Under the pieces are notes generated by a model. It saw only the letters and a program-made list of their open reading frames with translations, did not search any database and was not told the DNA's origin. A DNA stretch of 64,000 bases, taken from NCBI GenBank assembly GCA_973895155.1, contig OZ316891.1, forward strand, positions 22,835,884-22,899,883. The letters run 5' to 3'. Origin of the DNA: Marsupella aquatica (lineage: Eukaryota; Plantae; Marchantiophyta). The translations under genes and the position numbers were made by a program. Positions 1 to 64,000 of the stretch are shown in pieces. Within the stretch, counting starts at the first letter, position 1, and each line of letters starts with the position of its first letter.

Positions 1-507
1 AATTATTTGCTCACTGGGTATGCTGATGCAGGTTACCTTTCAGACCCTGAGGACGCCAAGTCCCAGACAGGGTACGTTTTCCTGATGGGCGAGACAGCCA
101 TTTCATGGCGAAGCTGCAAGCAAACACTAACCACGACATCATCAAACCATTCAGAGATCATAGCTCTCTATGAGTCAAGCAGGGAGTGTATCTGGCTACG
201 CAACGTTATCAATCACATTCATGAGAATACCGGCATACCTACACTGTCAACACCGACAGAAATCCATGAAGATAACCGAGCCTGCGTTGAACAAATTCAA
301 GCAGGCTTTATCAAGGGAGATCGCACCAAACACATCGCTCCTAAGTTCTTCTTTACGCATGAACAGCAAGGCAGTAGTATTCAAGTCAAATGGATACAAA
401 GCTCAAAGAACATTGCCGATATGTTTACTAAATCCCTACCTCCTGCATTACATAAGCAACATGCCATTTCAGTAGGTCTACGGACCTTAACTGAACTACA
501 AAATTAA
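1..507 (+). CDS. 3' end of a Ty1/copia pol (RNase H), Bianca-like lineage; runs off the left edge
   Basis: GYADAGYLSDP...SQTGYVF...ISWRS...SSNHSEIIA...EDN...GDRTKHIAPKFFFTHE...NIADMFTKSL is a copia RNase H. The KHI(A/S)PKFF variant is typical of Bianca elements. Confidence 0.9.
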   Translation, partial: NYLLTGYADAGYLSDPEDAKSQTGYVFLMGETAISWRSCKQTLTTTSSNHSEIIALYESSRECIWLRNVINHIHENTGIPTLSTPTEIHEDNRACVEQIQAGFIKGDRTKHIAPKFFFTHEQQGSSIQVKWIQSSKNIADMFTKSLPPALHKQHAISVGLRTLTELQN

Positions 508-1530
508 ACACACTTATACTTACAGTGGCTGCGCTCATTTTGCTCAGGGGGAGACCTCGATCCGTAGACTACACCGCGAAGCTCGGACCAACTCACCTCA
601 GTCGAACAGATCTCGAACAAAGATCACAACAAACATCTACAAGAAACGGCAGCTGCGCCAACATGACGAAATGAATGACTATAAGAGAGCCACAAAAGTG
701 AATGACCCAGGGGGAGCAATGCGCAACCTCGCCTGTAAAGCAGCCGGGAACAAATCTTACCGGCCACAGTTCGCCACATCCGCTCCCCGACACTCCCATC
801 GCACACAAGCAAACTGAACAAAGAAGAATCGCCCGACCTCAGAAAGAACGACCACCAACAATGCAGCTGCAGACACCTCCCACCAAAAATCACCGACCTT
901 GTGATGAACACGCCTAGGCCCAGCATCACTTCTTCAGGAAGAAAGTTGAATCCATTGCCCCTCGACATCTAACAGACGACCAGGACCACAACGCGCGTCA
1001 ACCATCTAACGTGAAGAAACCGAGCAGCGCACATCGATCATCTCAGACACGAGTCCGCCCTCCACCCAACCAAAGCACATTCAAGATCTTCGAAGCAACA
1101 GAATGCCGAAACTACAAAAAAGACACTTCCGCGATGTGCATTCCTTCGAGACGACCCTCACACTGTAGCAGACAACACCAAAAGCTCGCTACTGCAACCA
1201 CCAAAAATCGCCACGCAAATTCTCTCACTTTCGAAACTCATACGAGACATTTAGGTCTTTACTAGTTCCAACAACGTTACATAGCATATGACACCCTTAC
1301 ACAATTTTAACTCTAATAACTCGATTACTCATAACTTAACCATGATTCTAAGGTTTTTAGGGATGGAATGGTAACACTCTTTCCCCCCAGCAAGAAAGGA
1401 GGGGGGGTTTTAATGAGGTTACATTCCCCCCCCAAACCACAAACCTCAGAATACACATTTCACATTTAGAGTAGGCTAGAGGTGGATGCAACATTCCTCC
1501 CCGGGTCATGTTACACCCAAGGGGGAGTAT

Positions 1531-1682
1531 TGTAACCCGAGTTAACCAGACCATACATGAGGTTAACTAGGTTTACGCCTACTCAGGTTAGACCACATTA
1601 ACTGTCTAACCGCCTGGCTATTCGATAGCCTATATGTAAGGATATGGAAGGGAATGATGGATCAGTTGTTCTATACCTTACA
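1531..1682 (+). repeat. Short 3' LTR of the Bianca-like copia, preceded by a PPT (1519-1527)
   Basis: AAGGGGGAG-TAT directly before TGTAAC; matching inverted end TTACA at 1678-1682; TATAT box inside. Confidence 0.7.
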
Positions 1683-3263
1683 ACAATTTTAAAGTATAGA
1701 TAGATTTCATGCTTGATTTAGCTTTATGAGTGAACAACTTTAGCAATCACACTTATTCAACCAGGGATAAAGAGAGAAACAAACCTCTATTTCAAGCTTA
1801 GATGATAGCTTGGGGTTGTTTCTTAGTGATGCCAAAATTTGTCTACAAACTCACACAAAATTGCTTATGTCAATTGAATGGACAAAATATCAAGTCACTT
1901 CACAAATAAACACAAATTCTAGTCATAAAAAGCATGCACTGATATAAACATTTACCTTGATGGTAGTCGCCATGAGAAATCTTAAAAAAAAATCTTGTAT
2001 GCCACTTGAGTGTAGCTCCCCCTAGGCCTTATTCAAACATATTCCTTGAATACACACCAAAAAATTCATAAGCATAATCTCAAAACTTACACATTCAAGA
2101 CTAATCAACTATTCTCAAAACATTATATTATTCTATTATTATAAAATCTCTACAAAAATAAGGCTATAACTTTCTATTGATTTAAAAACCATACATCTAA
2201 AAAACAGAAATGAAATTAGTATGTTTCTTCTCTCATGAAGGTGCTTGTATATAAAGTTACTTTCTTCCCAACATGATCATTATGATTCTACACTTATGGG
2301 TTTTTTCTTTGTTTCCATTTGCTATTAAAATTGATGAGAATTTTGTTTTTGTCATTACTACACAAATCATGATGAATAAAGTACAATTTCCATACAAAAA
2401 GTATACTTGTCTTTCCACAAAACAATTAAAAATCCAATGCTATAAATAGTTTTTGAGTTTATGAATTTGTTTGTTAGTGATGTCCACTTTTATCATGCAA
2501 ACTTCAAATACTTTTAAAAACATCTCATAATTTTATAGGCAAGTCCAATGCATAATTATCCATTGCACAAAAATATTACAAAACAATGAAGTGCAGGTGA
2601 TTGCCTAGCTCCTTGCCTCCAATATAGTTTATTGCTCACCCTTGTGATGAATAATTTGTCACTTGAACAAGCGAGGTGATTGCTACACTGAGGAGTTGCA
2701 ATATGAATTACATAGAGAGGTGAAAAAAACATGAGAGAGGTGGAGACAAACAAAGGATGACAATATTATGTACCGCGCTAAAAGCTCCTTCCAAATTCTT
2801 TGCATTGTATTTGGGCACATCATAGAGTTTTGGCAGACTTGATAACCAGGAAAGAATAGGAAAGAGAGTTAGTAAAACAAACAAATACAATATTACCAAT
2901 GTGTAAAACAAATTGAGCTGGATCCACATACTAGTTAATGATAATATGTTACAGCGCATGACAACCTCAGACTAGAGGGGGACGTGACGTGTTGGTCACT
3001 GGTTGGCATGGTATATGCTTTGCCACGAAGAATATTTTCCAAAGGTTCTCTAAAACACTCATAAGGATTGACAAATTTGGTATCGGCGAGCGACACGTTG
3101 CCACGTTTTTACTATATATAGGGGTAATGGAGGTGATGATTTTGGGTTTGGTGACCAACCTGAGGTCGGCTTGATACTCAATTTTTGGGTATGAACAACA
3201 ATAAGATATACTAGACACATAAAAAATTCTGCAAAGAATAGAAGATCCCAAAGACAAGATCTA

Positions 3264-3639
3264 CACTTCACCATAATTAGTGTGACTAACACTAATTCGA
3301 GAACACACATTTTCAGGGTCTTCGTGAATTAGTGTTAATCACACTAATTTTGTGCTAACACTATTTGTGTGCACATGAATTAGTGTTACTATGGTCTTAA
3401 AAGTGACAAAATAGAGTAAAAAAACTATTTTGAAAAATCCACAACAATTAGTGTTACTTTGGACTAAAGATCACTCATTTTTTACAAGCAATTTATACTA
3501 AAGTCAATAAAATCTGTTTTGAAAACCAACAAAAATTAGTGTTACTTGGGCTCAAAATTAGTTTTACCAAAAGTAGTGTTAGTAACACTAATTAGTACTA
3601 ACACTAATTCTTGCATAACACTAATTACGATGAACAGTG
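3264..3639. mobile_element. ~376-bp MITE with CACT...CAGTG termini, TA flanks and many AATTAGTGTTA subterminal repeats
   Basis: Left TA|CACTTCACCATAATTAGTGTG matches the reverse complement of the right end, TA|CACTGTTCATCGTAATTAGTGTT. The internal motif AATTAGTGT/ACACTAATT occurs repeatedly in both orientations. Confidence 0.75.
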
Positions 3640-4020
3640 TAGGTGTATTGTTTTTTAGGAATGCATGGCACACACTAGTTTTGGCGGAGCTGGTCCGTTG
3701 GCTAGTTCTGCCCTGGCTGTGTTATGGTTTAGGTGACTTTGTTCATGGAAAGCGGTGGTTTAGGTGTAGATTGTAGTGATTTTGCTAAGTGATGACATGT
3801 TCAAACTTTTGAATTTTGGTGCAGTGAAAGGAAGTGTGTGCTTCTTTAGGCATTATGCTCAACACATTGTGGAGGTGTTTCATGTTTGTGAGGTTCACTT
3901 GGCTCTTGTGTGTTTTGGTCGACTGGTTTGAAGTTGGTTGCTTAACCTTTGTTACACTTGGGTTCTTCCTATGGACCCCTTTGACTCAATTTTTCTTTGA
4001 TTTTACAACGGTGGGAAACA

Positions 4021-4207
4021 GCCATTTCTTTTTGTATTAAAAAAATTAGCCAAGGTGGCTTCTTACTGGCCTGTGGAGTAATGAAAGTGGCTATTTCATC
4101 TATTTTGGGTTGCAGCAAACTAGCTAATAGTCTCTGGTTAAGAGTTTGTTCATTGGCTAATCCCAAAGTTTAACAGTGTACTAAGGTGATGAATGATAAC
4201 TTGACCA
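4021..4207 (+). repeat. Dispersed repeat: partial copy of the TIR element at 27739-28358
   Basis: AAAAATTAGCCAAGGTGGCTTC...GGAGTAATGAAAGTGGCT...TTTGGGTTGCAG...CCCAAAGTTTAACAGTG aligns by eye with 27755-27930. Confidence 0.7.
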
Positions 4208-4559
4208 ATTGCTCTCTTTAATAGAAACTCACCGAGATATTAACTTCCTCTATAGGGGAATGAACCCCACTCTGAGTCAGGGAAAGTTCCCTCCCCCCTC
4301 CCCTAACCCAACATTCTTGCCACTATCAGAAAATACGGAGCTCTTTCAAATCCATGCTGATCTCCTGACCTCTTGCTCCATAGCTCATAAGCTTTGTCAT
4401 ATGGAAAGTTCTCCACATAATAGAAAGATTGTGTAAACTGCTAAAGGACCAACTAAGCAACATTGATTGTGATATCTGGTAGGACACGTAGGAGCAGGCT
4501 TTCAGCACCATGATGCTCTATAATTTGCAACCTAATGTCATCAAACAATTTATTGTAAA

Positions 4560-5428
4560 TCATTGTTTGCGGCATTGCAGTAGTAATACTATCAGAAGGA
4601 GCTGTCAAATTGGCTCTTTACGTCCTTGAAGTTGATGAGCTTTAAGATGAAGAAAGAAGGTTCAAAGATTCAAGACCATATTGATGGTTTCAATGCAATG
4701 ACCAAGTTGTTGAATTGCAAAATCTAGAGGAGAATTTGAGTGATGAGCAACAAGTTTTACACTTACTTAGCTTTTTGCCCTCTTCTTATCAGTCATTGTC
4801 ATTGCACAAAAAGACTGTCACTTACAATGAGGTAGTAAGTACTCTGTTGACTAATGACTTGCAAAAATAATTGACCATCATGCCCTTTCAGCCATTGTTG
4901 TCTAGTGCTGCTTGAATGTGAACCCTAAGAGGTCACACTTGAAGTCACAACAACACACAAATGGCAGAGGCGAAAGTAAACCTACGAAAAAAATTGCTTC
5001 TAGGGGGAAGTCCCATTAGAGAAAGTTGGTGGTATGCTCGAAGTGTGGCAAGGCTGGCCACATGAAGAGAAATGGTAAAGGTAAGGCAACTAAATCTTTG
5101 TTAGCCAATGTGGCTAGAGCTGATGGAGAAGTTGATTTATTCAATGATGAGTATATTTTGTGAAGCTAGAAATATGTTTGTGCACTTCATCAAGGAAAGT
5201 AAATGATGTGTGTATTATTGATTGTGTTTGCTCCTTTCACATTTGTTACATTTACAAGTTTTTTAATTTCTTATGCTGTGTTAAACAATTTAGTTTTGAT
5301 GGGAAATGATCACTCCTGTCAAGTTGAGGATATTGGGTCCGTTAAGATTCAAACATTTGATGGCGTTGTGCGCACAATGTCCAAAGTCAGGTATGTACCT
5401 AACATGCGTAAGAATTTGATTTCAAGAT
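4560..5428 (+). pseudogene. Degenerate Ty1/copia gag-protease fragment (Tork/Tnt1-like)
   Basis: Broken frames give FKMKKEGSKIQDHIDGFN (gag), CSKCGKAGHMKRN (zinc knuckle) and VLMGNDHSCQVEDIGSVKIQTFDGVVRTMSKVRYVPNMRKNLIS (protease C-terminal half). Many stops and frameshifts. Confidence 0.85.
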
Positions 5429-5671
5429 ATGTGGGCCCAACAAAGTGAATCTTATTCTAATTTAGATAAGGGTTAACTAACCCTACTACGCCAAACTAAG
5501 TAAAACCGAGAATTTGAGTCAATTCCTAACAATCTCCACTTTGACTCTAGTTTACATAATCTGCATAATCTCCAATTTGGCCCTAACATTAATCATATCC
5601 ACACAATATGTAAGGCTATCGATAGGATAACTTTGGTAAGCATGTCTATTGCACTCTCCTTTGAAGCCACC

Positions 5672-5968
5672 CTCGGGGGTCTCACTATATGGGGACCTCC
5701 CCATCGCCTGCGACGTTTTTAGGGCTCAGACCCCCTAAAATGTAAGAAAAATAATAATAAATTTAACCCCTATAAAGTTGGAATATTCTAAAAATATTCT
5801 AAAAATTGGATTAAAAAGGCCCTAATGTTCTTATAAGTCTCAAAATTGAATTTAAAAGACCCTATTGTTCTTCTACAAAAATTCTTAAGTCTTCCCTTAG
5901 AACCAATAAAATGACCCTATCCTTCGTCGCACGTGATATGCCATTTTTGTGGAAGTGAAACCCCCGAG
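5672..5968 (+). mobile_element. hAT-type MITE, copy 1 (297 bp)
   Basis: TIRs CTCGGGGGTCTCAC / GTGAAACCCCCGAG; perfect 8-bp TSD AAGCCACC (5664-5671, 5969-5976). Confidence 0.9.
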
Positions 5969-6798
5969 AAGCCACCGTATTCAAAAGAATCTACTTTGTC
6001 TCAATCACCTCACGGATGAAGTGATAGCAAATATCAATTTGCTTTGTCCCTGTGGAACACAAGGTTTTTAGCTAGATGCAAAGCACCTTGATTTGTCACA
6101 TAGCAGCATCAGTCTTTTAGGGGAAAGACCCAAATGACTCACTAATCTTTGTAGCCAGATCAGCTCCTTGGTTGTCTCACATGCAAGCGGCCATGCATGT
6201 ACTTAGCCTCAATAGTAGACAATGCAACACAGGATTGAGTTGCCAATTTCTAGTTGATAAACCTCCACCCAACATAAACATGTACATAGCCTAGAGTAGA
6301 CTTCCTATTATCCAAGTAACCAACATAATTTAAATCTACAAAACTTTATAATCCTAGAGTAGAGTTTGCTTGACCATCAAATAAAATCGCACAATCTAAG
6401 GTACCTTTCAGATATCGCAAAATCCACTTCACTATAACTTCCCAGTGAAGCTTTATCAAGGTTTGTCATAAATATGCTTAAAATGCTGATAGTGTGGGCA
6501 ATGTCCGATCTATTGTAAATCATTGCATACATCAAAGTACCCACAACACTATCACAGGGTCCAACCAATTTCATCGCCAGTAGATCACTCTGACTAGGAA
6601 TTAATCATTATTTGAGTCTAAAGTGGGAAGCCAATGGAGTATTAATTGGTTTTGCATTCTCCATTCAATATTGGTAAGTACCTTCTCCAAATATTGTCTC
6701 TGAGACAACCATAATTGCCTTTGTTTGCTTCCAGTCGTGATGAATCTCCACCCCTAAAATCTTATTGCCCTAACCCAAGTCCTTTATTGAAAAGTCTT

Positions 6799-7090
6799 CT
6801 CGAGGGTTTCACTTCCACAAAAATGGCACATCACGTGCGATGAAGTATAGGGTCATTTTATTGGTTCAAAAGGAAGACTTAAGAATTTTTTCCAAAGAAC
6901 AATAGGGTCTTTTTAATCCAATTTGAGACTTATAGGAACATTAGGGTATTTTTAACCAAAAGTTTGGAATATTCCAAGAATATTCTAATTTTATAGGGGT
7001 TGAAAATGTTTTTTTCTTACATTTTAGGGGGTCCGAGGCCTAAACACGTTGCAGGTGATGGGGAGGCCTCCATATAGTGAGACCCCCGAT
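6799..7090 (-). mobile_element. hAT-type MITE, copy 2 (inverted)
   Basis: Same family in the opposite orientation; 8-bp TSD AAAGTCTT / AAACTCTT (7 of 8 match). Confidence 0.88.
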
Positions 7091-7589
7091 AAACTCTTTG
7101 GTCAACATTGCTTTTAGATTGGCAACATCAGACTTCTTCTCAGCCAGGATCAACATGTCATCCACGTATAGTGCTAGCACAATGTACCCAAAGCGTGAGT
7201 AATTCTCCATCTTTTGCATGTAAATGTAACAATCATGTTCACTCTTGGTGAACCCCTTAGATAACATAAAGGAATCAAACTCTTATTCTATTTTCTAGGA
7301 CTTTGCAAACCATATAACAAATGCAAGAGTTGACACACCAAGTGTTTGGTCTTCTCATCAATAAAACCTGGAGGTTGAGTCGTATTAATCTCCACATCAA
7401 GCAGTACATGCAAGAAAACAATAATTATATCAATTTGATCTAACTCAAGATCATAGAATGTCATAATTGCAAGTAAAACACAGATAGTAGCAATTTTGAC
7501 AACTAGAGAGAAACTTTACTTGTAGTCTAAGCCCTCCTACTGGGTGTACCCTTTGACGACAAGGCGTGTTTTGCAAGTTCCATTTTGCT

Positions 7590-9572
7590 CTTGGGGGTCT
7601 CACTATATGGAGGTCTTTCCATCACCTGCGATATTTTTAGGCCTCGAATCCCCTAAAATATAAGAACAATTTATTTTCAACCTTGTAAAGTTGGAATATT
7701 CTTGGAATATTCTAAAAATTAAATTTAAAAAACTCTAATATTTTATAAGTATCAAAATTGGATTTTAAAGGACCTTATTACTCTTGAGAGAAAATTCTTA
7801 AGTGTTCCTTTAGAACCAATCACTAGTACAAAAATGACCCCTAAACTGATTTGCTACGCATCGGATGCCTTCGACAAAATGTTGCGGTTTTTACAGGTGG
7901 TCCAATTTTAGTCCAATCACACTTTCCAATGCTCAAACAGTCGGATAGGCGTGATCGGACCGAGATAAAAAAAGTCAAATTCTTCTAGTATTGAAAATCA
8001 GGTTTCAATTCAAAAATAATGGCAAAACCATGTCCAATTTTATTAGTATGGCATCATAAGATCCGAGCACTTTGGAATTGATATGCAATGTGCGATGTCA
8101 TAAAGTGCAAAAGCTCTATCCAACGACCACAAAAAGTGTGGAGGCAATATTTTTTCTCAATCTAGTGGCGGACCAATTAGTGTGTGTGCAGATTTGAACT
8201 CTATTGGTTGGCTAGGTTGTGTGTGTGGTTACCCATCCCAAGTGCTATTCCTCCAACATGTTGCTTAACTATGTGGTTCTTTACTAGTGTATTGTACATG
8301 GAAACTTGACAATTTTGGTGTTTGATATAGACTCTTTGGAACTTTTATACACTTCTAAATTTGTTAAGATGGTCACAGTTTGGACCCATTCCTAGCAAAA
8401 TGCATGATATATGTAGAACAAAGCACACATTACTCTAAGTACATGTCTTTATCTTGCTCTAAGTACCATACCCCAAGGAATGGTCAATTGTTATCCCTTA
8501 CACACCTCGTACTCGATCAGTTGTCCAAGCGACCCCCGAGATCATTGTAGTTGAGAACCTTGATGAGGAATGATCTCTAGTCAAGTAGTGTGAGATAGAG
8601 TAGACTATAGTAAATATGCACAGTCACCCCTGAAGTATCTTGCATGAAAGCTTAGAAGTTTGTGACTTTTTTGTTGATCATATGCACTATGAGCGTGGTT
8701 TTATCTAAGGGCATAAATGTGTTACTTTTTTCATTTCTTTGATAAATCTCTTCAAGCTGCATACCAGGTTGCACTACAATGAAAATCCAATCGATCATCT
8801 TCCAGAACATGCAAGGTATACAATTCAAATTAGAACTTAGTCACTCCATGTGGTCCAATTCAACATGAAATAGACTCTAAAATGCATTTACTATAGCCCT
8901 CATGAGGTTTCCGATTCTAAATAAATTTTGCGCATGTTTTCAATCCTAACTAACATGGATCACTAAGTTTGTTTAACTCACAATTGGACCCTGATCCCAT
9001 TTTAGTTGCATTGCAAATATTACATCCAATTTAATATTGTTTGGACATGCTTCTCCAATCCTTGAGTGCTTGGAAAACTTTACCGATCATTTTCGTCACA
9101 AGCACAAGTTTCCGTTTCCAATTTAATCGCTCATCAAAATTTCCAATTAAATCCGCATTGAAACATCCGATCTTCATAGAATTGCAACTAGCAATTCTAG
9201 CTCCATCGGAAAAAACGTGCTTGAGCTTTTCTTTGGAAAGACGTTTACGATTCATTTAGAATTGAAACAAAATTGGACCATGTGGCCCAATGTTGACTGG
9301 CACGGGCAGTGGATCCATTGTGTCCACAATTGGATACAATGTCTGTTTGAAGTTTGAATGGAATGGTGTTTGTCCAATTCAAGTAGAATGACAAAGTTTG
9401 ATTTGTGTTACATCGGAAAGTGCAGTCGGCGATCCAATTGGAATAGAATGACAACTCTTGGCATAGTTGGAATGCGAGAATTGGACCAGGCCCCAAAATG
9501 TACTAGTGAATAAAATAACCCTATCTTTTGTTGCACGTGATGTGTCATTTCAGTGGAAATGAAACCTCCAAG
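7590..9572 (+). mobile_element. hAT-type MITE, copy 3, split by a CACTA insertion
   Basis: Left half 7590-7820 and right half 9509-9572 rejoin into the same MITE; TSD ATTTTGCT / ATTTTACT. Confidence 0.85.
7821..9508. mobile_element. Non-autonomous CACTA (EnSpm) element, 1688 bp
   Basis: TIRs CACTAGTACA...TGTACTAGTG; 3-bp TSD AAT; TCCAATT/TTGGACC subterminal repeats; no intact transposase. Confidence 0.9.
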
Positions 9573-10545
9573 ATTTTACTTCTTGTACAATGATCTACAT
9601 GTAACCAATGTCTTCCCGCAAGACATATATGTCCACCAAGAACCATGTTAGATCATTCTTCAAAGAATTTATTTTCTTCAACATTGCCTCCATCCACTTA
9701 TCATTTTTTGGAGAGGCCATAGCTTTTTTAAAGCTAGAGGAGTATCAATCCTTGCTGAGTAAAGTAACATGATCAGGATCATTATTGTGCTCAACCACAT
9801 GAACACGAAGATCTGTAACCAAATCTATCAAGGGATTGACCAAAATTGGCCCTTGTGAAGCACTCCAATAGAGGACCTGCACTACTAGAGGAATCATTAG
9901 CTTCCTTAGCGCCATCAAGCTCCATCGTAGTGGGCTCCTCCACCTATTTCTCCTGATTATCTCGGGGTCTTGTCAACCATTCTTCTTCAAAAGTAACATA
10001 TATGCTCACAACTATCTTGCAATCGACATGATTTCACAATTTATAGCCCTTCTACCTAGGAGTAAAGCCTAGAAAACACATTACTTGGGATCTAATTTAG
10101 ACTTGTGTGTGTGCTCAATGTGAACATAGGAAGCACAACCAAAAACTTGTAGTCTAGAGTAATCAACATGTGTCTTATACCACAACTCAAACAAAGTTTG
10201 CATCAACTTACAAGTGCCACAACTTGGATTACCCTAAACTTACTACTAGATGCAATGATAAGTTGTAAATGTATGTACTAGCTAGGTTGACAACTTCAGC
10301 CCAAAAATTGTTGCCACAACTTGGATTTACACAACATGCCATCATGTGCTTTCTCTAGTAACGTCCAATTCAACCGTTTTGCTACTCTATTTGGATGCGG
10401 GGTCTCTGATACAATATAGTGAGTACGCTTGAGGCCAAGATCACGACCAAACTGGTCAAACTCATTGGACTTATACTCACCATCGTTATTTAACCAAACA
10501 CACTTTAATTCCTTCTCAGTCTGTAGCTCCACCCCCAGCTCCACT

Positions 10546-10853
10546 ATGGTATCTTTTTTTTAACGATATCTTGGCTGACACAATATCTTTTTTCTTAATG
10601 ACACCTTGGGCGACACAATATCTTTTTTCTTCGCAACATCTTGGGCTCCACGATACTTTTTTTCTTGACAACATCTTGGGCGACATGACATCTTTTTTCT
10701 TAAGTACATCTTGGGTGCCATAACATCCTTTTTTCTTAACAACATCTTAGGCGACAAGATATCTTTTTTCTTAACAACATCTTTTTTTCTTGGGGTTCTT
10801 CATGACATCTTGGGCTACAGGACATTTTTTCTTAACAAATGTGTCTTGGGCGA
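10546..10853. repeat. Tandem minisatellite, ~33-bp unit, ~9 copies
   Basis: Consensus ACAATATCTTTTTTCTTAACAACATCTTGGGCG repeated head-to-tail with substitutions. Confidence 0.85.
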
Positions 10854-11712
10854 CCCCCACATGTTTTTTTGTTAACTTACACAACCAAGGGATCTGGAAT
10901 CAATTTATTGTTGTAAAGATTATTCCATTTAGGGAGCACGAGGGCAGGCTTGGACAGCAAGGGCAGCGCGAAAGAGCTAATGGCAAGCACGAGTCACGCA
11001 GGGTCAGTGCGAAAAGCCAGCGCCATCCTTCAAGAAAAAAAGGAAGAAGACAGCGCCCGGGCAAGCGAAACAGCGAATGTGCGGCACCTGGGCAGTAATT
11101 GGCCGGGCAAGGCAGAACAGTAACATGCTTTTCCAGTCCAAGGTGTAAGCGACAAACATTTTTCTTGTCCTCTGAAACCGAACCGAATGCTTAATTTTGA
11201 ACGAAGACGGTGGTGTTATCTTTGATTCGAATTAGGGGCAAGCAATGGCATGGGCCGGGAAAGGGCAGGGTTGGCCACTGAAGTTTCAATGTCTGTCTTT
11301 TCAATCAAATTTCATGTCGAGGTCCCAAAGTTCTAATTAGGACAGTAGATGCTCTCCCCTTCCATTGCTGTGTCTCTCTGTCCTACTCCGCTCTATGTCT
11401 CCCCCTTGACCCCCAGTAGGTTGATTTTGTTGATTTGAAGAAGGACGTTTCCGTTTGTTGCATCTCAAGCTAAGCCAAGCCAAGCCAAGCCAATTACCCT
11501 CAGGATCTCCTTGCATGGCAGTGGTCGAGGTGGAGAAAGGAAGAAAGCTACTCTGGGAAGTGGACTGGCTGATTAGCACAGCTTGCCGTAGTACCCAACT
11601 CAAGGACGGCGGTGAATGCTGCGGAAGGATTTCTCTGAGTTCGAGGGGCAGGTTCAGCAGCTGATTTGGACTTTGATTTTGATTTCGATTTTGATTTTGA
11701 TTGGATTGAATC

Positions 11713-11740
11713 GGAGTGGAGTGGAGTGGAGTGGAGTGGA
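11713..11740. repeat. (GGAGT)n microsatellite in the RSH upstream/leader region
   Basis: Read directly from the sequence. Confidence 0.9.
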
Positions 11741-12277
11741 CTTCAAAGGATTTGTGATCAGGCCATTACCAGGGGCACGTCGACGCAAATCTCACCCTTA
11801 TCATAATTATGAGTGCTCCAAAATTCACTGGCTACGTGAACTAACTTCCCAAAGGGCCTTACTCTATCCCCATCATTTCTCTCTCAAAGTTAGGGAGCCC
11901 ATTGACTGGAGCAACCTGGTGGTCATTACAGAATTAGTCCGGTTAGGCAATCACCATCCATTAGCAGTAATTTTGTTAACTGAGGGAGGCAGGAGGATCA
12001 GTATCGAGTGAATCTGGCAGCGGGACTTGTAACAGGATACATAAATGGAGCAAGTGAATTTTTTCCTTATCCCTAATTCAGGATAGTTGTCCGTTGGCGC
12101 AGATTGGTGGCAGTCATCCGGTGATTGTCAAGGGAATTGAGCCCACTGAACCATCCATCTAGGGGCATTAGCAGCGAGAGAGAGAATTTGGTTATGGGAG
12201 GTGGAATTAGGTTCTAGCTGCAGCACACAGGAAGGGAGGGAGGGAGGGAGCAGCAGCAGCAGCCGTGAGCTGTGGAG

Positions 12278-15200
12278 ATGAAATTGTGCCAAACGAATGG
12301 GCTTTGCAATCGGCGCCAGTTGTCTACAGGCATTGGGAATGGTGTTGGCCTGGCAGAGGTAGACCAGCACACAGGATGCCTGAAATTTGGTGTTGGATTT
12401 AGAGGTACAAGGCGAGCTGCTAGGATTGGGTTGCTACAGGTCTCTGATGGAATGTGCAAGCGAGAAATGCAGTCTTTCTCGTCACCTTTGTCACCGAAAG
12501 TATGGAAAGGAGGGTGCCATGACGTAAAATCTAATAGTCAACATAATAGCTTGTCAGGGGGAAGAAGGGGAACCAGAGAGTTGTCAAGATGTGGGAGCTG
12601 CCAGTGTGTGGGTGGTGCATTAGAGCAACCTGGTGTAAATATGAATTTGTTCAGCCAGAGCCAGAAATTAGCTATGTCCAACAGCAATTACAGCAGAAGT
12701 ATAGGAATAATGGCCTCTAGGCGGTTGACCACCCGACTTTTGGCCAATTTGCGGTTATTACACTCATCATCATCCTGCTCTGCTGCTGGTGCTTGTCAAT
12801 CTTGCTCCCCAATTAGTTGTACAGGAATTTTGAAAGGAAAGACGGACTTGGGAAGGACACCATTGTTAGTATCCTTAAAAAATCTAGGAGGGCAGAAGCA
12901 GCAGGAGCAACGGAGGAGAGGATTGTCTGGGGGAGGTGTGGATTGTCGAGCTGTTGCAGTCATTGGAGAAGCTATAGTTGCAGCTGCCGCTAGCACTCGT
13001 CCCAGCCATGCTGCAGCACTGGCAACCGTTACGCAGCTGGCGGTAACTGCAGCTGCCGTGGTTTACGGTGCATTTATGTCCCCATATGCCCACAGCCTCA
13101 TTGGGCTAAATGATAAGAGCCTCCCTGGTATTTTGAATTCCTCGCCTTCAGCTCCTCTCTGCCCAAGAATATAATTTTCAAAACCTTCATCTTCATTGAA
13201 ATTTACTCTCCCTGGTTGGTCGATATGGGTACTTTTGCGTACGTTTCTTTTGTAAGCAAAATGATAAGGATGTGCATCACATTGGACCCTTCTCACCTGG
13301 AGATCCCACTCGTAAGTTATTGAAGGATAACTCATCATGAGGTGGAACCTGCACCAAAAGTACTGCTAAAATTGATTGAACCATCTCATCCATTTTGCTG
13401 CAGATTTGTCACTTTTATTTTCCCTATTGTCCTGTTGTTGCCATCATTGGCCGGAAATGTGATCCAGCTTCAATTCATGGAAAGTCAGAGCCAATCTAAT
13501 TTTGTCTCTCTTTTGTAGTTCGTCTCGAGTTTGATGGAATCGACGTCACTGACTACAAGATATTTGAGGAGCCTGAGGTAAGGAAAAATCATTTTTGCCA
13601 TCAGTTCGCTCTTAGCCTTGAAGGTTAGAAATCCTCAAGCTTGGATTGGGAGTTCTTAGCCACAGTCGAGTTTGGTCTTTTAGTCCCATCGCTAGGTGTA
13701 ACGACAGAGCAGGCCCTTCCACGCCTTCTAGCTTTTTGGATATATCGCTGATTGATTTGGGGAGGTTTACTGCAGTGGCCAGACCTCAGACTAGAGGCAG
13801 GCCTGGAGGTTACCACGAGCTTGTACTGAAGAGCCTGTCACTCTTCCAGGTCCAGAAAGCTATTGTTTATGCAAGGGAGGCTCATATGGGGCAAATGCGA
13901 AAAACTGGAGAGCCGTATATAACTCATTGTATTCACACTGCCAGAATTTTGGCAGCTTTAGTTCCATCAAAAGGCAAAAGGGTACTTACTTTTCACATGA
14001 ATGTTGGTCTGAGCATTTGCAGGCATCTTAGGTTTCAGATTCGGGCAATAACTTTCTCTCAAGCACATGTGTCTCTGGTTTCGAATTTTGGGTGGATTAC
14101 TCTCACAAGGCTAATTGACATAAAATAAATAAATTGTGCCGCTGTTCTGCTGTTGCAAAGGTCTTCTATTCAGTCATTGTAACTCAAACGAAGGCTATTC
14201 TCAGATAGGACCCCAAGTATGTGGAAATAGCCTGCCATGTTCAGGACATACCCTTGGATTATCAGATTGTTTTTATGGTGAATTTGCAGGCGGTCCAAAC
14301 TGTTGTTGCTGGAGTGTTGCATGATGTTGTTGATGATACAGTTCAAGATCTTCGGGATGTTCGAGAGCACTTTGGAGAAGACGTAGCAAGGCTTGTGGGT
14401 GCGGTGTCTAAGTTAAGCAACATTAACCAGGTATGTTCAATTCTTTGCCAAGAGAGCACGAATTGCTTGAATGTTAGTAACGTTCACGCAAAAATAAAAT
14501 AAAATACGAGTTCTCTAGTTTCTATCTCCTTGGGCTCCTCACATCTCCCAGTATATTCTCTTGTTTATTCATTACTTATATGTTGATTTCTAGCATCTCA
14601 TCTCAAATTCTGAACTTACGGTCTGAGCTGCTTACTGCCGACCGCAATTTAGGCCTTAGGCCGTTTGGGTCACAGCAACTGCTGATCGTTTATTTCCTGT
14701 TCCAGCTCTTGCGTAGGCACCGGAGGATCTCAGCAGATCAGAATGCCACAGAAATAGATGGTTTGAGTACTGCAGAGGTGAGAACTGTATATAGCAAAGT
14801 TTGTGGTTTACCTTTCCATTGACCAGTGTCTCGCCTAAGGTTTTGGCTTCCTCCTCTTGTTTGCTGTGTGCATTCAAAACCGTGGGCATTTTCTTGGCAA
14901 AACTATGATCGTCTGAGGTAATTGCAATCGCTAATGTGTTTACTACCTGTTTTGTAACCAGGTGGACAGCTTACGTGTAATGCTCCTGGGCATGGTTAAT
15001 GACCCTCGGGTGGTTCTCATCAAACTAGCTGACCGGTTGCACAATATGCGAACAATGTAAATATCTGTTTAGTGATTTCGATTTCAAATGGTATACCCGT
15101 ATCTGTTGCATTTAAGAACTAAATTCTTTTCTGTTTTGAATGCCAACCAGGTATCCGTGTGTTTGTTGGGTTCCCGACTCAGTGCAAAAACTTTGACAGG

Positions 15201-18200
15201 ACTCACTGATGATGTACAATCTGGCGTTTGCTTTGCCTTGTGTAGTTATGCTCTCCCACCAGCAAAGGCTTCCGCTGTAGCACAAGAAACTCTGGCTGTT
15301 TGGTGCTCATTGGCATCAAGACTTGGTGTATGGACTGTAAAGGCAGAGCTGGAGGATCTATGTTTTGCAGTCTTGCAAGTGAGTCCCATAATACTGGCAT
15401 GGATATGATCAGGAATCTCGCGCGCGACTTTAGACTCGTGTGTATTGTATGGTGTTCGAATCTCTACAGCTTGAAATGTGTCTATTTGGTTCTCCCTACT
15501 TGTTTTCTCAAATGTTGTTCTCTTTTGGTATGTGGTTGGAGACAGCCTAAAACTTTTAGACATCTCAGGGCAGCTCTGGCTGCAATTTGGAGCCCAGACA
15601 AAGACTGGAGGTACCTAAGGCGAATAACTAAAAGAGCCAAGAGAAGAGCTCTGCTTTATGGTGATCTGACAGACAAAGAACCAGAACGCAAGCCCGATCC
15701 GGAAGATGAAGAGGAGTTGTCGATGAAGGTATAAGAACGTCCTTTGCATTGCAAATGACGAGCTCTGCTGTATCATCAGCTTTGAAAAGAGTGTGTCAAC
15801 CCACTTACGTACTAATGCGAGCGAAAAGCGTCTATTGTTTTTCTTGAAAGTAGCTTTCGTTTCACTTTCTTTTCCCTGTGCTTATCTGGAGGCGAGAAAG
15901 ATTTGACAAAGTTTGAGTGCATAGTAACATGGCAAACTTCTTCTGCCCCTGCTGCAATCCTAAACTTCCTGCCCATTCGCCCCCCACCGTTCTCCCTCGG
16001 GGCCAGCCCGTAGAGATTAATCCAATAATACGTGAGCCAGGAAGCTATGGTTATTGTTCAATGTACCACAGATGTCTAACATCGAGATGTAGAGTTGAAA
16101 CTTTCTGATCTGGCAATTGCATGAGCAATCCTTTTCTTGTATCCGAGAACATTTTATTTTGCATTGTATACGGTTGGGACAGGTTTATTTCTAACCTGCC
16201 AAGTCCGCTGGTACGAGCTGCAGGATCTCCTGGAATCAGTGGTGTCTTTTGATGTTCTTTTGGACCGTAATAGACGACGTTCTGGTTTCAATTGTCCTCT
16301 AACCGGAAAAGATGGGGCGAAAAAAAAGATAAAGGTGGTAAGGGATGCTGAAGTCGCTCTCGCTGCCCTGGGTGCTTGTGAGGAAGCACTTGACAAAGAG
16401 CTTTTGATTTCAACCTCGTGAGTGACTCACATGGCCTTAAATGGTAGCCCTAATGTCAAGGAATATCAAACATAGACCAAAGTCCTCCATAAATTCGTTC
16501 TTCTGATATTGCATTGTTCTCGAGTTAGTCGTCATCCATCGAACTTAAAGCTACTCTTTTGTGTCAATATGTCTGGAAATGGCTGTAGCATTATGAAGCT
16601 GGTTGTGCTCAGGTTTCCTTTTCAGGGGGAGTTCTCTAGTTGTAAAATAAACCCTCCGTCGAAAAGATCTAATCCCTGTGCTGTATGAAGGCGCTCAGCC
16701 GTCTGTGATCAGCTAAACTTCAATCCCTTGCTTTCATTCTAGTGTACTGCATCAGTACGGATTTACTTACCAAGAAATCATGGAAGCCAAAGCTTGTTCT
16801 CGGCTGGCTGGGGTTGGTCACGCTCTAGAGCATTATTGTGACGTTTTTACCAGAGTGGCTGTTCTGGCCATCTTTACATTCATTGACTGTTTTCTGGCTT
16901 TCTTACAAAATCATTGCATGGTGTTTTGTGCAGATATGTCCCTGGGATGGAAGTAACTCTTTCTAGCCGTCTGAAAAGTTTGTACAGTACACATTGCAAG
17001 GTTAGTTATCCTGCGTTTTATGTTCTATTCTTCATGTCTTGCTCAAAAGAGACGTGGTCCTATCTCACCTACCGGTTTTTCAACAGATGAGGAGGAAGGG
17101 TGTAACTTTGGATGAAGTATACGATGCTCGCGCATTAAGGGTGGTTGTTGGAGATGGTGGTGGGAAACTGCATGTGGCTGCTGTTGAGGGATGCTACAGT
17201 CTTCTCAATGTTATTCACAGGTAATGTAGGTAGAAACGGGAAGGTCCGGTGAAAGTTGCCCTAAGAGTCAATTTCCTCCGTGTGGGCCATGCGTTTACCT
17301 TGATGTAGTAAGAATCTGGTCCAAAGGCGGGCATTGTTGTTTGATTGCTCGTACATGATTTCATTGATGAAATGGCATTACATGTTGGCAGTTTCTTGCT
17401 CGGTTAATGTTTCTCTGCGATACACATCAGCGTATATCCCTGTTGATACTAGCTCAAGGTATTGTTTCCAGTCAAATTGAGCTTGTTCGATGTTTTGGGA
17501 TAGGTTGTGGACTCCGGTTGGGGGGGAGTTTGATGATTACATTGTCAACCCAAAGAGAAGTGGATACCAGGTCGGCCTCGTTGTCACAGCTTTTTTGACT
17601 CCATGGTTGTTTGTCTTAGCTGGCTATATTAGTACAATGCAAGACTCTGATTTCAAGAAAGAATTTAGATTTGCGGGATCTCAAACTGGTGGCGGAATTG
17701 TATTAGCACTTTGCAGTAAGTATGCTTTATTAAGTCAACCGTGAGAATTATCTACAAGTCCAGTTTGTAATGACGCCGTGGGACATCGCTGCTCCAGTCT
17801 CTCCACACAGCTGTAATGGGCCCCGATGGAGCACCTATTGAAGTGCAAATTAGAACTCAGGTGTGTGCTAGCCAATGATTCCTTTCTATAATTCTTTCCA
17901 AACATGTTGGTATATTGTCCCTCTAGTGAAAGTCTCGAAAACAGTAAAATTCTGGTACGAGGTGGGAGAATTGTAGTTAAGGATAGATTACAAGATTGTA
18001 AAGACCTAGAAATGTTTTTGAGTAATGTTGATGACAAATGAAAATTCATAGGTGGTTGTATTGAAGTGGTCATTTCACAGATGCTAAACACCCTAAAACG
18101 GTATCATCGATATCAAGGATTCCAGTACCCATTTGTCTGTATGGACCAAATATTGCAGTGGCTATTTTCAAAAATGTTAATAAAACTAAAAAAACTCATT

Positions 18201-20492
18201 ACCCGACTTTCGTTGACAAATCCCTTCCATTTTTTTTAGCGCGTGAGGCATACACGGTACAAAATGGTCCCTATTATTTAGCATGCACTGGCTTAGGTCC
18301 TGGTTTTTATTGACTTCGTGAGGACAGTGCGTCCTTTGATTGTCTATTGAAGCATAGTTGTCAGTGTAGGTTTTAGTTAAAGGAACCGGGGGTAGGGAAT
18401 CTCGGCAATGGTGACCGTCATACATATATAGTGGTATGAAGATGTTCTCATTGTGAAGAGCATGCTTGATTGACGTGTTTGCCTTGCCCCATCGACAATG
18501 TTCGTAAATTGTCAATACGAGGACATGCCCTGACGCTGCTTTTTTCTTTCATGAAGGGAATGCATGAATATGCGGAGTACGGACATGCTGCTCATTGGCT
18601 TTACAAGGAGGGTGACAGTGCTATAAAATCTATGGAAGCTTTCACCGAAACTCTTATGTCGTCTTCAGCTGATAGTGAAAGCGCACATGTTGATCACGAG
18701 ATTGATGAGGAAGAATTCAGTGGATATGGACGAGAATACAAACCTTCTCGGACTGCTGAAAGAGTTCCCCCGAGAGCTGCTCAGATAGGTCATCCAGCTC
18801 TGAGGATTGAGGATGGAAGGCTGCTTGCTGCTGTTATTGTGAGGTAGTTTCTCTTTTGCCGAATCCTTCCACTGGAGTGGAAAGCTTGGAGAGCCGGTGA
18901 GAGTGATAGAACTTATCCTTTTACAACATGCCTATCTCTAGGGTTTCTAAATGGGCAAGTCGGGAGCTCATTTTTTATTTCTCAGTGCAGGGGGTTCTTT
19001 CAAACCACTCATTGGCTGATTTGTAGTCGCTGGTACTATTTTTCTGGTATGTCTTGTAGAGTGGATGACGAGGGAAGGGAACTGCTGGTGGCCGTAAGTT
19101 TCTCTTTGCGAGCAAGGGAAGCCGTTGCAGCCGGTCGGGCTCGAAATCAGAGGAAAAGATGGGAGGCATATGCTCAACTATATAAAAAGGTGCTTGCGTC
19201 CTCCTTATTGAGTATAACTCTTTGTTGCTGAACTTGTTCATTCTTGAATTTGATATGTCATGCGGGAGTACCTTATTGTAATCTTAGTGGATGAGACCAA
19301 ACTAAAATGGTTATTTCCGGTAACAGCCTTTCTTCCGGAGATGTCAACAAAGACATTGGGCCTGCCATCTATACCTTGTCCATCCGTAGGGGACAAATTA
19401 ACACCAAAGTTTGAGATCTCTTTTATTTAGAGTGATCCAGGTGCATGAGCAGTAATGTGGAAACCTTTTGTCTGCAGGTTTCTGACCAGTGGTGGTTTGC
19501 ACCCGGCCATGGAGACTGGAGCACTTGTTTGGAAAGATACACGTTGTGCTCCGATGGGATGTACCACAAGGTTGGACTTATTTTGTGTTGCATTTCCAGT
19601 TGCTACAGATGTGTTGGAAATCTCTTTGATCATCTTGCAATGAACTTGTAACGTTTTGTCCGTAGCTTTTTGGTCTTAATCTTAAACTCTGGGGTCTATT
19701 TCAGCAAGATCAGTTTCAAAGGGCATTGCCAACCTTCATCCAGCTTCTCGACCTCAATGAACATGAACAAGAAGATTACAAGGAGGTGATGGAAATGGTC
19801 CAAGAGGGTAGAGAAGTGAGAGTAGAGGAGGACTTTGATATTCTGGAAGAAAATGAAAGACCCCTTATGAATGAGTCGCAATCTGGCGTATCAACAACAC
19901 GCATGAACAATAAGGTGAGATGTCCGTATTTAGACCCACATGGCATCTTCTGGCGTCAATGCATTCATAATTGAAGCTACTCTCTGCTTAGACTAAATTT
20001 ACACGCTACGATTTAATGCTCTTGACTGCTTCCTGGGGAAAGCATGCGCCATCCAGAATATTTGAGAAGATTCTTTTCATCAAAGAAAGGAACATGGTAA
20101 GGTTAGGGGAAAGTTGAGTGTAGATATCACGTTGGTCTAGAATTGAAAGAGCATTAAATGCTTTGACCCTCATTGGGGTGCAATTCTTTCACTTGGAATA
20201 GGTGAGGCTGCTTCGATCAATGCTGCAGTGGGAGCAAGAGTTCAGGCACGAGGCTGCCCTGGATGGGTCTGTGACAGTTCTGAATCCTGAGCATCCTAAC
20301 TCAGCGGCTCTCACGGAAGTCTTGGTCTTACGGTGGCCTGATGGTGAGATTATGCGCATGCCAGCTGGCAGCACTGCTGCCGATGCAGCAAGACGGTTAG
20401 GTATGGATGGCAACATGGTATATGTCAACAGTCAACTTGCCCTTCCGCACATGAATCTGAGAGATGGAGATTTAGTGGAAATTAGATCGTGA
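12278..20492 (+). CDS. RSH: RelA/SpoT homologue ((p)ppGpp synthetase/hydrolase; HD + SYNTH + C-terminal TGS), probably plastid-targeted, ~1066 aa. Exons: 12278-13127, 13519-13577, 13850-13981, 14290-14430, 14706-14777, 14962-15056, 15246-15378, 15546-15728, 16224-16417, 16934-17000, 17087-17220, 17504-17570, 17798-17860, 18557-18843, 19060-19189, 19478-19570, 19705-19914, 20202-20492
   Basis: All introns are GT-AG with consistent phases (3201 nt in total). Motifs: AHMGQMRKTGEPYITH, AGVLHDVVDDT, VVLIKLADRLHNMRT, SRLKSLYS, YDARALRVV, EFDDYIVNPKRSGYQSLHT, EVQIRTQGMHEYAEYGHAAHWLYK, MPAGSTAAD...VNSQL...LRDGDLVEI (TGS). The exact start codon is uncertain. Confidence 0.93.
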
Positions 20493-22982
20493 TTTGTACA
20501 ATAGAACTTGCTAAGCTCGCACTCTTCCCGAAGATTTCAGGATGAGAAGATCTGAATCAACCTTTCGGGTATTGCATTGTCCTGATTTGCTCGACGTCTT
20601 TGGAGATTCTTGTTGTTCCCAATAACTTTACCATTGCTCTAGGGTGCTCCACATTTTTGTGACATTCATATTGCTAACAATTTTAACACGTGGGTGCACT
20701 CTATTCCTAGTGTTATAGTAACAGATATTGAATTAGCCTGGTCGTACACAGTAAGGTAATTTAGCCTAGTTTAGGCATTATTAGTGTCCGATGTGGCCTG
20801 TCAGTCAGTGGTTAGTCCGACGCCCTTTACAGTGGTTTTTCAAGGTTTAGGTAATTACTTGCTTCTGTCATCCTTATTGTAGATATAAGACAAACCAACA
20901 TGGCAGGAGTTCAGAAAATTCTATTCGGTCTAATTTGCACTGAAGAAGTCATGGGCCGTCATGACGGAGATTTCTTGGACAAAGTAGTAGTATGCTGGAC
21001 AGGAACCCTGTGGAGGAGGTCTAAATGGAAGTAAGAGTGTTCATCCCATCATTGTACATATCCTAGATCAAAGTTTCAAAGCTGGTCTTGGAGATTGCCT
21101 TCCCCATAGGCTTCTCTATTTCCAACCTGCTCACGGCTAAACCTAACCGCAGGCTTCTCCGTTCAAGTTTCTTATTTAAAGTTGGTTGGTAGTTGGCATG
21201 TTTGGATTAGTGAGAGGCTACGTTGTGCAGTGTTCTCTTATGAATGACCAATCTGTCGTTGAGGGGTTCTGCGTGTACAGGGAAGGCAAGGAGAGCTCCT
21301 TCCTGTAGCGTGGAATGGAGTTTCTAAGAAGAAATTTCTCCTCCCTAGTAAAAATATTTTCTGGTTCTCTTGAGTTGGGCAACTGAAGTCTGTCTGTATG
21401 CCAGTATCCAACAAGTGCTAAATTTGAGTTTGATTGCTACACTAGAGAAAAGCAACGAATTCTTTTTGATCGCTCACTATGGTGCCGTGAAACGAAACTG
21501 CCTGGACAGTCTTCACACCGTGCTTCCTTTAGAAGTGGTTGCAACGAGCTGCAATTGTGATTTGGTGCACATGTGGGTGTGTAAATGAGTCCTTGGCCGT
21601 GTCCATCTTGCTCTTGTCGTCATTGCACTTGGACAGGAGAATCTAAGTTTGAGTGATGTACCTCGCGGAACTGGGTTGATGTGGCCGAGTTTTGCTTACT
21701 GTGCATTGCCTAAACGGTGAAATTGCTTGTTTCAAAATTATACGGTAAAGTACATGGTTTCGCTGACACTTGCTGTGTCTGGGGTCATAAAACTTCAAAA
21801 CTGGAATTGTCATAATCAGTCAGATCTGCAAGATGTCCGTCATCAATACCCATGAATTTTGCCTACTTAGTGTCGTCCATGTTCTTATTCACATGCGCAC
21901 ACATCCAGCAAGACATTCAGCTCCATCGCACAAACTGAATCTCCAGCCTTCATCTTGAAATTCGTTGGTCCATTTCTGTGGCAACATGACCTAGGTCCAT
22001 CGAGGTAGGTCGGAGGACTTGGGGCCGGGATTGTTCACTAAAGGAAAGGTTCTTGGGCAGGTTTTATTGTCGCTACTCTTTTGGATCCCAACGAGGACAA
22101 CCTTACACGCGGGACGGTGTTTTCAAGGTGGGCAACATCGTTGCCAGTACCAGAGATAGCCCTCGTTGTGTTTGACAGATTTGAAAGATTGCCACCGTGA
22201 CTTCGTCTAAATGCTCCCATCATTGATCCTGCTAGTTCAACATCTCACCAACAGTTTTGCCAAATTGCAAGAGGTCCTGTAATCACACATTCACGCATTT
22301 CACACTTATGCTTAGGACTGCTGGTTGGCCATCGGAGTTCTGAGTCTTCGTAACGAAAAGCAGTTTGGTGAGTCACTCATCTAGCTCAAACCCCTTTTTT
22401 CCGAACTCCCAGTTGGTTAATGGTCTGCGTAAGACCGATACAGCACTCGACCTTATGACCTTATGATCTTGAGATTTACGGAAGCAATTACATCGTAGCA
22501 AACTTGTATTGGTAAAGGAGACATGATCATCCAGGGGGTTATCAGTCCACCGCGGCGAATCCAGCAACAGCTGCCATGCCCAAGCAATTGTGATATGTTC
22601 AGCCCTGAGAGGGTGACATGATTTACAGCTCAAGTTAAAGCTGCAAGCAACATTGGAGAATTTTACAAAATTGACCTCACCGGGAGGTTACAAAAAAATG
22701 GATGTCGGGGCTGCAAAATGCTGTATCAGGCCGACGAACATTAGTATACAACGCTGGGCTTTGCGTCTCGTCCAAGAAGGATTCTTCCAATACAATTTCG
22801 ACCGGTGACCCATGGGAGACAGCAGCTCCAGTGTTCGATTGGTGACCTAAGATGGGAGAGAGCAGCTCTAGTGTAAAGGTGGGGCAATTGCCGAAGATGT
22901 TAATGAGGATTCTCTTAATGTGATAAGGTAAACGAACCAACGTCTTCTCTCGCTTCTTCAGAGGTGCTGGCCATAACAATTG

Positions 22983-25054
22983 CTAGCTTTTCACCATAAC
23001 TCGATGACGAGGGCTGCCTACTTGGTGACTCTGACTGGTAAGATGCTGTCCGTTCAACCCATTTACTACTTTGCTGCTAAAAGTCGGGTTCAGGCTCGCA
23101 AGCACTTTGCGCACCTCGTTTGCCAACTCGACTATGTCCTCATCCACACACTCCACGCCTGTGGAGAAAAAAGGCGCACAAAGGTCAGAACGTTGCATAT
23201 CTGGTACAGTACACCACGGCCAGAAGGGCTATGTCCTTTGTGACCGGATCCTGTCCTGCGGTGCTTGCTAAAGGTGGCCTTTACGGTGGAATCTGGGAAC
23301 ATATGGAGTGCATCAAATGCACGAAATAGATGCGGTCGTGTGACTTGGTCATGTGACTTACCAATCTCCTGGAGAGCCTCCTCTAGACGAAAAAGGTACT
23401 CATGATTGGGTCCAGAGGGACCGTGAGATGTGGCGATCTGTCTGTATACATGGGAAGGAAACTGATGTAAGGTTTTTGTCCGAAGGATAGTCCGGTGCTC
23501 AAGTTAGAACACCCATTCAGAAGAGGTATTTCACCTATCCGTTCACACACTTCAAAGAATCGACGACTAATTGGGGTTATTCTCAGACTGAAATCCAATG
23601 GGGGAAATAGGAGGAACCCAACGAAAAGGGGAGGGAAACAGGGACAAGACAGAGTCAGCTGTTACCTGGCCATTTCCTCTAGAGAAGCAGGACCCAAATA
23701 GGACATGTTTGCCGGTGACGAAGTGGCAATGTAACTGCGTGTGACATTGAACAAGGTCAGTGTCAAACCCGACTCTCACTGTCTCTGCTGACAATGAGCG
23801 AGATTTAACCGCGACAAATGAATCAAGTCGCAAAAGCTCGTTTTGTAATAAACCTAGCTACAGAGCATCCAGTTTATAGAACAATCCATATTTCGGACAG
23901 TCTACTCACGTGAGGACTCCAGTTATTGCTGGAGTGTCTGGTGAATTGAGGGTGTAGAAATTCAGGAAAGCTTTCAAGTCATAAGCTCGCTCTCTCACAT
24001 CCAAGTACTGCGGATGCAACCGACCTTCATGTTAGAACACCCTTGTCGACATCATAGACTCCATTCATTTAAAAAAATTGAGGTAAAACATGCAGTCTAG
24101 AACCTAAGTCGAGGCAATTGTTTGGAAGAAACCTAGGGAGAAAATGAGTAAGCACCAACATCAGACCTCGAACGCTTTTGTTCAATTCAACCACAAAGTG
24201 CACTAGCAGTCCTCTGGACATGATTTTCCTTTCGAGCGAGACAATACTCCGATCAGCTATGGCATAACCGTGAAAATAAAACTCACTGGTGAAGTGATTT
24301 GCAACATTTTTCAACTGATTTGGCTCCTTGTAAGGTGACTCTGGCGTACCAACAGGTTCCATATCACCGGGTAATCTAGATTACAAGAGTCATTAAATTG
24401 TGTAGGAAAGTGTGTCCAGGAGCGATGAAGTAACAGACGTTCAGCCAGCTATGGAGTTCAAAGTTTGAAAAACAAATCATTACGTTACAAATCGCACTGG
24501 AAAACAGATGATCTCTTACCGCCATCACGATCTTTTCTTCGTCATGGCCGCTGACACGGAAAGCAGCACCCCACTGTTCAGATAAAAGCGGAGCTATGTC
24601 AGGTAACTGACATCATCACCCAGAAGTACGATGCAAAAAATAACTAACACGGCTGAAAGAGAGGATAATTCACTACGAGATCAAACGAACCGTGATGGCT
24701 CCGTCGTGCTGTTCTAACGTTACTGTCCTTCCAGGCTTCTCGATAGTACCTCGATGGTCAACACTACCTGCGCCATGAGAAGGGTTTGCGAAGGTCAGCG
24801 CTGCATTAGTTTTGTACAATGGGGAAAAGCACGGAATGTACTGTAACTCAGATGCAAAGCAAACAGATAGGACAGCAGATCCAAAAGAATCTGAATGTGT
24901 GATACTGGCCCGCATTGTCTTATTCAAGTATTAAAACATGCTGACCTTGGTGGAACACACGCCTATAATCCTTTACGTAACCAATGACGCGCTCATCGTA
25001 GTTAAAGCCGGTCCGCCAAATTAGGGATCCGTAGCCGAAGACCCACAGAACCAT
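22983..25054 (-). CDS. GGCT2: ChaC-family glutathione-specific gamma-glutamylcyclotransferase (GGCT2), 220 aa. Exons: 25054-24946, 24767-24691, 24573-24520, 24007-23910, 23734-23666, 23441-23362, 23158-22983
   Basis: [22 protein letters not shown]...PGRTVTL, WGAAFRV, YLDVRE (catalytic Glu), [22 protein letters not shown] introns in phase, 663 nt. Confidence 0.95.
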
Positions 25055-27027
25055 TCTGGCGGTAGACTGAGTTGAGAAGGAAAGTACTCTGCTGCTGCCT
25101 CTGTAATAGTCGATCAACCTACCGTTGTTAGCATACACAATTATAACCCCCCTTGTCCACGATTTGGTCTGAGGAGCTGCTTTCAAATCACCAATACAAG
25201 AAACATCATTTTGACGCAACCGGTTCTTAGAAACTCCCTTCTTCCCCAAACGCCAGCCCTAATACGGAGCACTCTTACGGTCGACTTGCATGAGAAGATT
25301 TTCAGCATCAGTTCAAGACAGAAAACCCCTAAACCAGATGGGAAAACTGGAACATCTCGGTGCTGAACTGCGTTTTCTTAATAGTGTTGGAGGAGGCTCC
25401 TGTAAGCAGAAGTCACTCCTTTAAGCTATTAGTAAAGCATAGCCTACAATAAGATCGAGCTAAGTTTTGGAAAATGTTTAATAACCCCCGCAACCATGAC
25501 TTGCTCTTAAGACAGGAATTGTTTTGGCCAAGTGGTTCTCAGTTTTCAGTCGAACACAGAATTGATCTGGCCCAGATTGGAGATCTCTCAACCTTTGGAG
25601 ATACTCTCAATCTGGGCAAGAAGAGTTTACCGAGGCCGAACTGTTGAATTGCACTATACATGAGTAAGATTTACGCTGGTACGGCAAGGAATGTTGGTCA
25701 ATAACAAATGCGAAGAGGCTGCCCTATAGACGAAGGCGAGATCAAACTCGAGAATGCTAGAACCAGCACTAAGTATAGGTTCGCAGAACTCGCGAAGCCG
25801 CATCCAATCTGAACAGTGAACCGGATAAAAATCTTACAGATGAATCTGGATTTACTTGGGGGCCAAGTTGACCCACAATCATAAGATTCATTTTGAATCG
25901 AACATTAATTTCAGTTTCGAGACAAGCCAACCATTCCACAGTGACAAACAACGAAAAGTTCAGGAGAATGAGAAATTTTCGTTCTCATTCTCCAATTCTG
26001 CACGCAGGAATACGAAAGAAAACTTCCTTCTCGGAATGTGCCAAAAGCGGTGCAACATGAATTCAAGATCGGAACAAACTGTCGGAGCGCTGACTCTCCA
26101 ACAACAGAATTGGAGTGGAAACACTTTCACATAATGTAAATGCTGATGTTGATACTATCAGTCCTTCGTCTATATACCTGCGGAAAATATGGACATAATA
26201 CAGGAAGGTGCGGGGGAGAGGGAAATAGCCAGAGAGACAGCACTAAGGCAATGGAGAACCGACTTCCACAAGGCGCCCATCACTCGAACAGTGAAAAATG
26301 AATAACATTGCGCTTTGATCAATGACTCGAGGGCAACTATTCTCCACTTACCAGTGCTCGAAAGCCACCTCGCTGCAAAGAGTACTCTTGTTCTCACAAA
26401 CGGATCCTTCAGTACATAGCCGGCTGCTGCTACAGCAGCAGCAATGCTCGTCGTCGGAGCCTTCAATCAGCGATAACGCTTCTCACAATACTTGCATCGT
26501 TTAGATAAGCGGGGTGCCCTCGACAGCTGCACTCCCGAGACCAACCTCAAGAAAAGCGAAGTGTCTGTCTTCCAGGCCCACAGTATTCCCTGATAGATAG
26601 TCTGTAAATTGATAGCTGCTGCTACTGCAGTTCGGTGCCTCCAGGCTCACAATCAGCCTGTATGGCGTTGCTGCTGTTCACTCGAGCACAACATGCTCGC
26701 CTCTTCCTCTTCCAACCTGACTTCTTATGCTCTCCGCTTTCCTAAATCAACTCTTGATAACAATAAACTTTTCTCAGCGAGCCTATTCGCTTCCTCCCCC
26801 TTGTCCTCTAGTCTATTCAAATCCGCGGCGACAACAGCAAGAACCTCTTCCAAGAATGCATTCAACAAATGACTTGTTCTCGAACTACATGAATTGTTCA
26901 ACAAAATGCAGGGCCAACCGCTCTACTGCTGTCCTCCTCCTCCTTTCTCTCTCTCTCCGCCTTTCCTCATCCCTCCCTGGACCGGAGAATAGAAGAATTG
27001 ATCAACAAATGTATACAGAACCACAAC

Positions 27028-27029
<2 letters not shown>

Positions 27030-27061
<32 letters not shown>
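27030..27061. repeat. (CT)n/(GA)n microsatellite, probably in the GGCT2 promoter or 5' leader
   Basis: Read directly; GA repeats are common near plant transcription starts. Confidence 0.9.
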
Positions 27062-27062
<1 letters not shown>

Positions 27063-27501
27063 GCCAAGCCCCACCTTGACTACTGACTGCCACCAAGGAG
27101 GCCCTCGCTTCTCTGCAGAAAGGCACCCAAGACAAGGAAAAATGCAAACTCTACGAGATTCAGAGGGTGCCACTTCTCACATTCGCCGACTCCTTCTCCG
27201 CCTCTCGTCTCGCCGGATTGGCCAACTCATGCCGTTTTTCGTCACGTTTGACACCCCTTCTCTATTCTCAGTCCTTAACGCTTTCTACCATCCCTCTCCG
27301 TAGGCGGGGCACAACGTGTGCATCTCACTCACACGCCCCACCCAACAAGCAGCAGCAATCGGCAGAATGGATTGGTTGGCGCATCCATCCACTGTCCCAC
27401 TGACTGCAGCCTGCTTTACTCCTGCTTTACTCCTTTACTACTTCCTCACTCAGTTACTCAGTTCTGCCACCCCTTCAGCAAAAACAAAATTGGCAATTCA
27501 G

Positions 27502-27546
27502 GACGAGACGAGACGAGACAAGACGAGACGAGACGAGACGAGACAA
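27502..27546. repeat. (GACGA)n pentanucleotide repeat
   Basis: Read directly from the sequence. Confidence 0.9.
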
Positions 27547-27738
27547 GAAGAGAGTGGAACAGTAGTGTGGAGGCAGAACACCTACCGAGAAAGGGGGGGC
27601 CCGCTGATGGGAGGAGCTCGACGGGCGCCGAACGGGAAAATAAAGTTGGGAAGGGAGCAAAACAAAGGAGGCAGAATCCCTACCGATAATACTTACCGAG
27701 AAGTGGTGGGAGAGGGGCGGGAGGAGCGGGGGCAGGAA

Positions 27739-28358
27739 CATTTTTTTTGGTGTTAAAAAATTAGCCAAAGTGGCTCCCTTCTGGCGTATGGAGTAAGAAA
27801 AGTGGCTTCTGTTTGGGTTGCAGTCAATTGGTTAATAGTCTAATGATACCTGGTTTGAGATTAAGCTATTGTAGCTAATAAACCCAAAGTTTAGCAGTGC
27901 ACTCAAGTGACAAATGGTAACTTGAACAGCTTTGCTAGCTCATTTTTGGGATTTTTTTGGTTCCATTAGCTCATTCTTGGGAATGGTTAATAGTGGAATG
28001 ATATCTGGTTGAGAAAAAACTACTGTAGCTATACCCAAAGTTTAGCAGTGCACTTGGGTGACAAATGGTAACTTGACAGCTTTGCTAGCTCATTTTTTGG
28101 GATTTTTTTTGGTTCCATTAGCTCATTCTTGGGAAAACTTCACTAACTCATTGTCAACTATTCGACAACTATATACTGCATGGTAATGAGTAGGCAAACA
28201 GTACTTCTTTTGCCTAGGGCTTGCTGGAGGATGATGCCGGCCTTTGATCCTGATGTGGCAAATGACTGTCATTTTTTCCATAACTTCTTAGTTCAACTAT
28301 CGTTAGCCAAGTTCTTTTCTAGGTAAGTTTTTGACTAATTTTTGCCCACAAAAAAATG
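27739..28358. mobile_element. Putative non-autonomous TIR element with an internal ~150-bp tandem duplication
   Basis: CATTTTTTTTGGTG..AAAAATTAGCCAAA versus the right-end reverse complement CATTTTTTTGTGGGCAAAAATTAGTCAAA. Block 27830-27983 is repeated at 27984-28133. A partial second copy lies at 4021. No TSD found. Confidence 0.55.
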
Positions 28359-29185
28359 GCTTTGAGGGACCGCTATGGAAGGCGCTCTACGGGCAGGGGA
28401 CGGAAGAAGGCGCTCGACAGGAAGAGGGCGCTGGACGGGGAAATAACGTTGGAAAGGGAGGAGAAAACACAATGCACAGTACCTACCAAGAAAGAGGGGG
28501 GGCCCGCAGATGGTAGGCGCTCGAAGGGAAGAGGATGCCGGGCGGGGAAATAATGTTGGGAAAGAAGTGTAGGGTAACCCATCCCCAAGAGGGGGTAATG
28601 GGATGTAATGCCAGAGGGCGCTGAGCCCGAGGGGGTTACATCCATTGTCCCCAAGTGGGGATGAGTTAAGCGTAAACCCTGAGTGAATTTTTACAAAACA
28701 TTTGGTTCAATTTGACACAGTAAAGTCTGATCAGTCACTGTCTGCCACTTGTAATTACCCTGTTTCTCATTCAAATTTCATAATCCCCAGGCCAGGCTGG
28801 CCCAGGGGTTCCGTGGGTTCACCTGGGGGTAATGTCTCATAACTTGGTACACACATACAAAGAAAAAAATTCACGAGGGGTTTACAAAGAAAAAAAAACA
28901 CGAGGGGCTGATCATTGCCCGTTTACCTCATGACCGCCGTCATTATTTTGTTGACTGTTGGACTGTTCCTCTCTCTGCCTGATGAGCCTCGGCCCGACCC
29001 TGCCCAATCGTGACGTGTGGCGAGATTGTGCTGGGAGCATTGGAGCAAAGATGTATATGTTCATGCCCTTGGTGAATGAATTTGGTGCTTTATGGACAAG
29101 AATAGAGACCCCAGACTGAGATAGGGTCATTACAAAACTTTTCACTTTACTTTTGCTAAAAATAGTAAGCAGTTGCGGCCTTTAA

Positions 29186-32100
29186 GGGCCGTCTTGCATG
29201 TGAGACGTCCTTTGTGTTCCGGCCCTCAAATGAACCCGTGTCATTTCCCAATGAAGCGACACACCGGCAGTCCTGACGGCATCAAAGGAGGGTATGCAAG
29301 GGCAAGGGCTGGAAAATTTCCGGCCCTTGAGGTCCCTTTCAACTTTGAATAAATCAAAATCCTAGAGGATACATGTGTTGGACACTAACATCTCGATGAA
29401 TTTACCGTGCACCTGCTCCCCATACCTGGTGTTCGCCCTCCAAACACCATCGCCCCCTGCATATGGTAGTCGAGAATCTCTCACCTTGACGGACACGTGA
29501 AGCCATAGACAGCCTGGTGCAAATTGAAAGAGAAGAACGCAAACAATCGAAGGTTGCAACCAGAGTTTTCATGTAAATTGAATGTCGGGAAGGCTTGAGC
29601 AATGGTGATCAGCGATTCAAAAGAGGCAAGAAGCTACGACGCTGTACGTGGTTCTACCCGGTGCAGGATAGTACATGCCTGGAAAACATCATCAATCGAT
29701 CCAGGAGGCAACGATTCGCCAATCGATCCAGGAACCAAGGTTTGCAGATCCCTGTGTTGCTATCATGTATACAAAGCTCCGCATTTGAACAGTCTATTCA
29801 AATTTGCCTTGACATTCAATGTTATCAGTGACATTCAATTTGATCCTGCTTTCCGATCGATAGTGCGAGCTGCGGTCTAATATGAGAAGTTGGGTCGGGG
29901 CAGACAAGTTAAACTTTTCTTGTTCAATTGTTGACGTTTGTGATTGCATGCCTGCCAAGTCTGAACTCACTAGTAAGGCGCTGCTGCTGAAGCTCTAGTG
30001 GTAGCTAGATTAGCTGAAACTTCATGCCATTACCGTCTCAATCTCCTTCGCGGTACAACAGTAGGCTGGTGCCTGCAATTTCTAAGCACAATGCGCATGG
30101 ATAGTGAGCTCCTGCCCCCGTTCCCTCGTTTCTTCTTGCTGCCAAAAGTAGAATCATTATAAGACAACCATATGTTTTCAGGACACTTTTGTAAAGCCGC
30201 ATTTTTGAAAATCTGATCCTTGTAAAGTTACTGCGTAAATGCTCCTCAGTCCCCGTCTCAGTCATCCCGATCAAGTCTCATCCTAAATTGACTCAAGCTT
30301 CTCAAGCTGAGTCGGGGCAGACAAGTCAATAACTTGTTCAATTGTTGACGTTCGATCGTGACAGCAAGGAAAACACGATTAGCATAAACTTCCTCCCATC
30401 ACCTTCTCAATCTCCTCCACTTCGTGAACAGCGCATACATGGATCGACAACTCTTACCCTCCTTTCTTCCTTGCTGCAAAACAAACTGGCCAGAAAGATT
30501 GTCAATTACTTGTAGTTTGTAACCGACAATGAGGCCATTAAGAGCAAGTGTTGGGTTGTGTCTGCTCTATTTCCTTTCTAGTATTGTTCGACAGACTTTT
30601 TTGCTTGTTTTTTTGCACTAATTATGAGTCATATGTACTAACCTCTTACATAATGAATTAGTACTTGTATGCACTAACCTTGTATGTACATTACCCAGGC
30701 CATATAAACTATGCATGTAAAGGCATCAACTTTAGTGTAAAATATGGTGTGAATTTCTTTCAGGTCAGGTTCGACACAATGGCTAGCACGGATAATTTGA
30801 AGGATCTTGCTAAGATTTATTTGGGAAGTGTAAAGAGGTGAAGGAGTACTTCACCCACATGGAGTCCATGTTTTGTGAGGAGCTTTGGCCTGCCTTGTTG
30901 AAGGAGGTGGCCAACTCTAAAAACCTGGGACCGTACAGAGACCCAAGAACTCAAACACGAGATTGAGAGACTAAAAGCGGAAAACCAACAGGTTGATAGA
31001 GACAACAAGATCTTGGAAGGCCTGCAATCTGAGGCTCTTAAAATATTGCAGAGGAGAGAACAAAAACATAAACCAATCTTAGTTGAGAATGTAGGCGAGA
31101 GAAGTACGGGAACCTCTAGTTCCAATTTCTCCTAACCTGTCACGGATTATTGCACAGAGGGTAGATCCACGACAGACACATGCGTTGAAGGAAACATTTC
31201 ATTTCACGCAGTAGATACATCATATGTGTCAACTAGTACATGACCATCAACTCATGACCAGGATGCTATTCCTGTGCGCTCTAGAAAAAAACTATGCTTG
31301 GATTCCTCATTTGAAACCACCATTGCTTTGAAATAGTCTGAACTGAAAAGCCCTGCACAATGATTTAAAGGAAAAAAAGTGTGAAAAGTGAAGAGAGAAA
31401 TTGAGGGTAATAAATGAGTGAAACCAATTTCATTGCACGAAAGGTTATGACACGAGAGTGATGTTCCCTTGTATTTCTGTAAAGTACATTCAAAATAAGG
31501 AAAGCACTATACTCATCCTCTGTATGTCTGTAAAGTACCTCCAATCTGCTATACGGATTGTAAGCAGTGCATACCTGGTAAGAGTACACGTAAATCTGTA
31601 CAGACTTGTTTTGGCCTGCAAAGGCTCGAAGGTATTCTGTTAGGAATTGTTGTGAAGTCCTTGCTTCACACTCGAAGCAGGGATTCTGTTTGCAAGTTCT
31701 TGTTTCACACTCAAAGCAGGATTGAAATTCACTTTGGTTGAGATTGTGAACGGCTAGTAGTGTGCTGCCAGTGAATCAAATGCTGGCACGAATCATTTAG
31801 GAAGCAAGAAGGACACAAAGTCAGCAAGGAGCAATCCTAGTGACACACAATGAGGATTTGATTGAAGGCAGCAGCACGGCAGCAACATGGCAGCAAAACG
31901 GATCGAGCAGAGCTTTGTGATCGAGCAGGAGTGCAATTCCGGGTCAAGTAGCAGCGGCAGTGAGCAAACGGCAGCAATTCCAGGTCAAGTATGACGGCAA
32001 CTATCGAGGCAGTAGCGGGGGCAGCAGCGCATGTGAACAAGGCATGTTGTGAATTGAGGCGGCACTGCAAAGGAACGACGCAGCGGCAGTGAGCAGTGTC

Positions 32101-32362
32101 ACGTTTGGTTTTCACATTGTCGCATGTAACGCGGAATTATGCAGGGCCAGACTTTGCAGGGACATGTTTTGGTGCAACAGTCCCTGCATCTTGCCCTCTA
32201 CAAGTTGTGCATAAAACAACAGAGAAGTAGATGAAATAGAGTGGGCCCGTGACACGTTTTATGTTTTTTGATTGACTTTAGATTTGGTTTGCACTTTTTC
32301 CTGACAACTGTGGGCGTGTAAGGGCCGCTTTTTTGAGGACTCTTGCACATGCAAGACAGCCC
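29186..32362. mobile_element. Non-autonomous PIF/Harbinger element, 3177 bp
   Basis: TIRs GGGCCGTCTTGCATGTG / CACATGCAAGACAGCCC; TAA TSD on both sides; decayed coiled-coil coding remnant at 30780-31130; no DDE ORF. Confidence 0.85.
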
Positions 32363-35075
32363 TAAATCACACTTAAATCACAACTGCCCCTAATTATAAA
32401 GTGCTATCATGGGTTACCCAAAGCACACTAGCACTTACCCAAAGCACAATAGCACAGGTTCAGGAATGGGCTTTGGGCTCCACAAAAGGTGGTGAGAAAT
32501 GGGCTTTGAGCTCCACAAAAGGTGGTGAGTGTAAATCATTTATTTGGCAAGTGCACAACAAAAGGTGTTAGAGTGTTCCACCTTTTGTACTGAGTAGTGA
32601 GACATGGAATGAGGCTTTCATAGTGGCAGATGTGGTTTAAAAGCTATGGCTATCCTTAATTTTTTCCAATTCTGGAGTTAAAGTTAACCCATGTACAAAA
32701 AGGGGTTGACTTAGGAATTAAAATAATTTGGGGGGACATGTTTGTAATTATGGTCAGTTTGGGGGATATGTTAATAAAAATAAACTGTAATATTAAATTC
32801 TAGATAATATAAGCACACCCCATGAGCATTTACTTGGGTCCACTGGTTACCAGTAGGAGACACCATGCCTTAATGGCCCCACTTCTTGCAAAGCTAACTC
32901 CAATCATTTCCACTCACTTTATACATTCCAGATTTAAGCTTTGAGGAAGCAATGAGCCCCACCTCTTGTAAAGCCACCCTTAGGGGCTTTAAGAATGACC
33001 AGACACTTGTGCTACCCATTTCCCATAGCAATCCAATGGGCAGTCAATTAATCCAAAACATTAGAAAGAAATCAACGACTAAGGAGAGACTAAAATCAAC
33101 GTGAGAAGATCAACAAAAAACTAGGATATCTTCTCCATCAGATTTTAGACCACCTCTAGAGGACTGAGATGAAGAGGACATGACACATACCAACAAGCAG
33201 AGAAAAAGCCAGGGACCCACTTCACTCTATCTAGGATTGGTAAACTTTCACACCAAGTGGCCTCCTCTCATTTTGTAAAGTGAACTTTGACCAAAGATCA
33301 TAAATCTACATTGGAGATTGAGCGATGCAAAGAAAAGGTGCAATATATCCTCAGCTTGTTTTGTAAAGTGCCCCTTCTTTCCTTGCCCAGGTTCCTCACT
33401 TCTTTGTTGTTCTGGATAAAAAGAGCATCCAATCTACATATGGAAAATTTGGACAAGAATTAACGACCACACACATGACACCCAATCATCCATAGTATAC
33501 AATAAATTATCCTTGCTATGTCCCTCCTCCAATTGGACCAAAGACCATAAACAAGACCATAAGACCTTTTAAGGTAGGTGGACAAGGTTTTTGTGTAAGT
33601 AAATTAAGGTCCCTATAAAGGGAATTGTCTGAAATGAATGCCCAAGGATTCTAAATTGTGTAATGACACAAAAATTCTAACTCAAGTGTCGTATCCGACA
33701 TAGATTGTCAATTCTAGGATATGGAGTGCATTTTTTTGGTCTCTGGTTTTTGTTAGACTTTTACTCTTGGGTCTAGAGTTACTCTCTAAGTGTAATTTGT
33801 CTAATCATTGCCAGGTATAAGATTACAATTAGATATGCTACTAAGTACAATTATGCACAAGCATGAGTTAGCTTGTGAATCAAGCTTAGGCTCATATATT
33901 GTCACAAACATGTTTGAGAGATAGAGAAAGTTCATCCTATAGAGACTTGCCTGGTACAGTCGGCCTCGCAGCCGGCGAGCCTATAGTGAAATAATGTTCT
34001 CTTGTGTGTTCCCATGGACATAGCCATTGGATAAGTGAAACACATATCTTTTGTGTCAACACTTGTTTGTTGGATGCTTCATATATGCATGCTCATAGTG
34101 ATATTTTACTGTCCAACAATTTTGGGATGAAAGAAAACACTATAATGTGTGGTGGCATCCTTTGGCTTACAAAATATATTTAGGGCAGGATTCAAATTCT
34201 GGCCATTCCATGAAAAATGGTTTTTTCATCATCATTAAATCAACCAAAAAAAACCCCTTGTATTTTCCCTTTGCATTGCCCGTCCGTGAGCATTGCCTCT
34301 TGCTTTGCCTGCTACCCACCATTGCGAGACCTCTGCAATGCTCTGTCTACCCTAAGCTAGCCTGCACGATTTTCCTGGCCTCACACACCTGCCTATGCAG
34401 GTCTGTGCCCTCCATGTGCCTGTCCACTGCCCCTAGTGCCAGCCTTGCCCGTGCCCTCCCTTTCTAACAAGCCCACCGCCTATCTTTGATGGGGAGGGGT
34501 AGGAGAGAAAGGGGAGGGAGAGGGGACAAAACCTTCTCCCTCCCAATAGAGTTGGATGATCGAGTCTGGACCTGCCATGCTAAGGCTGCCATTGCGCATC
34601 TCGCATGCCCTCAAGCTCCTCTCCCCCCTTCCTAACAACATCACTTTTGCAACAATGACATAGACCAACATGACAGCAACAACTACAGTTGAAATGACAA
34701 CACTTCCACAACCAGAACATGTCTACACAGACGTCATTACCAAAAAAGTAACATTTCCACAAATCACACTACCGCAATGACAACCCAATTGAAATAACCC
34801 ATGCTATAGGCTCAAAACTTCACCTTGCCTGCACCATACTTTGTGTCCTTGCCTCCAAGATGCATCTTTGTATCAAAGACACATGAAATATGTCAACAAC
34901 TCTCTTAATTCACTTGAACTATTTTATAGTACCTTCTTGCGTTTGTATGTGCATTATTGGGTTCCTAATGGACATGCAAGGATTTGAGTTTTAAAAAAGA
35001 ACAAAATTCTCTAGATAACCCACTTCTTGTTGCATGGCCATTTTATTAATTTGGTCTCGGGATGCAGCGCACAAG

Positions 35076-35330
35076 GGGCCGGGACTGGGGGAGTGAAAGA
35101 CGGGGGAGACCGGGGGGCGGGCCGGGGGGAGGGGGTGAGGGGAGAACTCGGGCCGGGCTTGGGGGGACGGGCCAGGGGAGGGGGGAACTCGGGCCGGGGC
35201 CGGGACCAGTGGATTTTGCCGGGCAATTTAGGCCAGGATGCTTGGGCCGGGAGAGGTTTGGGTCTTTGAGGGCCGTGCCGGTTCAGGCTGGGAGATCATG
35301 GCCGGGCCGGGATACGGAGACCGGGACAGT
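35076..35330. repeat. Very G-rich GGCCGGG-repeat tract
   Basis: Many GGG+ runs and repeated GGGCCGGG / GGAACTCGGGCCGGG motifs. Confidence 0.7.
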
Positions 35331-35379
35331 TCGGGTGCCGACTTGCCGGTTGACGGCCTCTAGAGGCTCTATTTGCCGA

Positions 35380-38300
35380 TGTCACATTGTCGGCCTGGGC
35401 CTTAGCCCAAGCTACGGCTTAGACAAACATTTCCTTTGTTAGTATTTGGGTTCAGGCAGGGAGGGACGTGTGGAGTGCGTTTATTTCCCACAAACTAGCG
35501 CTTAGTCACTTACTAACACTCCTAGGTATAGTTTGTGTTCCGTCGCCGGAACATACCTTAGTCGATAACGGGATCGACCCCGGCTTACGGACTTATTCTA
35601 AGCCTTCGTGCTATTCGCCTCCGATCCGGATCCAATGATACAGGCGCTCAACCCGGGCTCGCAACCCCCTACCCGTAACTTGCACCCCGTGCACGGCTTG
35701 GATATTGCGTTCGGCCAAGCATTGACACCCATACACGAGACTCATACATGCATACATACACAAGCATAAAGCCTCGGTTTACACGAAGGAAATGATGGGA
35801 AAGGATTTACTTCAACCATTGTCATACACTTATGATTGGGTGACCCGACATCTCATGAATGAACGGGCCCAAGGCCGAGGAGTATACACTACAACGGAGC
35901 CCGGCTCTGCACTCGCCTGACGAGCTTAGTCGTATACCCTCCCCTTGACACTCCGGCACTCACCGAGTTCGGGACTCCCGGCGCATACCGCGAATGCCCA
36001 ACTTCTGAGACTAAAATCCCTTGCCTCTACCAAGGGGTGCACTAAATACTAAGGGCTGAGGACCGGAGTGGCCTCATACCTGAATCTACGCTAACTAAGA
36101 TCCTAGCTAAGCTGGCTGTCAGGTCAAAAACGGCTTGTCTTATTAGTCTGATCTATTCTATGCAGGCTGGACAGTGTGGCAGTGCCGCTTAACTCTGGTC
36201 AACGCTTGTCCCTATAGCCTGATTTAGCTACTCCTAGCACTATTCTAATCCTAACCCGTCGCTAATGCCTGGCACGTTTGCCAGAGCCGCTCGAGTGAGG
36301 TCGGCTATCCCGCTGCTTCTGGAGTCTATCGTTGTCCAGTTTGAGGAGTTGGACTTGGTCCAGCAGAGATTCATTCTCCTACTTTGCCGCATCCGTCTCC
36401 TCGACCGCCTCCTGGCATGCCTCCTCCAGTTGTTGGGCGTCGCTTGTCAGCTTGTCCACCAACTGGGTCTGCTTCTCGGCTTCAGTTTGAAGCCATGCCA
36501 CTTTTGCCTTCAGGGCGGAAACCTCTGAGCGTCACACTGATCCCACTCTTTGGCCTCCTCGATATCCTTCTGCCAGCTGACTGTTTGGTTCTTCAAGCTA
36601 TCAAGCTAGGTCTGGAGCCGTGCGATCTTGGCCTCCTTCCCGACTTTGGTTTGCTCGGCTAGGGTAGTAAGGGCTCGTGCCTCGGCCAACAATTCATCTC
36701 CGGCCGAGACCTTAGGCCGTAGCTGTAGAAGCTCGGTCTCCTAGAGCTCAATTTCCTCCTTCAGGTGGGCGGCCTCAAGCCAATACCGCTCTATTCTCTG
36801 AAGGGCCTCCGATTGGGCGCGGCCCGCTTTCACTGCGGTAACCAACTCTTGGTTAAAGAAGTAGGCAGCTACCTTCCGATCCATGAACTCCCCGATATCC
36901 CGGGCAATCTGTTGGGAGAAGTCTCCCAATAGTCCATTCAAAAATGTACCCGGTGCAAAGAGTTTCGGGTAGTCTAGGTTGTGCCCGTCCGGGGTTGGGC
37001 ACGGGCAGACGTTAGCTCGCGCGGGAGCTGGGGTAGTGACATCCAGCCCTTGGAATGTGGTGTTGGAAGGGGCTGGAGTGTCCTCCTGGACCATCATGTC
37101 GGCCTCTGGGGCAGGTATCGGCGGGTCTTCTGGACCCTCGGGTTTGGGTACGGCTTTCGCCAACCCGGCCTCTGTGCTCAACCCGGCCTGGTTAATTGCA
37201 TCCAGGGTTTGATTACTGCCTCGTCCAGTACTTCCTGGGCCACGATGATGGCTGTTTGTGGGGGCGGGGTGGGTGGGGCCCGTGTGGCCGTCGGACTTTG
37301 GGCCCTGGGTTGAGGTCGCCTTTCCAAGGCCGGGAATACCCACTTGGTTGGGGTCAACTTGGTTTTGTTGACCCGGGGAAGAGTTTGGCGATCAAAGCGG
37401 GCGTACCATTTGAGGATGATCTCGATGTGGCTTGCAAAGTACTCCTTCCCGCCTATATACAGCGTCTTCCTTCGTCGCTCCATCTCCTCGTGGAACTTCT
37501 TAGCAAAGTACGATGCCCACTTCCTAGGCCGATAGTTCTCGACCTGAATAACCTGGGCGGTGGAGATCTCGCCCCGGGGTTCCATCATATGGAGGGCGTA
37601 CCTCTGGAACTCCAGCCGCTCTGCTATTTTGGGGATGAGGTAAGTCCTCATCACAAACTTGTTGTCCACGGACCCCTCAACTGGGAAGCTCATGGATTGA
37701 TACTTGGCTCCCTTGCCCCCGGGAGCCCGTGACTTGACTTGCTGATCTCCTTCGGGTAGCCCAAAGATCATCTTGAGCCGCTCCTCGTTGAGGGACATGT
37801 TCCTCCCTCGTACCCAGGTTTGCTGATGGGCCTCGTCATAGTGTGTGACAAACTCCGTCATGTCCTCCCCGTAGTACTTGCAGGTGTTCCAGGGGAGAGA
37901 GGCGAGGTGTTCAAACCCCTGGGTCTTCAAGTACACCGCATGCCTGGGGTGGAAGATGTTCTTGTGCACATTATCCCCCATGCGGTGCATAGTTACTTTA
38001 GCCACTACTACCGTGGCCAAGGGTAATCCAAATGCGGCTGTGGGTTCCTTCCTCTTCTTTCCCCGAGATTGGTTCCCGTGATGGCTTGGAGAGGGGGACA
38101 TCTCCCCATCCTCTCGATCGGGTGCTGGTATCGCCACCGCCGTAAGTATCAGGGCCGGGGCGACTACGGTCACCGTTTTGTCTACCGGAGTCGCAACTCT
38201 TGTCCGGGCTTGAGCAGGGGGCGATGTGTTGCCGGCTTCCTGCGTGCTTGCTCCTCTTGGTCATCTGAGCAAGGGGGGGTTAACTTCGTCATCGTTGCTG

Positions 38301-38912
38301 AGGTCTACAGCATTAACAACGGGTCGCACCTGGATAGGCAGGGTGATCGGTGGTGGGGATCGGCTAGGCTGGGGCTGAGCCTGAGCCTGAACCTGAGCCT
38401 GAGGCAATTTGGGCACGGGTACCGATGGGCCGGCACCAGTTGTCGATGGTAGGGTCGCCATGAAATTTTGGAGATGCCGATAGAAATTGACCAAGGTGAG
38501 TGTAGACGGCCCTAGCGCTCAGGTAGTGTTAAACTGGTTGTCTATGGAAGCCTGGACCCGAGCGGGGATGTGATCAAAGTGGTTGTAAGTCGATCATGCC
38601 TGGGAGAGTGTAGACCGAGTCTGGAAGCCGAAGGAGCGCTTCCTAGAAGCCGATGTACTTGTCTCCGTCGAAGAAGTACTCGGTAAGTTTGTCGACTCGA
38701 TAAAGCTTGCTCTGGGACGGGAGGCTAAAGTTGAGTATATAAAGGTGACGGCCTGCTACGCGGATGGCTCTCTCATACGCTTGCTCGGTCTCGTATCGGC
38801 GCGGGTTGACGTCTCTTAAGGAGTTGGCCAAGTGACTCCCAATAGACAAGAACTGCATCCAGAATCGCAAGGCCGAACTGGACAAGATCGTGTTAGACAT
38901 CCAGGGGTGACG
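35380..38912 (-). mobile_element. Copy A of the ORF-bearing solo-LTR-like element, 5'-truncated at a copia LTR
   Basis: Starts TGTCACA (the element's GTGACA end on the minus strand). Colinear with 56630-60178 over the ORF and the ~900-bp tail; similarity stops at 38912. Confidence 0.85.
36262..38900 (-). pseudogene. Disrupted copy of the ~880-aa LTR-borne protein
   Basis: ORF fragments 38643-38900, 38261-38494, 37178-38173, 36741-37343 and the tail ending ...SGKRARH* match 56641-59283, with several stops and frameshifts. Confidence 0.9.
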
Positions 38913-39277
38913 TGTTAGGAATTGACTCTAGTTCCCGACATAGTTAGCTTGGCCTTACTAGGTTAGTTTTAACCCTAGAGATTGTTAGGAATTGACTCTA
39001 GTTCCCGACATAGTTAGCTTGGCCTTACTAGGGTTAGTTTTAACCCTAGATTACATTAGGATAAGATCTGCTTAGTTTAGGCCCACTCATCTTGGCCCCC
39101 TTGGGGGGTATAGGCTGGAGGGAGAGCACTCTCTCCCTCATTCTTCACATGTACTCTCATTTGCTATGGAGCCTTCAGGAGTTTCTCCACTCGGGGTGTC
39201 TCATCGGTGTAGCATCTGATTGAGTGTCTCTCATGTTTCCGCATTGTTGTCTAGTTCGGAGCCGACGGTTTCTTACA
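38913..39277 (+). repeat. Ty1/copia 5' LTR, same family as 5430-5531, with its first ~70 bp duplicated
   Basis: TGTTAGGAATTGACTC...TTACA, followed by AG and a PBS; aligns by eye with the reverse complement of 5430-5531. Confidence 0.88.
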
Positions 39278-39279
39278 AG

Positions 39280-39292
39280 TGGTATCAGAGCC
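39280..39292 (+). promoter_or_regulatory. Primer-binding site, tRNA-iMet
   Basis: TGGTATCAGAGCC two nucleotides after the LTR CA. Confidence 0.92.
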
Positions 39293-42200
39293 TCATGTTT
39301 GTGGTTTGGTGGTCTGGGCAGTGGTGAGAGCGATCGTTGTGTTGGATCATGGTGAAAGATTGAATTGTCGTTGACGGTTGCATGATCGTTTCACTGGTCG
39401 TTTCACATTGAAGGATTTGTGTTCAGAAGGGGTGACGGTTTTCCAATTGTAACTTCTCTAAAGTGTTGGATGTGTCACTGTGTTTTTCTGAAGGGATTGT
39501 TGGGTGTACAGTCCAACGATCTTTTATGCACGTCGGTATGCACTAAGTTCTAGCGAAAGTTTCATTACTTTTTGTTTTTCGAGTGTGGAGTAATCTCATT
39601 TTGAGTTTGCTGTTAAGAGCTTGATGCTTTAGGTTATGCTTTGTTTATGTTTTGACTCTTCTCATTGTGGGGCTAGAGGGGCCGTTTTCCTTCTCGTTAA
39701 AAGTCAAGTTTTCGTAAGCCAAAGTTGCAAAATTTTGCTTGTTGGGCTTTTCTGTTGAGGTCGCCGTTGTGCAACATTTTTTGGCGGAACGGCAGGAGAA
39801 AGTACAAGAGGACTACCAAGGCGAGTGTACAAGCCCCATCATATGTATGCCTGTACGCGGCGGTACGAGGCCAAAGGCACAAGCAGGTGGACGGGGTACA
39901 ACTGTACCCGTAGGTACAATGGGGAGAGGGAGCTCCCTCCTCATGGGAGTATTTTCCTGCAGGGCCCAAGGTCTGAGCAGGTACAACTGTACCTGCAAGT
40001 ACAGTACTTGAAAGTACTGCATTAAGTGGGAAGGGAAGGATTTGTGCTCCCTTCTTACGGGAGTCATTTTCTTTGGGCACAAGGCCCTATGAGCATTGAA
40101 GAGGGGGAGAGGGGGAGCGAGCACTCCTTTCCCTTGGGAGTTTTTAATTAGGCTCAAGGCCCTATGCTGTAGCTTGGAGAAGGGGTGAGAGGGGAGTTTT
40201 AATGCTCCCTCCCTTCGGAAGCACTTAAACCACGCATCGGGGTATAAAAGCCCCCAGAGTACCGTCTGGCCGCACTCAGTATGTCCTGCGGGGCCCACCT
40301 GGCACTGTGCGGACCTGCCCGTCCCCACTGCCCGTCCTGGCTGCCCACCCTGGCTGCCCACACCTCAGGAGTCGCTTTTCACTTGCGACAACTCCACTGT
40401 AGAGAACACTATGCCGTGAACGTTATGCCGTGATGTGATCGCATCTCTTCATGTATTCACGAAGAGATTCAGCAACATTATGTCCATCCTGAGCAGATTG
40501 TGGTCCATTCACCTTGCGCGTTGCTGTGGCCTAGCGCGCGTCAGATCAACTTGTCACCTCAACACATCTTACAACGCATCCTTTGTCCTCACCCATGCAT
40601 CGTTGGATTGCTCATGGGTCGACACAAATTGCACATTCCAATTGTCCTGATCAATAACGTGATTTTCTCTGGACTCAATCTGCTTGTTCGACTGCACCCT
40701 TCAATTAGATCTATGTGCGCTGTCTCTGATTATTGCACCCTTTGATTAGATCTATGTGGGCTGTCTCTGATTGCATCACTCGATAAGATGTATGTGTGTT
40801 GTCTCCCTGTTTGTCCCTTCTCGATGTTCTCTATGTGCGCTCTTCCACATGACTGTGGGAGAAAGGTGTATAAAGCTCCATGCTCCTGTCCATGCTCTGT
40901 GTGTTGTTTGCTTGTCTTCTTGCTGCCTACTTGCAAAGGGAGGTTTCACTCAGTCAAGAACGGACTCACTGGCCGGATCAACTGTTGTGACAATCAGAAA
41001 GGCTCCCGTCTTGCAGGTTTGAGCCTGGCAATCGCCACTGTCTTTTGAGAATCTATTCTTGACTTCACATTTGAAATTGTTGTGCTAGGTTCCGCTTGAT
41101 TCATTACTTTTTATGAGCGCAGATTCTTGTGGGGCCTCCACTCTCCTTTTGTGTGTCTTTATATAGCTTCTTGTTCTCTCCGCTTTTCCAATTCTGTCTT
41201 GTACGTGGTGAAGGTATGCTTCACTAAAATGGGTAGGGGTCTCGTTTACATCTGGAATCAAAGGTCAGAGCTCGTAGTTTTTAGTTTAGCAACATTAGAG
41301 AGAGAGAGAACCGGTGGTAGAACGGGGTGATGTACTTCGCTTCCCTCGGCAAACTCCGGTGCTTGAACAGCTGATCGACCCATGCCATCCACCCAGCATA
41401 GTCCTGGGTGATTCAGGGAAAGATGGGGATAAACTCGCTCTCTAGCCTGCTGTAGCCTATGGTAGTGGATACAAACTCCTCGGAAGTGGGAAGAAATTGT
41501 ATGATTGTGAAGTTATTGTCTATGTCTCGGAGAGATTGATTCAAAATAATGAACAGAGGTTCTCCAAAACTGTCAACGTGAATTGACCCGGATTTTGTAG
41601 ATCATCGTCGGCCTGAGTTTTCTTTTTGTCACAAGAATGTCATTATAGGGACAGAGACAACGGGCGATCGCATGAACTGGAGTAATTGGATGCTTTGATC
41701 CCCCTGCCTACCTGCTGCATTGCAAGCTTCCATCTTTTGTTCTTCATTCTAGCTTTGTTCTTTAGTGTAGCTTCCGCTGGTAAGTTAGTGCTCTAAGGAT
41801 GATAATGAGGATCATTGGGGCCTTCGACTGCATAGCGTATGTCCGCCAATGCCAAGGCTTTGAGATCTTATTACAAACTGTAGTGACCAGCAGCGCATTT
41901 TTCCTTCGGCCATTCTTCATCCTTGCTTCATCCTTCAATGTCGTCTAACATAACGGGAAGGACCCCCATCTAAACGCTCTCGCTTGCAATCAATCATCAA
42001 TCGAGCAAGCAGGCAACCGAGCTCAGTGAGTGTGTCAGTCAGTCATCACTGACTTTCCTTGCATCCATTTCCTCCACTCCGCTCCCCTCCAATCTGCTGG
42101 AAGGCTCTCCTGCTGCTGCTGTTGTTTTTCCTTAGTCTCGACTTTGTGCAGCCTCGACGGCCCAGCCCACCTCGCCAGCCATAGCTTCAGCCGAACATCA

Positions 42201-42753
42201 GCCCAGTCCACCCCACCCCACCCCACTCCTCCTAACGCCAGGCCCTTTGCTTCGCGCTTTCTCTTTCCCTTACTTCTTATTAGGGGGTCCTAAACAGCCA
42301 GGCCCTTTGTTTCGCTCTTGTTAGGGGTCCTTATAATTATCTCCTCTGTTCTATTTGCTTTTTCTTATGATGAGGTCCTTAGATATCTGCCCTTCAAACT
42401 AAAACATCACATATTGTGCCCTTCAACTTATAAAATCAATATCTCTAACTTGCAATTTCATGTAGCAAATATCACATAATTATATAGACCCCTTTAGGAG
42501 AAGTTGATAATTACTTATTTTTGTGGACTTCTAGAGTTTTTTTGGTTCCTTAGTAAGCCTTGTTGTTTCATGAATATATTACCAACATGACACATAGGTA
42601 CACCCCTCTTGGTAGAATCTTAGCTTATAGTAAGATGGCTCAGACTTTCTATTTGTTTATGTCCATGTCTAATTTGATATTCCATATGGAGCTGAACACA
42701 CATAGGTGAGTTCCACAGTGACAACCTATCAATCTTACTTATTGTTCTACATG

Positions 42754-43730
42754 TGTGGAAAGCCTTTTCTGAGGAAGTGTTCTAAAGGAGTATTCAATCT
42801 ACATTTTTCAAAACTTTTGAAACCTTTTAAGCGACAAATGAAGTTATTTAAAGAAGATGAAGGAGTTAAAGCTCTAAACCTCTTTCACATTGAAAGATCC
42901 TTTTTAATCGACAAATCATTTTCATCTGAAGAATCGTTCAGGCGTTTTAAGTGGGATTTTGATTCAACTTCTCTTAAACCGTTTTTCCTCTCCCTTTTTC
43001 CACCCGAGCTCATTAGATAGAATTTAGCTTAGCTAAACTAGTTTAGTCATCATTAAGAGTCTTAACTTAGGAAAGTAGTTGAGACTACTCACCTCTTCAA
43101 ATCTTAAATTGATAGTTAGTTAAGAAGTAGTTTACACACCTTTTCAGATCCCTTTGATCTGTGAGGGAGTATTACAATTGAACTCCTAGGCAAAATTGCC
43201 TAAACATTTTCTTTGGAAATGATTTGTGACCAATACAGGTCTTTTCCTCATGCCAGGTTGGGCTTAGGAGGAAGAATCGCAGAAATGAGAAAATGCACCA
43301 CCAAAATTTCATCGTTATTCATGATTTCCTCGTGTCTTTCTTGCAAATCTTGGAATGAATGAATACATTTTAAGAAAACATTTCTTTGGTTTTGTATGGA
43401 AGAATATGAACAAAACTCTGAAATCTAGAGTTTAGAGAATTGTAGTGAAATCCCTAATGTAAAACCGATCTCTGTTGAGTATAAGGAATTTAGGAATGGA
43501 ACGAAAATCAAACTTCTATTGAGAAAGAGTAATCATCTCAGAATTTCCATATTAGAACGATTGAGCATAAATATTTTGAGTGTTTATATAGTAGTTGTGT
43601 CAAGAAAGAGATTATTAAGATCTCAAAAACCTCAACACCATCATAAATTGATTTCCTTTATTCCCTATGGGAACGAATTCGAGTTTCTAAGACAAGTTTT
43701 ATACAAGTTTCATCTAAAACACTTACCACA
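42754..43730 (+). repeat. 5' LTR (977 bp)
   Basis: TGTGGAAAG...TTACCACA, nearly identical to 53052-54021. Confidence 0.96.
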
Positions 43731-43739
43731 TATGATTTT

Positions 43740-43757
43740 TGGCACCGCTGCCGGGGA
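43740..43757 (+). promoter_or_regulatory. PBS, Athila-type (tRNA-Asp-like)
   Basis: TGGCACCGCTGCCGGGGA nine nucleotides after the LTR, close to the Athila consensus TGGCGCCGTTGCCGGGGA. Confidence 0.85.
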
Positions 43758-44407
43758 ATAAACTAAGAGATCAATTTATGAAGACAGCGGATTGAAGTTT
43801 TGCCAAGAGATTGAAAATTGAAAAAAAATAAAAATTGAAGTTTAGAGACTACGCCAAAATTTTATAAACCGTTCGTGATGGAGGACGATTTGTGGATACC
43901 GCCCTTGGAGTTCAAGTTCGACGTACAACCATTCATCATCAAGAATGCACCCAAGATGTATGTCAAAAGGATGAGGAAGGTGCACCATCAAATCACCAAA
44001 GAGGAAACGAATACCAAGGTTCAGGAAACAGAACCGCCGACCATTGACGCCAAGAAAAAAATCGTCTTGACGAAATGAATTGATAGACGTATCAATTCAT
44101 CGGTAATTAAGATTGATGGGTATCATAGGTTGCAAATGTTTCTGATCTAAGATAGTATTTAAGGATTTGATGTTGTGCGGTAGCAGGAATCTGAATTCCA
44201 ACAACTTCAATTTAAATTGCTGAAGGAGCAACACAAATAAAAACGGTTACAAAATTTGGGGATTTTCAATTGCGCCAAATTAAAGTAACACTGTGGTTTG
44301 TAATTCGGGATCTATGGAGGAAGTCTGATACATATTTTTATTTTTATTTTTTAATGGAGTACGTTCCTGCATGAATAGTTAGAATTATGAAGTAGGGATG
44401 GATCTCC

Positions 44408-46888
44408 ATGAGTACAAACGGTACTAACCCCATAGAGAGAGAGATACGCTATCGAAATAGAGAAGAGAAGAAACGCCTTCAAGCCCAAGCACAACTTGCA
44501 GAGCAAAGGTCAATATCGGCCTCTATAGATCGAGGAAAAGCCCCTATCAACAGAGATAGTCCAGTTCCTTATGTTGATCTTACGAGATATGTACTAGGTG
44601 GTGCCATTGCTGACAAGGAAAGAACGAAGGATGATTTCAATCGCCAAGGAATAGCCGACTCAGAGATTCAGCCCGAATTTTCCACTGTAGCAGAAAAGGT
44701 GAGAAATTTAGAAGAATCAGGTACTATTGACATAGATGTTCTCGATAGTAGTCCTAGAGTAGTAATTAGTTTTGCGATTAGAAACATTTCTTTGCCTCCG
44801 ATTCCATTACGAATAGTCAATAGTCAATTTCTGCAACCCATCGTTAGATTACCTAGCACTTCGTCGTCTGTCATCATGACGACTTCCACAAGATTGAGAT
44901 ATACAGTTTTCAAAGGCAGAGGCCAAGATCCGGAGGATTGGCTGGGTGAATTTTTGTCGACTGCCAAAACTAATAAGGAGAACACCAAACCAGATCTTCT
45001 CCAAATTTTTGAAGGTTTGATGAAGAAAGAGGCCCATAAATGGTACACCTTATCTCTCACTCCTGCAATTCAAGGTAGTTGGCCGGACTTACAAACCGCT
45101 TTTCGGAAGGAATTTTGAGAAGCAGGAGCAACTTTGAGGGTACTTGCTCGGTTGAGGAGAATTTGCATGCGAAAGAAAGACACCCTAAGAACTTATTCCC
45201 AAGAGGTAAGGAAATTGATTTTGAAATTAAGACCTCTACCCAGTGATGACATGCAAACCGAATATTTTGTAGGAGGACTACCACGCGAAATGAATCGGTA
45301 TGTCAGACGAGCACACCCTGCCAACTTAGCAGCAGCGATTGAGGCTGCACAGGAACTTGAGGATACGGAGATGTCCCAGCGGAAAGAGCTCAAGAAAGAG
45401 GAAAAACGAGAGAAGGAACGAGAAAAACGGAAGCGAAAGAAGAAAAGATCCGGATCCAAAAAGAAGGACCTTACTTCTTCGTCCTCCTCATCCTCTTCCT
45501 CCTCAAGTCCTAGTTCAAGTTCCCCTTCACCCTCGTCCTCTTCATCATCAGAAGATGAATCCAGTAGTAATAGGAAAGATCGGAAGAAAATATATCATCC
45601 CACTAATAATGCATTGAAATCGCTTACAGGCGTGAAGAAAACGATCGATGATCTTAGTGGTAAATTTGACAAACTCTCGGTGAATTTGGCAGATAATCGC
45701 CCCAAGCGTAGACCACTGCCTGTGCAAAGACCAAATGTTTGGTGTGCTCGTTGTGGAGAACGAGGCCACTATCCAGTGGAGTGCCCACATATGGGGAGAC
45801 AAGTGCATTACATGGCAGAAGAATGGGATGACCAGGGTTGCTATGATGTGGAGCCTGAAGAGCTTGATTGGTACATGGTCAGTAGTCCTTCATTTCCAAG
45901 AAGACCCATGGCCCCATCAAGACAACCTATGGGTAGGGATATGGGGATGAATACGATGGCCCGATCAATGACCATAAGACCACCAGTCAAACCTCCCATG
46001 GATCCTCCTGGAGGCTACCCCCCTCGCACACAGAGGATCCCAGGAACTTGTTACAATTGTGGGATCGCTGGCCATTACGCTCCTGATTGTCCTTATCCTA
46101 AAGCACCGTATCAATATACCCCCATTTGTGGAAATTGTGGAAGTGAGGGACACTTACCCATTGAATGCCCAAAACCGGTTCAACCCAAACTAATGGTGAA
46201 ATATGTTAAAGATCCAGAGAAGAAGGACGATGCGGAGGTACGAATGATTTTCCTTGAAGATACTCACCAGGTGATGGAGAAGGAGTTGAGCGACGAGGAG
46301 GTTTCATCAGTCTATAGGACTACTACTCGAAGTGCCAAGCGAAAAGCTGAGGAGACAAATCACCAAAGCGATAGTTTAACCTCAAAACTCGCTTTCGGTC
46401 ATCAAGATGCCTCAACCACTTCACGCAAGATCAAGGATAAGGCCAAGATCAGTGATACACCGCTTGGGGGTAAGCAGGTAGAGGGCCTTCCCAAAGAGTT
46501 AGACCCTGCGTATGACAGGTACGACCCAAAGTATTTCATAAGAGATATATCGTCTGAAGCTAATGAATATATTAATCAAGAGATTAAAGCCAATGCACAA
46601 AATATTGCAGTGAAACCCAAGCATGTTTCCTTTGAGGATAAGCAAAATTTTCAGGGAGTTAGAGTAGATGAAAAAGTAGGCTATGACATAGTCAAGGATG
46701 TGGCTAATGCCCAAGCAACGGTCACTTTTGGAGAATTGTTGAGAAATAATGCTTTGTATCGAAAACAGTTAAAACCGCTTCTTAGTTCTAGGCGTAGGAA
46801 ATATAAAATGCCTCCGGTAGCAGTTAATTTTGCTGAAATAGAGGCTTTGGTGCTCCAGATGTTGAACTGCAAATCGATGGCTGTTTAG
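44408..46888 (+). pseudogene. gag (retrotransposon capsid plus three CCHC knuckles), in-frame TGA at 45116-45118
   Basis: FKGRGQDPEDWL...AHKWY...SWPDLQTAFRKEF*; knuckles CARCGERGHYPVEC, CYNCGIAGHYAPDC, CGNCGSEGHLPIEC. Confidence 0.9.
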
Positions 46889-49800
46889 TTAGAAGTGTCC
46901 CTATTGATGGTGGTTCAGGAGTTAATATTATGATAGCACAAACTGCACGTTCGTTAGGATTTACTAAGTATGAATCAACACCTAGAGTCCTTAGGATGGC
47001 AGATCAATCTAGAGTTTTTCCATTAGGGAAATTAGGAAATATTGAAGTTTTAATCGGAGGTTTACCTTTTATTTTGAATTTTCTTGTTATTGACCCTCCC
47101 ACTCAGTCAACTTTCCCTATTTTTTTAGGTCGCCCTTGGCTTTATAAAGCTAAAGTTAAAGTTAACTGGGCTAATAAAACATTCTCCTTCGGCTATCCCA
47201 AAGTCACGTTGTCATGGGATAAGATCCAACATTTGGGGGAAACTATGTCTTCAGACCCAGGTTATACGTCCGATGATAGTACCTCTACAGTTGATTCACG
47301 ATGGGTTGATGCGATGATGAAGCTCAAGGAGGACGAATTCAACTTTGAGGAGGACGTGCGCTACCTCGAAGTCTACACTTACGAAGATGCAGTGCCAGCT
47401 GAGCATGTCAGGAAAGTAGACGAAGTTGGTACTTCCTCAAGGTCTGAACTACTTGCCCCAAATCCTCAAGCGGTGTTACCTCCTAAAGTAATATTCAAAC
47501 CAAAACCGATCGTCGAGATGCCAGAATCGGATTTGGATGAATAGCAATCACAGAAACCTAAGGAAGGGGAAGTAGCCTTAGGAAAAAGCTCTGCATATTT
47601 TCAAGAATCTACTAACATGACTGAGGGTATGGTTAAAAAGAATCAATATGTTAAACTAGAATTAGAAAAGGATAAAATGTTTAACATAGGGAGAAATTTG
47701 GATGATGTTACCCAACAAGCATATAAGGATCTTTTATATGAATATAAAGATATTTTTGCCTGGAGTCATCATGATTTAAAAGGAATTTCTTCTACTTTAG
47801 GTGAACACCATATAGATTTAGTAGAGGGTGCTATACCCATTAGGCAACGTCAGTATAGACTAAATCCCAAGTATTCCCTCATGGTTAAAATGGAATTAGA
47901 TAAATTAAAAGAGGCTGGTTTTATTTACCCTGTCCTAAGTAGTGAATGGGTATCGCCTATAGTTATAGTTCCTAAAAAACCAGGACCGGATGGGAAAGTA
48001 AAAATTAGAGTATGTCAGGATTATAGGAAATTAAATGCGGCCACTAAAAAGGATTTTCATCCCTTGCCATTTACGGATACGATTCTAGATCAAGTGGCTG
48101 GTAAGGAATTGTATAGTTTTTTAGACGGGTTCTCAGGTTATAATCAGGTTTTCATTAGAAAATTGGATCAGTCTAAAACTACATTCACAACTGATTGGGG
48201 CACTTATGCATTTTCTCGCATGCCTTTTGGGTTGTGTAATGCCCCAACAACTTTTCAAAGGCTAATGACCGTTATTTTTCAGGATTACCTGCGTGATTTC
48301 TTGGAGATTTTTATTGACAATTTTTGTGTTTTCAGCAGTGAAAAGGACCATTTGGAGAAACTAAGGAAGACTTTTGCTAAGTGTCGTGAGGCTGGCTTGT
48401 GTTTGCACCCTGAAAAGTGTTTCTTTGGGATGATCGAGGGCATTTTATTGGGTCACAAAATTTCACAGAAGGGCATTGTTGTTGATCATGACAAAATTTC
48501 CGTCATCCTTGCCTTAGAAGTGCCCACTACCTTGCGGGAGTTAAGAGGGTTTTTGGGCTATGTCGGGTATTATAGACGATTTATTGAGGGATACTCCGTT
48601 CTCGCCACACCTCTTAATCAACTCCTTAAAAAGGAGGTGCCTTATGAGTGGAATGAGGCACGAGACAATGCCTTCCTCACCCTCAAACATACGTTGACTG
48701 TAGCTCCAGTTCTTCATGTTTTTGTGGATACCTCTAAGTTTTGCATAGGGATTGAGTTGAGTCAGAAAGATGAGCGTGAAAAGCACCACCCTATTTACTT
48801 TGCCAGTCGTCAACTCAATAGTGCCGAGCAAAATTATTCCACCACTGAACGTGAAGCTCTGGGCATTGTTTTTTCTTGTAAAAAATTCCGTCACTACCTC
48901 CTTGGTTATGACACTGTTTTTCATACTGATCATAACTCTCTTAAGTATCTTTTTAATAAGGCAGATTTGTCAGGCCGAATTGCATGTTGGATTCTACTTC
49001 TTCAAGAATTCCGATTTAAAGTGGAGGTGCGCCCTGGAAAAAGCCATGTCAATGCTGATTACTTATCTCGGTTGGAAGGAGAAGGTGATACCAAAGTGAT
49101 CCCCGATGTGTTTCCTGACGAGGAGTTATTTCACGTGGAGGGTGAACAATCGCTTTATGCTGAGATTGTTTCTTTTCTCATTACTGGTCGACCTCCTCAA
49201 CACATGAATGCGGAGCAGCAGGCAGTTTTTGTACATAAGGCGGGGCCTTACACCCTCATTAAAGGTGTGTTGCATAAAACTATGCCTGACCTTAAGCTTA
49301 AGCGATGTTTGGAGACGCATGAGGTGTCCCGAGTGATTAGTGCATTGCATGAAGGGAATTCGGGCGGACATTTTGCTGTGAACACAACGGTGGCCAAAGT
49401 TCGTGATGCGGGTTACTGGTGGCCCTCCATGCATAAGGATGTACTTGACTTCATTAAAGGGTGTGACCCTTGTCAACGCATGGGGAAACCTTTACTCAGT
49501 GGAAGGTGGCCCTTAGTTCCTATAATGCCTCTTGCTCCCTTTGAAAAATGGGGCATTGACTTTGTGGGTCCCATACAACCTGTTACCCAACGAAGGAGGA
49601 ATCGCTACATCATTGTGGCAACTGATTACGCCACCAAGTGGGTGGAAGCTGCAGCGGTACGGAAGGATGATGCAGCTGTTACAGCATTTTTTCTTTTTGA
49701 CAATATTATCACTCGCTATGGGTGTCCCTTAGAGTTGGTTAGTGATAGAGGCACTCACTTCCTAAATAGCACTATAGAGCTTCTCACCACCACTTACCTG

Positions 49801-50415
49801 ATCAAGCACCGAAAAACTACTCCCTATAACCCTAAGGCAAATGGTTTGACGGAGAGGGCTAATGGCATCATTTGTAAAATTCTCACAAAAATCGTTTCTG
49901 CACATAAAAGTGACTGGGACATGAAGTTAGCATCTGCACTATGGGCATATAGAACTGCCCAGAAAATCACCACAAAAAGAACTCCTTTTTACATGGTTTA
50001 TGGGATGGACTCTATTGTTCCTATAGAGTTCAGTTTGCCCACTGCACGAATTTTAGAAGATAGACGTTTACCCCCTGAAGAAAGCCAATTAATTAGATTA
50101 GCCGAATTAGAACATTTGGAGGAAAATCGTCTTTATGCACTCACCCATACTCATGTTCAGCAAGCACGTAGGAAGATGAATTATGATAAGAAGTTGAAGC
50201 CAACAACCATTAAGGAAGGAGATTTAGTTCTACTATATGATAATTGTTATTTGAAATTTCCAGGGAAGCTCCACACTAGGTGGGGGGGGGCCTATGTAGT
50301 TAAGAATGTTTGGCCTAATGGTAGTTTACAACTTACCACTACTGATGGCGAAGAGTTAATTACTAGAGTCAATGGCCATAGAGTAAAAAAATACATGGCT
50401 CAGCCATTGGAGTAG
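46840..50415 (+). pseudogene. pol (protease-RT-RNase H-integrase), disabled
   Basis: Protease IDGGSGVNI...LGRPWL lies out of frame with gag; TAG at 47542-47544; RT CQDYRKLN, LDGFSGYNQ, MPFGLCNAP, FIDNF; integrase GHF...WWP...CDPCQ, WGIDFVGP, SDRGTHF, NGLTER, KLHTRW. Confidence 0.93.
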
Positions 50416-50833
50416 GGTCGTGAGGTCACTTCCTTATTTAAGGAGGGGATGGCTGCATAGAGATTAGGTGACGATAGAAGTTAAGATAACCATTTTAGGT
50501 TAAATTTTTTATTTTTTTAGCTCTTTCAACAATATCCTTTTAGGGAAAGAGGAAAAATGATTAAGAGAAGGCTGAATTGCTTTTCAACTTTGAAACGGTT
50601 CGATTTGGCGGCAAGGGAGAAATACGTGTACTGAAGCACATACATAGAGGCTAAACGAATACTTCATACCGGCTATAACGAATCAGGCTTGAAAGAAGAT
50701 TGGCAAACGCAAGAAACAGAGGGTGAAGAGTAATTGGGCCTGAATATTGAGCGCGCGAGACAAACGGAGGCCAGGAGCAAGGTGAGCTACCGATGTAGTT
50801 GAGGCGCCCATTGGAAGCGAAGTTTGAGCAGCA

Positions 50834-52576
50834 ATGGTGAAGGAGAAGACGATCGTGATGCCTCCTGAATCTGAGATGTCCAGCAACCAAGAGAATTACA
50901 AGAAGGTGGGCATTGATTCGTTAGTTGACTTTCTCTGGGTGATCAATAATGTCAAGATGGTGGACAAGATACGCCTGCGGAATAAACGTGGGAAGAATGT
51001 GACTGCCCGATCGGATTATACAGCGATTACTGAGCAGACGATGGCGGATTGCTATGGCGTTTCTTTGGTAGGTCTGATTGCAGAAGATTTCACCTCCTCC
51101 CGACTGTTCCATGACATTTGCGAGGACCAATTCTCTGTTGAGTTTGCAAAGGAAGGCTATACACCAAACTCAGCAAAGGATCCAGCACTTTGAGCAATCC
51201 TCCGCTTCATTGTACCGATCTTGACACCCGATAAGCCCAAACGTATTGCAGGCAAGTTAGCTGCCATGATTGTCACCGCCTACGTTAAAGGTAAACCAAT
51301 CAATTGGGCTTGCGTGCTTTTAGATTTGTTTCAGCTGAGGTGCAAGAAAGTGAAGGACGGAATCAATTTGTTTGTGGCGCCCATGTTGTTTCATTTGTAC
51401 AAGTTCGAGAAGAAGCTTTCGATAGTAGAGTTACAGTTTTATGAAGAAGCAGAGGCAAACAGAGCCCTTATTGAAGACCCATCCTCCAAAGATGAAGACA
51501 GTGAGACAGACGAGGATGACGTTGTCAAGATGCCTGTCAAAACTGAGGTTCAGGCATCCCCTATGCGAGTGTTGAGGGGTCGACCACGAGGTTCAACATC
51601 GACCAAGAAACCTCAAGAAGTTTCTGTGATTCAGATAAATTTGGATGATCCTTTGTGTCCCTTGGAAAAACGACTGCGCAGCACTGTGGATGATTTCTGC
51701 CGAGTTAATTCTGTCAATGCTAGTCTGATTAATCAACTACACGCCAAGTTTTCTTGTTCAGGAGATGCTTTATTTGCTAAGATCGAAGACTTACACTCCT
51801 CTTCTACACGAATCGATCAAGAAAGGAAACAGTGGAGAGTGGAGAAACGTGAGCTTGAGAAACGATTGAAGGAGTCGCTCCATGGCTCAGTTTTACCAGC
51901 AATTCAGCAATCGGTTCAGACCCTCTCCACTGCCGCGACTGGAATGGCCCTCTCTGTTACTGAGACTCTTCAGCTTGCTGCACTAACGTCTGAAGGATGG
52001 AAAAACGACAGCAAGAATTTGACAAAAATTGCCTCGGCAATTACCAACCAGAAGAATTTGTTGGACAAGAAGTATGAATCAATTCTGAAATTGATTGGAG
52101 ATTTGCAAAAGTATACTAAAAATCATTTGGAATCCTGTCCAGCCCTTACACCTGACCAGGGAACTTCAGCCGACCTACCAGAAGGAGTAACTCATGGCTC
52201 GAAGGAGGACAAATCAACTGCCATTGCTTCTGGTGAGAAGGATGCTGATCAAAAATTGAGTGTGGGTCCAACCCTAATCACAACAACAGAGGATCTTGCT
52301 TCCCACGCAGTTTCTACCGATCAACGCCAGGCAATTTCTGCAATTGAGGCCACTTGTCTTCTAGTTCCTACCCCTAAACAGCAGTCACCAGTTTCTAATG
52401 TTTATGACAATTTTTCCAACACTGCCCTATTACAATCCATGATTGCTCCCACCACAGATTTAGCAGCACAGACTGATTTACAGGTGGAAGTTGAAGTAGT
52501 TGAATCAGACACTGAGTCTGAAGCAGTGACTCAGACTCGACTTCCAAAGAAGAAGAAATTGAAGCGAAAATACTAG
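50834..52576 (+). pseudogene. Athila-type ORF3 (extra/env-like ORF, coiled coil), in-frame TGA at 51191-51193
   Basis: ORFs 50834-51193 and 51221-52576 are in one frame; KPINWACVLLD...APMLFHLY motif, acidic linker and coiled coil; located between pol and the 3' LTR. Confidence 0.8.
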
Positions 52577-53051
52577 GAGACAGCTTTCAAGTTTTCAGTG
52601 CAGTTAGTGGAAGTATGAGCATTTTCCTTGGATGTATTGCTCTTCTAGTACAGTGATGAAGCGATCTCATTTTGATATTGAAGTATTTTGATGGAGACTT
52701 TCTTCCAGTTTATCACTTCTCTGTACACTGTTGGAGATTTCTTTGATACAGATTTTACCTTTCTTCAATGTCAATTTTATTCCATGTGTTTCTTTCCATT
52801 ACATTTTTCACCCTGAGTTTATTCAAACCTGAAAAGACTCATTGAATCACATCCAAGTTAACTTTTTCTTCACAAGTCAAACCAAGCTCAAGTTCAGACC
52901 TGAAGTCCTCACGTTCAATCTGTTTACTATTTATTTCTTTGAGTAAGAAATGTTATTATGTTTAGCAAGTTTCACCTGAAGCATTTTTTCTGAGAAGAAT
53001 GTTTGAAGACTTACTGTTCGCGGGGTCGCTTCACATTTAAGGAGGGGATTA

Positions 53052-54021
53052 TGTGGAAAGCCTTTTCTGAGGAAGTGTTCTAAAGGAGTATTCAATCTAC
53101 ATTTTTCAAAACTTTTGAAACCTTTTAAGCGACAAATGAAGTTATTTAAAGAAGATGAAGGAGTTAAAGCTCTAAACCTCTTTCACATTGAAAGATCCTT
53201 TTTAATCGACAAATCATTTTCATCTGAAGAATCGTTCAGGCGTTTTAAGTGGGATTTTGATTCAACTTCTCTTAAACCGTTTTTCCTCTCCCTTTTTCCA
53301 CCCGAGCTCATTAGATAGAATTTAGCTTAGCTAAACTAGTTTAGTCATCATTAAGAGTCTTAACTTAGGAAAGTAGTTGAGACTACTCACCTCTTCAAAT
53401 CTTAAATTGATAGTTAGTTAAGAAGTAGTTTACACACCTTTTCAGATCCCTTTGATCTGTGAGGGAGTATTACAATTGAACTCCCAGGCAAAATTGCCTA
53501 AACATTTTCTTTGGAAATGATTTGTGACCAATACAGGTCTTTTCCTCATGCCAGGTTGGGCTTAGGAGGAAGAATCGCAGAAATGAGAAAATGCACCACC
53601 AAAATTTCATCGTTATTCATGATTTCCTCGTGTCTTTCTTGCAAATCTTGGAATGAATGAATACATTTTAAGAAAACATTTCTTTGGTTTTGTATGGAAG
53701 AATATGAACAAAAATCTAGAGTTTAGAGAATTGTAGTGAAATCCCTAATGTAAAACCGATCTCTGTTGAGTATAAGGAATTTAGGAATGGAACGAAAATC
53801 AAACTTCTATTGAGAAAGAGCAATCATCTCAGAATTTCCATATTAGAACGATTGAGCATAAATATTTTGAGTGTTTATATAGTAGTTGTGTCAAGAAAGA
53901 GATTATTAAGATCTCAAAAACCTCAACACCATCATAAATTGATTTCCTTTATTCCCTATGGGAACGAATTCGAGTTTCTAAGACAAGTTTTATACAAGTT
54001 TCATCTAAAACACTTACCACA
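53052..54021 (+). repeat. 3' LTR (970 bp), preceded by PPT AAGGAGGGGA (53039-53048)
   Basis: Direct repeat of 42754-43730. Confidence 0.96.
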
Positions 54022-54029
54022 ACATGCAG

Positions 54030-54414
54030 CAATATGGACCACAAGCGAGGTGTCCATGTGAGCATGACTGACCTCAATGATGGGACATACAAACTGAGCT
54101 GGAGGGAGCTCAATGCTCCTTCCCATGCCCCTCTCATCCAACGCACCACTACAATAGCAGAGATTCAGTCTGACTTCCCTGAGTGGTGCAATGTTATCAA
54201 ATTCTATCGTATTGCACTAAACTCTACTGCTCCCTTGGAGGACCTTTGGATTTGTGCCGCATACAATTATTGTGAGACATTGATGTGTCGGAAGAGGTTC
54301 CAAGTATCTATTCACTTGGCTTTCATTTGTGGATCAACTAGTAGACATATGCTACCCCGCCCCGTGAAAGATGTCATACTTGCTACTTGGCCCAATGAGG
54401 AAGAAGAGGAATGA
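54030..54414 (+). CDS. KolX/P2X7-C-terminal-like ORF, unit 1 (possible first exon at 42686-42705, separated by the Athila insertion)
   Basis: ...CAAYNYC...RKRFQVSIHLAFICGSTSRHMLPRPVKDVILATWP; similar to units 2 and 3. Confidence 0.6.
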
Positions 54415-54655
54415 TAGGATAGGAACCATAATCCTTCCAGATATTTTGTTACTCAAAGTTCTATTTTACGAGTATGATATTGGTTTTTTCATTCCTATGT
54501 TCCAGATTTCATGGCTAAATCATCAATGAGTATTGCAGAATGATGGAGCATGTAAGTCATGCCTTTTGTATTTGACTATATAGAGACAAGTCCACATGAA
54601 AATTTGGCTTTATGCCTATTGCCTAATATGCATGACTCTAGTTTTCTTTGCATAT

Positions 54656-55040
54656 ATGGAAGGTAGACATAGCCAAGTCATCACTCTAGAGTCCCTTCAT
54701 GGTGACACATATGTTGTGTCTTGGCTCAAACATCCAATGGACACTATTGGACAACGTCAATTTTCCATGGGTGAAATTGAAACATACTTTCCTGAATTTT
54801 GCACTGTTGTGCAAGACTGCCTTCACCTCCTCAACCCCGTTATATCTGTTGAGGAGTACTTACGCATGGCCGCTTATAGTTGGTGTGCAACCAAACCACA
54901 CCAGAAAAGATCATTAGTACACAGTTATGTGGCTCGAGCTTGTCATTTGGATGCAAGAGGAAGGCTCCTAGATATGTTGGAAGAGGCTATATGGAACACT
55001 TGGCAGTCGAGGAAGAAGCTTTGTTTGGTTTCACTCCTAG
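54656..55040 (+). pseudogene. KolX-like unit 2, frameshifted near its C-terminus
   Basis: ...FPEFC...LNP...MAAYSWC...KRSLVHSYVARACHLDARGRLLDMLEEAIWNTW, then EEEALFGF in a shifted frame. Confidence 0.55.
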
Positions 55041-55165
55041 ACCCTTATAGGTCCATCATTGCACAAATAATATTCCTAGCTCTTCTCAATGTAACCTCAA
55101 TTGACATACATCTAAATTGTTGTGCACTTGTATAAATGGCATTTTTTTGTCTTATGTTTTGTAGA

Positions 55166-55558
55166 ATCGCCAATAAGACGCCAAGGAGCACTGCCACATT
55201 GACGGTGATGGATCCTGACCTTGAGACAAATCGGTTGAGGTGGATGGATGGGTCTACTCAATGTGAGGAGGTTGTGAGCTTGCTAGAGGTTGAGTGGGAT
55301 CAGCCATTATTGTTCAAAGCAATCGCTGAATGTCACCAGTTGTTGAACCCTGCTATGCCACTCCAAGACCTGCAAATGTGTGCTGCTTATAGCTTCACCA
55401 AAACTGTCAACAAGAAAAAATGGTTTCAAGTGTACACCCATTTGGCTTGGGTGTGTGGGTTTGCAGAGAGAACACGATTACCTCCAACTGTGGAGGAAGC
55501 CATCAAGGAGGCTTGGCATGATGAGGATGAAGTGTTTGTGGGCTTCAGTGAAAACTAA
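55166..55558 (+). CDS. KolX-like unit 3
   Basis: ...LLNPAMPLQDLQMCAAYSF...KKWFQVYTHLAWVCGFAERTRLPPTVEEAIKEAWHDEDEVFVGF*, preceded by a TTTGTAG acceptor. Confidence 0.6.
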   Translation: MANKTPRSTATLTVMDPDLETNRLRWMDGSTQCEEVVSLLEVEWDQPLLFKAIAECHQLLNPAMPLQDLQMCAAYSFTKTVNKKKWFQVYTHLAWVCGFAERTRLPPTVEEAIKEAWHDEDEVFVGFSEN

Positions 55559-56532
55559 ATGTGGCTACACATCCCCCATGGATCCCTAAGGCTGTTGATT
55601 TTATATTGTGGGAATAATAAATAGCATGACCAAAGTATAGAACCAAGAAGGCAAGCCTTTACCAATATTTTGCATACACTCATATAAACATATAAATAAA
55701 TAAATAAATTCTCCTGTTGGAGAAGAACTCTTGCTGGCCGGCAGCAGAAGGGGTTCAAGTCCCCTTGAGAGTGGATACAAAGGTTAAAACTAGTGGGTTA
55801 AAATCATCCCCTAAGGTAAAAACATTATCAAGTAAAAACATTATTAGCCCAATGAAAATGTTCTTCCCCCAATGAAAATGGTACACCATAATCCTAGACA
55901 CAATACACTGATCATATATACAGAGACAACTTTCAAGTCTAAAATACCAAAAGAAAACCATAGAAAGAGACCAAATGAGTATTGCACATAGAGTACGTCA
56001 ATAGAGTAAAAGTTTCAACAATTGACCAAACACTTGGGTGTGACTACCTTTCCTATACCACCAAATGAAAATAAATCCCTGCAACAAAATGGCCATATGC
56101 CCTAGATAAGACAAAATATTCTCCAAATACTTTAGCAAATGAATGGACATATTAAAATGCAATGAAAGTGTAAGTGTGACGCCGCCGGTACGGCGGTTAA
56201 TGAGTGATTCAGTCTAACTGCGCTCGGCACGCGCGTTAGGTGGGTCTTAGGCCGCTATTATTAGCATAACGACAGTATTTAGGTAATCATTAGGGGTAGG
56301 ACATCATTAGGCAATAAGGGGGACTTCAGGTTCGGGCTGGCAGCGGGTCGCTATTCGCACACCCGGGTTACGAGCATGGAGGGGCCCCTCCCTCGGGTCC
56401 GTATAACGAACTTAAGGAAGCGGCCACTGACGCACGCTGACTCAGACCGGCGGAGTGGCCGGTACACCACAAGCGTGAGCGGTTCAACCTATGGGCGTCG
56501 AGGAGACGTCGGGGATCGACAAGCCCTCAAAG

Positions 56533-56539
56533 TATAAAA
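56533..56539 (+). promoter_or_regulatory. TATA box ~100 bp upstream of the LTR-borne ORF
   Basis: TATAAAAGGGG followed by a CT-rich leader, as in LTR promoters. Confidence 0.65.
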
Positions 56540-56640
56540 GGGGAGCCAACCCTTTGTAGTGCACCAGTCCATCAGTCCGCGCGCCAGCTTCGACCCCAGC
56601 TCTCTCGTTCTCTCTAGGTCGCCACTACTATCTCCTCTGA

Positions 56641-59283
56641 ATGTCGCACACGATCCTCTCCAGCTCGGCCATTCGATTCTAGACGCAGTTCCTATCTACC
56701 GGAAGGCACTTGGCCGATTCATTGAAACACGCCAACCCGCGCCGATACGAGATCGAACGCGAATACGAGAGAGCCATCCGCCTAGCAGGACGACACCACT
56801 ACGTCCTTAACTTTGACTACCCGTCTCAGAGCGAGCTTTACCGACCAGCTGAGGTATCTGGGTACTTCTTTGACGGAGACAAATATATCGGGTTCTGGGA
56901 AGCATTGCTTTGGCTTCCGGACGAGGTCTTCAATATCCCGGGTACAATCGACCTGCAGCGACATCACTTCGACCACATCCCTGCCCAGGTTCGGGCAGTC
57001 ATTAACGGCGAGTCCAGTACCAACTGTTCGACAAGGGCGTCCGCACTCACTTCGGAGAACTTCTACCAGCACCTACAGAGCTTCATGGGAACTCGGCCAT
57101 CAACCAACATGACCAACTCAGCCGGACCCGTACCCGTACCCGTACCCGTGCCCATGCAACCTCAGCTTCAGCTTCAGCCTCAGCCGCAGCCTAGCCAAAC
57201 CCCACCACCTATCACCCAGCCAGCACAGGTACGCTCCGTCATCAACGCTGTGGATCTTAGCGATGACGACGAGGCTACCCCACCCTTGACCAGGCGGCCC
57301 AGAGGAACAAGCGCTCGGGGGGCCGACACTATATCGTCCCCACCCCTTGCTCTGACCCCAGGAGCGGCCCCAGCAGACAACATGGTGACCGTGGCCGCCC
57401 CGGGCCTGTTACCAACCGCAGTGGCACTCCCCAGGCCCGATCGGGAGGATGGGGAAGTATCACCTTCCCCGAGTCAGTCACGGGGAAAGAAGAGGAAGGA
57501 ATCCGCCAGTGCATCCGGGTTACCGTTGGCCACGGTAGCCGTAGCCAAGGTAACGATGCATCGCATGGGGGAAAACGTTCACAGCAACATCCTCCATCCC
57601 AAGCATGCGGTGTACCTGAAGACTCAGGGATTTGAGCACCTCGCCTCTCTCCCCTGGAACACTTGCAGGTACTACGGGGAGGACATGACAGAATTCGTCA
57701 AGAATTATGATGACGTACGTCAACAGACTCGGCTGCGGGGAAGGAATATGTCCCTCACAGAAGAACGGCTCAAGATGATCTTCGGGTTACCCGAAGGTGA
57801 CCATCAAGTCGAATCACGGGCTCCCGGGGGCAAGGGGGCCAAGTACCAATCTTCAAGTTTTCCCTCAGAGGGATCAGTAGACAACGGGTTCGTGATGAGG
57901 ACCTGCCTCATGCCCGAGATAGCTGAGCGGCTGGAGTTCCAGAGGTACGCTCTCCACATGATGGAACCCCGGGGGGAGATCTCCGCCGCCCAGGTCATCC
58001 AGGTCGAGAACTATCGACCTAGGAAATGGGCGTCGTACTTCGCTAAGAAATTCCATGAAGAGATGGAGCGGCGAAGGAAGACGCTATACATTGGCGGGAA
58101 GGCGTATTTCGCTAGCCATATCGAAATCATTCTTGAGTGGTACGCCCGGTTTGATCGACGAACCCTTCCTCGCATCAACGTTACAAAGCTGGTCCCAGCT
58201 AGGTGGGTTTTTCCGGCATTGGAGAGACGGCCCCAACTCGAGGCCCGAAGTCCAGTGGACACGCCAGCTTCACCCACCCCACCTCCACAAATAGCTGTAA
58301 TCGTAACCGAGGAGGCGCCGGAGGGGTCGGTCGTCGCAACCGTTGATGCGACCCAACTAGCCGGGCTAAGTACAGAAGTTGGTACGGCAGAGGTCTTACC
58401 CGAACCCGGGTCTCCCAAGGACCCGCCGGTGGCAATTCCGGAGAACCGGACATCGCTGCAGGAGGATACTCCAGCCCCTTCCAACGTTATGTCCCCAGGG
58501 CTGGACGTCACTGCCCCGGCCCCTGCGCGTGTTGATGTCTGCCCGTGCCCAAATCCGGACAGGCACAACTTGGACCACCCGGAACTCTTCGTACAGGGTA
58601 CGTTTCTGAACGGGCTTCTGGGAGATTTCTCTCATCAAATTGCCCGGGATACCGGGGAGTTCATGGCCCGGAAGGTAGCCTGTTTCTTCAATCAGGAGTT
58701 GGTTGCCGCCGTAAAGGCAGGGCGGGCCCAGTCGGAGGCCCTTCAGAGGATAGAGCGGTACCGGGTGGAGTCCGTGTACCTAAAGAACGAAGTGGAGGCT
58801 CAAGAGGCTGAGCTTCTGCAACTACGACCCAAGGTTGCAGCCGCCGATGAGTTGTTAGCAAAGGCGTACGCTCTTACCGCCCTAGCCGAACAGGCCAAAG
58901 CTGGGAACGAGGCCGAGATTACACGACTCCGGAACCAGATTGACAGTTTGAAGAAACAAGCTGTCACCTGGCAGAAAGACCTGGAGGAGGCCAAGGAGCG
59001 AGCCCAGCGGGACGCGACGGAGATAGCCACGCTGCAGGCCGAGATGGCGCGGCTCCAAACCGAGGCCGAGAAGCAGGACCAGCTGGCGAGTAAACTGGCG
59101 AGCGACGCCCAGCAGCTGGAGGAGGCATGTCAGGAGGCAGCAGAGGAGACGGACGCGGCGAGGCGAGAGAACGAATCTCTGCTGGACCAGGTCCAGCTCC
59201 TCAAAGCGGACAATGACAGGCTTCGAAGGCAGCGGGATGGCCGTTCCCATTCGGGCGGCTCTGGCAAGCGTGCCAGGCATTAG
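56641..59283 (+). CDS. ~880-aa protein of unknown function: N-terminal domain, P/Q-rich linker, putative plant-transposon-protein-like core, C-terminal coiled coil; one premature TAG at codon 14 (56680-56682)
   Basis: ATG 56641 gives MSHTILSSSAIRF*TQFL, where copy A has MSNTILSSSALRFWMQFL (TGG>TAG). The frame is then open to 59283. Core: EFVKNY...RLRGRNMSLTEERLKMIFGLP...KWASYF. Confidence 0.85.
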
Positions 59284-60240
59284 CGGCGGAGTAGGAATAG
59301 ATTAGGATTAGGATTGGCTTAGTCAGGCTCTTGGGACAGGCACCTGCCTTAGGTACGGCAGCGCTGCCCTGCTGTCCAGCCTGCGTAGATTAGGATCTTC
59401 TAATAAGACACAGCCGTTTTCCGGCCTGACTGTCAGCTTAGTTAGGACCTTGGTCAGCGAATCTTCGGCGGGAGGACACCCCGTTCCTCGGCTCTTAGTA
59501 TTTAGTGCACCCCTCGATAGAGGGGGGGGGTTTTAGTTTCAGAGTCGGACATCCGTGGGACATGCGGGGAGTCCCGACCTCTGGGAATGACAGAGTACCA
59601 AGGGGAGGGGGTAGGACTAAGCTTGCCGGGCGAGTGCGGAGCCGGGCTCCGTTGTAGTGTGCACCCTTGGCCTTGAACCTGTGCATTCCAGGGCTGTCGT
59701 GTCAACTAAGTGTACGCATATGTTCCCTTTGTAGTAAAATCCTTTCCCATCATTTTTCCTTCGTGTAAATCGAGATTGTATGCATGTGTGCGCATATGTG
59801 TGTGGGTTTCTCGTATATGGGTGGCAGCGCCAGGCCGAACGCACTACCCGAGACGTGCACAGGGTGTAGCCTGCGGGTAAGTGGTTGCGAGCACGGGTTG
59901 AGGACCTGTATCATCGAATCCGGATCGAAGGCGGACAGCACGAAGGCTTAGAAGCCCTTAAGCCGGGGTTGATCCTGCTATCGACTAAGGTACGTTTCGG
60001 CGGCGGAACACAAACCATACCTAGGAGGTGTCCGTATTTAGCAGTATGCGCACTTAGCGCTAGTTTACGAGAATAAGGTGCATTACGTGCTTCCCTTCCT
60101 GCCCGAACCCTCAGATTTACGAGGGATGTGCCCGTCTAAGCTGAAGTCTGAGTTAAGGCCGAAGCCTACGACGTGACAGTAAGTAATACCATAATTCAAC
60201 TATCAGATACACACCTGACTGAACATCCCTGGATCATAGT

Positions 60241-63200
60241 TTAGGTGCCTCCATACATGCGTTGACTAATTGCATCTTTCCAGTTAGTGGTCCTCTCCAC
60301 CAACAGTCTACTACGAGCTGGCCTATCTCTCACAACAGTATTACCGGAATACGAGGAACTATCTTCCATACAGGGCGGCCAATGTTCTCATTCCAATCCA
60401 TGAATGCACACATCAAACGAGCCTCATGAGATGCTGGAAAGTGAATGCATTTTGTGGCAAAATTTCCCATCACTGAATGAAATGTCTCGGATAAGAAGTT
60501 CTCTCTAGCCATGGTGTACCATTGCATCTTTCCTGGAGTGATGTACTTTGCCATGAATCCCTTCATGGCAACATGGGTTGCTGAGTCTGCCCCAAACACC
60601 AAAATATTTTAACAGTGTAACTAATGATAAACAAACCACAATAGCATTGAAATGTAGATGTCCTCAACTTGAGAACTAACCTCTTGCATAATACAAATCC
60701 AATTGGGTTCCTTCTTCTTCTCCAATATGGTGGCAGGGCCGGTCCGGTAGTGTCAAACACACTATGTGTATACCAGCCCAGTGATTTGCACAATTGGCTA
60801 TCTCAAATGCTAGTGATTCAGCATCACCCCCTCTGCATAAGAAGAAAATCACCATTAATAAATTTGTACAGTTGTGAAAAGGACAAAACATTTCAGTGTG
60901 AAAGTCATATTTTTTTCAATGTAGTAAAATACTTACGATGTTTTGCACCTCCTGCAACAAATATAGAACCAAGTCTTGAACTTCATGGACATGTTGTGCT
61001 GACTAAGCTCTGGATACTTTAGTCCACGGGAAATGATCGGCATCAATGTGTCCTCAATTGGTAGTCCCCTCCAATCTCCCACCTTGTGGACGAGGTCAAT
61101 TTTCCTGAACTTAGATAACCCTCTTACCCCTTTTGCCTTCAACCAATCTTACATCTGCTTGACAGTAGCACTTTGCAATTGTGACCTACACAATCATCCC
61201 AAGCATTTAGTGGAAGCTAAAAGTGCATACAAAATTGTACACTCAGTTCAAATTATAAAATTGAAACTAAGAAGACTTACAAACACTAACCTGGTTGTTG
61301 CAGTATCAATGTCCACTGTCAAGGTAAATGTGCACTTCACCAACTTGTCCACAAATTTCCTGACAAGATTTTTGGCTTGTACCACAAATCTTTTTGATTC
61401 ATCAACCCTAGGTCTCGAAGGATAGCATCCACAGCAGAGTTATCATCATGGATGACCTGAAAATTACAAGATAGTGCCAAGGTAATTAGCACTAAACTAT
61501 GTATTTTACTGACAAAGGAAAACAACAACAAAATAAAGGAAAACAATAAAGACATTATGAATTTGATAAAGTAGAACACTAACCTCTTTGATTACAATTC
61601 CATTGTCTCTCAATCTTTCCAAACCTTTTCTGGTCCCTAGTTCCTCCATCAACCATGAATTGGGTTCCTCTTTTTTGGTCGTAGTCACCATTTCTATAAC
61701 CTTACTATCCACAAGGTTGATAATTGAAACAGTACCATGATAACCACTACGCGAGGAGTCCCATCGAGCATCTAAGTACACGACAAGACCAGGATCTGTC
61801 CAAAACCCCAACATGCCAGTATCAATAAATAGATAAGTATTTGTAAAGCACAACAAATTAAACAGGAAGCTAATTATGCTCAAGAGACAAACAATAACAC
61901 AATGAGAGTTAGTACTTACCAGCTTGAAGGTCAACCCCACACTGGATATCATGTCTCAAATTTTGCCACAACTCTTTTTTGTTTTCCTCCCATTGTTGAT
62001 TGACAGCTTTAATCCAACCAACCCCGGGACGCCCTCGACCTGTCTGAAAGTCATACCAATGCTGCGATGTAGGGACATGCAAACCTAGGTGTGATGCAAC
62101 AGATGACAGTGATGTATATGTGAGCCCGACACATAATGTAGAGTGATACAACTTGGTGGTAACCAAAGGTGAACCCCTTCTTGACTCCATCTCTCCAGTA
62201 AGAAAAGTCCAACCATGTCCCTCCAGCCCACAACTAATCCGTATAGACCACAACTGTTGTAACTCCCTCACATGATGTACTGTAGGGGTCAAAGGGCATC
62301 CGGATATATGACATCTAGGTAGTAGTTGCTCCACAAAAGTATGCACCAAATGGCGCTCTATGAAACCAACTGTGGCAGGCTCACGGGGTCGGAATCTTGT
62401 TTTTGGAACCTCTTCATGAGCCTCACAATGTTTCACATGACTAGGAGGGATCTGAGAGTCCATCACTACAAGAGGAGGGATTTGAGAATCCATGACCTCA
62501 ACTTGAGAAAGTTGGGAGTCCGTCACGTCAACAGGCACCACTTGAGAATCCATTACCGCCGAGGGAAGCGACTATGAATCCTCAATGCAAGTTGTTTGAG
62601 TCTGGTACATGACCAATATATAACACATAACAGACTAAGTATGCTTGCAAACTTTTCCTGTAAAAAATATTAAAATATAAAAGTTGTAAGTTAAAATACC
62701 ATAAAGTTACATTACATACCTGGCCCCCTAGAGCAGCCACCACATCTGGATCATCATTTCCAAAGATGATGTCATCGTCACCAAAAGATCCCTGGATAAT
62801 GTCCTCAGGCCATTCATTGTAAGCCTCAAATACTCTCCCACTCTGGTGCATTCCCTATGGATTAGATACAAGAGTTGGTGGTCAAGGAAAAACAAAAATT
62901 CATGAAATGGACAAACAATAACATTGAAGACTCAGGATAGATTAGAGAATATAGATAAAAAACACTACCAACTTAAAATGCTGATGTATGGTGAAAGAAA
63001 GGACAGAGGAAAAAGTAAACTTGGGAAAGAAGTGTGAGTGAGAATGGGAAAGAAATGTGAGTGAGAATGAAAAAAATAAAGGAGGCATTAGACCTGAGAC
63101 TGGTCAAAATCCATGGGTCCCCTCTCATGTCGTGAGTGTTGTTCCTCGTCCAAAGACTCCTGGTGATGTTTGACTTGAAAAAGTTAGTACATTAAATTGT

Positions 63201-63672
63201 GAAAACTGAAATTGCAAGATTAGATAAAACCAGCAAGTTATACAATGAAATAGAATAGGAAAGAACCTCTTACATGGAGGGAGTTGTTGGCCGGGACTGA
63301 ATTGAGATCGAACATGTGTTCTTCAGGTACACCAAGGGGTTCTTCATTCTCCACCCCAAGTGGCAATGCCTCACTTGCAAGTGTTGCTGCCTGGACCACT
63401 TGCCGTCTCTTCAACTCGTGTATCGCAGCACTGCACTTGTCAAGTAACCAATGAATGACTGTAGCATGGGTGGTATTCAAGTCATCTCCCAATAAAAGTC
63501 TAAGTTCCTCCCACTCATCCCATCGCTCCACTGGGACCCGGATTGGTGGCTTGGCATGCGGTCTCATCCTCTTCCTATACTCCATGTCATCACTCAGGTA
63601 CTTTGGTCTTGAAGGACCACCGCCCCGGGGAGGACGTTTACGCCGCCTACTAGGAAGGTCAGTCGGCTCCAT
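60241..63672 (-). pseudogene. Intron-containing Kolobok-like DDE transposase, about nine exons, with frameshifts and stops
   Basis: YLDARWDSSRSGYHGTVSII...SWLMEELG...L...GIVIKEV|IHDD...QKDLW(Y/H)K...LSETFHSVMGNFATKCIHFPASHEARLMCAFMDWNENIGR matches the Kolobok D-D-E pattern (DGRxDS / TD / DxWH / ExFHS...AR..LA..DxNxN.xR). Ends ...QRMYGGT* after a frameshift. Confidence 0.78.
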
Positions 63673-63695
63673 CCTAGACACTGTGTCAGCCAAAG

Positions 63696-63985
63696 TACTA
63701 AAAAAACTAATGTATTATCTAGATAAAAATTGCAAAACCACTAAAAATTGCAAAAACCACAAAAAGAGTGTACTAAAAAAAACTAATGTATTACCTAGAT
63801 AAAAATTGCAAAATTACTAAAAATTGCAAAAACCACAAAAATAGTGTACTAAAAAAAACTAATGTATTACCTAGATAAAAATTGCAAAATTACTAAAAAT
63901 TGCAAAAACACAAAAAAGTGCACTACGAAAAACTAATGTATTACCTAGACAAAAATTGCAAAACCACTAAAAATTGCAAAACCAA
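63696..63985. repeat. ~75-bp AT-rich tandem repeat, about four copies, upstream of the transposase
   Basis: GTACTAAAAAAACTAATGTATTACCTAGATAAAAATTGCAAAA... starts at 63696, 63770, 63846 and 63920. Confidence 0.9.
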
Positions 63986-64000
63986 AGGAAAGAAGGACCG

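Follow-up and report, generated by a model that had tools for sequence, protein, structure and literature searches.

A decayed Kolobok-type DNA transposon in the liverwort Marsupella aquatica

We have analysed a window of 64,000 nucleotides from Marsupella aquatica (contig OZ316891.1), and we consider it highly probable that it holds a decayed, multicopy, cut-and-paste transposon of the Kolobok type, from a lineage of liverworts and charophytes that likely predates land plants, with small genes that are likely triplicated, zinc-less helpers derived from KolX. Apparently, this is an undescribed streptophyte variant of Kolobok. To a wider reading we give an even chance: an unrecognised Kolobok lineage that was resident in streptophyte genomes before the move to land, survives in liverworts and charophytes and is invisible to plant surveys based on Pfam, with a SAP domain in the catalytic core and a triplicated, zinc-free protein of the P2X7 ballast type, possibly a plant TTAA-specific vector.

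The papers that we searched describe Kolobok in animals, fungi and protists and in a small number of algae, but not in land plants; Repbase may have an entry for a Kolobok of Chara or a liverwort. We found no paper on Kolobok in bryophytes, the Riccia sorocarpa genome paper mentions it nowhere, and a spinach paper names it once among 67 minor elements, with no detail. In PMC12973397, 1007 green-lineage genomes were screened for 17 superfamilies including Kolobok, and active clusters were recovered for just seven, none of them Kolobok. Few superfamilies appear in catalogues of plant DNA transposons, and since the liverwort proteins match no Pfam transposase family, they can be missed and filed as 'SAP domain-containing protein'.

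The transposase gene and its catalytic core

The transposase gene (63672-60241, minus strand) has nine exons (63672-63267, 63173-63094, 62854-62720, 62571-61920, 61816-61584, 61456-61291, 61185-60937, 60832-60681 and 60586-60241) encoding 806 aa, with X at three lesions. About four tandem 76-bp repeats (63686-63985) lie directly upstream of its ATG. The introns had been described as ordinary GT-AG introns, which holds for seven of the eight and fails for intron 4, which ends in TG. A single open frame runs through exons 1-5 and the beginning of exon 6, and the lesions are a 1-nt frameshift at about 61376, a TAA at 61151 and a second frameshift at about 60342. The exon model is supported by diverged transposase copies in Logan contigs, which agree with it over the exons but vary in length within introns 4, 5 and 6. 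At each of the three lesions, the contigs include the state that keeps the frame, copies free of each lesion are present in contigs of two organisms, and silent changes make up 16 of the 33 coding differences shown. The copy in the window is most likely dead.

The catalytic residues are D440 in YLDARWDS (61772-61770), D506 in IHDD (61447-61445) and E725 in LSETFHS (60488-60486), all on the minus strand; together with DLWYK and ARL..A..DWNEN.GR, these motifs were recovered where the preliminary description had read them. The DxxH motif at residues 525-528 is DLWY in the window and has His in contig copies and homologues, with the His codon at 61381 in all four contig runs. Between DxxH and E lies an inner zinc finger (H658/H663/C666/C674), and C666 is kept in nearly all aligned rows with letters at that column. 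According to PMC9587614, every Kolobok lineage except Kolobok1 has a zinc finger between C/DxxH and E. The window transposase combines the Kolobok core pattern, the DxxH signature and the zinc finger before E.

The three catalytic residues align with those of Kol0-type proteins, and the motif columns match throughout. On the one hand, the element resembles the Kol0 lineage (type Kolobok-1_XT, PMC9587614) in its DGRxD/DARxD first motif, its D-x-x-H, the zinc finger before E, the 'E.FHS...YA.KR..F...AR..A..DWN.N' tail, its spliced genes and a second, small kind of gene with a ballast motif at its end. On the other hand, it differs from Kol0 (PMC9587614) in an insertion of about 70 aa of the SAP type, in having three small genes in tandem where Kol0 has a single one, in the absence of the seven-cysteine zinc cluster and in its streptophyte hosts. 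Two other Kolobok elements of Archaeplastida, Kolobok_1_MicRcc299 of the chlorophyte Micromonas and Kolobok-1_CCri of the rhodophyte Chondrus (PMC9587614), had gone unremarked in the preliminary description; compared by alignment rows and description only, they have DGSW/DGAW as the first motif, whereas the window has DARWD, and Kolobok-1_CCri carries a RecQ helicase (PMC9587614).

The connection to animal proteins runs through Riccia. The Riccia protein P0003 and the window protein share 41% identity across 489 columns (E 3e-106), and a search with P0003 among 1.84 billion sequences reached the scallop protein P0121 (E 2.2e-13). In the alignment of Kojima and Bao, P0121 resembles the rows of Kol0 type; its Kolobok label was assigned by eye, and its identity to Kolobok_1_PiPr in 27 of the 42 first core columns was likewise read by eye. 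An earlier profile comparison (probability 100, E 5e-51) was partly circular because P0121 was one of its 73 rows; when it was rerun without animal sequences, the 30-row profile still matched P0121 (E 6e-29), and with it two similar proteins (2e-32 and 5e-39). Alignment has shown the transposase to be colinear with animal Kolobok proteins, and this colinearity and the motifs bear out the type of transposase first proposed. Pfam showed none of the domains of KolobokP, E, D or H (His-Me nuclease, lambda-exonuclease, DEDDh, RecQ) in the window ORFs, which cover the element only in part, or in 44 homologues.

The three small convergent genes

Three small genes on the plus strand converge on the transposase gene, a linkage seen in one copy. 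ORF1 has its second exon at 54030-54414 and a predicted first exon at 42635-42705 (ATG to AG|GT), placed from splice signals; the two join in frame (42705 to 54030) once a Ty3 insertion is skipped, and contigs hold diverged copies of the first-exon stretch. The feature had been taken to begin at 54,030; it is larger, since the predicted first exon lies outside that span. ORF2 (54656-55050) has a frameshift before its last motif, and ORF3 (55165-55558) has an intact frame with a ballast/KolX-like end motif at 55478-55546. The three ORFs are paralogues with 24-31% identity in alignment, a relationship that the first reading had missed. The end pattern R..LP..V...I...W......F.GF ascribed to them is complete in ORF3; in ORF2 this ballast-type ending is reached across the frameshift, and ORF1 stops before the final aromatic-x-G.

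The second gene of Kol0 is similar to P2X7 residues 476-595, with seven conserved cysteines and two zinc ions. For P2X7 ballast/ZCD proteins and Nanor, PMC7016195 gives motif 3 as (L/I/V)PSC(C/S)x3IRx2(F/Y)Px5Y(S/T)G, and ORF3 has exactly this spacing at its C-terminus, without gaps, and agrees at 8 of 10 relaxed positions. Among 60 shuffled windows, the mean was 0.0 at 8 positions and 0.2 at 7; the relaxed residue classes were widened after ORF3 had been seen, and against the strict published motif ORF3 matches 4 of the 12 specified residues. Motifs 1 (PxWCxCx2C) and 2 (LCCR...) of PMC7016195, which hold the zinc-binding cysteines (PxWCxC, LCC), are absent from the small ORFs, and the GDP-binding arginines are not kept, with K at the R578-equivalent column. 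A single cysteine is invariant across four aligned small proteins; the seven-cysteine cluster is lacking, and hence we do not file the element as Kol0. The label 'KolX-like' is accordingly apt for the last ballast motif and not for the two cysteine motifs.

For the small ORFs, Pfam gave no P2RX7_C match and PDB sequence searches no P2X7 chain. The ORF3 model, built from three sequences (pLDDT 73.7), has a hairpin plus helices in its N-terminal two thirds, a part that resembles nothing, and found no Foldseek match at E<=0.001; P2X7 was not listed in the fold searches (best Z 4.9 and 4.5), an absence that says little for a two-helix part of 55 residues. The P2X7 domain match by which the preliminary description meant to check its reading thus failed to appear in Pfam, PDB sequences or fold searches. 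ORF3 has a homologue in P0164 of Calypogeia fissa (53% identity, E 5e-26), which retains LPxCV...IK..W. With ORF3 alone as query, none of 13 candidates was confirmed; the three-ORF profile confirmed one of 113, from Calypogeia, and the 163 proteins gathered in the analysis held no small-ORF match.

Considering the C-terminal motif, we regard it as likely that the small genes descend from KolX, with loss of zinc and triplication; we go no further than likely because the ORFs lack the zinc cysteines and because P2X7 came up neither in Pfam and PDB nor in the fold searches. Alternatively, the transposase is Kolobok and the small genes are a liverwort-specific accessory or captured gene with a ballast-like end by chance. 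We hold this possible, at perhaps one chance in four: it would agree with the missing profile match and zinc cysteines, with the unmatched N-terminal part and with a search that found a homologue in Calypogeia only. It accounts less well for a gap-free match at 8 of 10 positions that none of 60 shuffles gave, for the same ending in ORF2 across the frameshift and for the convergent position beside a Kol0-like transposase. Moreover, cysteine-poor forms of KolX are recorded in piggyBac elements (PMC9587614): the KolX-like proteins of piggyBac-2_GrCh and piggyBac-14_PI lack most cysteines and keep the same end pattern (by eye; PMC9587614 Data S6). These stand beside piggyBac transposases and have an N-terminal C-x2-4-PC that is absent from the window ORFs, which have the hairpin-plus-helix part instead (PMC9587614).

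If the small genes do derive from KolX, plants would possess a counterpart of the P2X7 ballast that does without zinc, a naturally minimal version of the fold, and its role in transposition is open to testing in Marchantia or Riccia. The small proteins might act without zinc, using the helices of the ballast fold either to help the transposase or to hold it back.

The SAP-type insertion, relatives and origin

Between DxxH and the zinc finger, the insertion of about 70 aa contains a helix-extension-helix module of the SAP type (61060-61185, minus strand, including the TAA at 61151), which the preliminary description had overlooked. In the window the segment is placed by alignment only; in homologues, Pfam SAP matched down to E 5e-9, and the insertion profile A2 matched SAP domains in the PDB (best 2rno, E 8e-4). 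The insertion is common to the Calypogeia, Riccia, Chara and Closterium relatives and absent from the animal proteins. From DxxH to the next helix there are 107-134 aa in the rows shown for liverworts, Chara, P0008 and P0014, and 357 aa in the Closterium rows, as against 40 in three Kol0-type rows. As judged from these alignments, the shared insertion marks one lineage, and this makes contamination, or a recent acquisition from animals, less likely. It would be a new domain arrangement for DDE enzymes, at the site where hAT, P and MULE enzymes carry a helical insertion domain.

Near the N-terminus, a strand-helix-helix segment (63430-63560, minus strand) is common to Riccia P0007, P0008 and P0014 (alignment, by eye), and the P0008 model has helices at 26-39 and 45-77. 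Pfam does not match this segment, and we infer a predicted DNA-binding domain. The spliced transposase would bind the element ends through this helical domain, the SAP module may add grip on the DNA, and D440/D506/E725 would cut and join it; by analogy with other Kolobok families, insertion would duplicate TTAA.

The transposase has relatives in Calypogeia, Riccia, Chara and Closterium, and the nearest proteins come from Calypogeia fissa (73-74% over exon 9) and from chromosome-scale records of Riccia sorocarpa. The homologue search gave 296 matches at E<=1e-3, of which 150 were listed; 29 were hand-picked for host labels and the other 121 are without label. The 29 comprise Riccia 8, Calypogeia 1, Chara 11, Closterium 5, scallop 1, marine protist transcriptomes 1 and two unnamed, with no moss, hornwort or vascular plant among them. 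A search for loci of relatives by pattern confirmed none, whether in metagenome contigs (0 of 41 matches in one search, 0 of 104 in another) or in viral contigs (0 of 44). The earlier view of a real plant lineage free of contamination is supported by the relatives, which come from Chara, from Closterium and from the assemblies of two distant liverworts.

In a tree of 32 rows, with three Kol0-type rows labelled by eye as outgroup, without MULE, hAT or P rows and with P0001 and P0002 left out (core under 200 aa), the window adjoins Calypogeia (87/85) and the liverwort rows stand together (89/93), with one clade each for Chara (100/99) and Closterium (100/100). The tree departs from that of the hosts in placing Closterium below Chara and the marine-protist transcript P0014 beside the liverwort rows (95/90), so that paralogy or transfer is needed.

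One alternative is that the liverwort elements were not inherited from the charophyte ancestor but acquired horizontally, the donor being an alga or protist of the sea or of fresh water; we think this unlikely, at about one chance in five. In the tree, P0014 stands nearer to the liverwort rows than either Chara or Closterium does, and mosses, hornworts and vascular plants are missing among the 29 labelled matches; however, P0014 is filed under both Pyramimonas and Prorocentrum transcriptomes, leaving its host uncertain, and Chara and Closterium share the SAP-type insertion. Riccia and the Calypogeia-like window protein are about 41-45% identical and Riccia has several deep sub-lineages, so that a transfer, if there was one, would have to be older than the divergence of the liverwort classes. 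The preliminary description had left two origins side by side; ancient inheritance fits better and transfer from animals less well, and we conclude that the lineage is probably old and vertically inherited. Kolobok in streptophytes changes the history of the superfamily, with an old presence followed by loss or decay in most land plants.

A divergent MULE-, hAT- or P-related element or a new superfamily, in place of Kolobok, is very improbable. PF20700 'Mutator-like transposase' matched weakly in several Chara homologues and animal rows including P0121 (best E 3e-7), with one of 44 homologues above the cut-off, and P0121 matched MULE at 0.003. The model of the intact homologue P0008 (pLDDT 81.6) has the P-element, ISCth4 and Hermes transposases of the C/DxxH group as its top fold matches (E 2e-4 to 1e-3). 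The P element, Hermes (hAT) and ISCth4 (IS256/Mutator) (PDB 6p5a, 8edg, 6xg8) share the RNase H fold with a helical insertion, at 10-12% identity and a TM-score of about 0.2-0.3, but no Kolobok structure was among the fold matches to compete. The preliminary description had named MULE, hAT and PIF as alternatives, and Pfam matched no MULE, hAT dimerisation or DDE_Tnp_4 (PIF/Harbinger) family in the exons of the window or in the liverwort homologues scanned; from end to end the core runs parallel to the Kol0 type, including the inner zinc finger, which is absent from the P element, hAT and Mutator (MuDR) groups (PMC9587614). Although Kolobok records lie mostly outside plants (PMC9587614), contamination from an animal, fungus or protist is hardly credible given the Calypogeia fissa and Riccia sorocarpa neighbours, the nested retroelements and the spliced RelA/SpoT-like (HD_4) and ChaC genes in the same window, and no more so is a domesticated single-copy host gene, given several diverged copies and the stop and frameshifts in the window copy.

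Nested retroelements and extent of the element

The two nested retroelements first described are real, both being plus-strand insertions flanked by 5-bp duplications. A Ty3/Gypsy LTR retrotransposon (42754-54021; LTRs 42754-43730 and 53052-54021, 99.1% alike; duplication ACATG) lies inside the predicted intron of small gene 1 and is not part of the DNA transposon. A 4004-bp TG...CA insertion (56175-60178; duplication GTAAG) in the 3' region of the transposase holds one ORF of 866 aa, in which no RT was found; at 60178, 5-8 contigs per run have loose ends.

Kolobok elements have terminal inverted repeats of the form 5'-RR...YY-3' and duplicate TTAA, as against 8-10 bp or TAA in MULE, hAT and PIF/Harbinger. 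The right end of the DNA transposon lies beyond the window (base 64000), and between 42 kb and 64 kb, short of that end, no inverted repeat pair was found. Leftwards, contigs on 42050-42748 vary throughout and have no common loose end, and of the six TTAA sites in 39290-42750 not one precedes a sequence that resembles the right end of the window. A repeated, non-coding segment (42050-42634) to the left of small gene 1, with variant contigs over 42050-42190 and 42273-42461, is probably still inside the transposon. As a suggestive observation only, the motif GGTCCTT occurs at 41959, 42286, 42326 and 42374 and again at 63994.

Identity of the transposase and its streptophyte relatives

We found that the minus-strand transposase gene belongs to a family shared with other streptophytes. 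A search with its exon 9 returned four proteins, two from Calypogeia fissa (73-74% identical) and two from Riccia sorocarpa (61-64%). With the Riccia homologue P0003 as the query, 296 proteins among 1.84 billion matched at E<=1e-3. Hosts were looked up for 29 of the best 150 of these matches, picked for length, and they were Riccia (8), Calypogeia (1), Chara braunii (11), Closterium (5), the scallop Argopecten (1), the Pyramimonas/Prorocentrum transcriptomes (1, with a double filing) and others (2).

The scallop protein, P0121, agreed with the Kol0-type rows of the published Kolobok alignment, as judged by eye, and was identical to Kolobok_1_PiPr at 27 of the 42 first core columns. It scored E 6e-29 against a 30-row profile built without animal sequences. 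The alignment ran column for column through D440, the E after S-x-x-M/I/L, D506, DxxH, the H and C of the zinc finger, E725 and the tail. According to Kojima and Bao (PMC9587614), Kolobok transposases typically have this inner zinc finger, and those of MuDR, P and hAT lack it. When the liverwort homologues were scanned with Pfam, there were zero transposase-family matches. A structure model of the intact homologue P0008 (pLDDT 81.6) gave the P-element, ISCth4 and Hermes transposases as its first predicted fold matches, none of them prominent, as would be expected for the C/DxxH group.

The distance from DxxH to the following conserved helix is 40 residues in three Kol0-type rows, 107-134 in the liverwort, Chara, P0008 and P0014 rows shown, and 357 in Closterium. 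In many homologues the insertion holds a SAP domain (best E 5e-9 in Pfam and 8e-4 against PDB SAP domains), with which the insertion segment of the window can be aligned. This common insertion unites the streptophyte proteins in one lineage. In a tree built from 32 rows and 361 columns, the window and Calypogeia form a pair (87/85) nested in the liverwort rows (89/93), and Chara and Closterium each form a single clade. From this placement, a leafy liverwort is the most likely source of the window. The tree order departs from the host order, as Closterium is deepest and P0014 stands beside the liverworts (95/90).

Old paralogy followed by loss is the simplest reading of this mismatch. The rival reading has the element passing early on from an alga or into one. 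The answer hinges on P0014, an 891-aa relative entered for a Pyramimonas and also for a Prorocentrum transcriptome, through cross-contamination or transfer. Contamination, which the preliminary description had argued against, does not fit, and neither does transfer from animals.

The streptophyte variant of Kolobok is apparently new. In its available part, PMC9587614 records Kolobok from animals, fungi, protists, one chlorophyte and rhodophytes, and the available supplements name neither Chara nor Marchantia. A survey of 1007 plant genomes that screened for Kolobok reports, in its available part, active clusters from seven other superfamilies only (PMC12973397). Our literature search, with Repbase outside its scope, found no paper on Kolobok in bryophytes; a spinach paper mentions Kolobok once, from automated annotation.

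Gene structure and decay of the window copy

In our exon model, the transposase gene has nine exons on the minus strand (63672-60241). Seven of its eight introns are GT-AG and span 93-239 nt, and intron 4 has the terminal dinucleotide TG. A single open frame runs across exons 1-5 and the beginning of exon 6, followed by a 1-nt frameshift at ~61376, a TAA at 61151 and a further frameshift at ~60342. With X put at these three lesions, the product has 806 aa and includes all the motifs quoted in the preliminary description.

We compared Logan contigs from two organisms over 60100-64000. At each of the two frameshifts the frame-keeping state occurs among them, as do CAA in place of the stop and CAC (His) where the DLWY of the window has Tyr. 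The 61376 frameshift was found in none of the contigs of organism A that were compared, so it may be private to the window copy or an assembly slip within a short stretch of A. In run X1, the main contig retains the TAA stop and the ~60342 frameshift. Against diverged copies, exons match at about 82-91%, and introns 4, 5 and 6 differ in letters and lengths. Of the 627 differences, 40 were listed; 33 of them fall in coding sequence and 16 of those 33 are silent, a modest indication of selection. The window copy is therefore one decayed copy among several in its family. It is most likely inactive, and open frames are retained in other family copies.

Within exon 4, a 30-bp tandem repeat (62423-62557) encodes VMDSQ-type repeats of a disordered linker. 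Over the first exon (63499-63636), contig depth, which is no copy number, peaks ~tenfold in all four runs, and loose contig ends lie at 63499-63506 and 63595. The peak perhaps reflects internally deleted derivatives retaining that part.

The small genes and a possible KolX origin

The three plus-strand frames, ORF1 (54030-54414), ORF2 (54656-55050) and ORF3 (55165-55558), are paralogues and converge on the transposase. The only homologues found for them, at 53% identity and E 5e-26, were two proteins of Calypogeia. Since the ORF3 acceptor lies only ~115 nt downstream of the ORF2 stop, ORF1-3 may be alternative last exons instead of genes with three promoters.

The preliminary description had called these genes KolX-like. 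According to Rump et al. (PMC7016195), the last motif of the P2X7 ballast is (L/I/V)PSC(C/S)x3IRx2(F/Y)Px5Y(S/T)G. ORF3 aligns with it without gaps and matches 8 of the 10 relaxed positions, the highest score across the six frames of the window, with residue classes picked after viewing ORF3 and guided by piggyBac KolX rows. In 60 shuffled windows, a score of 8 did not occur and a score of 7 occurred 0.2 times per window. Under the strict motif, 4 of 12 residues agree. ORF2 reaches the same ending across a frameshift, ORF1 has a stop just ahead of it, and the Calypogeia homologue P0164 retains the motif cysteine (LPxCV). On the other hand, the two zinc-cysteine motifs are absent from the small ORFs, and the proposed P2RX7_C check gave no P2X7-related match in Pfam or PDB sequences. 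The KolX-like claim is supported only in part. We consider that the small genes probably descend from KolX. Because the seven-cysteine pattern was not found, we keep the transposon out of Kol0.

Kolobok elements are described in PMC9587614 as cut-and-paste transposons that duplicate TTAA at the target. In the mechanism we propose, the N-terminal helical domain of the transposase would grip the transposon ends, and the SAP module would add a contact with AT-rich DNA close to the active site. The helical half of the ballast fold would let the small proteins help or brake transposition.

Extent of the transposon and neighbouring features

Neither terminus was located in the 64-kb window, and the right end lies past base 64000. 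The predicted ORF1 intron is occupied by a Ty3/Gypsy element at 42754-54021, whose LTRs are 99.1% alike and which has the duplication ACATG, so the transposon reaches leftward at least to 42635 and probably past 42050. The Ty3/Gypsy element is young, with the primer binding site TGGCACCGCTGCCGGGGA after its 5' LTR; two extra ORFs past pol (50828-51193 and 51194-52576) gave zero Pfam matches. Between the transposase and the small genes lies a 4004-bp TG...CA insertion (56175-60178, duplication GTAAG) with one 866-aa ORF that has only coiled-coil matches in Pfam. No RT was found in it, and it looks like a solo LTR bearing its own long ORF. Its inverted sister (35380-38910) is 75% identical, with an end very deep in the contigs. 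Without both nested insertions, the visible transposon spans about 6.7 kb.

A decayed minus-strand frame at 41284-42070, divergent from the small genes, gave zero Pfam matches for three pieces. Variant copies of the neighbouring stretch 42050-42190 occur in the contigs, so this frame may be an additional transposon gene.

Elsewhere, a MITE-like element (5673-7089) has inverted ends of ~300 bp that are 86% alike, and it is not flanked by TTAA; a partial third end lies at 7590-7820. An LTR-like stretch (38913-39300), related to 5423-5536, carries a 70-bp tandem duplication and is followed by the Met-tRNA primer site TGGTATCAGAGC. Two host genes are present, a RelA/SpoT-like (HD_4) gene on the plus strand (12269-19231) and a ChaC-like gene on the minus strand (23132-25258).

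Follow-up and report, generated by a model that had tools for sequence, protein, structure and literature searches.

In the 64,000-nucleotide window of the liverwort Marsupella aquatica analysed here, a single gene of 880 codons lies inside a 4-kb unit with integrase-type ends, and a second, decayed copy of the same unit lies on the opposite strand. The features are as follows.

56175..60178, forward strand: whole unit, 4004 bp, TG...CA (GC 0.57, CpG o/e 0.89), putatively a solo LTR
56170..56174, forward strand: left copy of the TSD, GTAAG, present as a single copy in empty-site contigs
60179..60183, forward strand: right copy of the TSD, GTAAG
56175..56532, forward strand: 5' non-coding arm, putatively U3-like, TTAG-rich (19.5 per kb against 8.7 in the window)
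56533..56539, forward strand: TATA box, TATAAAA, with a pyrimidine patch directly after it; putative promoter
56641..59283, forward strand: gene of 880 codons with a stop at codon 14; start codon common to copy 2
56683..57084, forward strand: N-terminal domain, about 134 aa, aligned in P0044, P0056, P0047 and P0026
57541..58245, forward strand: basic core domain, pI 9.3, with a predicted VANC21 fold (pLDDT 89)
58780..59270, forward strand: predicted coiled coil with a terminal basic motif of the KRARH type; weak coiled-coil Pfam matches below cut-off
59284..60178, forward strand: non-coding tail, 895 bp, 74% identical to the tail of copy 2
35380..38910, reverse strand: copy 2 of the family, decayed, 75% identity, sharing gene, tail and 3' terminus with the unit

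The unit starts with TGTGACG at 56175 and finishes with CGTGACA at 60178, the two 7-mers forming an inverted pair at 6 of 7 positions. These ends and the 5-bp TSD GTAAG had been proposed in a first-pass annotation of the sequence, and were borne out by both the sequence and the empty site. By itself the end signature is within chance expectation, as 37 of the 2275 TG..CA pairs in the 64-kb window with a 5-bp direct flank and a spacing of 200-6000 bp also show an inverted match of at least 6/7. An empty-site joint, 56169->60179, was identified in contigs of two of the four sequencing runs (X1 and X2; the shorter side is only 24 letters in X1 and 43 in X2), and omits 4009 bases, that is 4004 + 5. 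Summed contig depth, which does not equal copy number, jumps at both unit ends from 45-828 to 62,000-475,000 in X1 and X2, and GC and CpG change stepwise at the same ends. Because of the empty site, the depth step, the GC/CpG step and a copy 2 that ends at the same CA, the insertion is real, and 56175..60178 is one insertion event with fixed ends, repeated elsewhere. The annotation had named the lack of any other copy with these termini as a case against its reading; the termini recur in 13 X1 contigs with differing letters upstream of 56175 (agreement 0.43), in a nested 5' end of the unit in X2 (joint 59190->56174) and at the 3' end of copy 2. The family is high-copy and occurs in several organisms.

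The annotation had also considered that the unit might have arisen by deletion from a short-LTR element whose ORF was internal, its ends being paired by chance. As it had reported, the termini are not repeated: comparison of the first 470 bp with the tail gave no direct repeat, the best local match being 11 bp, and no short LTR pair is present, which excludes the short-LTR deletion derivative. While the 37 chance occurrences would allow a coincidental pairing of ends, the empty site is shorter by exactly 4004 + 5 bases, depth stays high across the whole unit, and copy 2 runs colinear with it to the same terminus at dS of about 1, so that this explanation as a whole is extremely improbable.

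Copy 2, absent from the annotation and found in the follow-up, carries six stops among aligned codons together with frameshifts, and lacks the 5' 456 bp, in whose place a copia-type LTR stands at 38913. Its 3' end adjoins an unrelated high-depth repeat, other copies of which continue with different letters. The stretch past this end was considered as a PBS and rejected, since it belongs to that separate target repeat, no contig bridging the junction 35379/35380 was among those listed, and a self-primer match of at least 8 bases was not found for it.

The first ATG after the TATA box at 56533 lies at 56641 and opens a frame in which codon 14 is the single stop, in agreement with the previously annotated TATA box, ~2.6-kb ORF with a codon-14 stop and ~900-bp tail. 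Codon 14 is sense in copy 2, and almost the entire depth in X2, X5 and X6 is free of the stop; in X1 only 1,324 of a depth of 4,183, 57% of which was read, differs at it. Comparison of the unit with copy 2 gave a dN/dS of 0.16 for the ORF (bootstrap 0.13-0.20; dS about 1), with 0.075 in the core domain and 0.19 in the N-terminal domain; third positions account for 361 of the 638 mismatches. Between these two copies the ORF shows purifying selection, and it is a conserved part of the unit. From the N-terminus, it comprises the N-terminal domain, a Pro/Gln linker, the VANC21-like core, a linker, a small domain, the coiled coil and a basic C-terminus, the KRARH-type motif of which is a putative nuclear signal; the coiled coil and basic C-terminal tail are also found in the homologue P0044. 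Homologues of the ORF number 42 at E<=0.001, all organism names seen being Calypogeia fissa, and one of 906 aa has an identical domain layout. A word-index search returned no homologue with the whole ORF and two with the profile, both already in the set; it found none among proteins of 1303-3720 aa, weak evidence against a gag-pol fusion. Locus searches for relatives in metagenome contigs, viral contigs and prokaryote genomes also gave none.

The structure search of the protein that the annotation had called for supplied a lead on function that is new here. Foldseek matched the predicted core to VANC21 (9lnj; probability 0.99, E 0.022, TMq 0.54), and VIA gave Z values of 8.2 and 8.4 with 205 residues aligned at an rmsd of 4.0-4.1, while the runner-up structure reached Z 2.5, leaving VANC21 the sole clear match among 48,161 chains. 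Sequence identity between the two is 8-12%, and the match is a moderate one, of a level that the tool rates as common among best matches. A profile search of PDB sequences did not recover VANC21, and a viral structure library gave no match at E<=0.001; the model of the N-terminal domain (pLDDT 43) yields no usable fold. Pfam contained no match for the ORF to DUF1985 or DUF287 at E 0.1, none for the core to PMD or DUF1985 at E up to 10, and no profile match of either to PMD (PF10536) or Athila ORF-1 (PF03078); for the other 28 family members, results are those among 25 of the 55 families listed. In our judgement, based on the modelled structure, the core is very probably akin to the VANC/PMD fold. 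VANC is described as structurally homologous to MAIN/PMD, as dicot-specific and as derived from cellular MAIN (PMC13547354), and MAIN is reported to work in silencing, not against it (PMC5418596); the predicted match leaves VANC-like and MAIN-like roles undistinguished.

What kind of unit carries this gene is suggested by its layout. As in solo LTRs, TG...CA ends with a short inverted repeat and a TSD within the 4-6 bp range surround a single unit without an internal region (gag, pol, PBS, PPT) and without a terminal direct repeat. The annotated lack of PBS, PPT, gag and pol was upheld: ORF and Pfam searches found no gag or pol within 56175..60178, all purine runs are internal with none at a terminus, and the sole PBS-like word, at 56624 on the reverse strand, is away from both ends. 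Its proposal of a solo LTR with its own accessory gene held as regards a real, repeated insertion and a conserved gene, whereas a pair of units around gag-pol was not seen beside either copy; neither a paired copy nor a PBS, PPT or gag-pol was seen beside either copy in the window, and in the loose contig ends listed no terminus is adjoined by a polypurine tract or a PBS. Since no such pair, PBS or PPT is at hand, we infer rather than observe both "solo LTR" and "gypsy", and a 5-bp TSD fits copia as well as gypsy. Most LTR elements have 5-bp TSDs according to one report (PMC6839031), and plant LTRs are described as reaching about 5 kb (PMC6317226). The window also contains a full Athila-like gypsy element at 42754-54021 (TG..CA, TSD ACATG), the LTRs of which are unrelated to the unit; its extra ORF was tried as a relative of the gene and rejected (best E 1.1, no match with the core profile).

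We propose, at a probability of roughly 0.55, that the unit derives, as a solo LTR, from a high-copy retrotransposon that carries in its very long LTR a complete accessory gene for a predicted nuclear, DNA-binding regulator of the VANC/PMD fold; the solo-LTR step on its own is likely. An integrase would have inserted the full element, and LTR-LTR recombination would have left the 4-kb unit. The TATA box at 56533 would drive the gene and the tail, which has a U-rich, 3'-end-like stretch near 59728 and shares six identical blocks of 14-22 bp with copy 2, would terminate the transcript. The basic core may bind short motifs of the non-coding arms and the coiled coil may oligomerise, and copies with an open ORF would act in trans on the family, helping keep it transcriptionally active. 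As the TATA box precedes the ORF, the gene would be downstream of the start site, in an R-like position and not in U3, a placement that would hold unless the tail carries a second promoter. The retroviral genes MMTV sag and HIV nef overlap the LTR and likewise lie within or across it, but occupy U3 and reach at most about a third of the length of this ORF, whereas here the TATA box precedes the whole ORF.

Alternatively, the unit might be a non-autonomous element that moves as DNA, mobilised in trans by an integrase-like transposase of the Ginger/GingerRoot type and carrying a regulator gene as cargo. Both window copies are without an internal region, the sole solved fold relative of the core comes from a DNA transposon, and a weak inverted similarity links the ~40 bp at either end of the unit (p about 0.004 when the null keeps the first 7 bases constant, at one of six lengths tried). 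GingerRoot and Ginger likewise combine integrase-type ends and cargo genes in a non-seed plant, integrase-type DNA transposons being described from a clubmoss (PMC6839031). However, the same account gives GingerRoot TIRs of 100-150 bp and a 6-bp TSD, Ginger1 a 4-bp and Ginger2 a 6-bp TSD, and a DDE transposase (PMC6839031), all missing from the present unit, which has a 5-bp TSD and whose ends, by BLAST, align as inverted repeats over no more than 7 bp. Its arms moreover carry the TTAG signature of the true LTRs of the window, and since solo LTRs can be more numerous than full elements (by 2.6 to 1 in rice Retrosat2, as given in PMC3485330), two solo-like copies out of two are unremarkable. 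We thus regard DNA mobility as distinctly unlikely and retain the solo LTR. Retrosat2, with RIRE3 and RIRE8 (Tekay), is also similar by description, with LTRs over 3 kb, many solo LTRs, an extra ORF0 of unassigned function and, in Retrosat2, ends TGTCACA...CGTGACA resembling the 7-bp ends found here, while its ORF0 is described as lying upstream of gag-pol, apart from the LTR, and the present gene lies inside (PMC3485330).

For the gene product, an anti-silencing role rather than another nuclear one is a tentative reading of the fold, at somewhat less than even odds. VANC21 of VANDAL21, an Arabidopsis Mutator-like transposon (PDB 9LNJ/9LNK), shares the predicted core fold over 205 residues as well as a basic surface, a coiled coil and carriage by a mobile element (PMC5735166, PMC10398659, PMC13547354). 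In contrast to VANC21, the present gene is intronless, and its carrier is not a MULE but a unit with TG..CA ends and a TSD of 5 bp; this unit is without the VANDAL layout, having a single ORF with no transposase gene beside it and no tandem motif arrays found, and its host is a liverwort, while VANC is called dicot-specific in the source cited (PMC13547354). The Ogre/PMD-A plant mobile domain (pfam10536) and Athila ORF-1 are likewise conserved non-enzymatic accessory genes on retrotransposon-like units (PMC6317226, PMC5418596, PMC7264820), possibly of kindred fold via VANC21, but these papers place them in the internal region, on the 5' or the 3' side of gag-pol, rather than between integrase-type ends. 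A solo LTR whose product is instead an Athila-ORF1/Ogre-PMD-like factor with a different nuclear function (RNA export, tethering to chromatin or self-repression) would agree with a PMD fold reported as common to silencing MAIN and unassigned gypsy accessory proteins (PMC5418596, PMC13547354, PMC6317226), and with the failure to find a dense array of family-specific motifs in the arms. We consider it unlikely, as the core has a basic character and conserved K/R columns, several organisms carry this CpG-rich family in high copy number, and a globular core with a coiled coil resembles the VANC21 layout as described (PMC13547354). The most specific form of our proposal, that a liverwort retrotransposon lineage moved a VANC-like, sequence-specific anti-silencing gene into its LTR, that solo LTRs are cassettes unsilencing the family in trans and that such use of this fold by retrotransposons long predates dicot VANDAL, is rather unlikely as a whole.

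Solo-LTR formation is usually viewed as the host deleting retrotransposon genes. An LTR that holds the family's regulator would outlast such deletion, the gene multiplying with every recombination, and each lone LTR would probably serve, complete in itself, as a regulator of the family it came from. Should the unit have no parent element, it would represent a novel type of mobile gene, one that is non-autonomous. The role of retrotransposon accessory ORFs is called unknown in the reviews consulted (PMC7264820, PMC11728184), while PMD-type domains are described as frequent cargo of Ty3/gypsy elements (PMC5418596, PMC6317226), and the fold link offers a testable function for such ORFs. A VANC-fold protein in a liverwort mobile unit would point to a mobile pool much older than the MAIN derivation described for dicots (PMC13547354). 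The literature covered, the main text of mostly open-access papers, contained no gene inside a plant LTR and no VANC-fold protein in liverworts.

As regards the non-coding arms, neither they nor the rest of the unit contain the VANC21 motif. CpG richness was considered as a sign of anti-silencing and rejected, as a copia fragment at 1-1300 is equally high (0.90 vs 0.89). TTAG occurs about 20 times per kb in both arms, and 17.4 and 24.6 times in two unrelated LTRs of the window, thus its richness is not family-specific. For GTATTTAG, a motif chosen after the fact, four of the five matches in the window lie in the arms of the family.

The first-pass annotation described this 4004-bp insertion (the unit) as a 4-kb solo LTR of a gypsy family with an accessory gene lying inside the LTR, or alternatively as an LTR-less, integrase-mobilised unit, and its layout is as follows.

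56175-60178, + strand: unit, with 5' end TGTGACG, 3' end CGTGACA and GTAAG at either flank
56533, + strand: TATA box, inside the unit and before the ORF
56641 (first ATG) to 59283, + strand: ORF, a single frame of 880 codons with a stop at codon 14
895 bp, + strand: tail, inside the unit and 3' of the ORF

The claimed ends and perfect 5-bp target site duplication (TSD) were thus seen, and the claimed absence of repeated termini, PBS, PPT, gag and pol holds for the unit: no terminal direct repeat was found in it (the longest match between its non-coding arms was 11 bp), nor any PBS or PPT at either end, nor gag or pol inside 56175-60178. Taken alone, this end signature is weak proof, since, of the 2275 TG..CA pairs in the window that are flanked by a 5-bp direct repeat, 37 match the unit's inverted-end quality. 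The boundaries are real on evidence beyond the signature. Among four sequencing runs compared (X1, X2, X5 and X6), a contig joint at an empty site in X1 and X2 omits 4009 bases, equal to the unit plus one TSD copy, and such contigs may be paralogous rather than allelic because the target sequence is itself repeated. Summed contig depth, which is not a copy count, jumps at both unit ends from 45-828 to 62,000-475,000 in X1 and X2, showing a high-copy family; 13 contigs of X1 differ in letters upstream of 56175 (agreement 0.43), and one contig of X2 joins 59190 to the unit's 5' end, marking a nested copy. That the unit is a deletion derivative, or has its ends by chance, is highly improbable and nearly excluded. 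Parts of the unit were present in 7 of the 10 runs listed, from five organisms, with at least half of its words in 4, and one of these runs may be the window's own source. The target (54030-56169 and 60184-64000) is a multi-copy repeat, rich in AT and poor in CpG, with three short, related ORFs (53938-55555), and its motifs suggest a Mutator-like DNA transposon.

The 880-codon gene is real. Compared with a related decayed copy at 35380-38910 on the - strand (copy 2), its dN/dS was 0.16 (bootstrap 0.13-0.20; dS about 1; 849 codon pairs); the core domain gave 0.075, the remaining domains 0.11-0.19 and the linkers 0.23-0.42. In copy 2 the start codon is the same and codon 14 is a sense codon. Almost the entire depth in X2, X5 and X6 lacks the codon-14 stop, but in X1, which was partly read, only 1,324 of 4,183 does. 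With the core as query, 42 homologues were recovered from 1.84 billion representatives; of 20 clusters looked up, 7 bear the name Calypogeia fissa, 11 are unnamed and 2 are labelled 'hypothetical protein', so a liverwort host is likely. One homologue of 906 aa (P0044, 32% identity) keeps the domain order of the unit's protein (N-terminal domain, core, coiled coil, basic tail), and the N-terminal domain is also kept in more distant homologues. The homologue tree, which covers 28 of the 29 rows after a short one was left out, has several deep clades, so the family of these mobile genes is old and diverse; Pfam gave no named family for any part of the protein. On one Calypogeia contig, two near-identical split gene copies (P0050/P0011, CAM6101869/70; P0051/P0049, CAM6101879/80) lie in mirror order with accession numbers ten apart; if these numbers track position, the arrangement suggests inverted copies and not an LTR pair.

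The core model (235 residues, pLDDT 89, from a 29-row alignment) had DNA-bound VANC21 as its best Foldseek match (probability 0.99, E 0.022, TM 0.54), with the runner-up at a probability of no more than 0.03, and a second, independent aligner gave VANC21 Z 8.2 to 8.4 over 205 residues (rmsd 4.1) against 2.5 for the next best of 48,161 chains. The predicted likeness, which sequence searches did not detect, is moderate in score, yet it spans the entire core domain and is the sole clear match. MAIN, a plant-mobile-domain protein, is described as a structural homologue of VANC21 (PMC13547354), and the plant mobile domain is a frequent gypsy cargo, e.g. in 57% of Ogre (PMC6317226, PMC5418596), thus such a fold is to be expected in a retrotransposon. 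The unusual feature is the location of the gene between both ends of an LTR-like unit, rather than its fold. Extra ORFs are placed in the internal region by the reviews consulted (PMC7264820, PMC6317226, PMC3485330, PMC11728184, PMC6431247), and neither a gene within a plant LTR nor a VANC-fold protein in liverworts was found in the literature searched, most subscription papers and all supplements being out of reach.

Copy 2 is 75% identical to the unit and colinear with it from slightly upstream of the start codon through the terminal CA; six of its aligned codons are stops, and it has several frameshifts. Its 5' arm is gone, was not found anywhere in the window, and is replaced at the expected site by a copia-type LTR (38913-39300, +) whose start is duplicated over 70 bp and which has a putative Met-type PBS. 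A further GC-rich LTR-like piece lies at roughly 39800-40400 and has its TATA box near 40242. Next to the 3' end of copy 2 lies its target (35065-35378), a high-depth, GC-rich repeat (70% GC) containing GGCCGG-type units; considered as an internal region, this stretch proved to be a separate repeat, other contigs diverging past 35378 and none of those listed bridging the junction. With no internal region beside copy 2, both copies are solo-like. While no parent element was seen, as would suit a stand-alone element moved by an integrase-like transposase, a 5-bp TSD without long TIRs fits LTR elements better than GingerRoot/Ginger (PMC6839031), and we regard that alternative as unlikely.

For the solo LTR, we propose that a complete element, bounded by two 4-kb LTRs, inserted and that LTR recombination left the unit behind. 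Given the TATA box upstream of the ORF, the gene would be transcribed from inside any LTR, paired or solo, its transcript ending in the tail, and the product may be a nuclear DNA-binding oligomer, consistent with the predicted basic core, coiled coil and basic C-terminus. VANC21 recognises a short motif in its transposon's non-coding parts and demethylates in trans (PMC5735166, PMC10398659). That the present product would likewise oppose silencing is the weakest step, because MAIN promotes silencing, unrelated LTRs share the arms' richness in TTAG, the unit lacks the VANC21 motif, high CpG is not peculiar to this family, and the candidate motif GTATTTAG was picked post hoc and is only a lead. 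A nuclear role other than anti-silencing, weighed as a rival reading, appears fairly unlikely. Of the 5 sites that GTATTTAG has in the window, 4 fall within non-coding arms of the unit and copy 2 and follow the orientation of the gene, as listed below.

56275, 59498 and 60034, + strand: candidate motif in the arms of the unit
36049, - strand: candidate motif in the arm of copy 2

One site falls in a 21-bp block identical between the copies, and at two sites YAGTATT is common to GTATTTAG and the VANC21 motif.

Elsewhere in the window, a full, young Athila-like gypsy element (42754-54021, +) has LTRs of 977 and 970 bp that differ by 2 substitutions over 970 aligned bases, the TSD ACATG, a PBS, a fragmented gag-pol and an extra ORF (51194-52576, 460 aa) without Pfam match and unrelated to the unit's gene. 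Host genes occupy 12200-25300, with the exons of one gene (-) near 23100-25300 and a spliced HD-domain gene (+) that we take to be RelA/SpoT-like.
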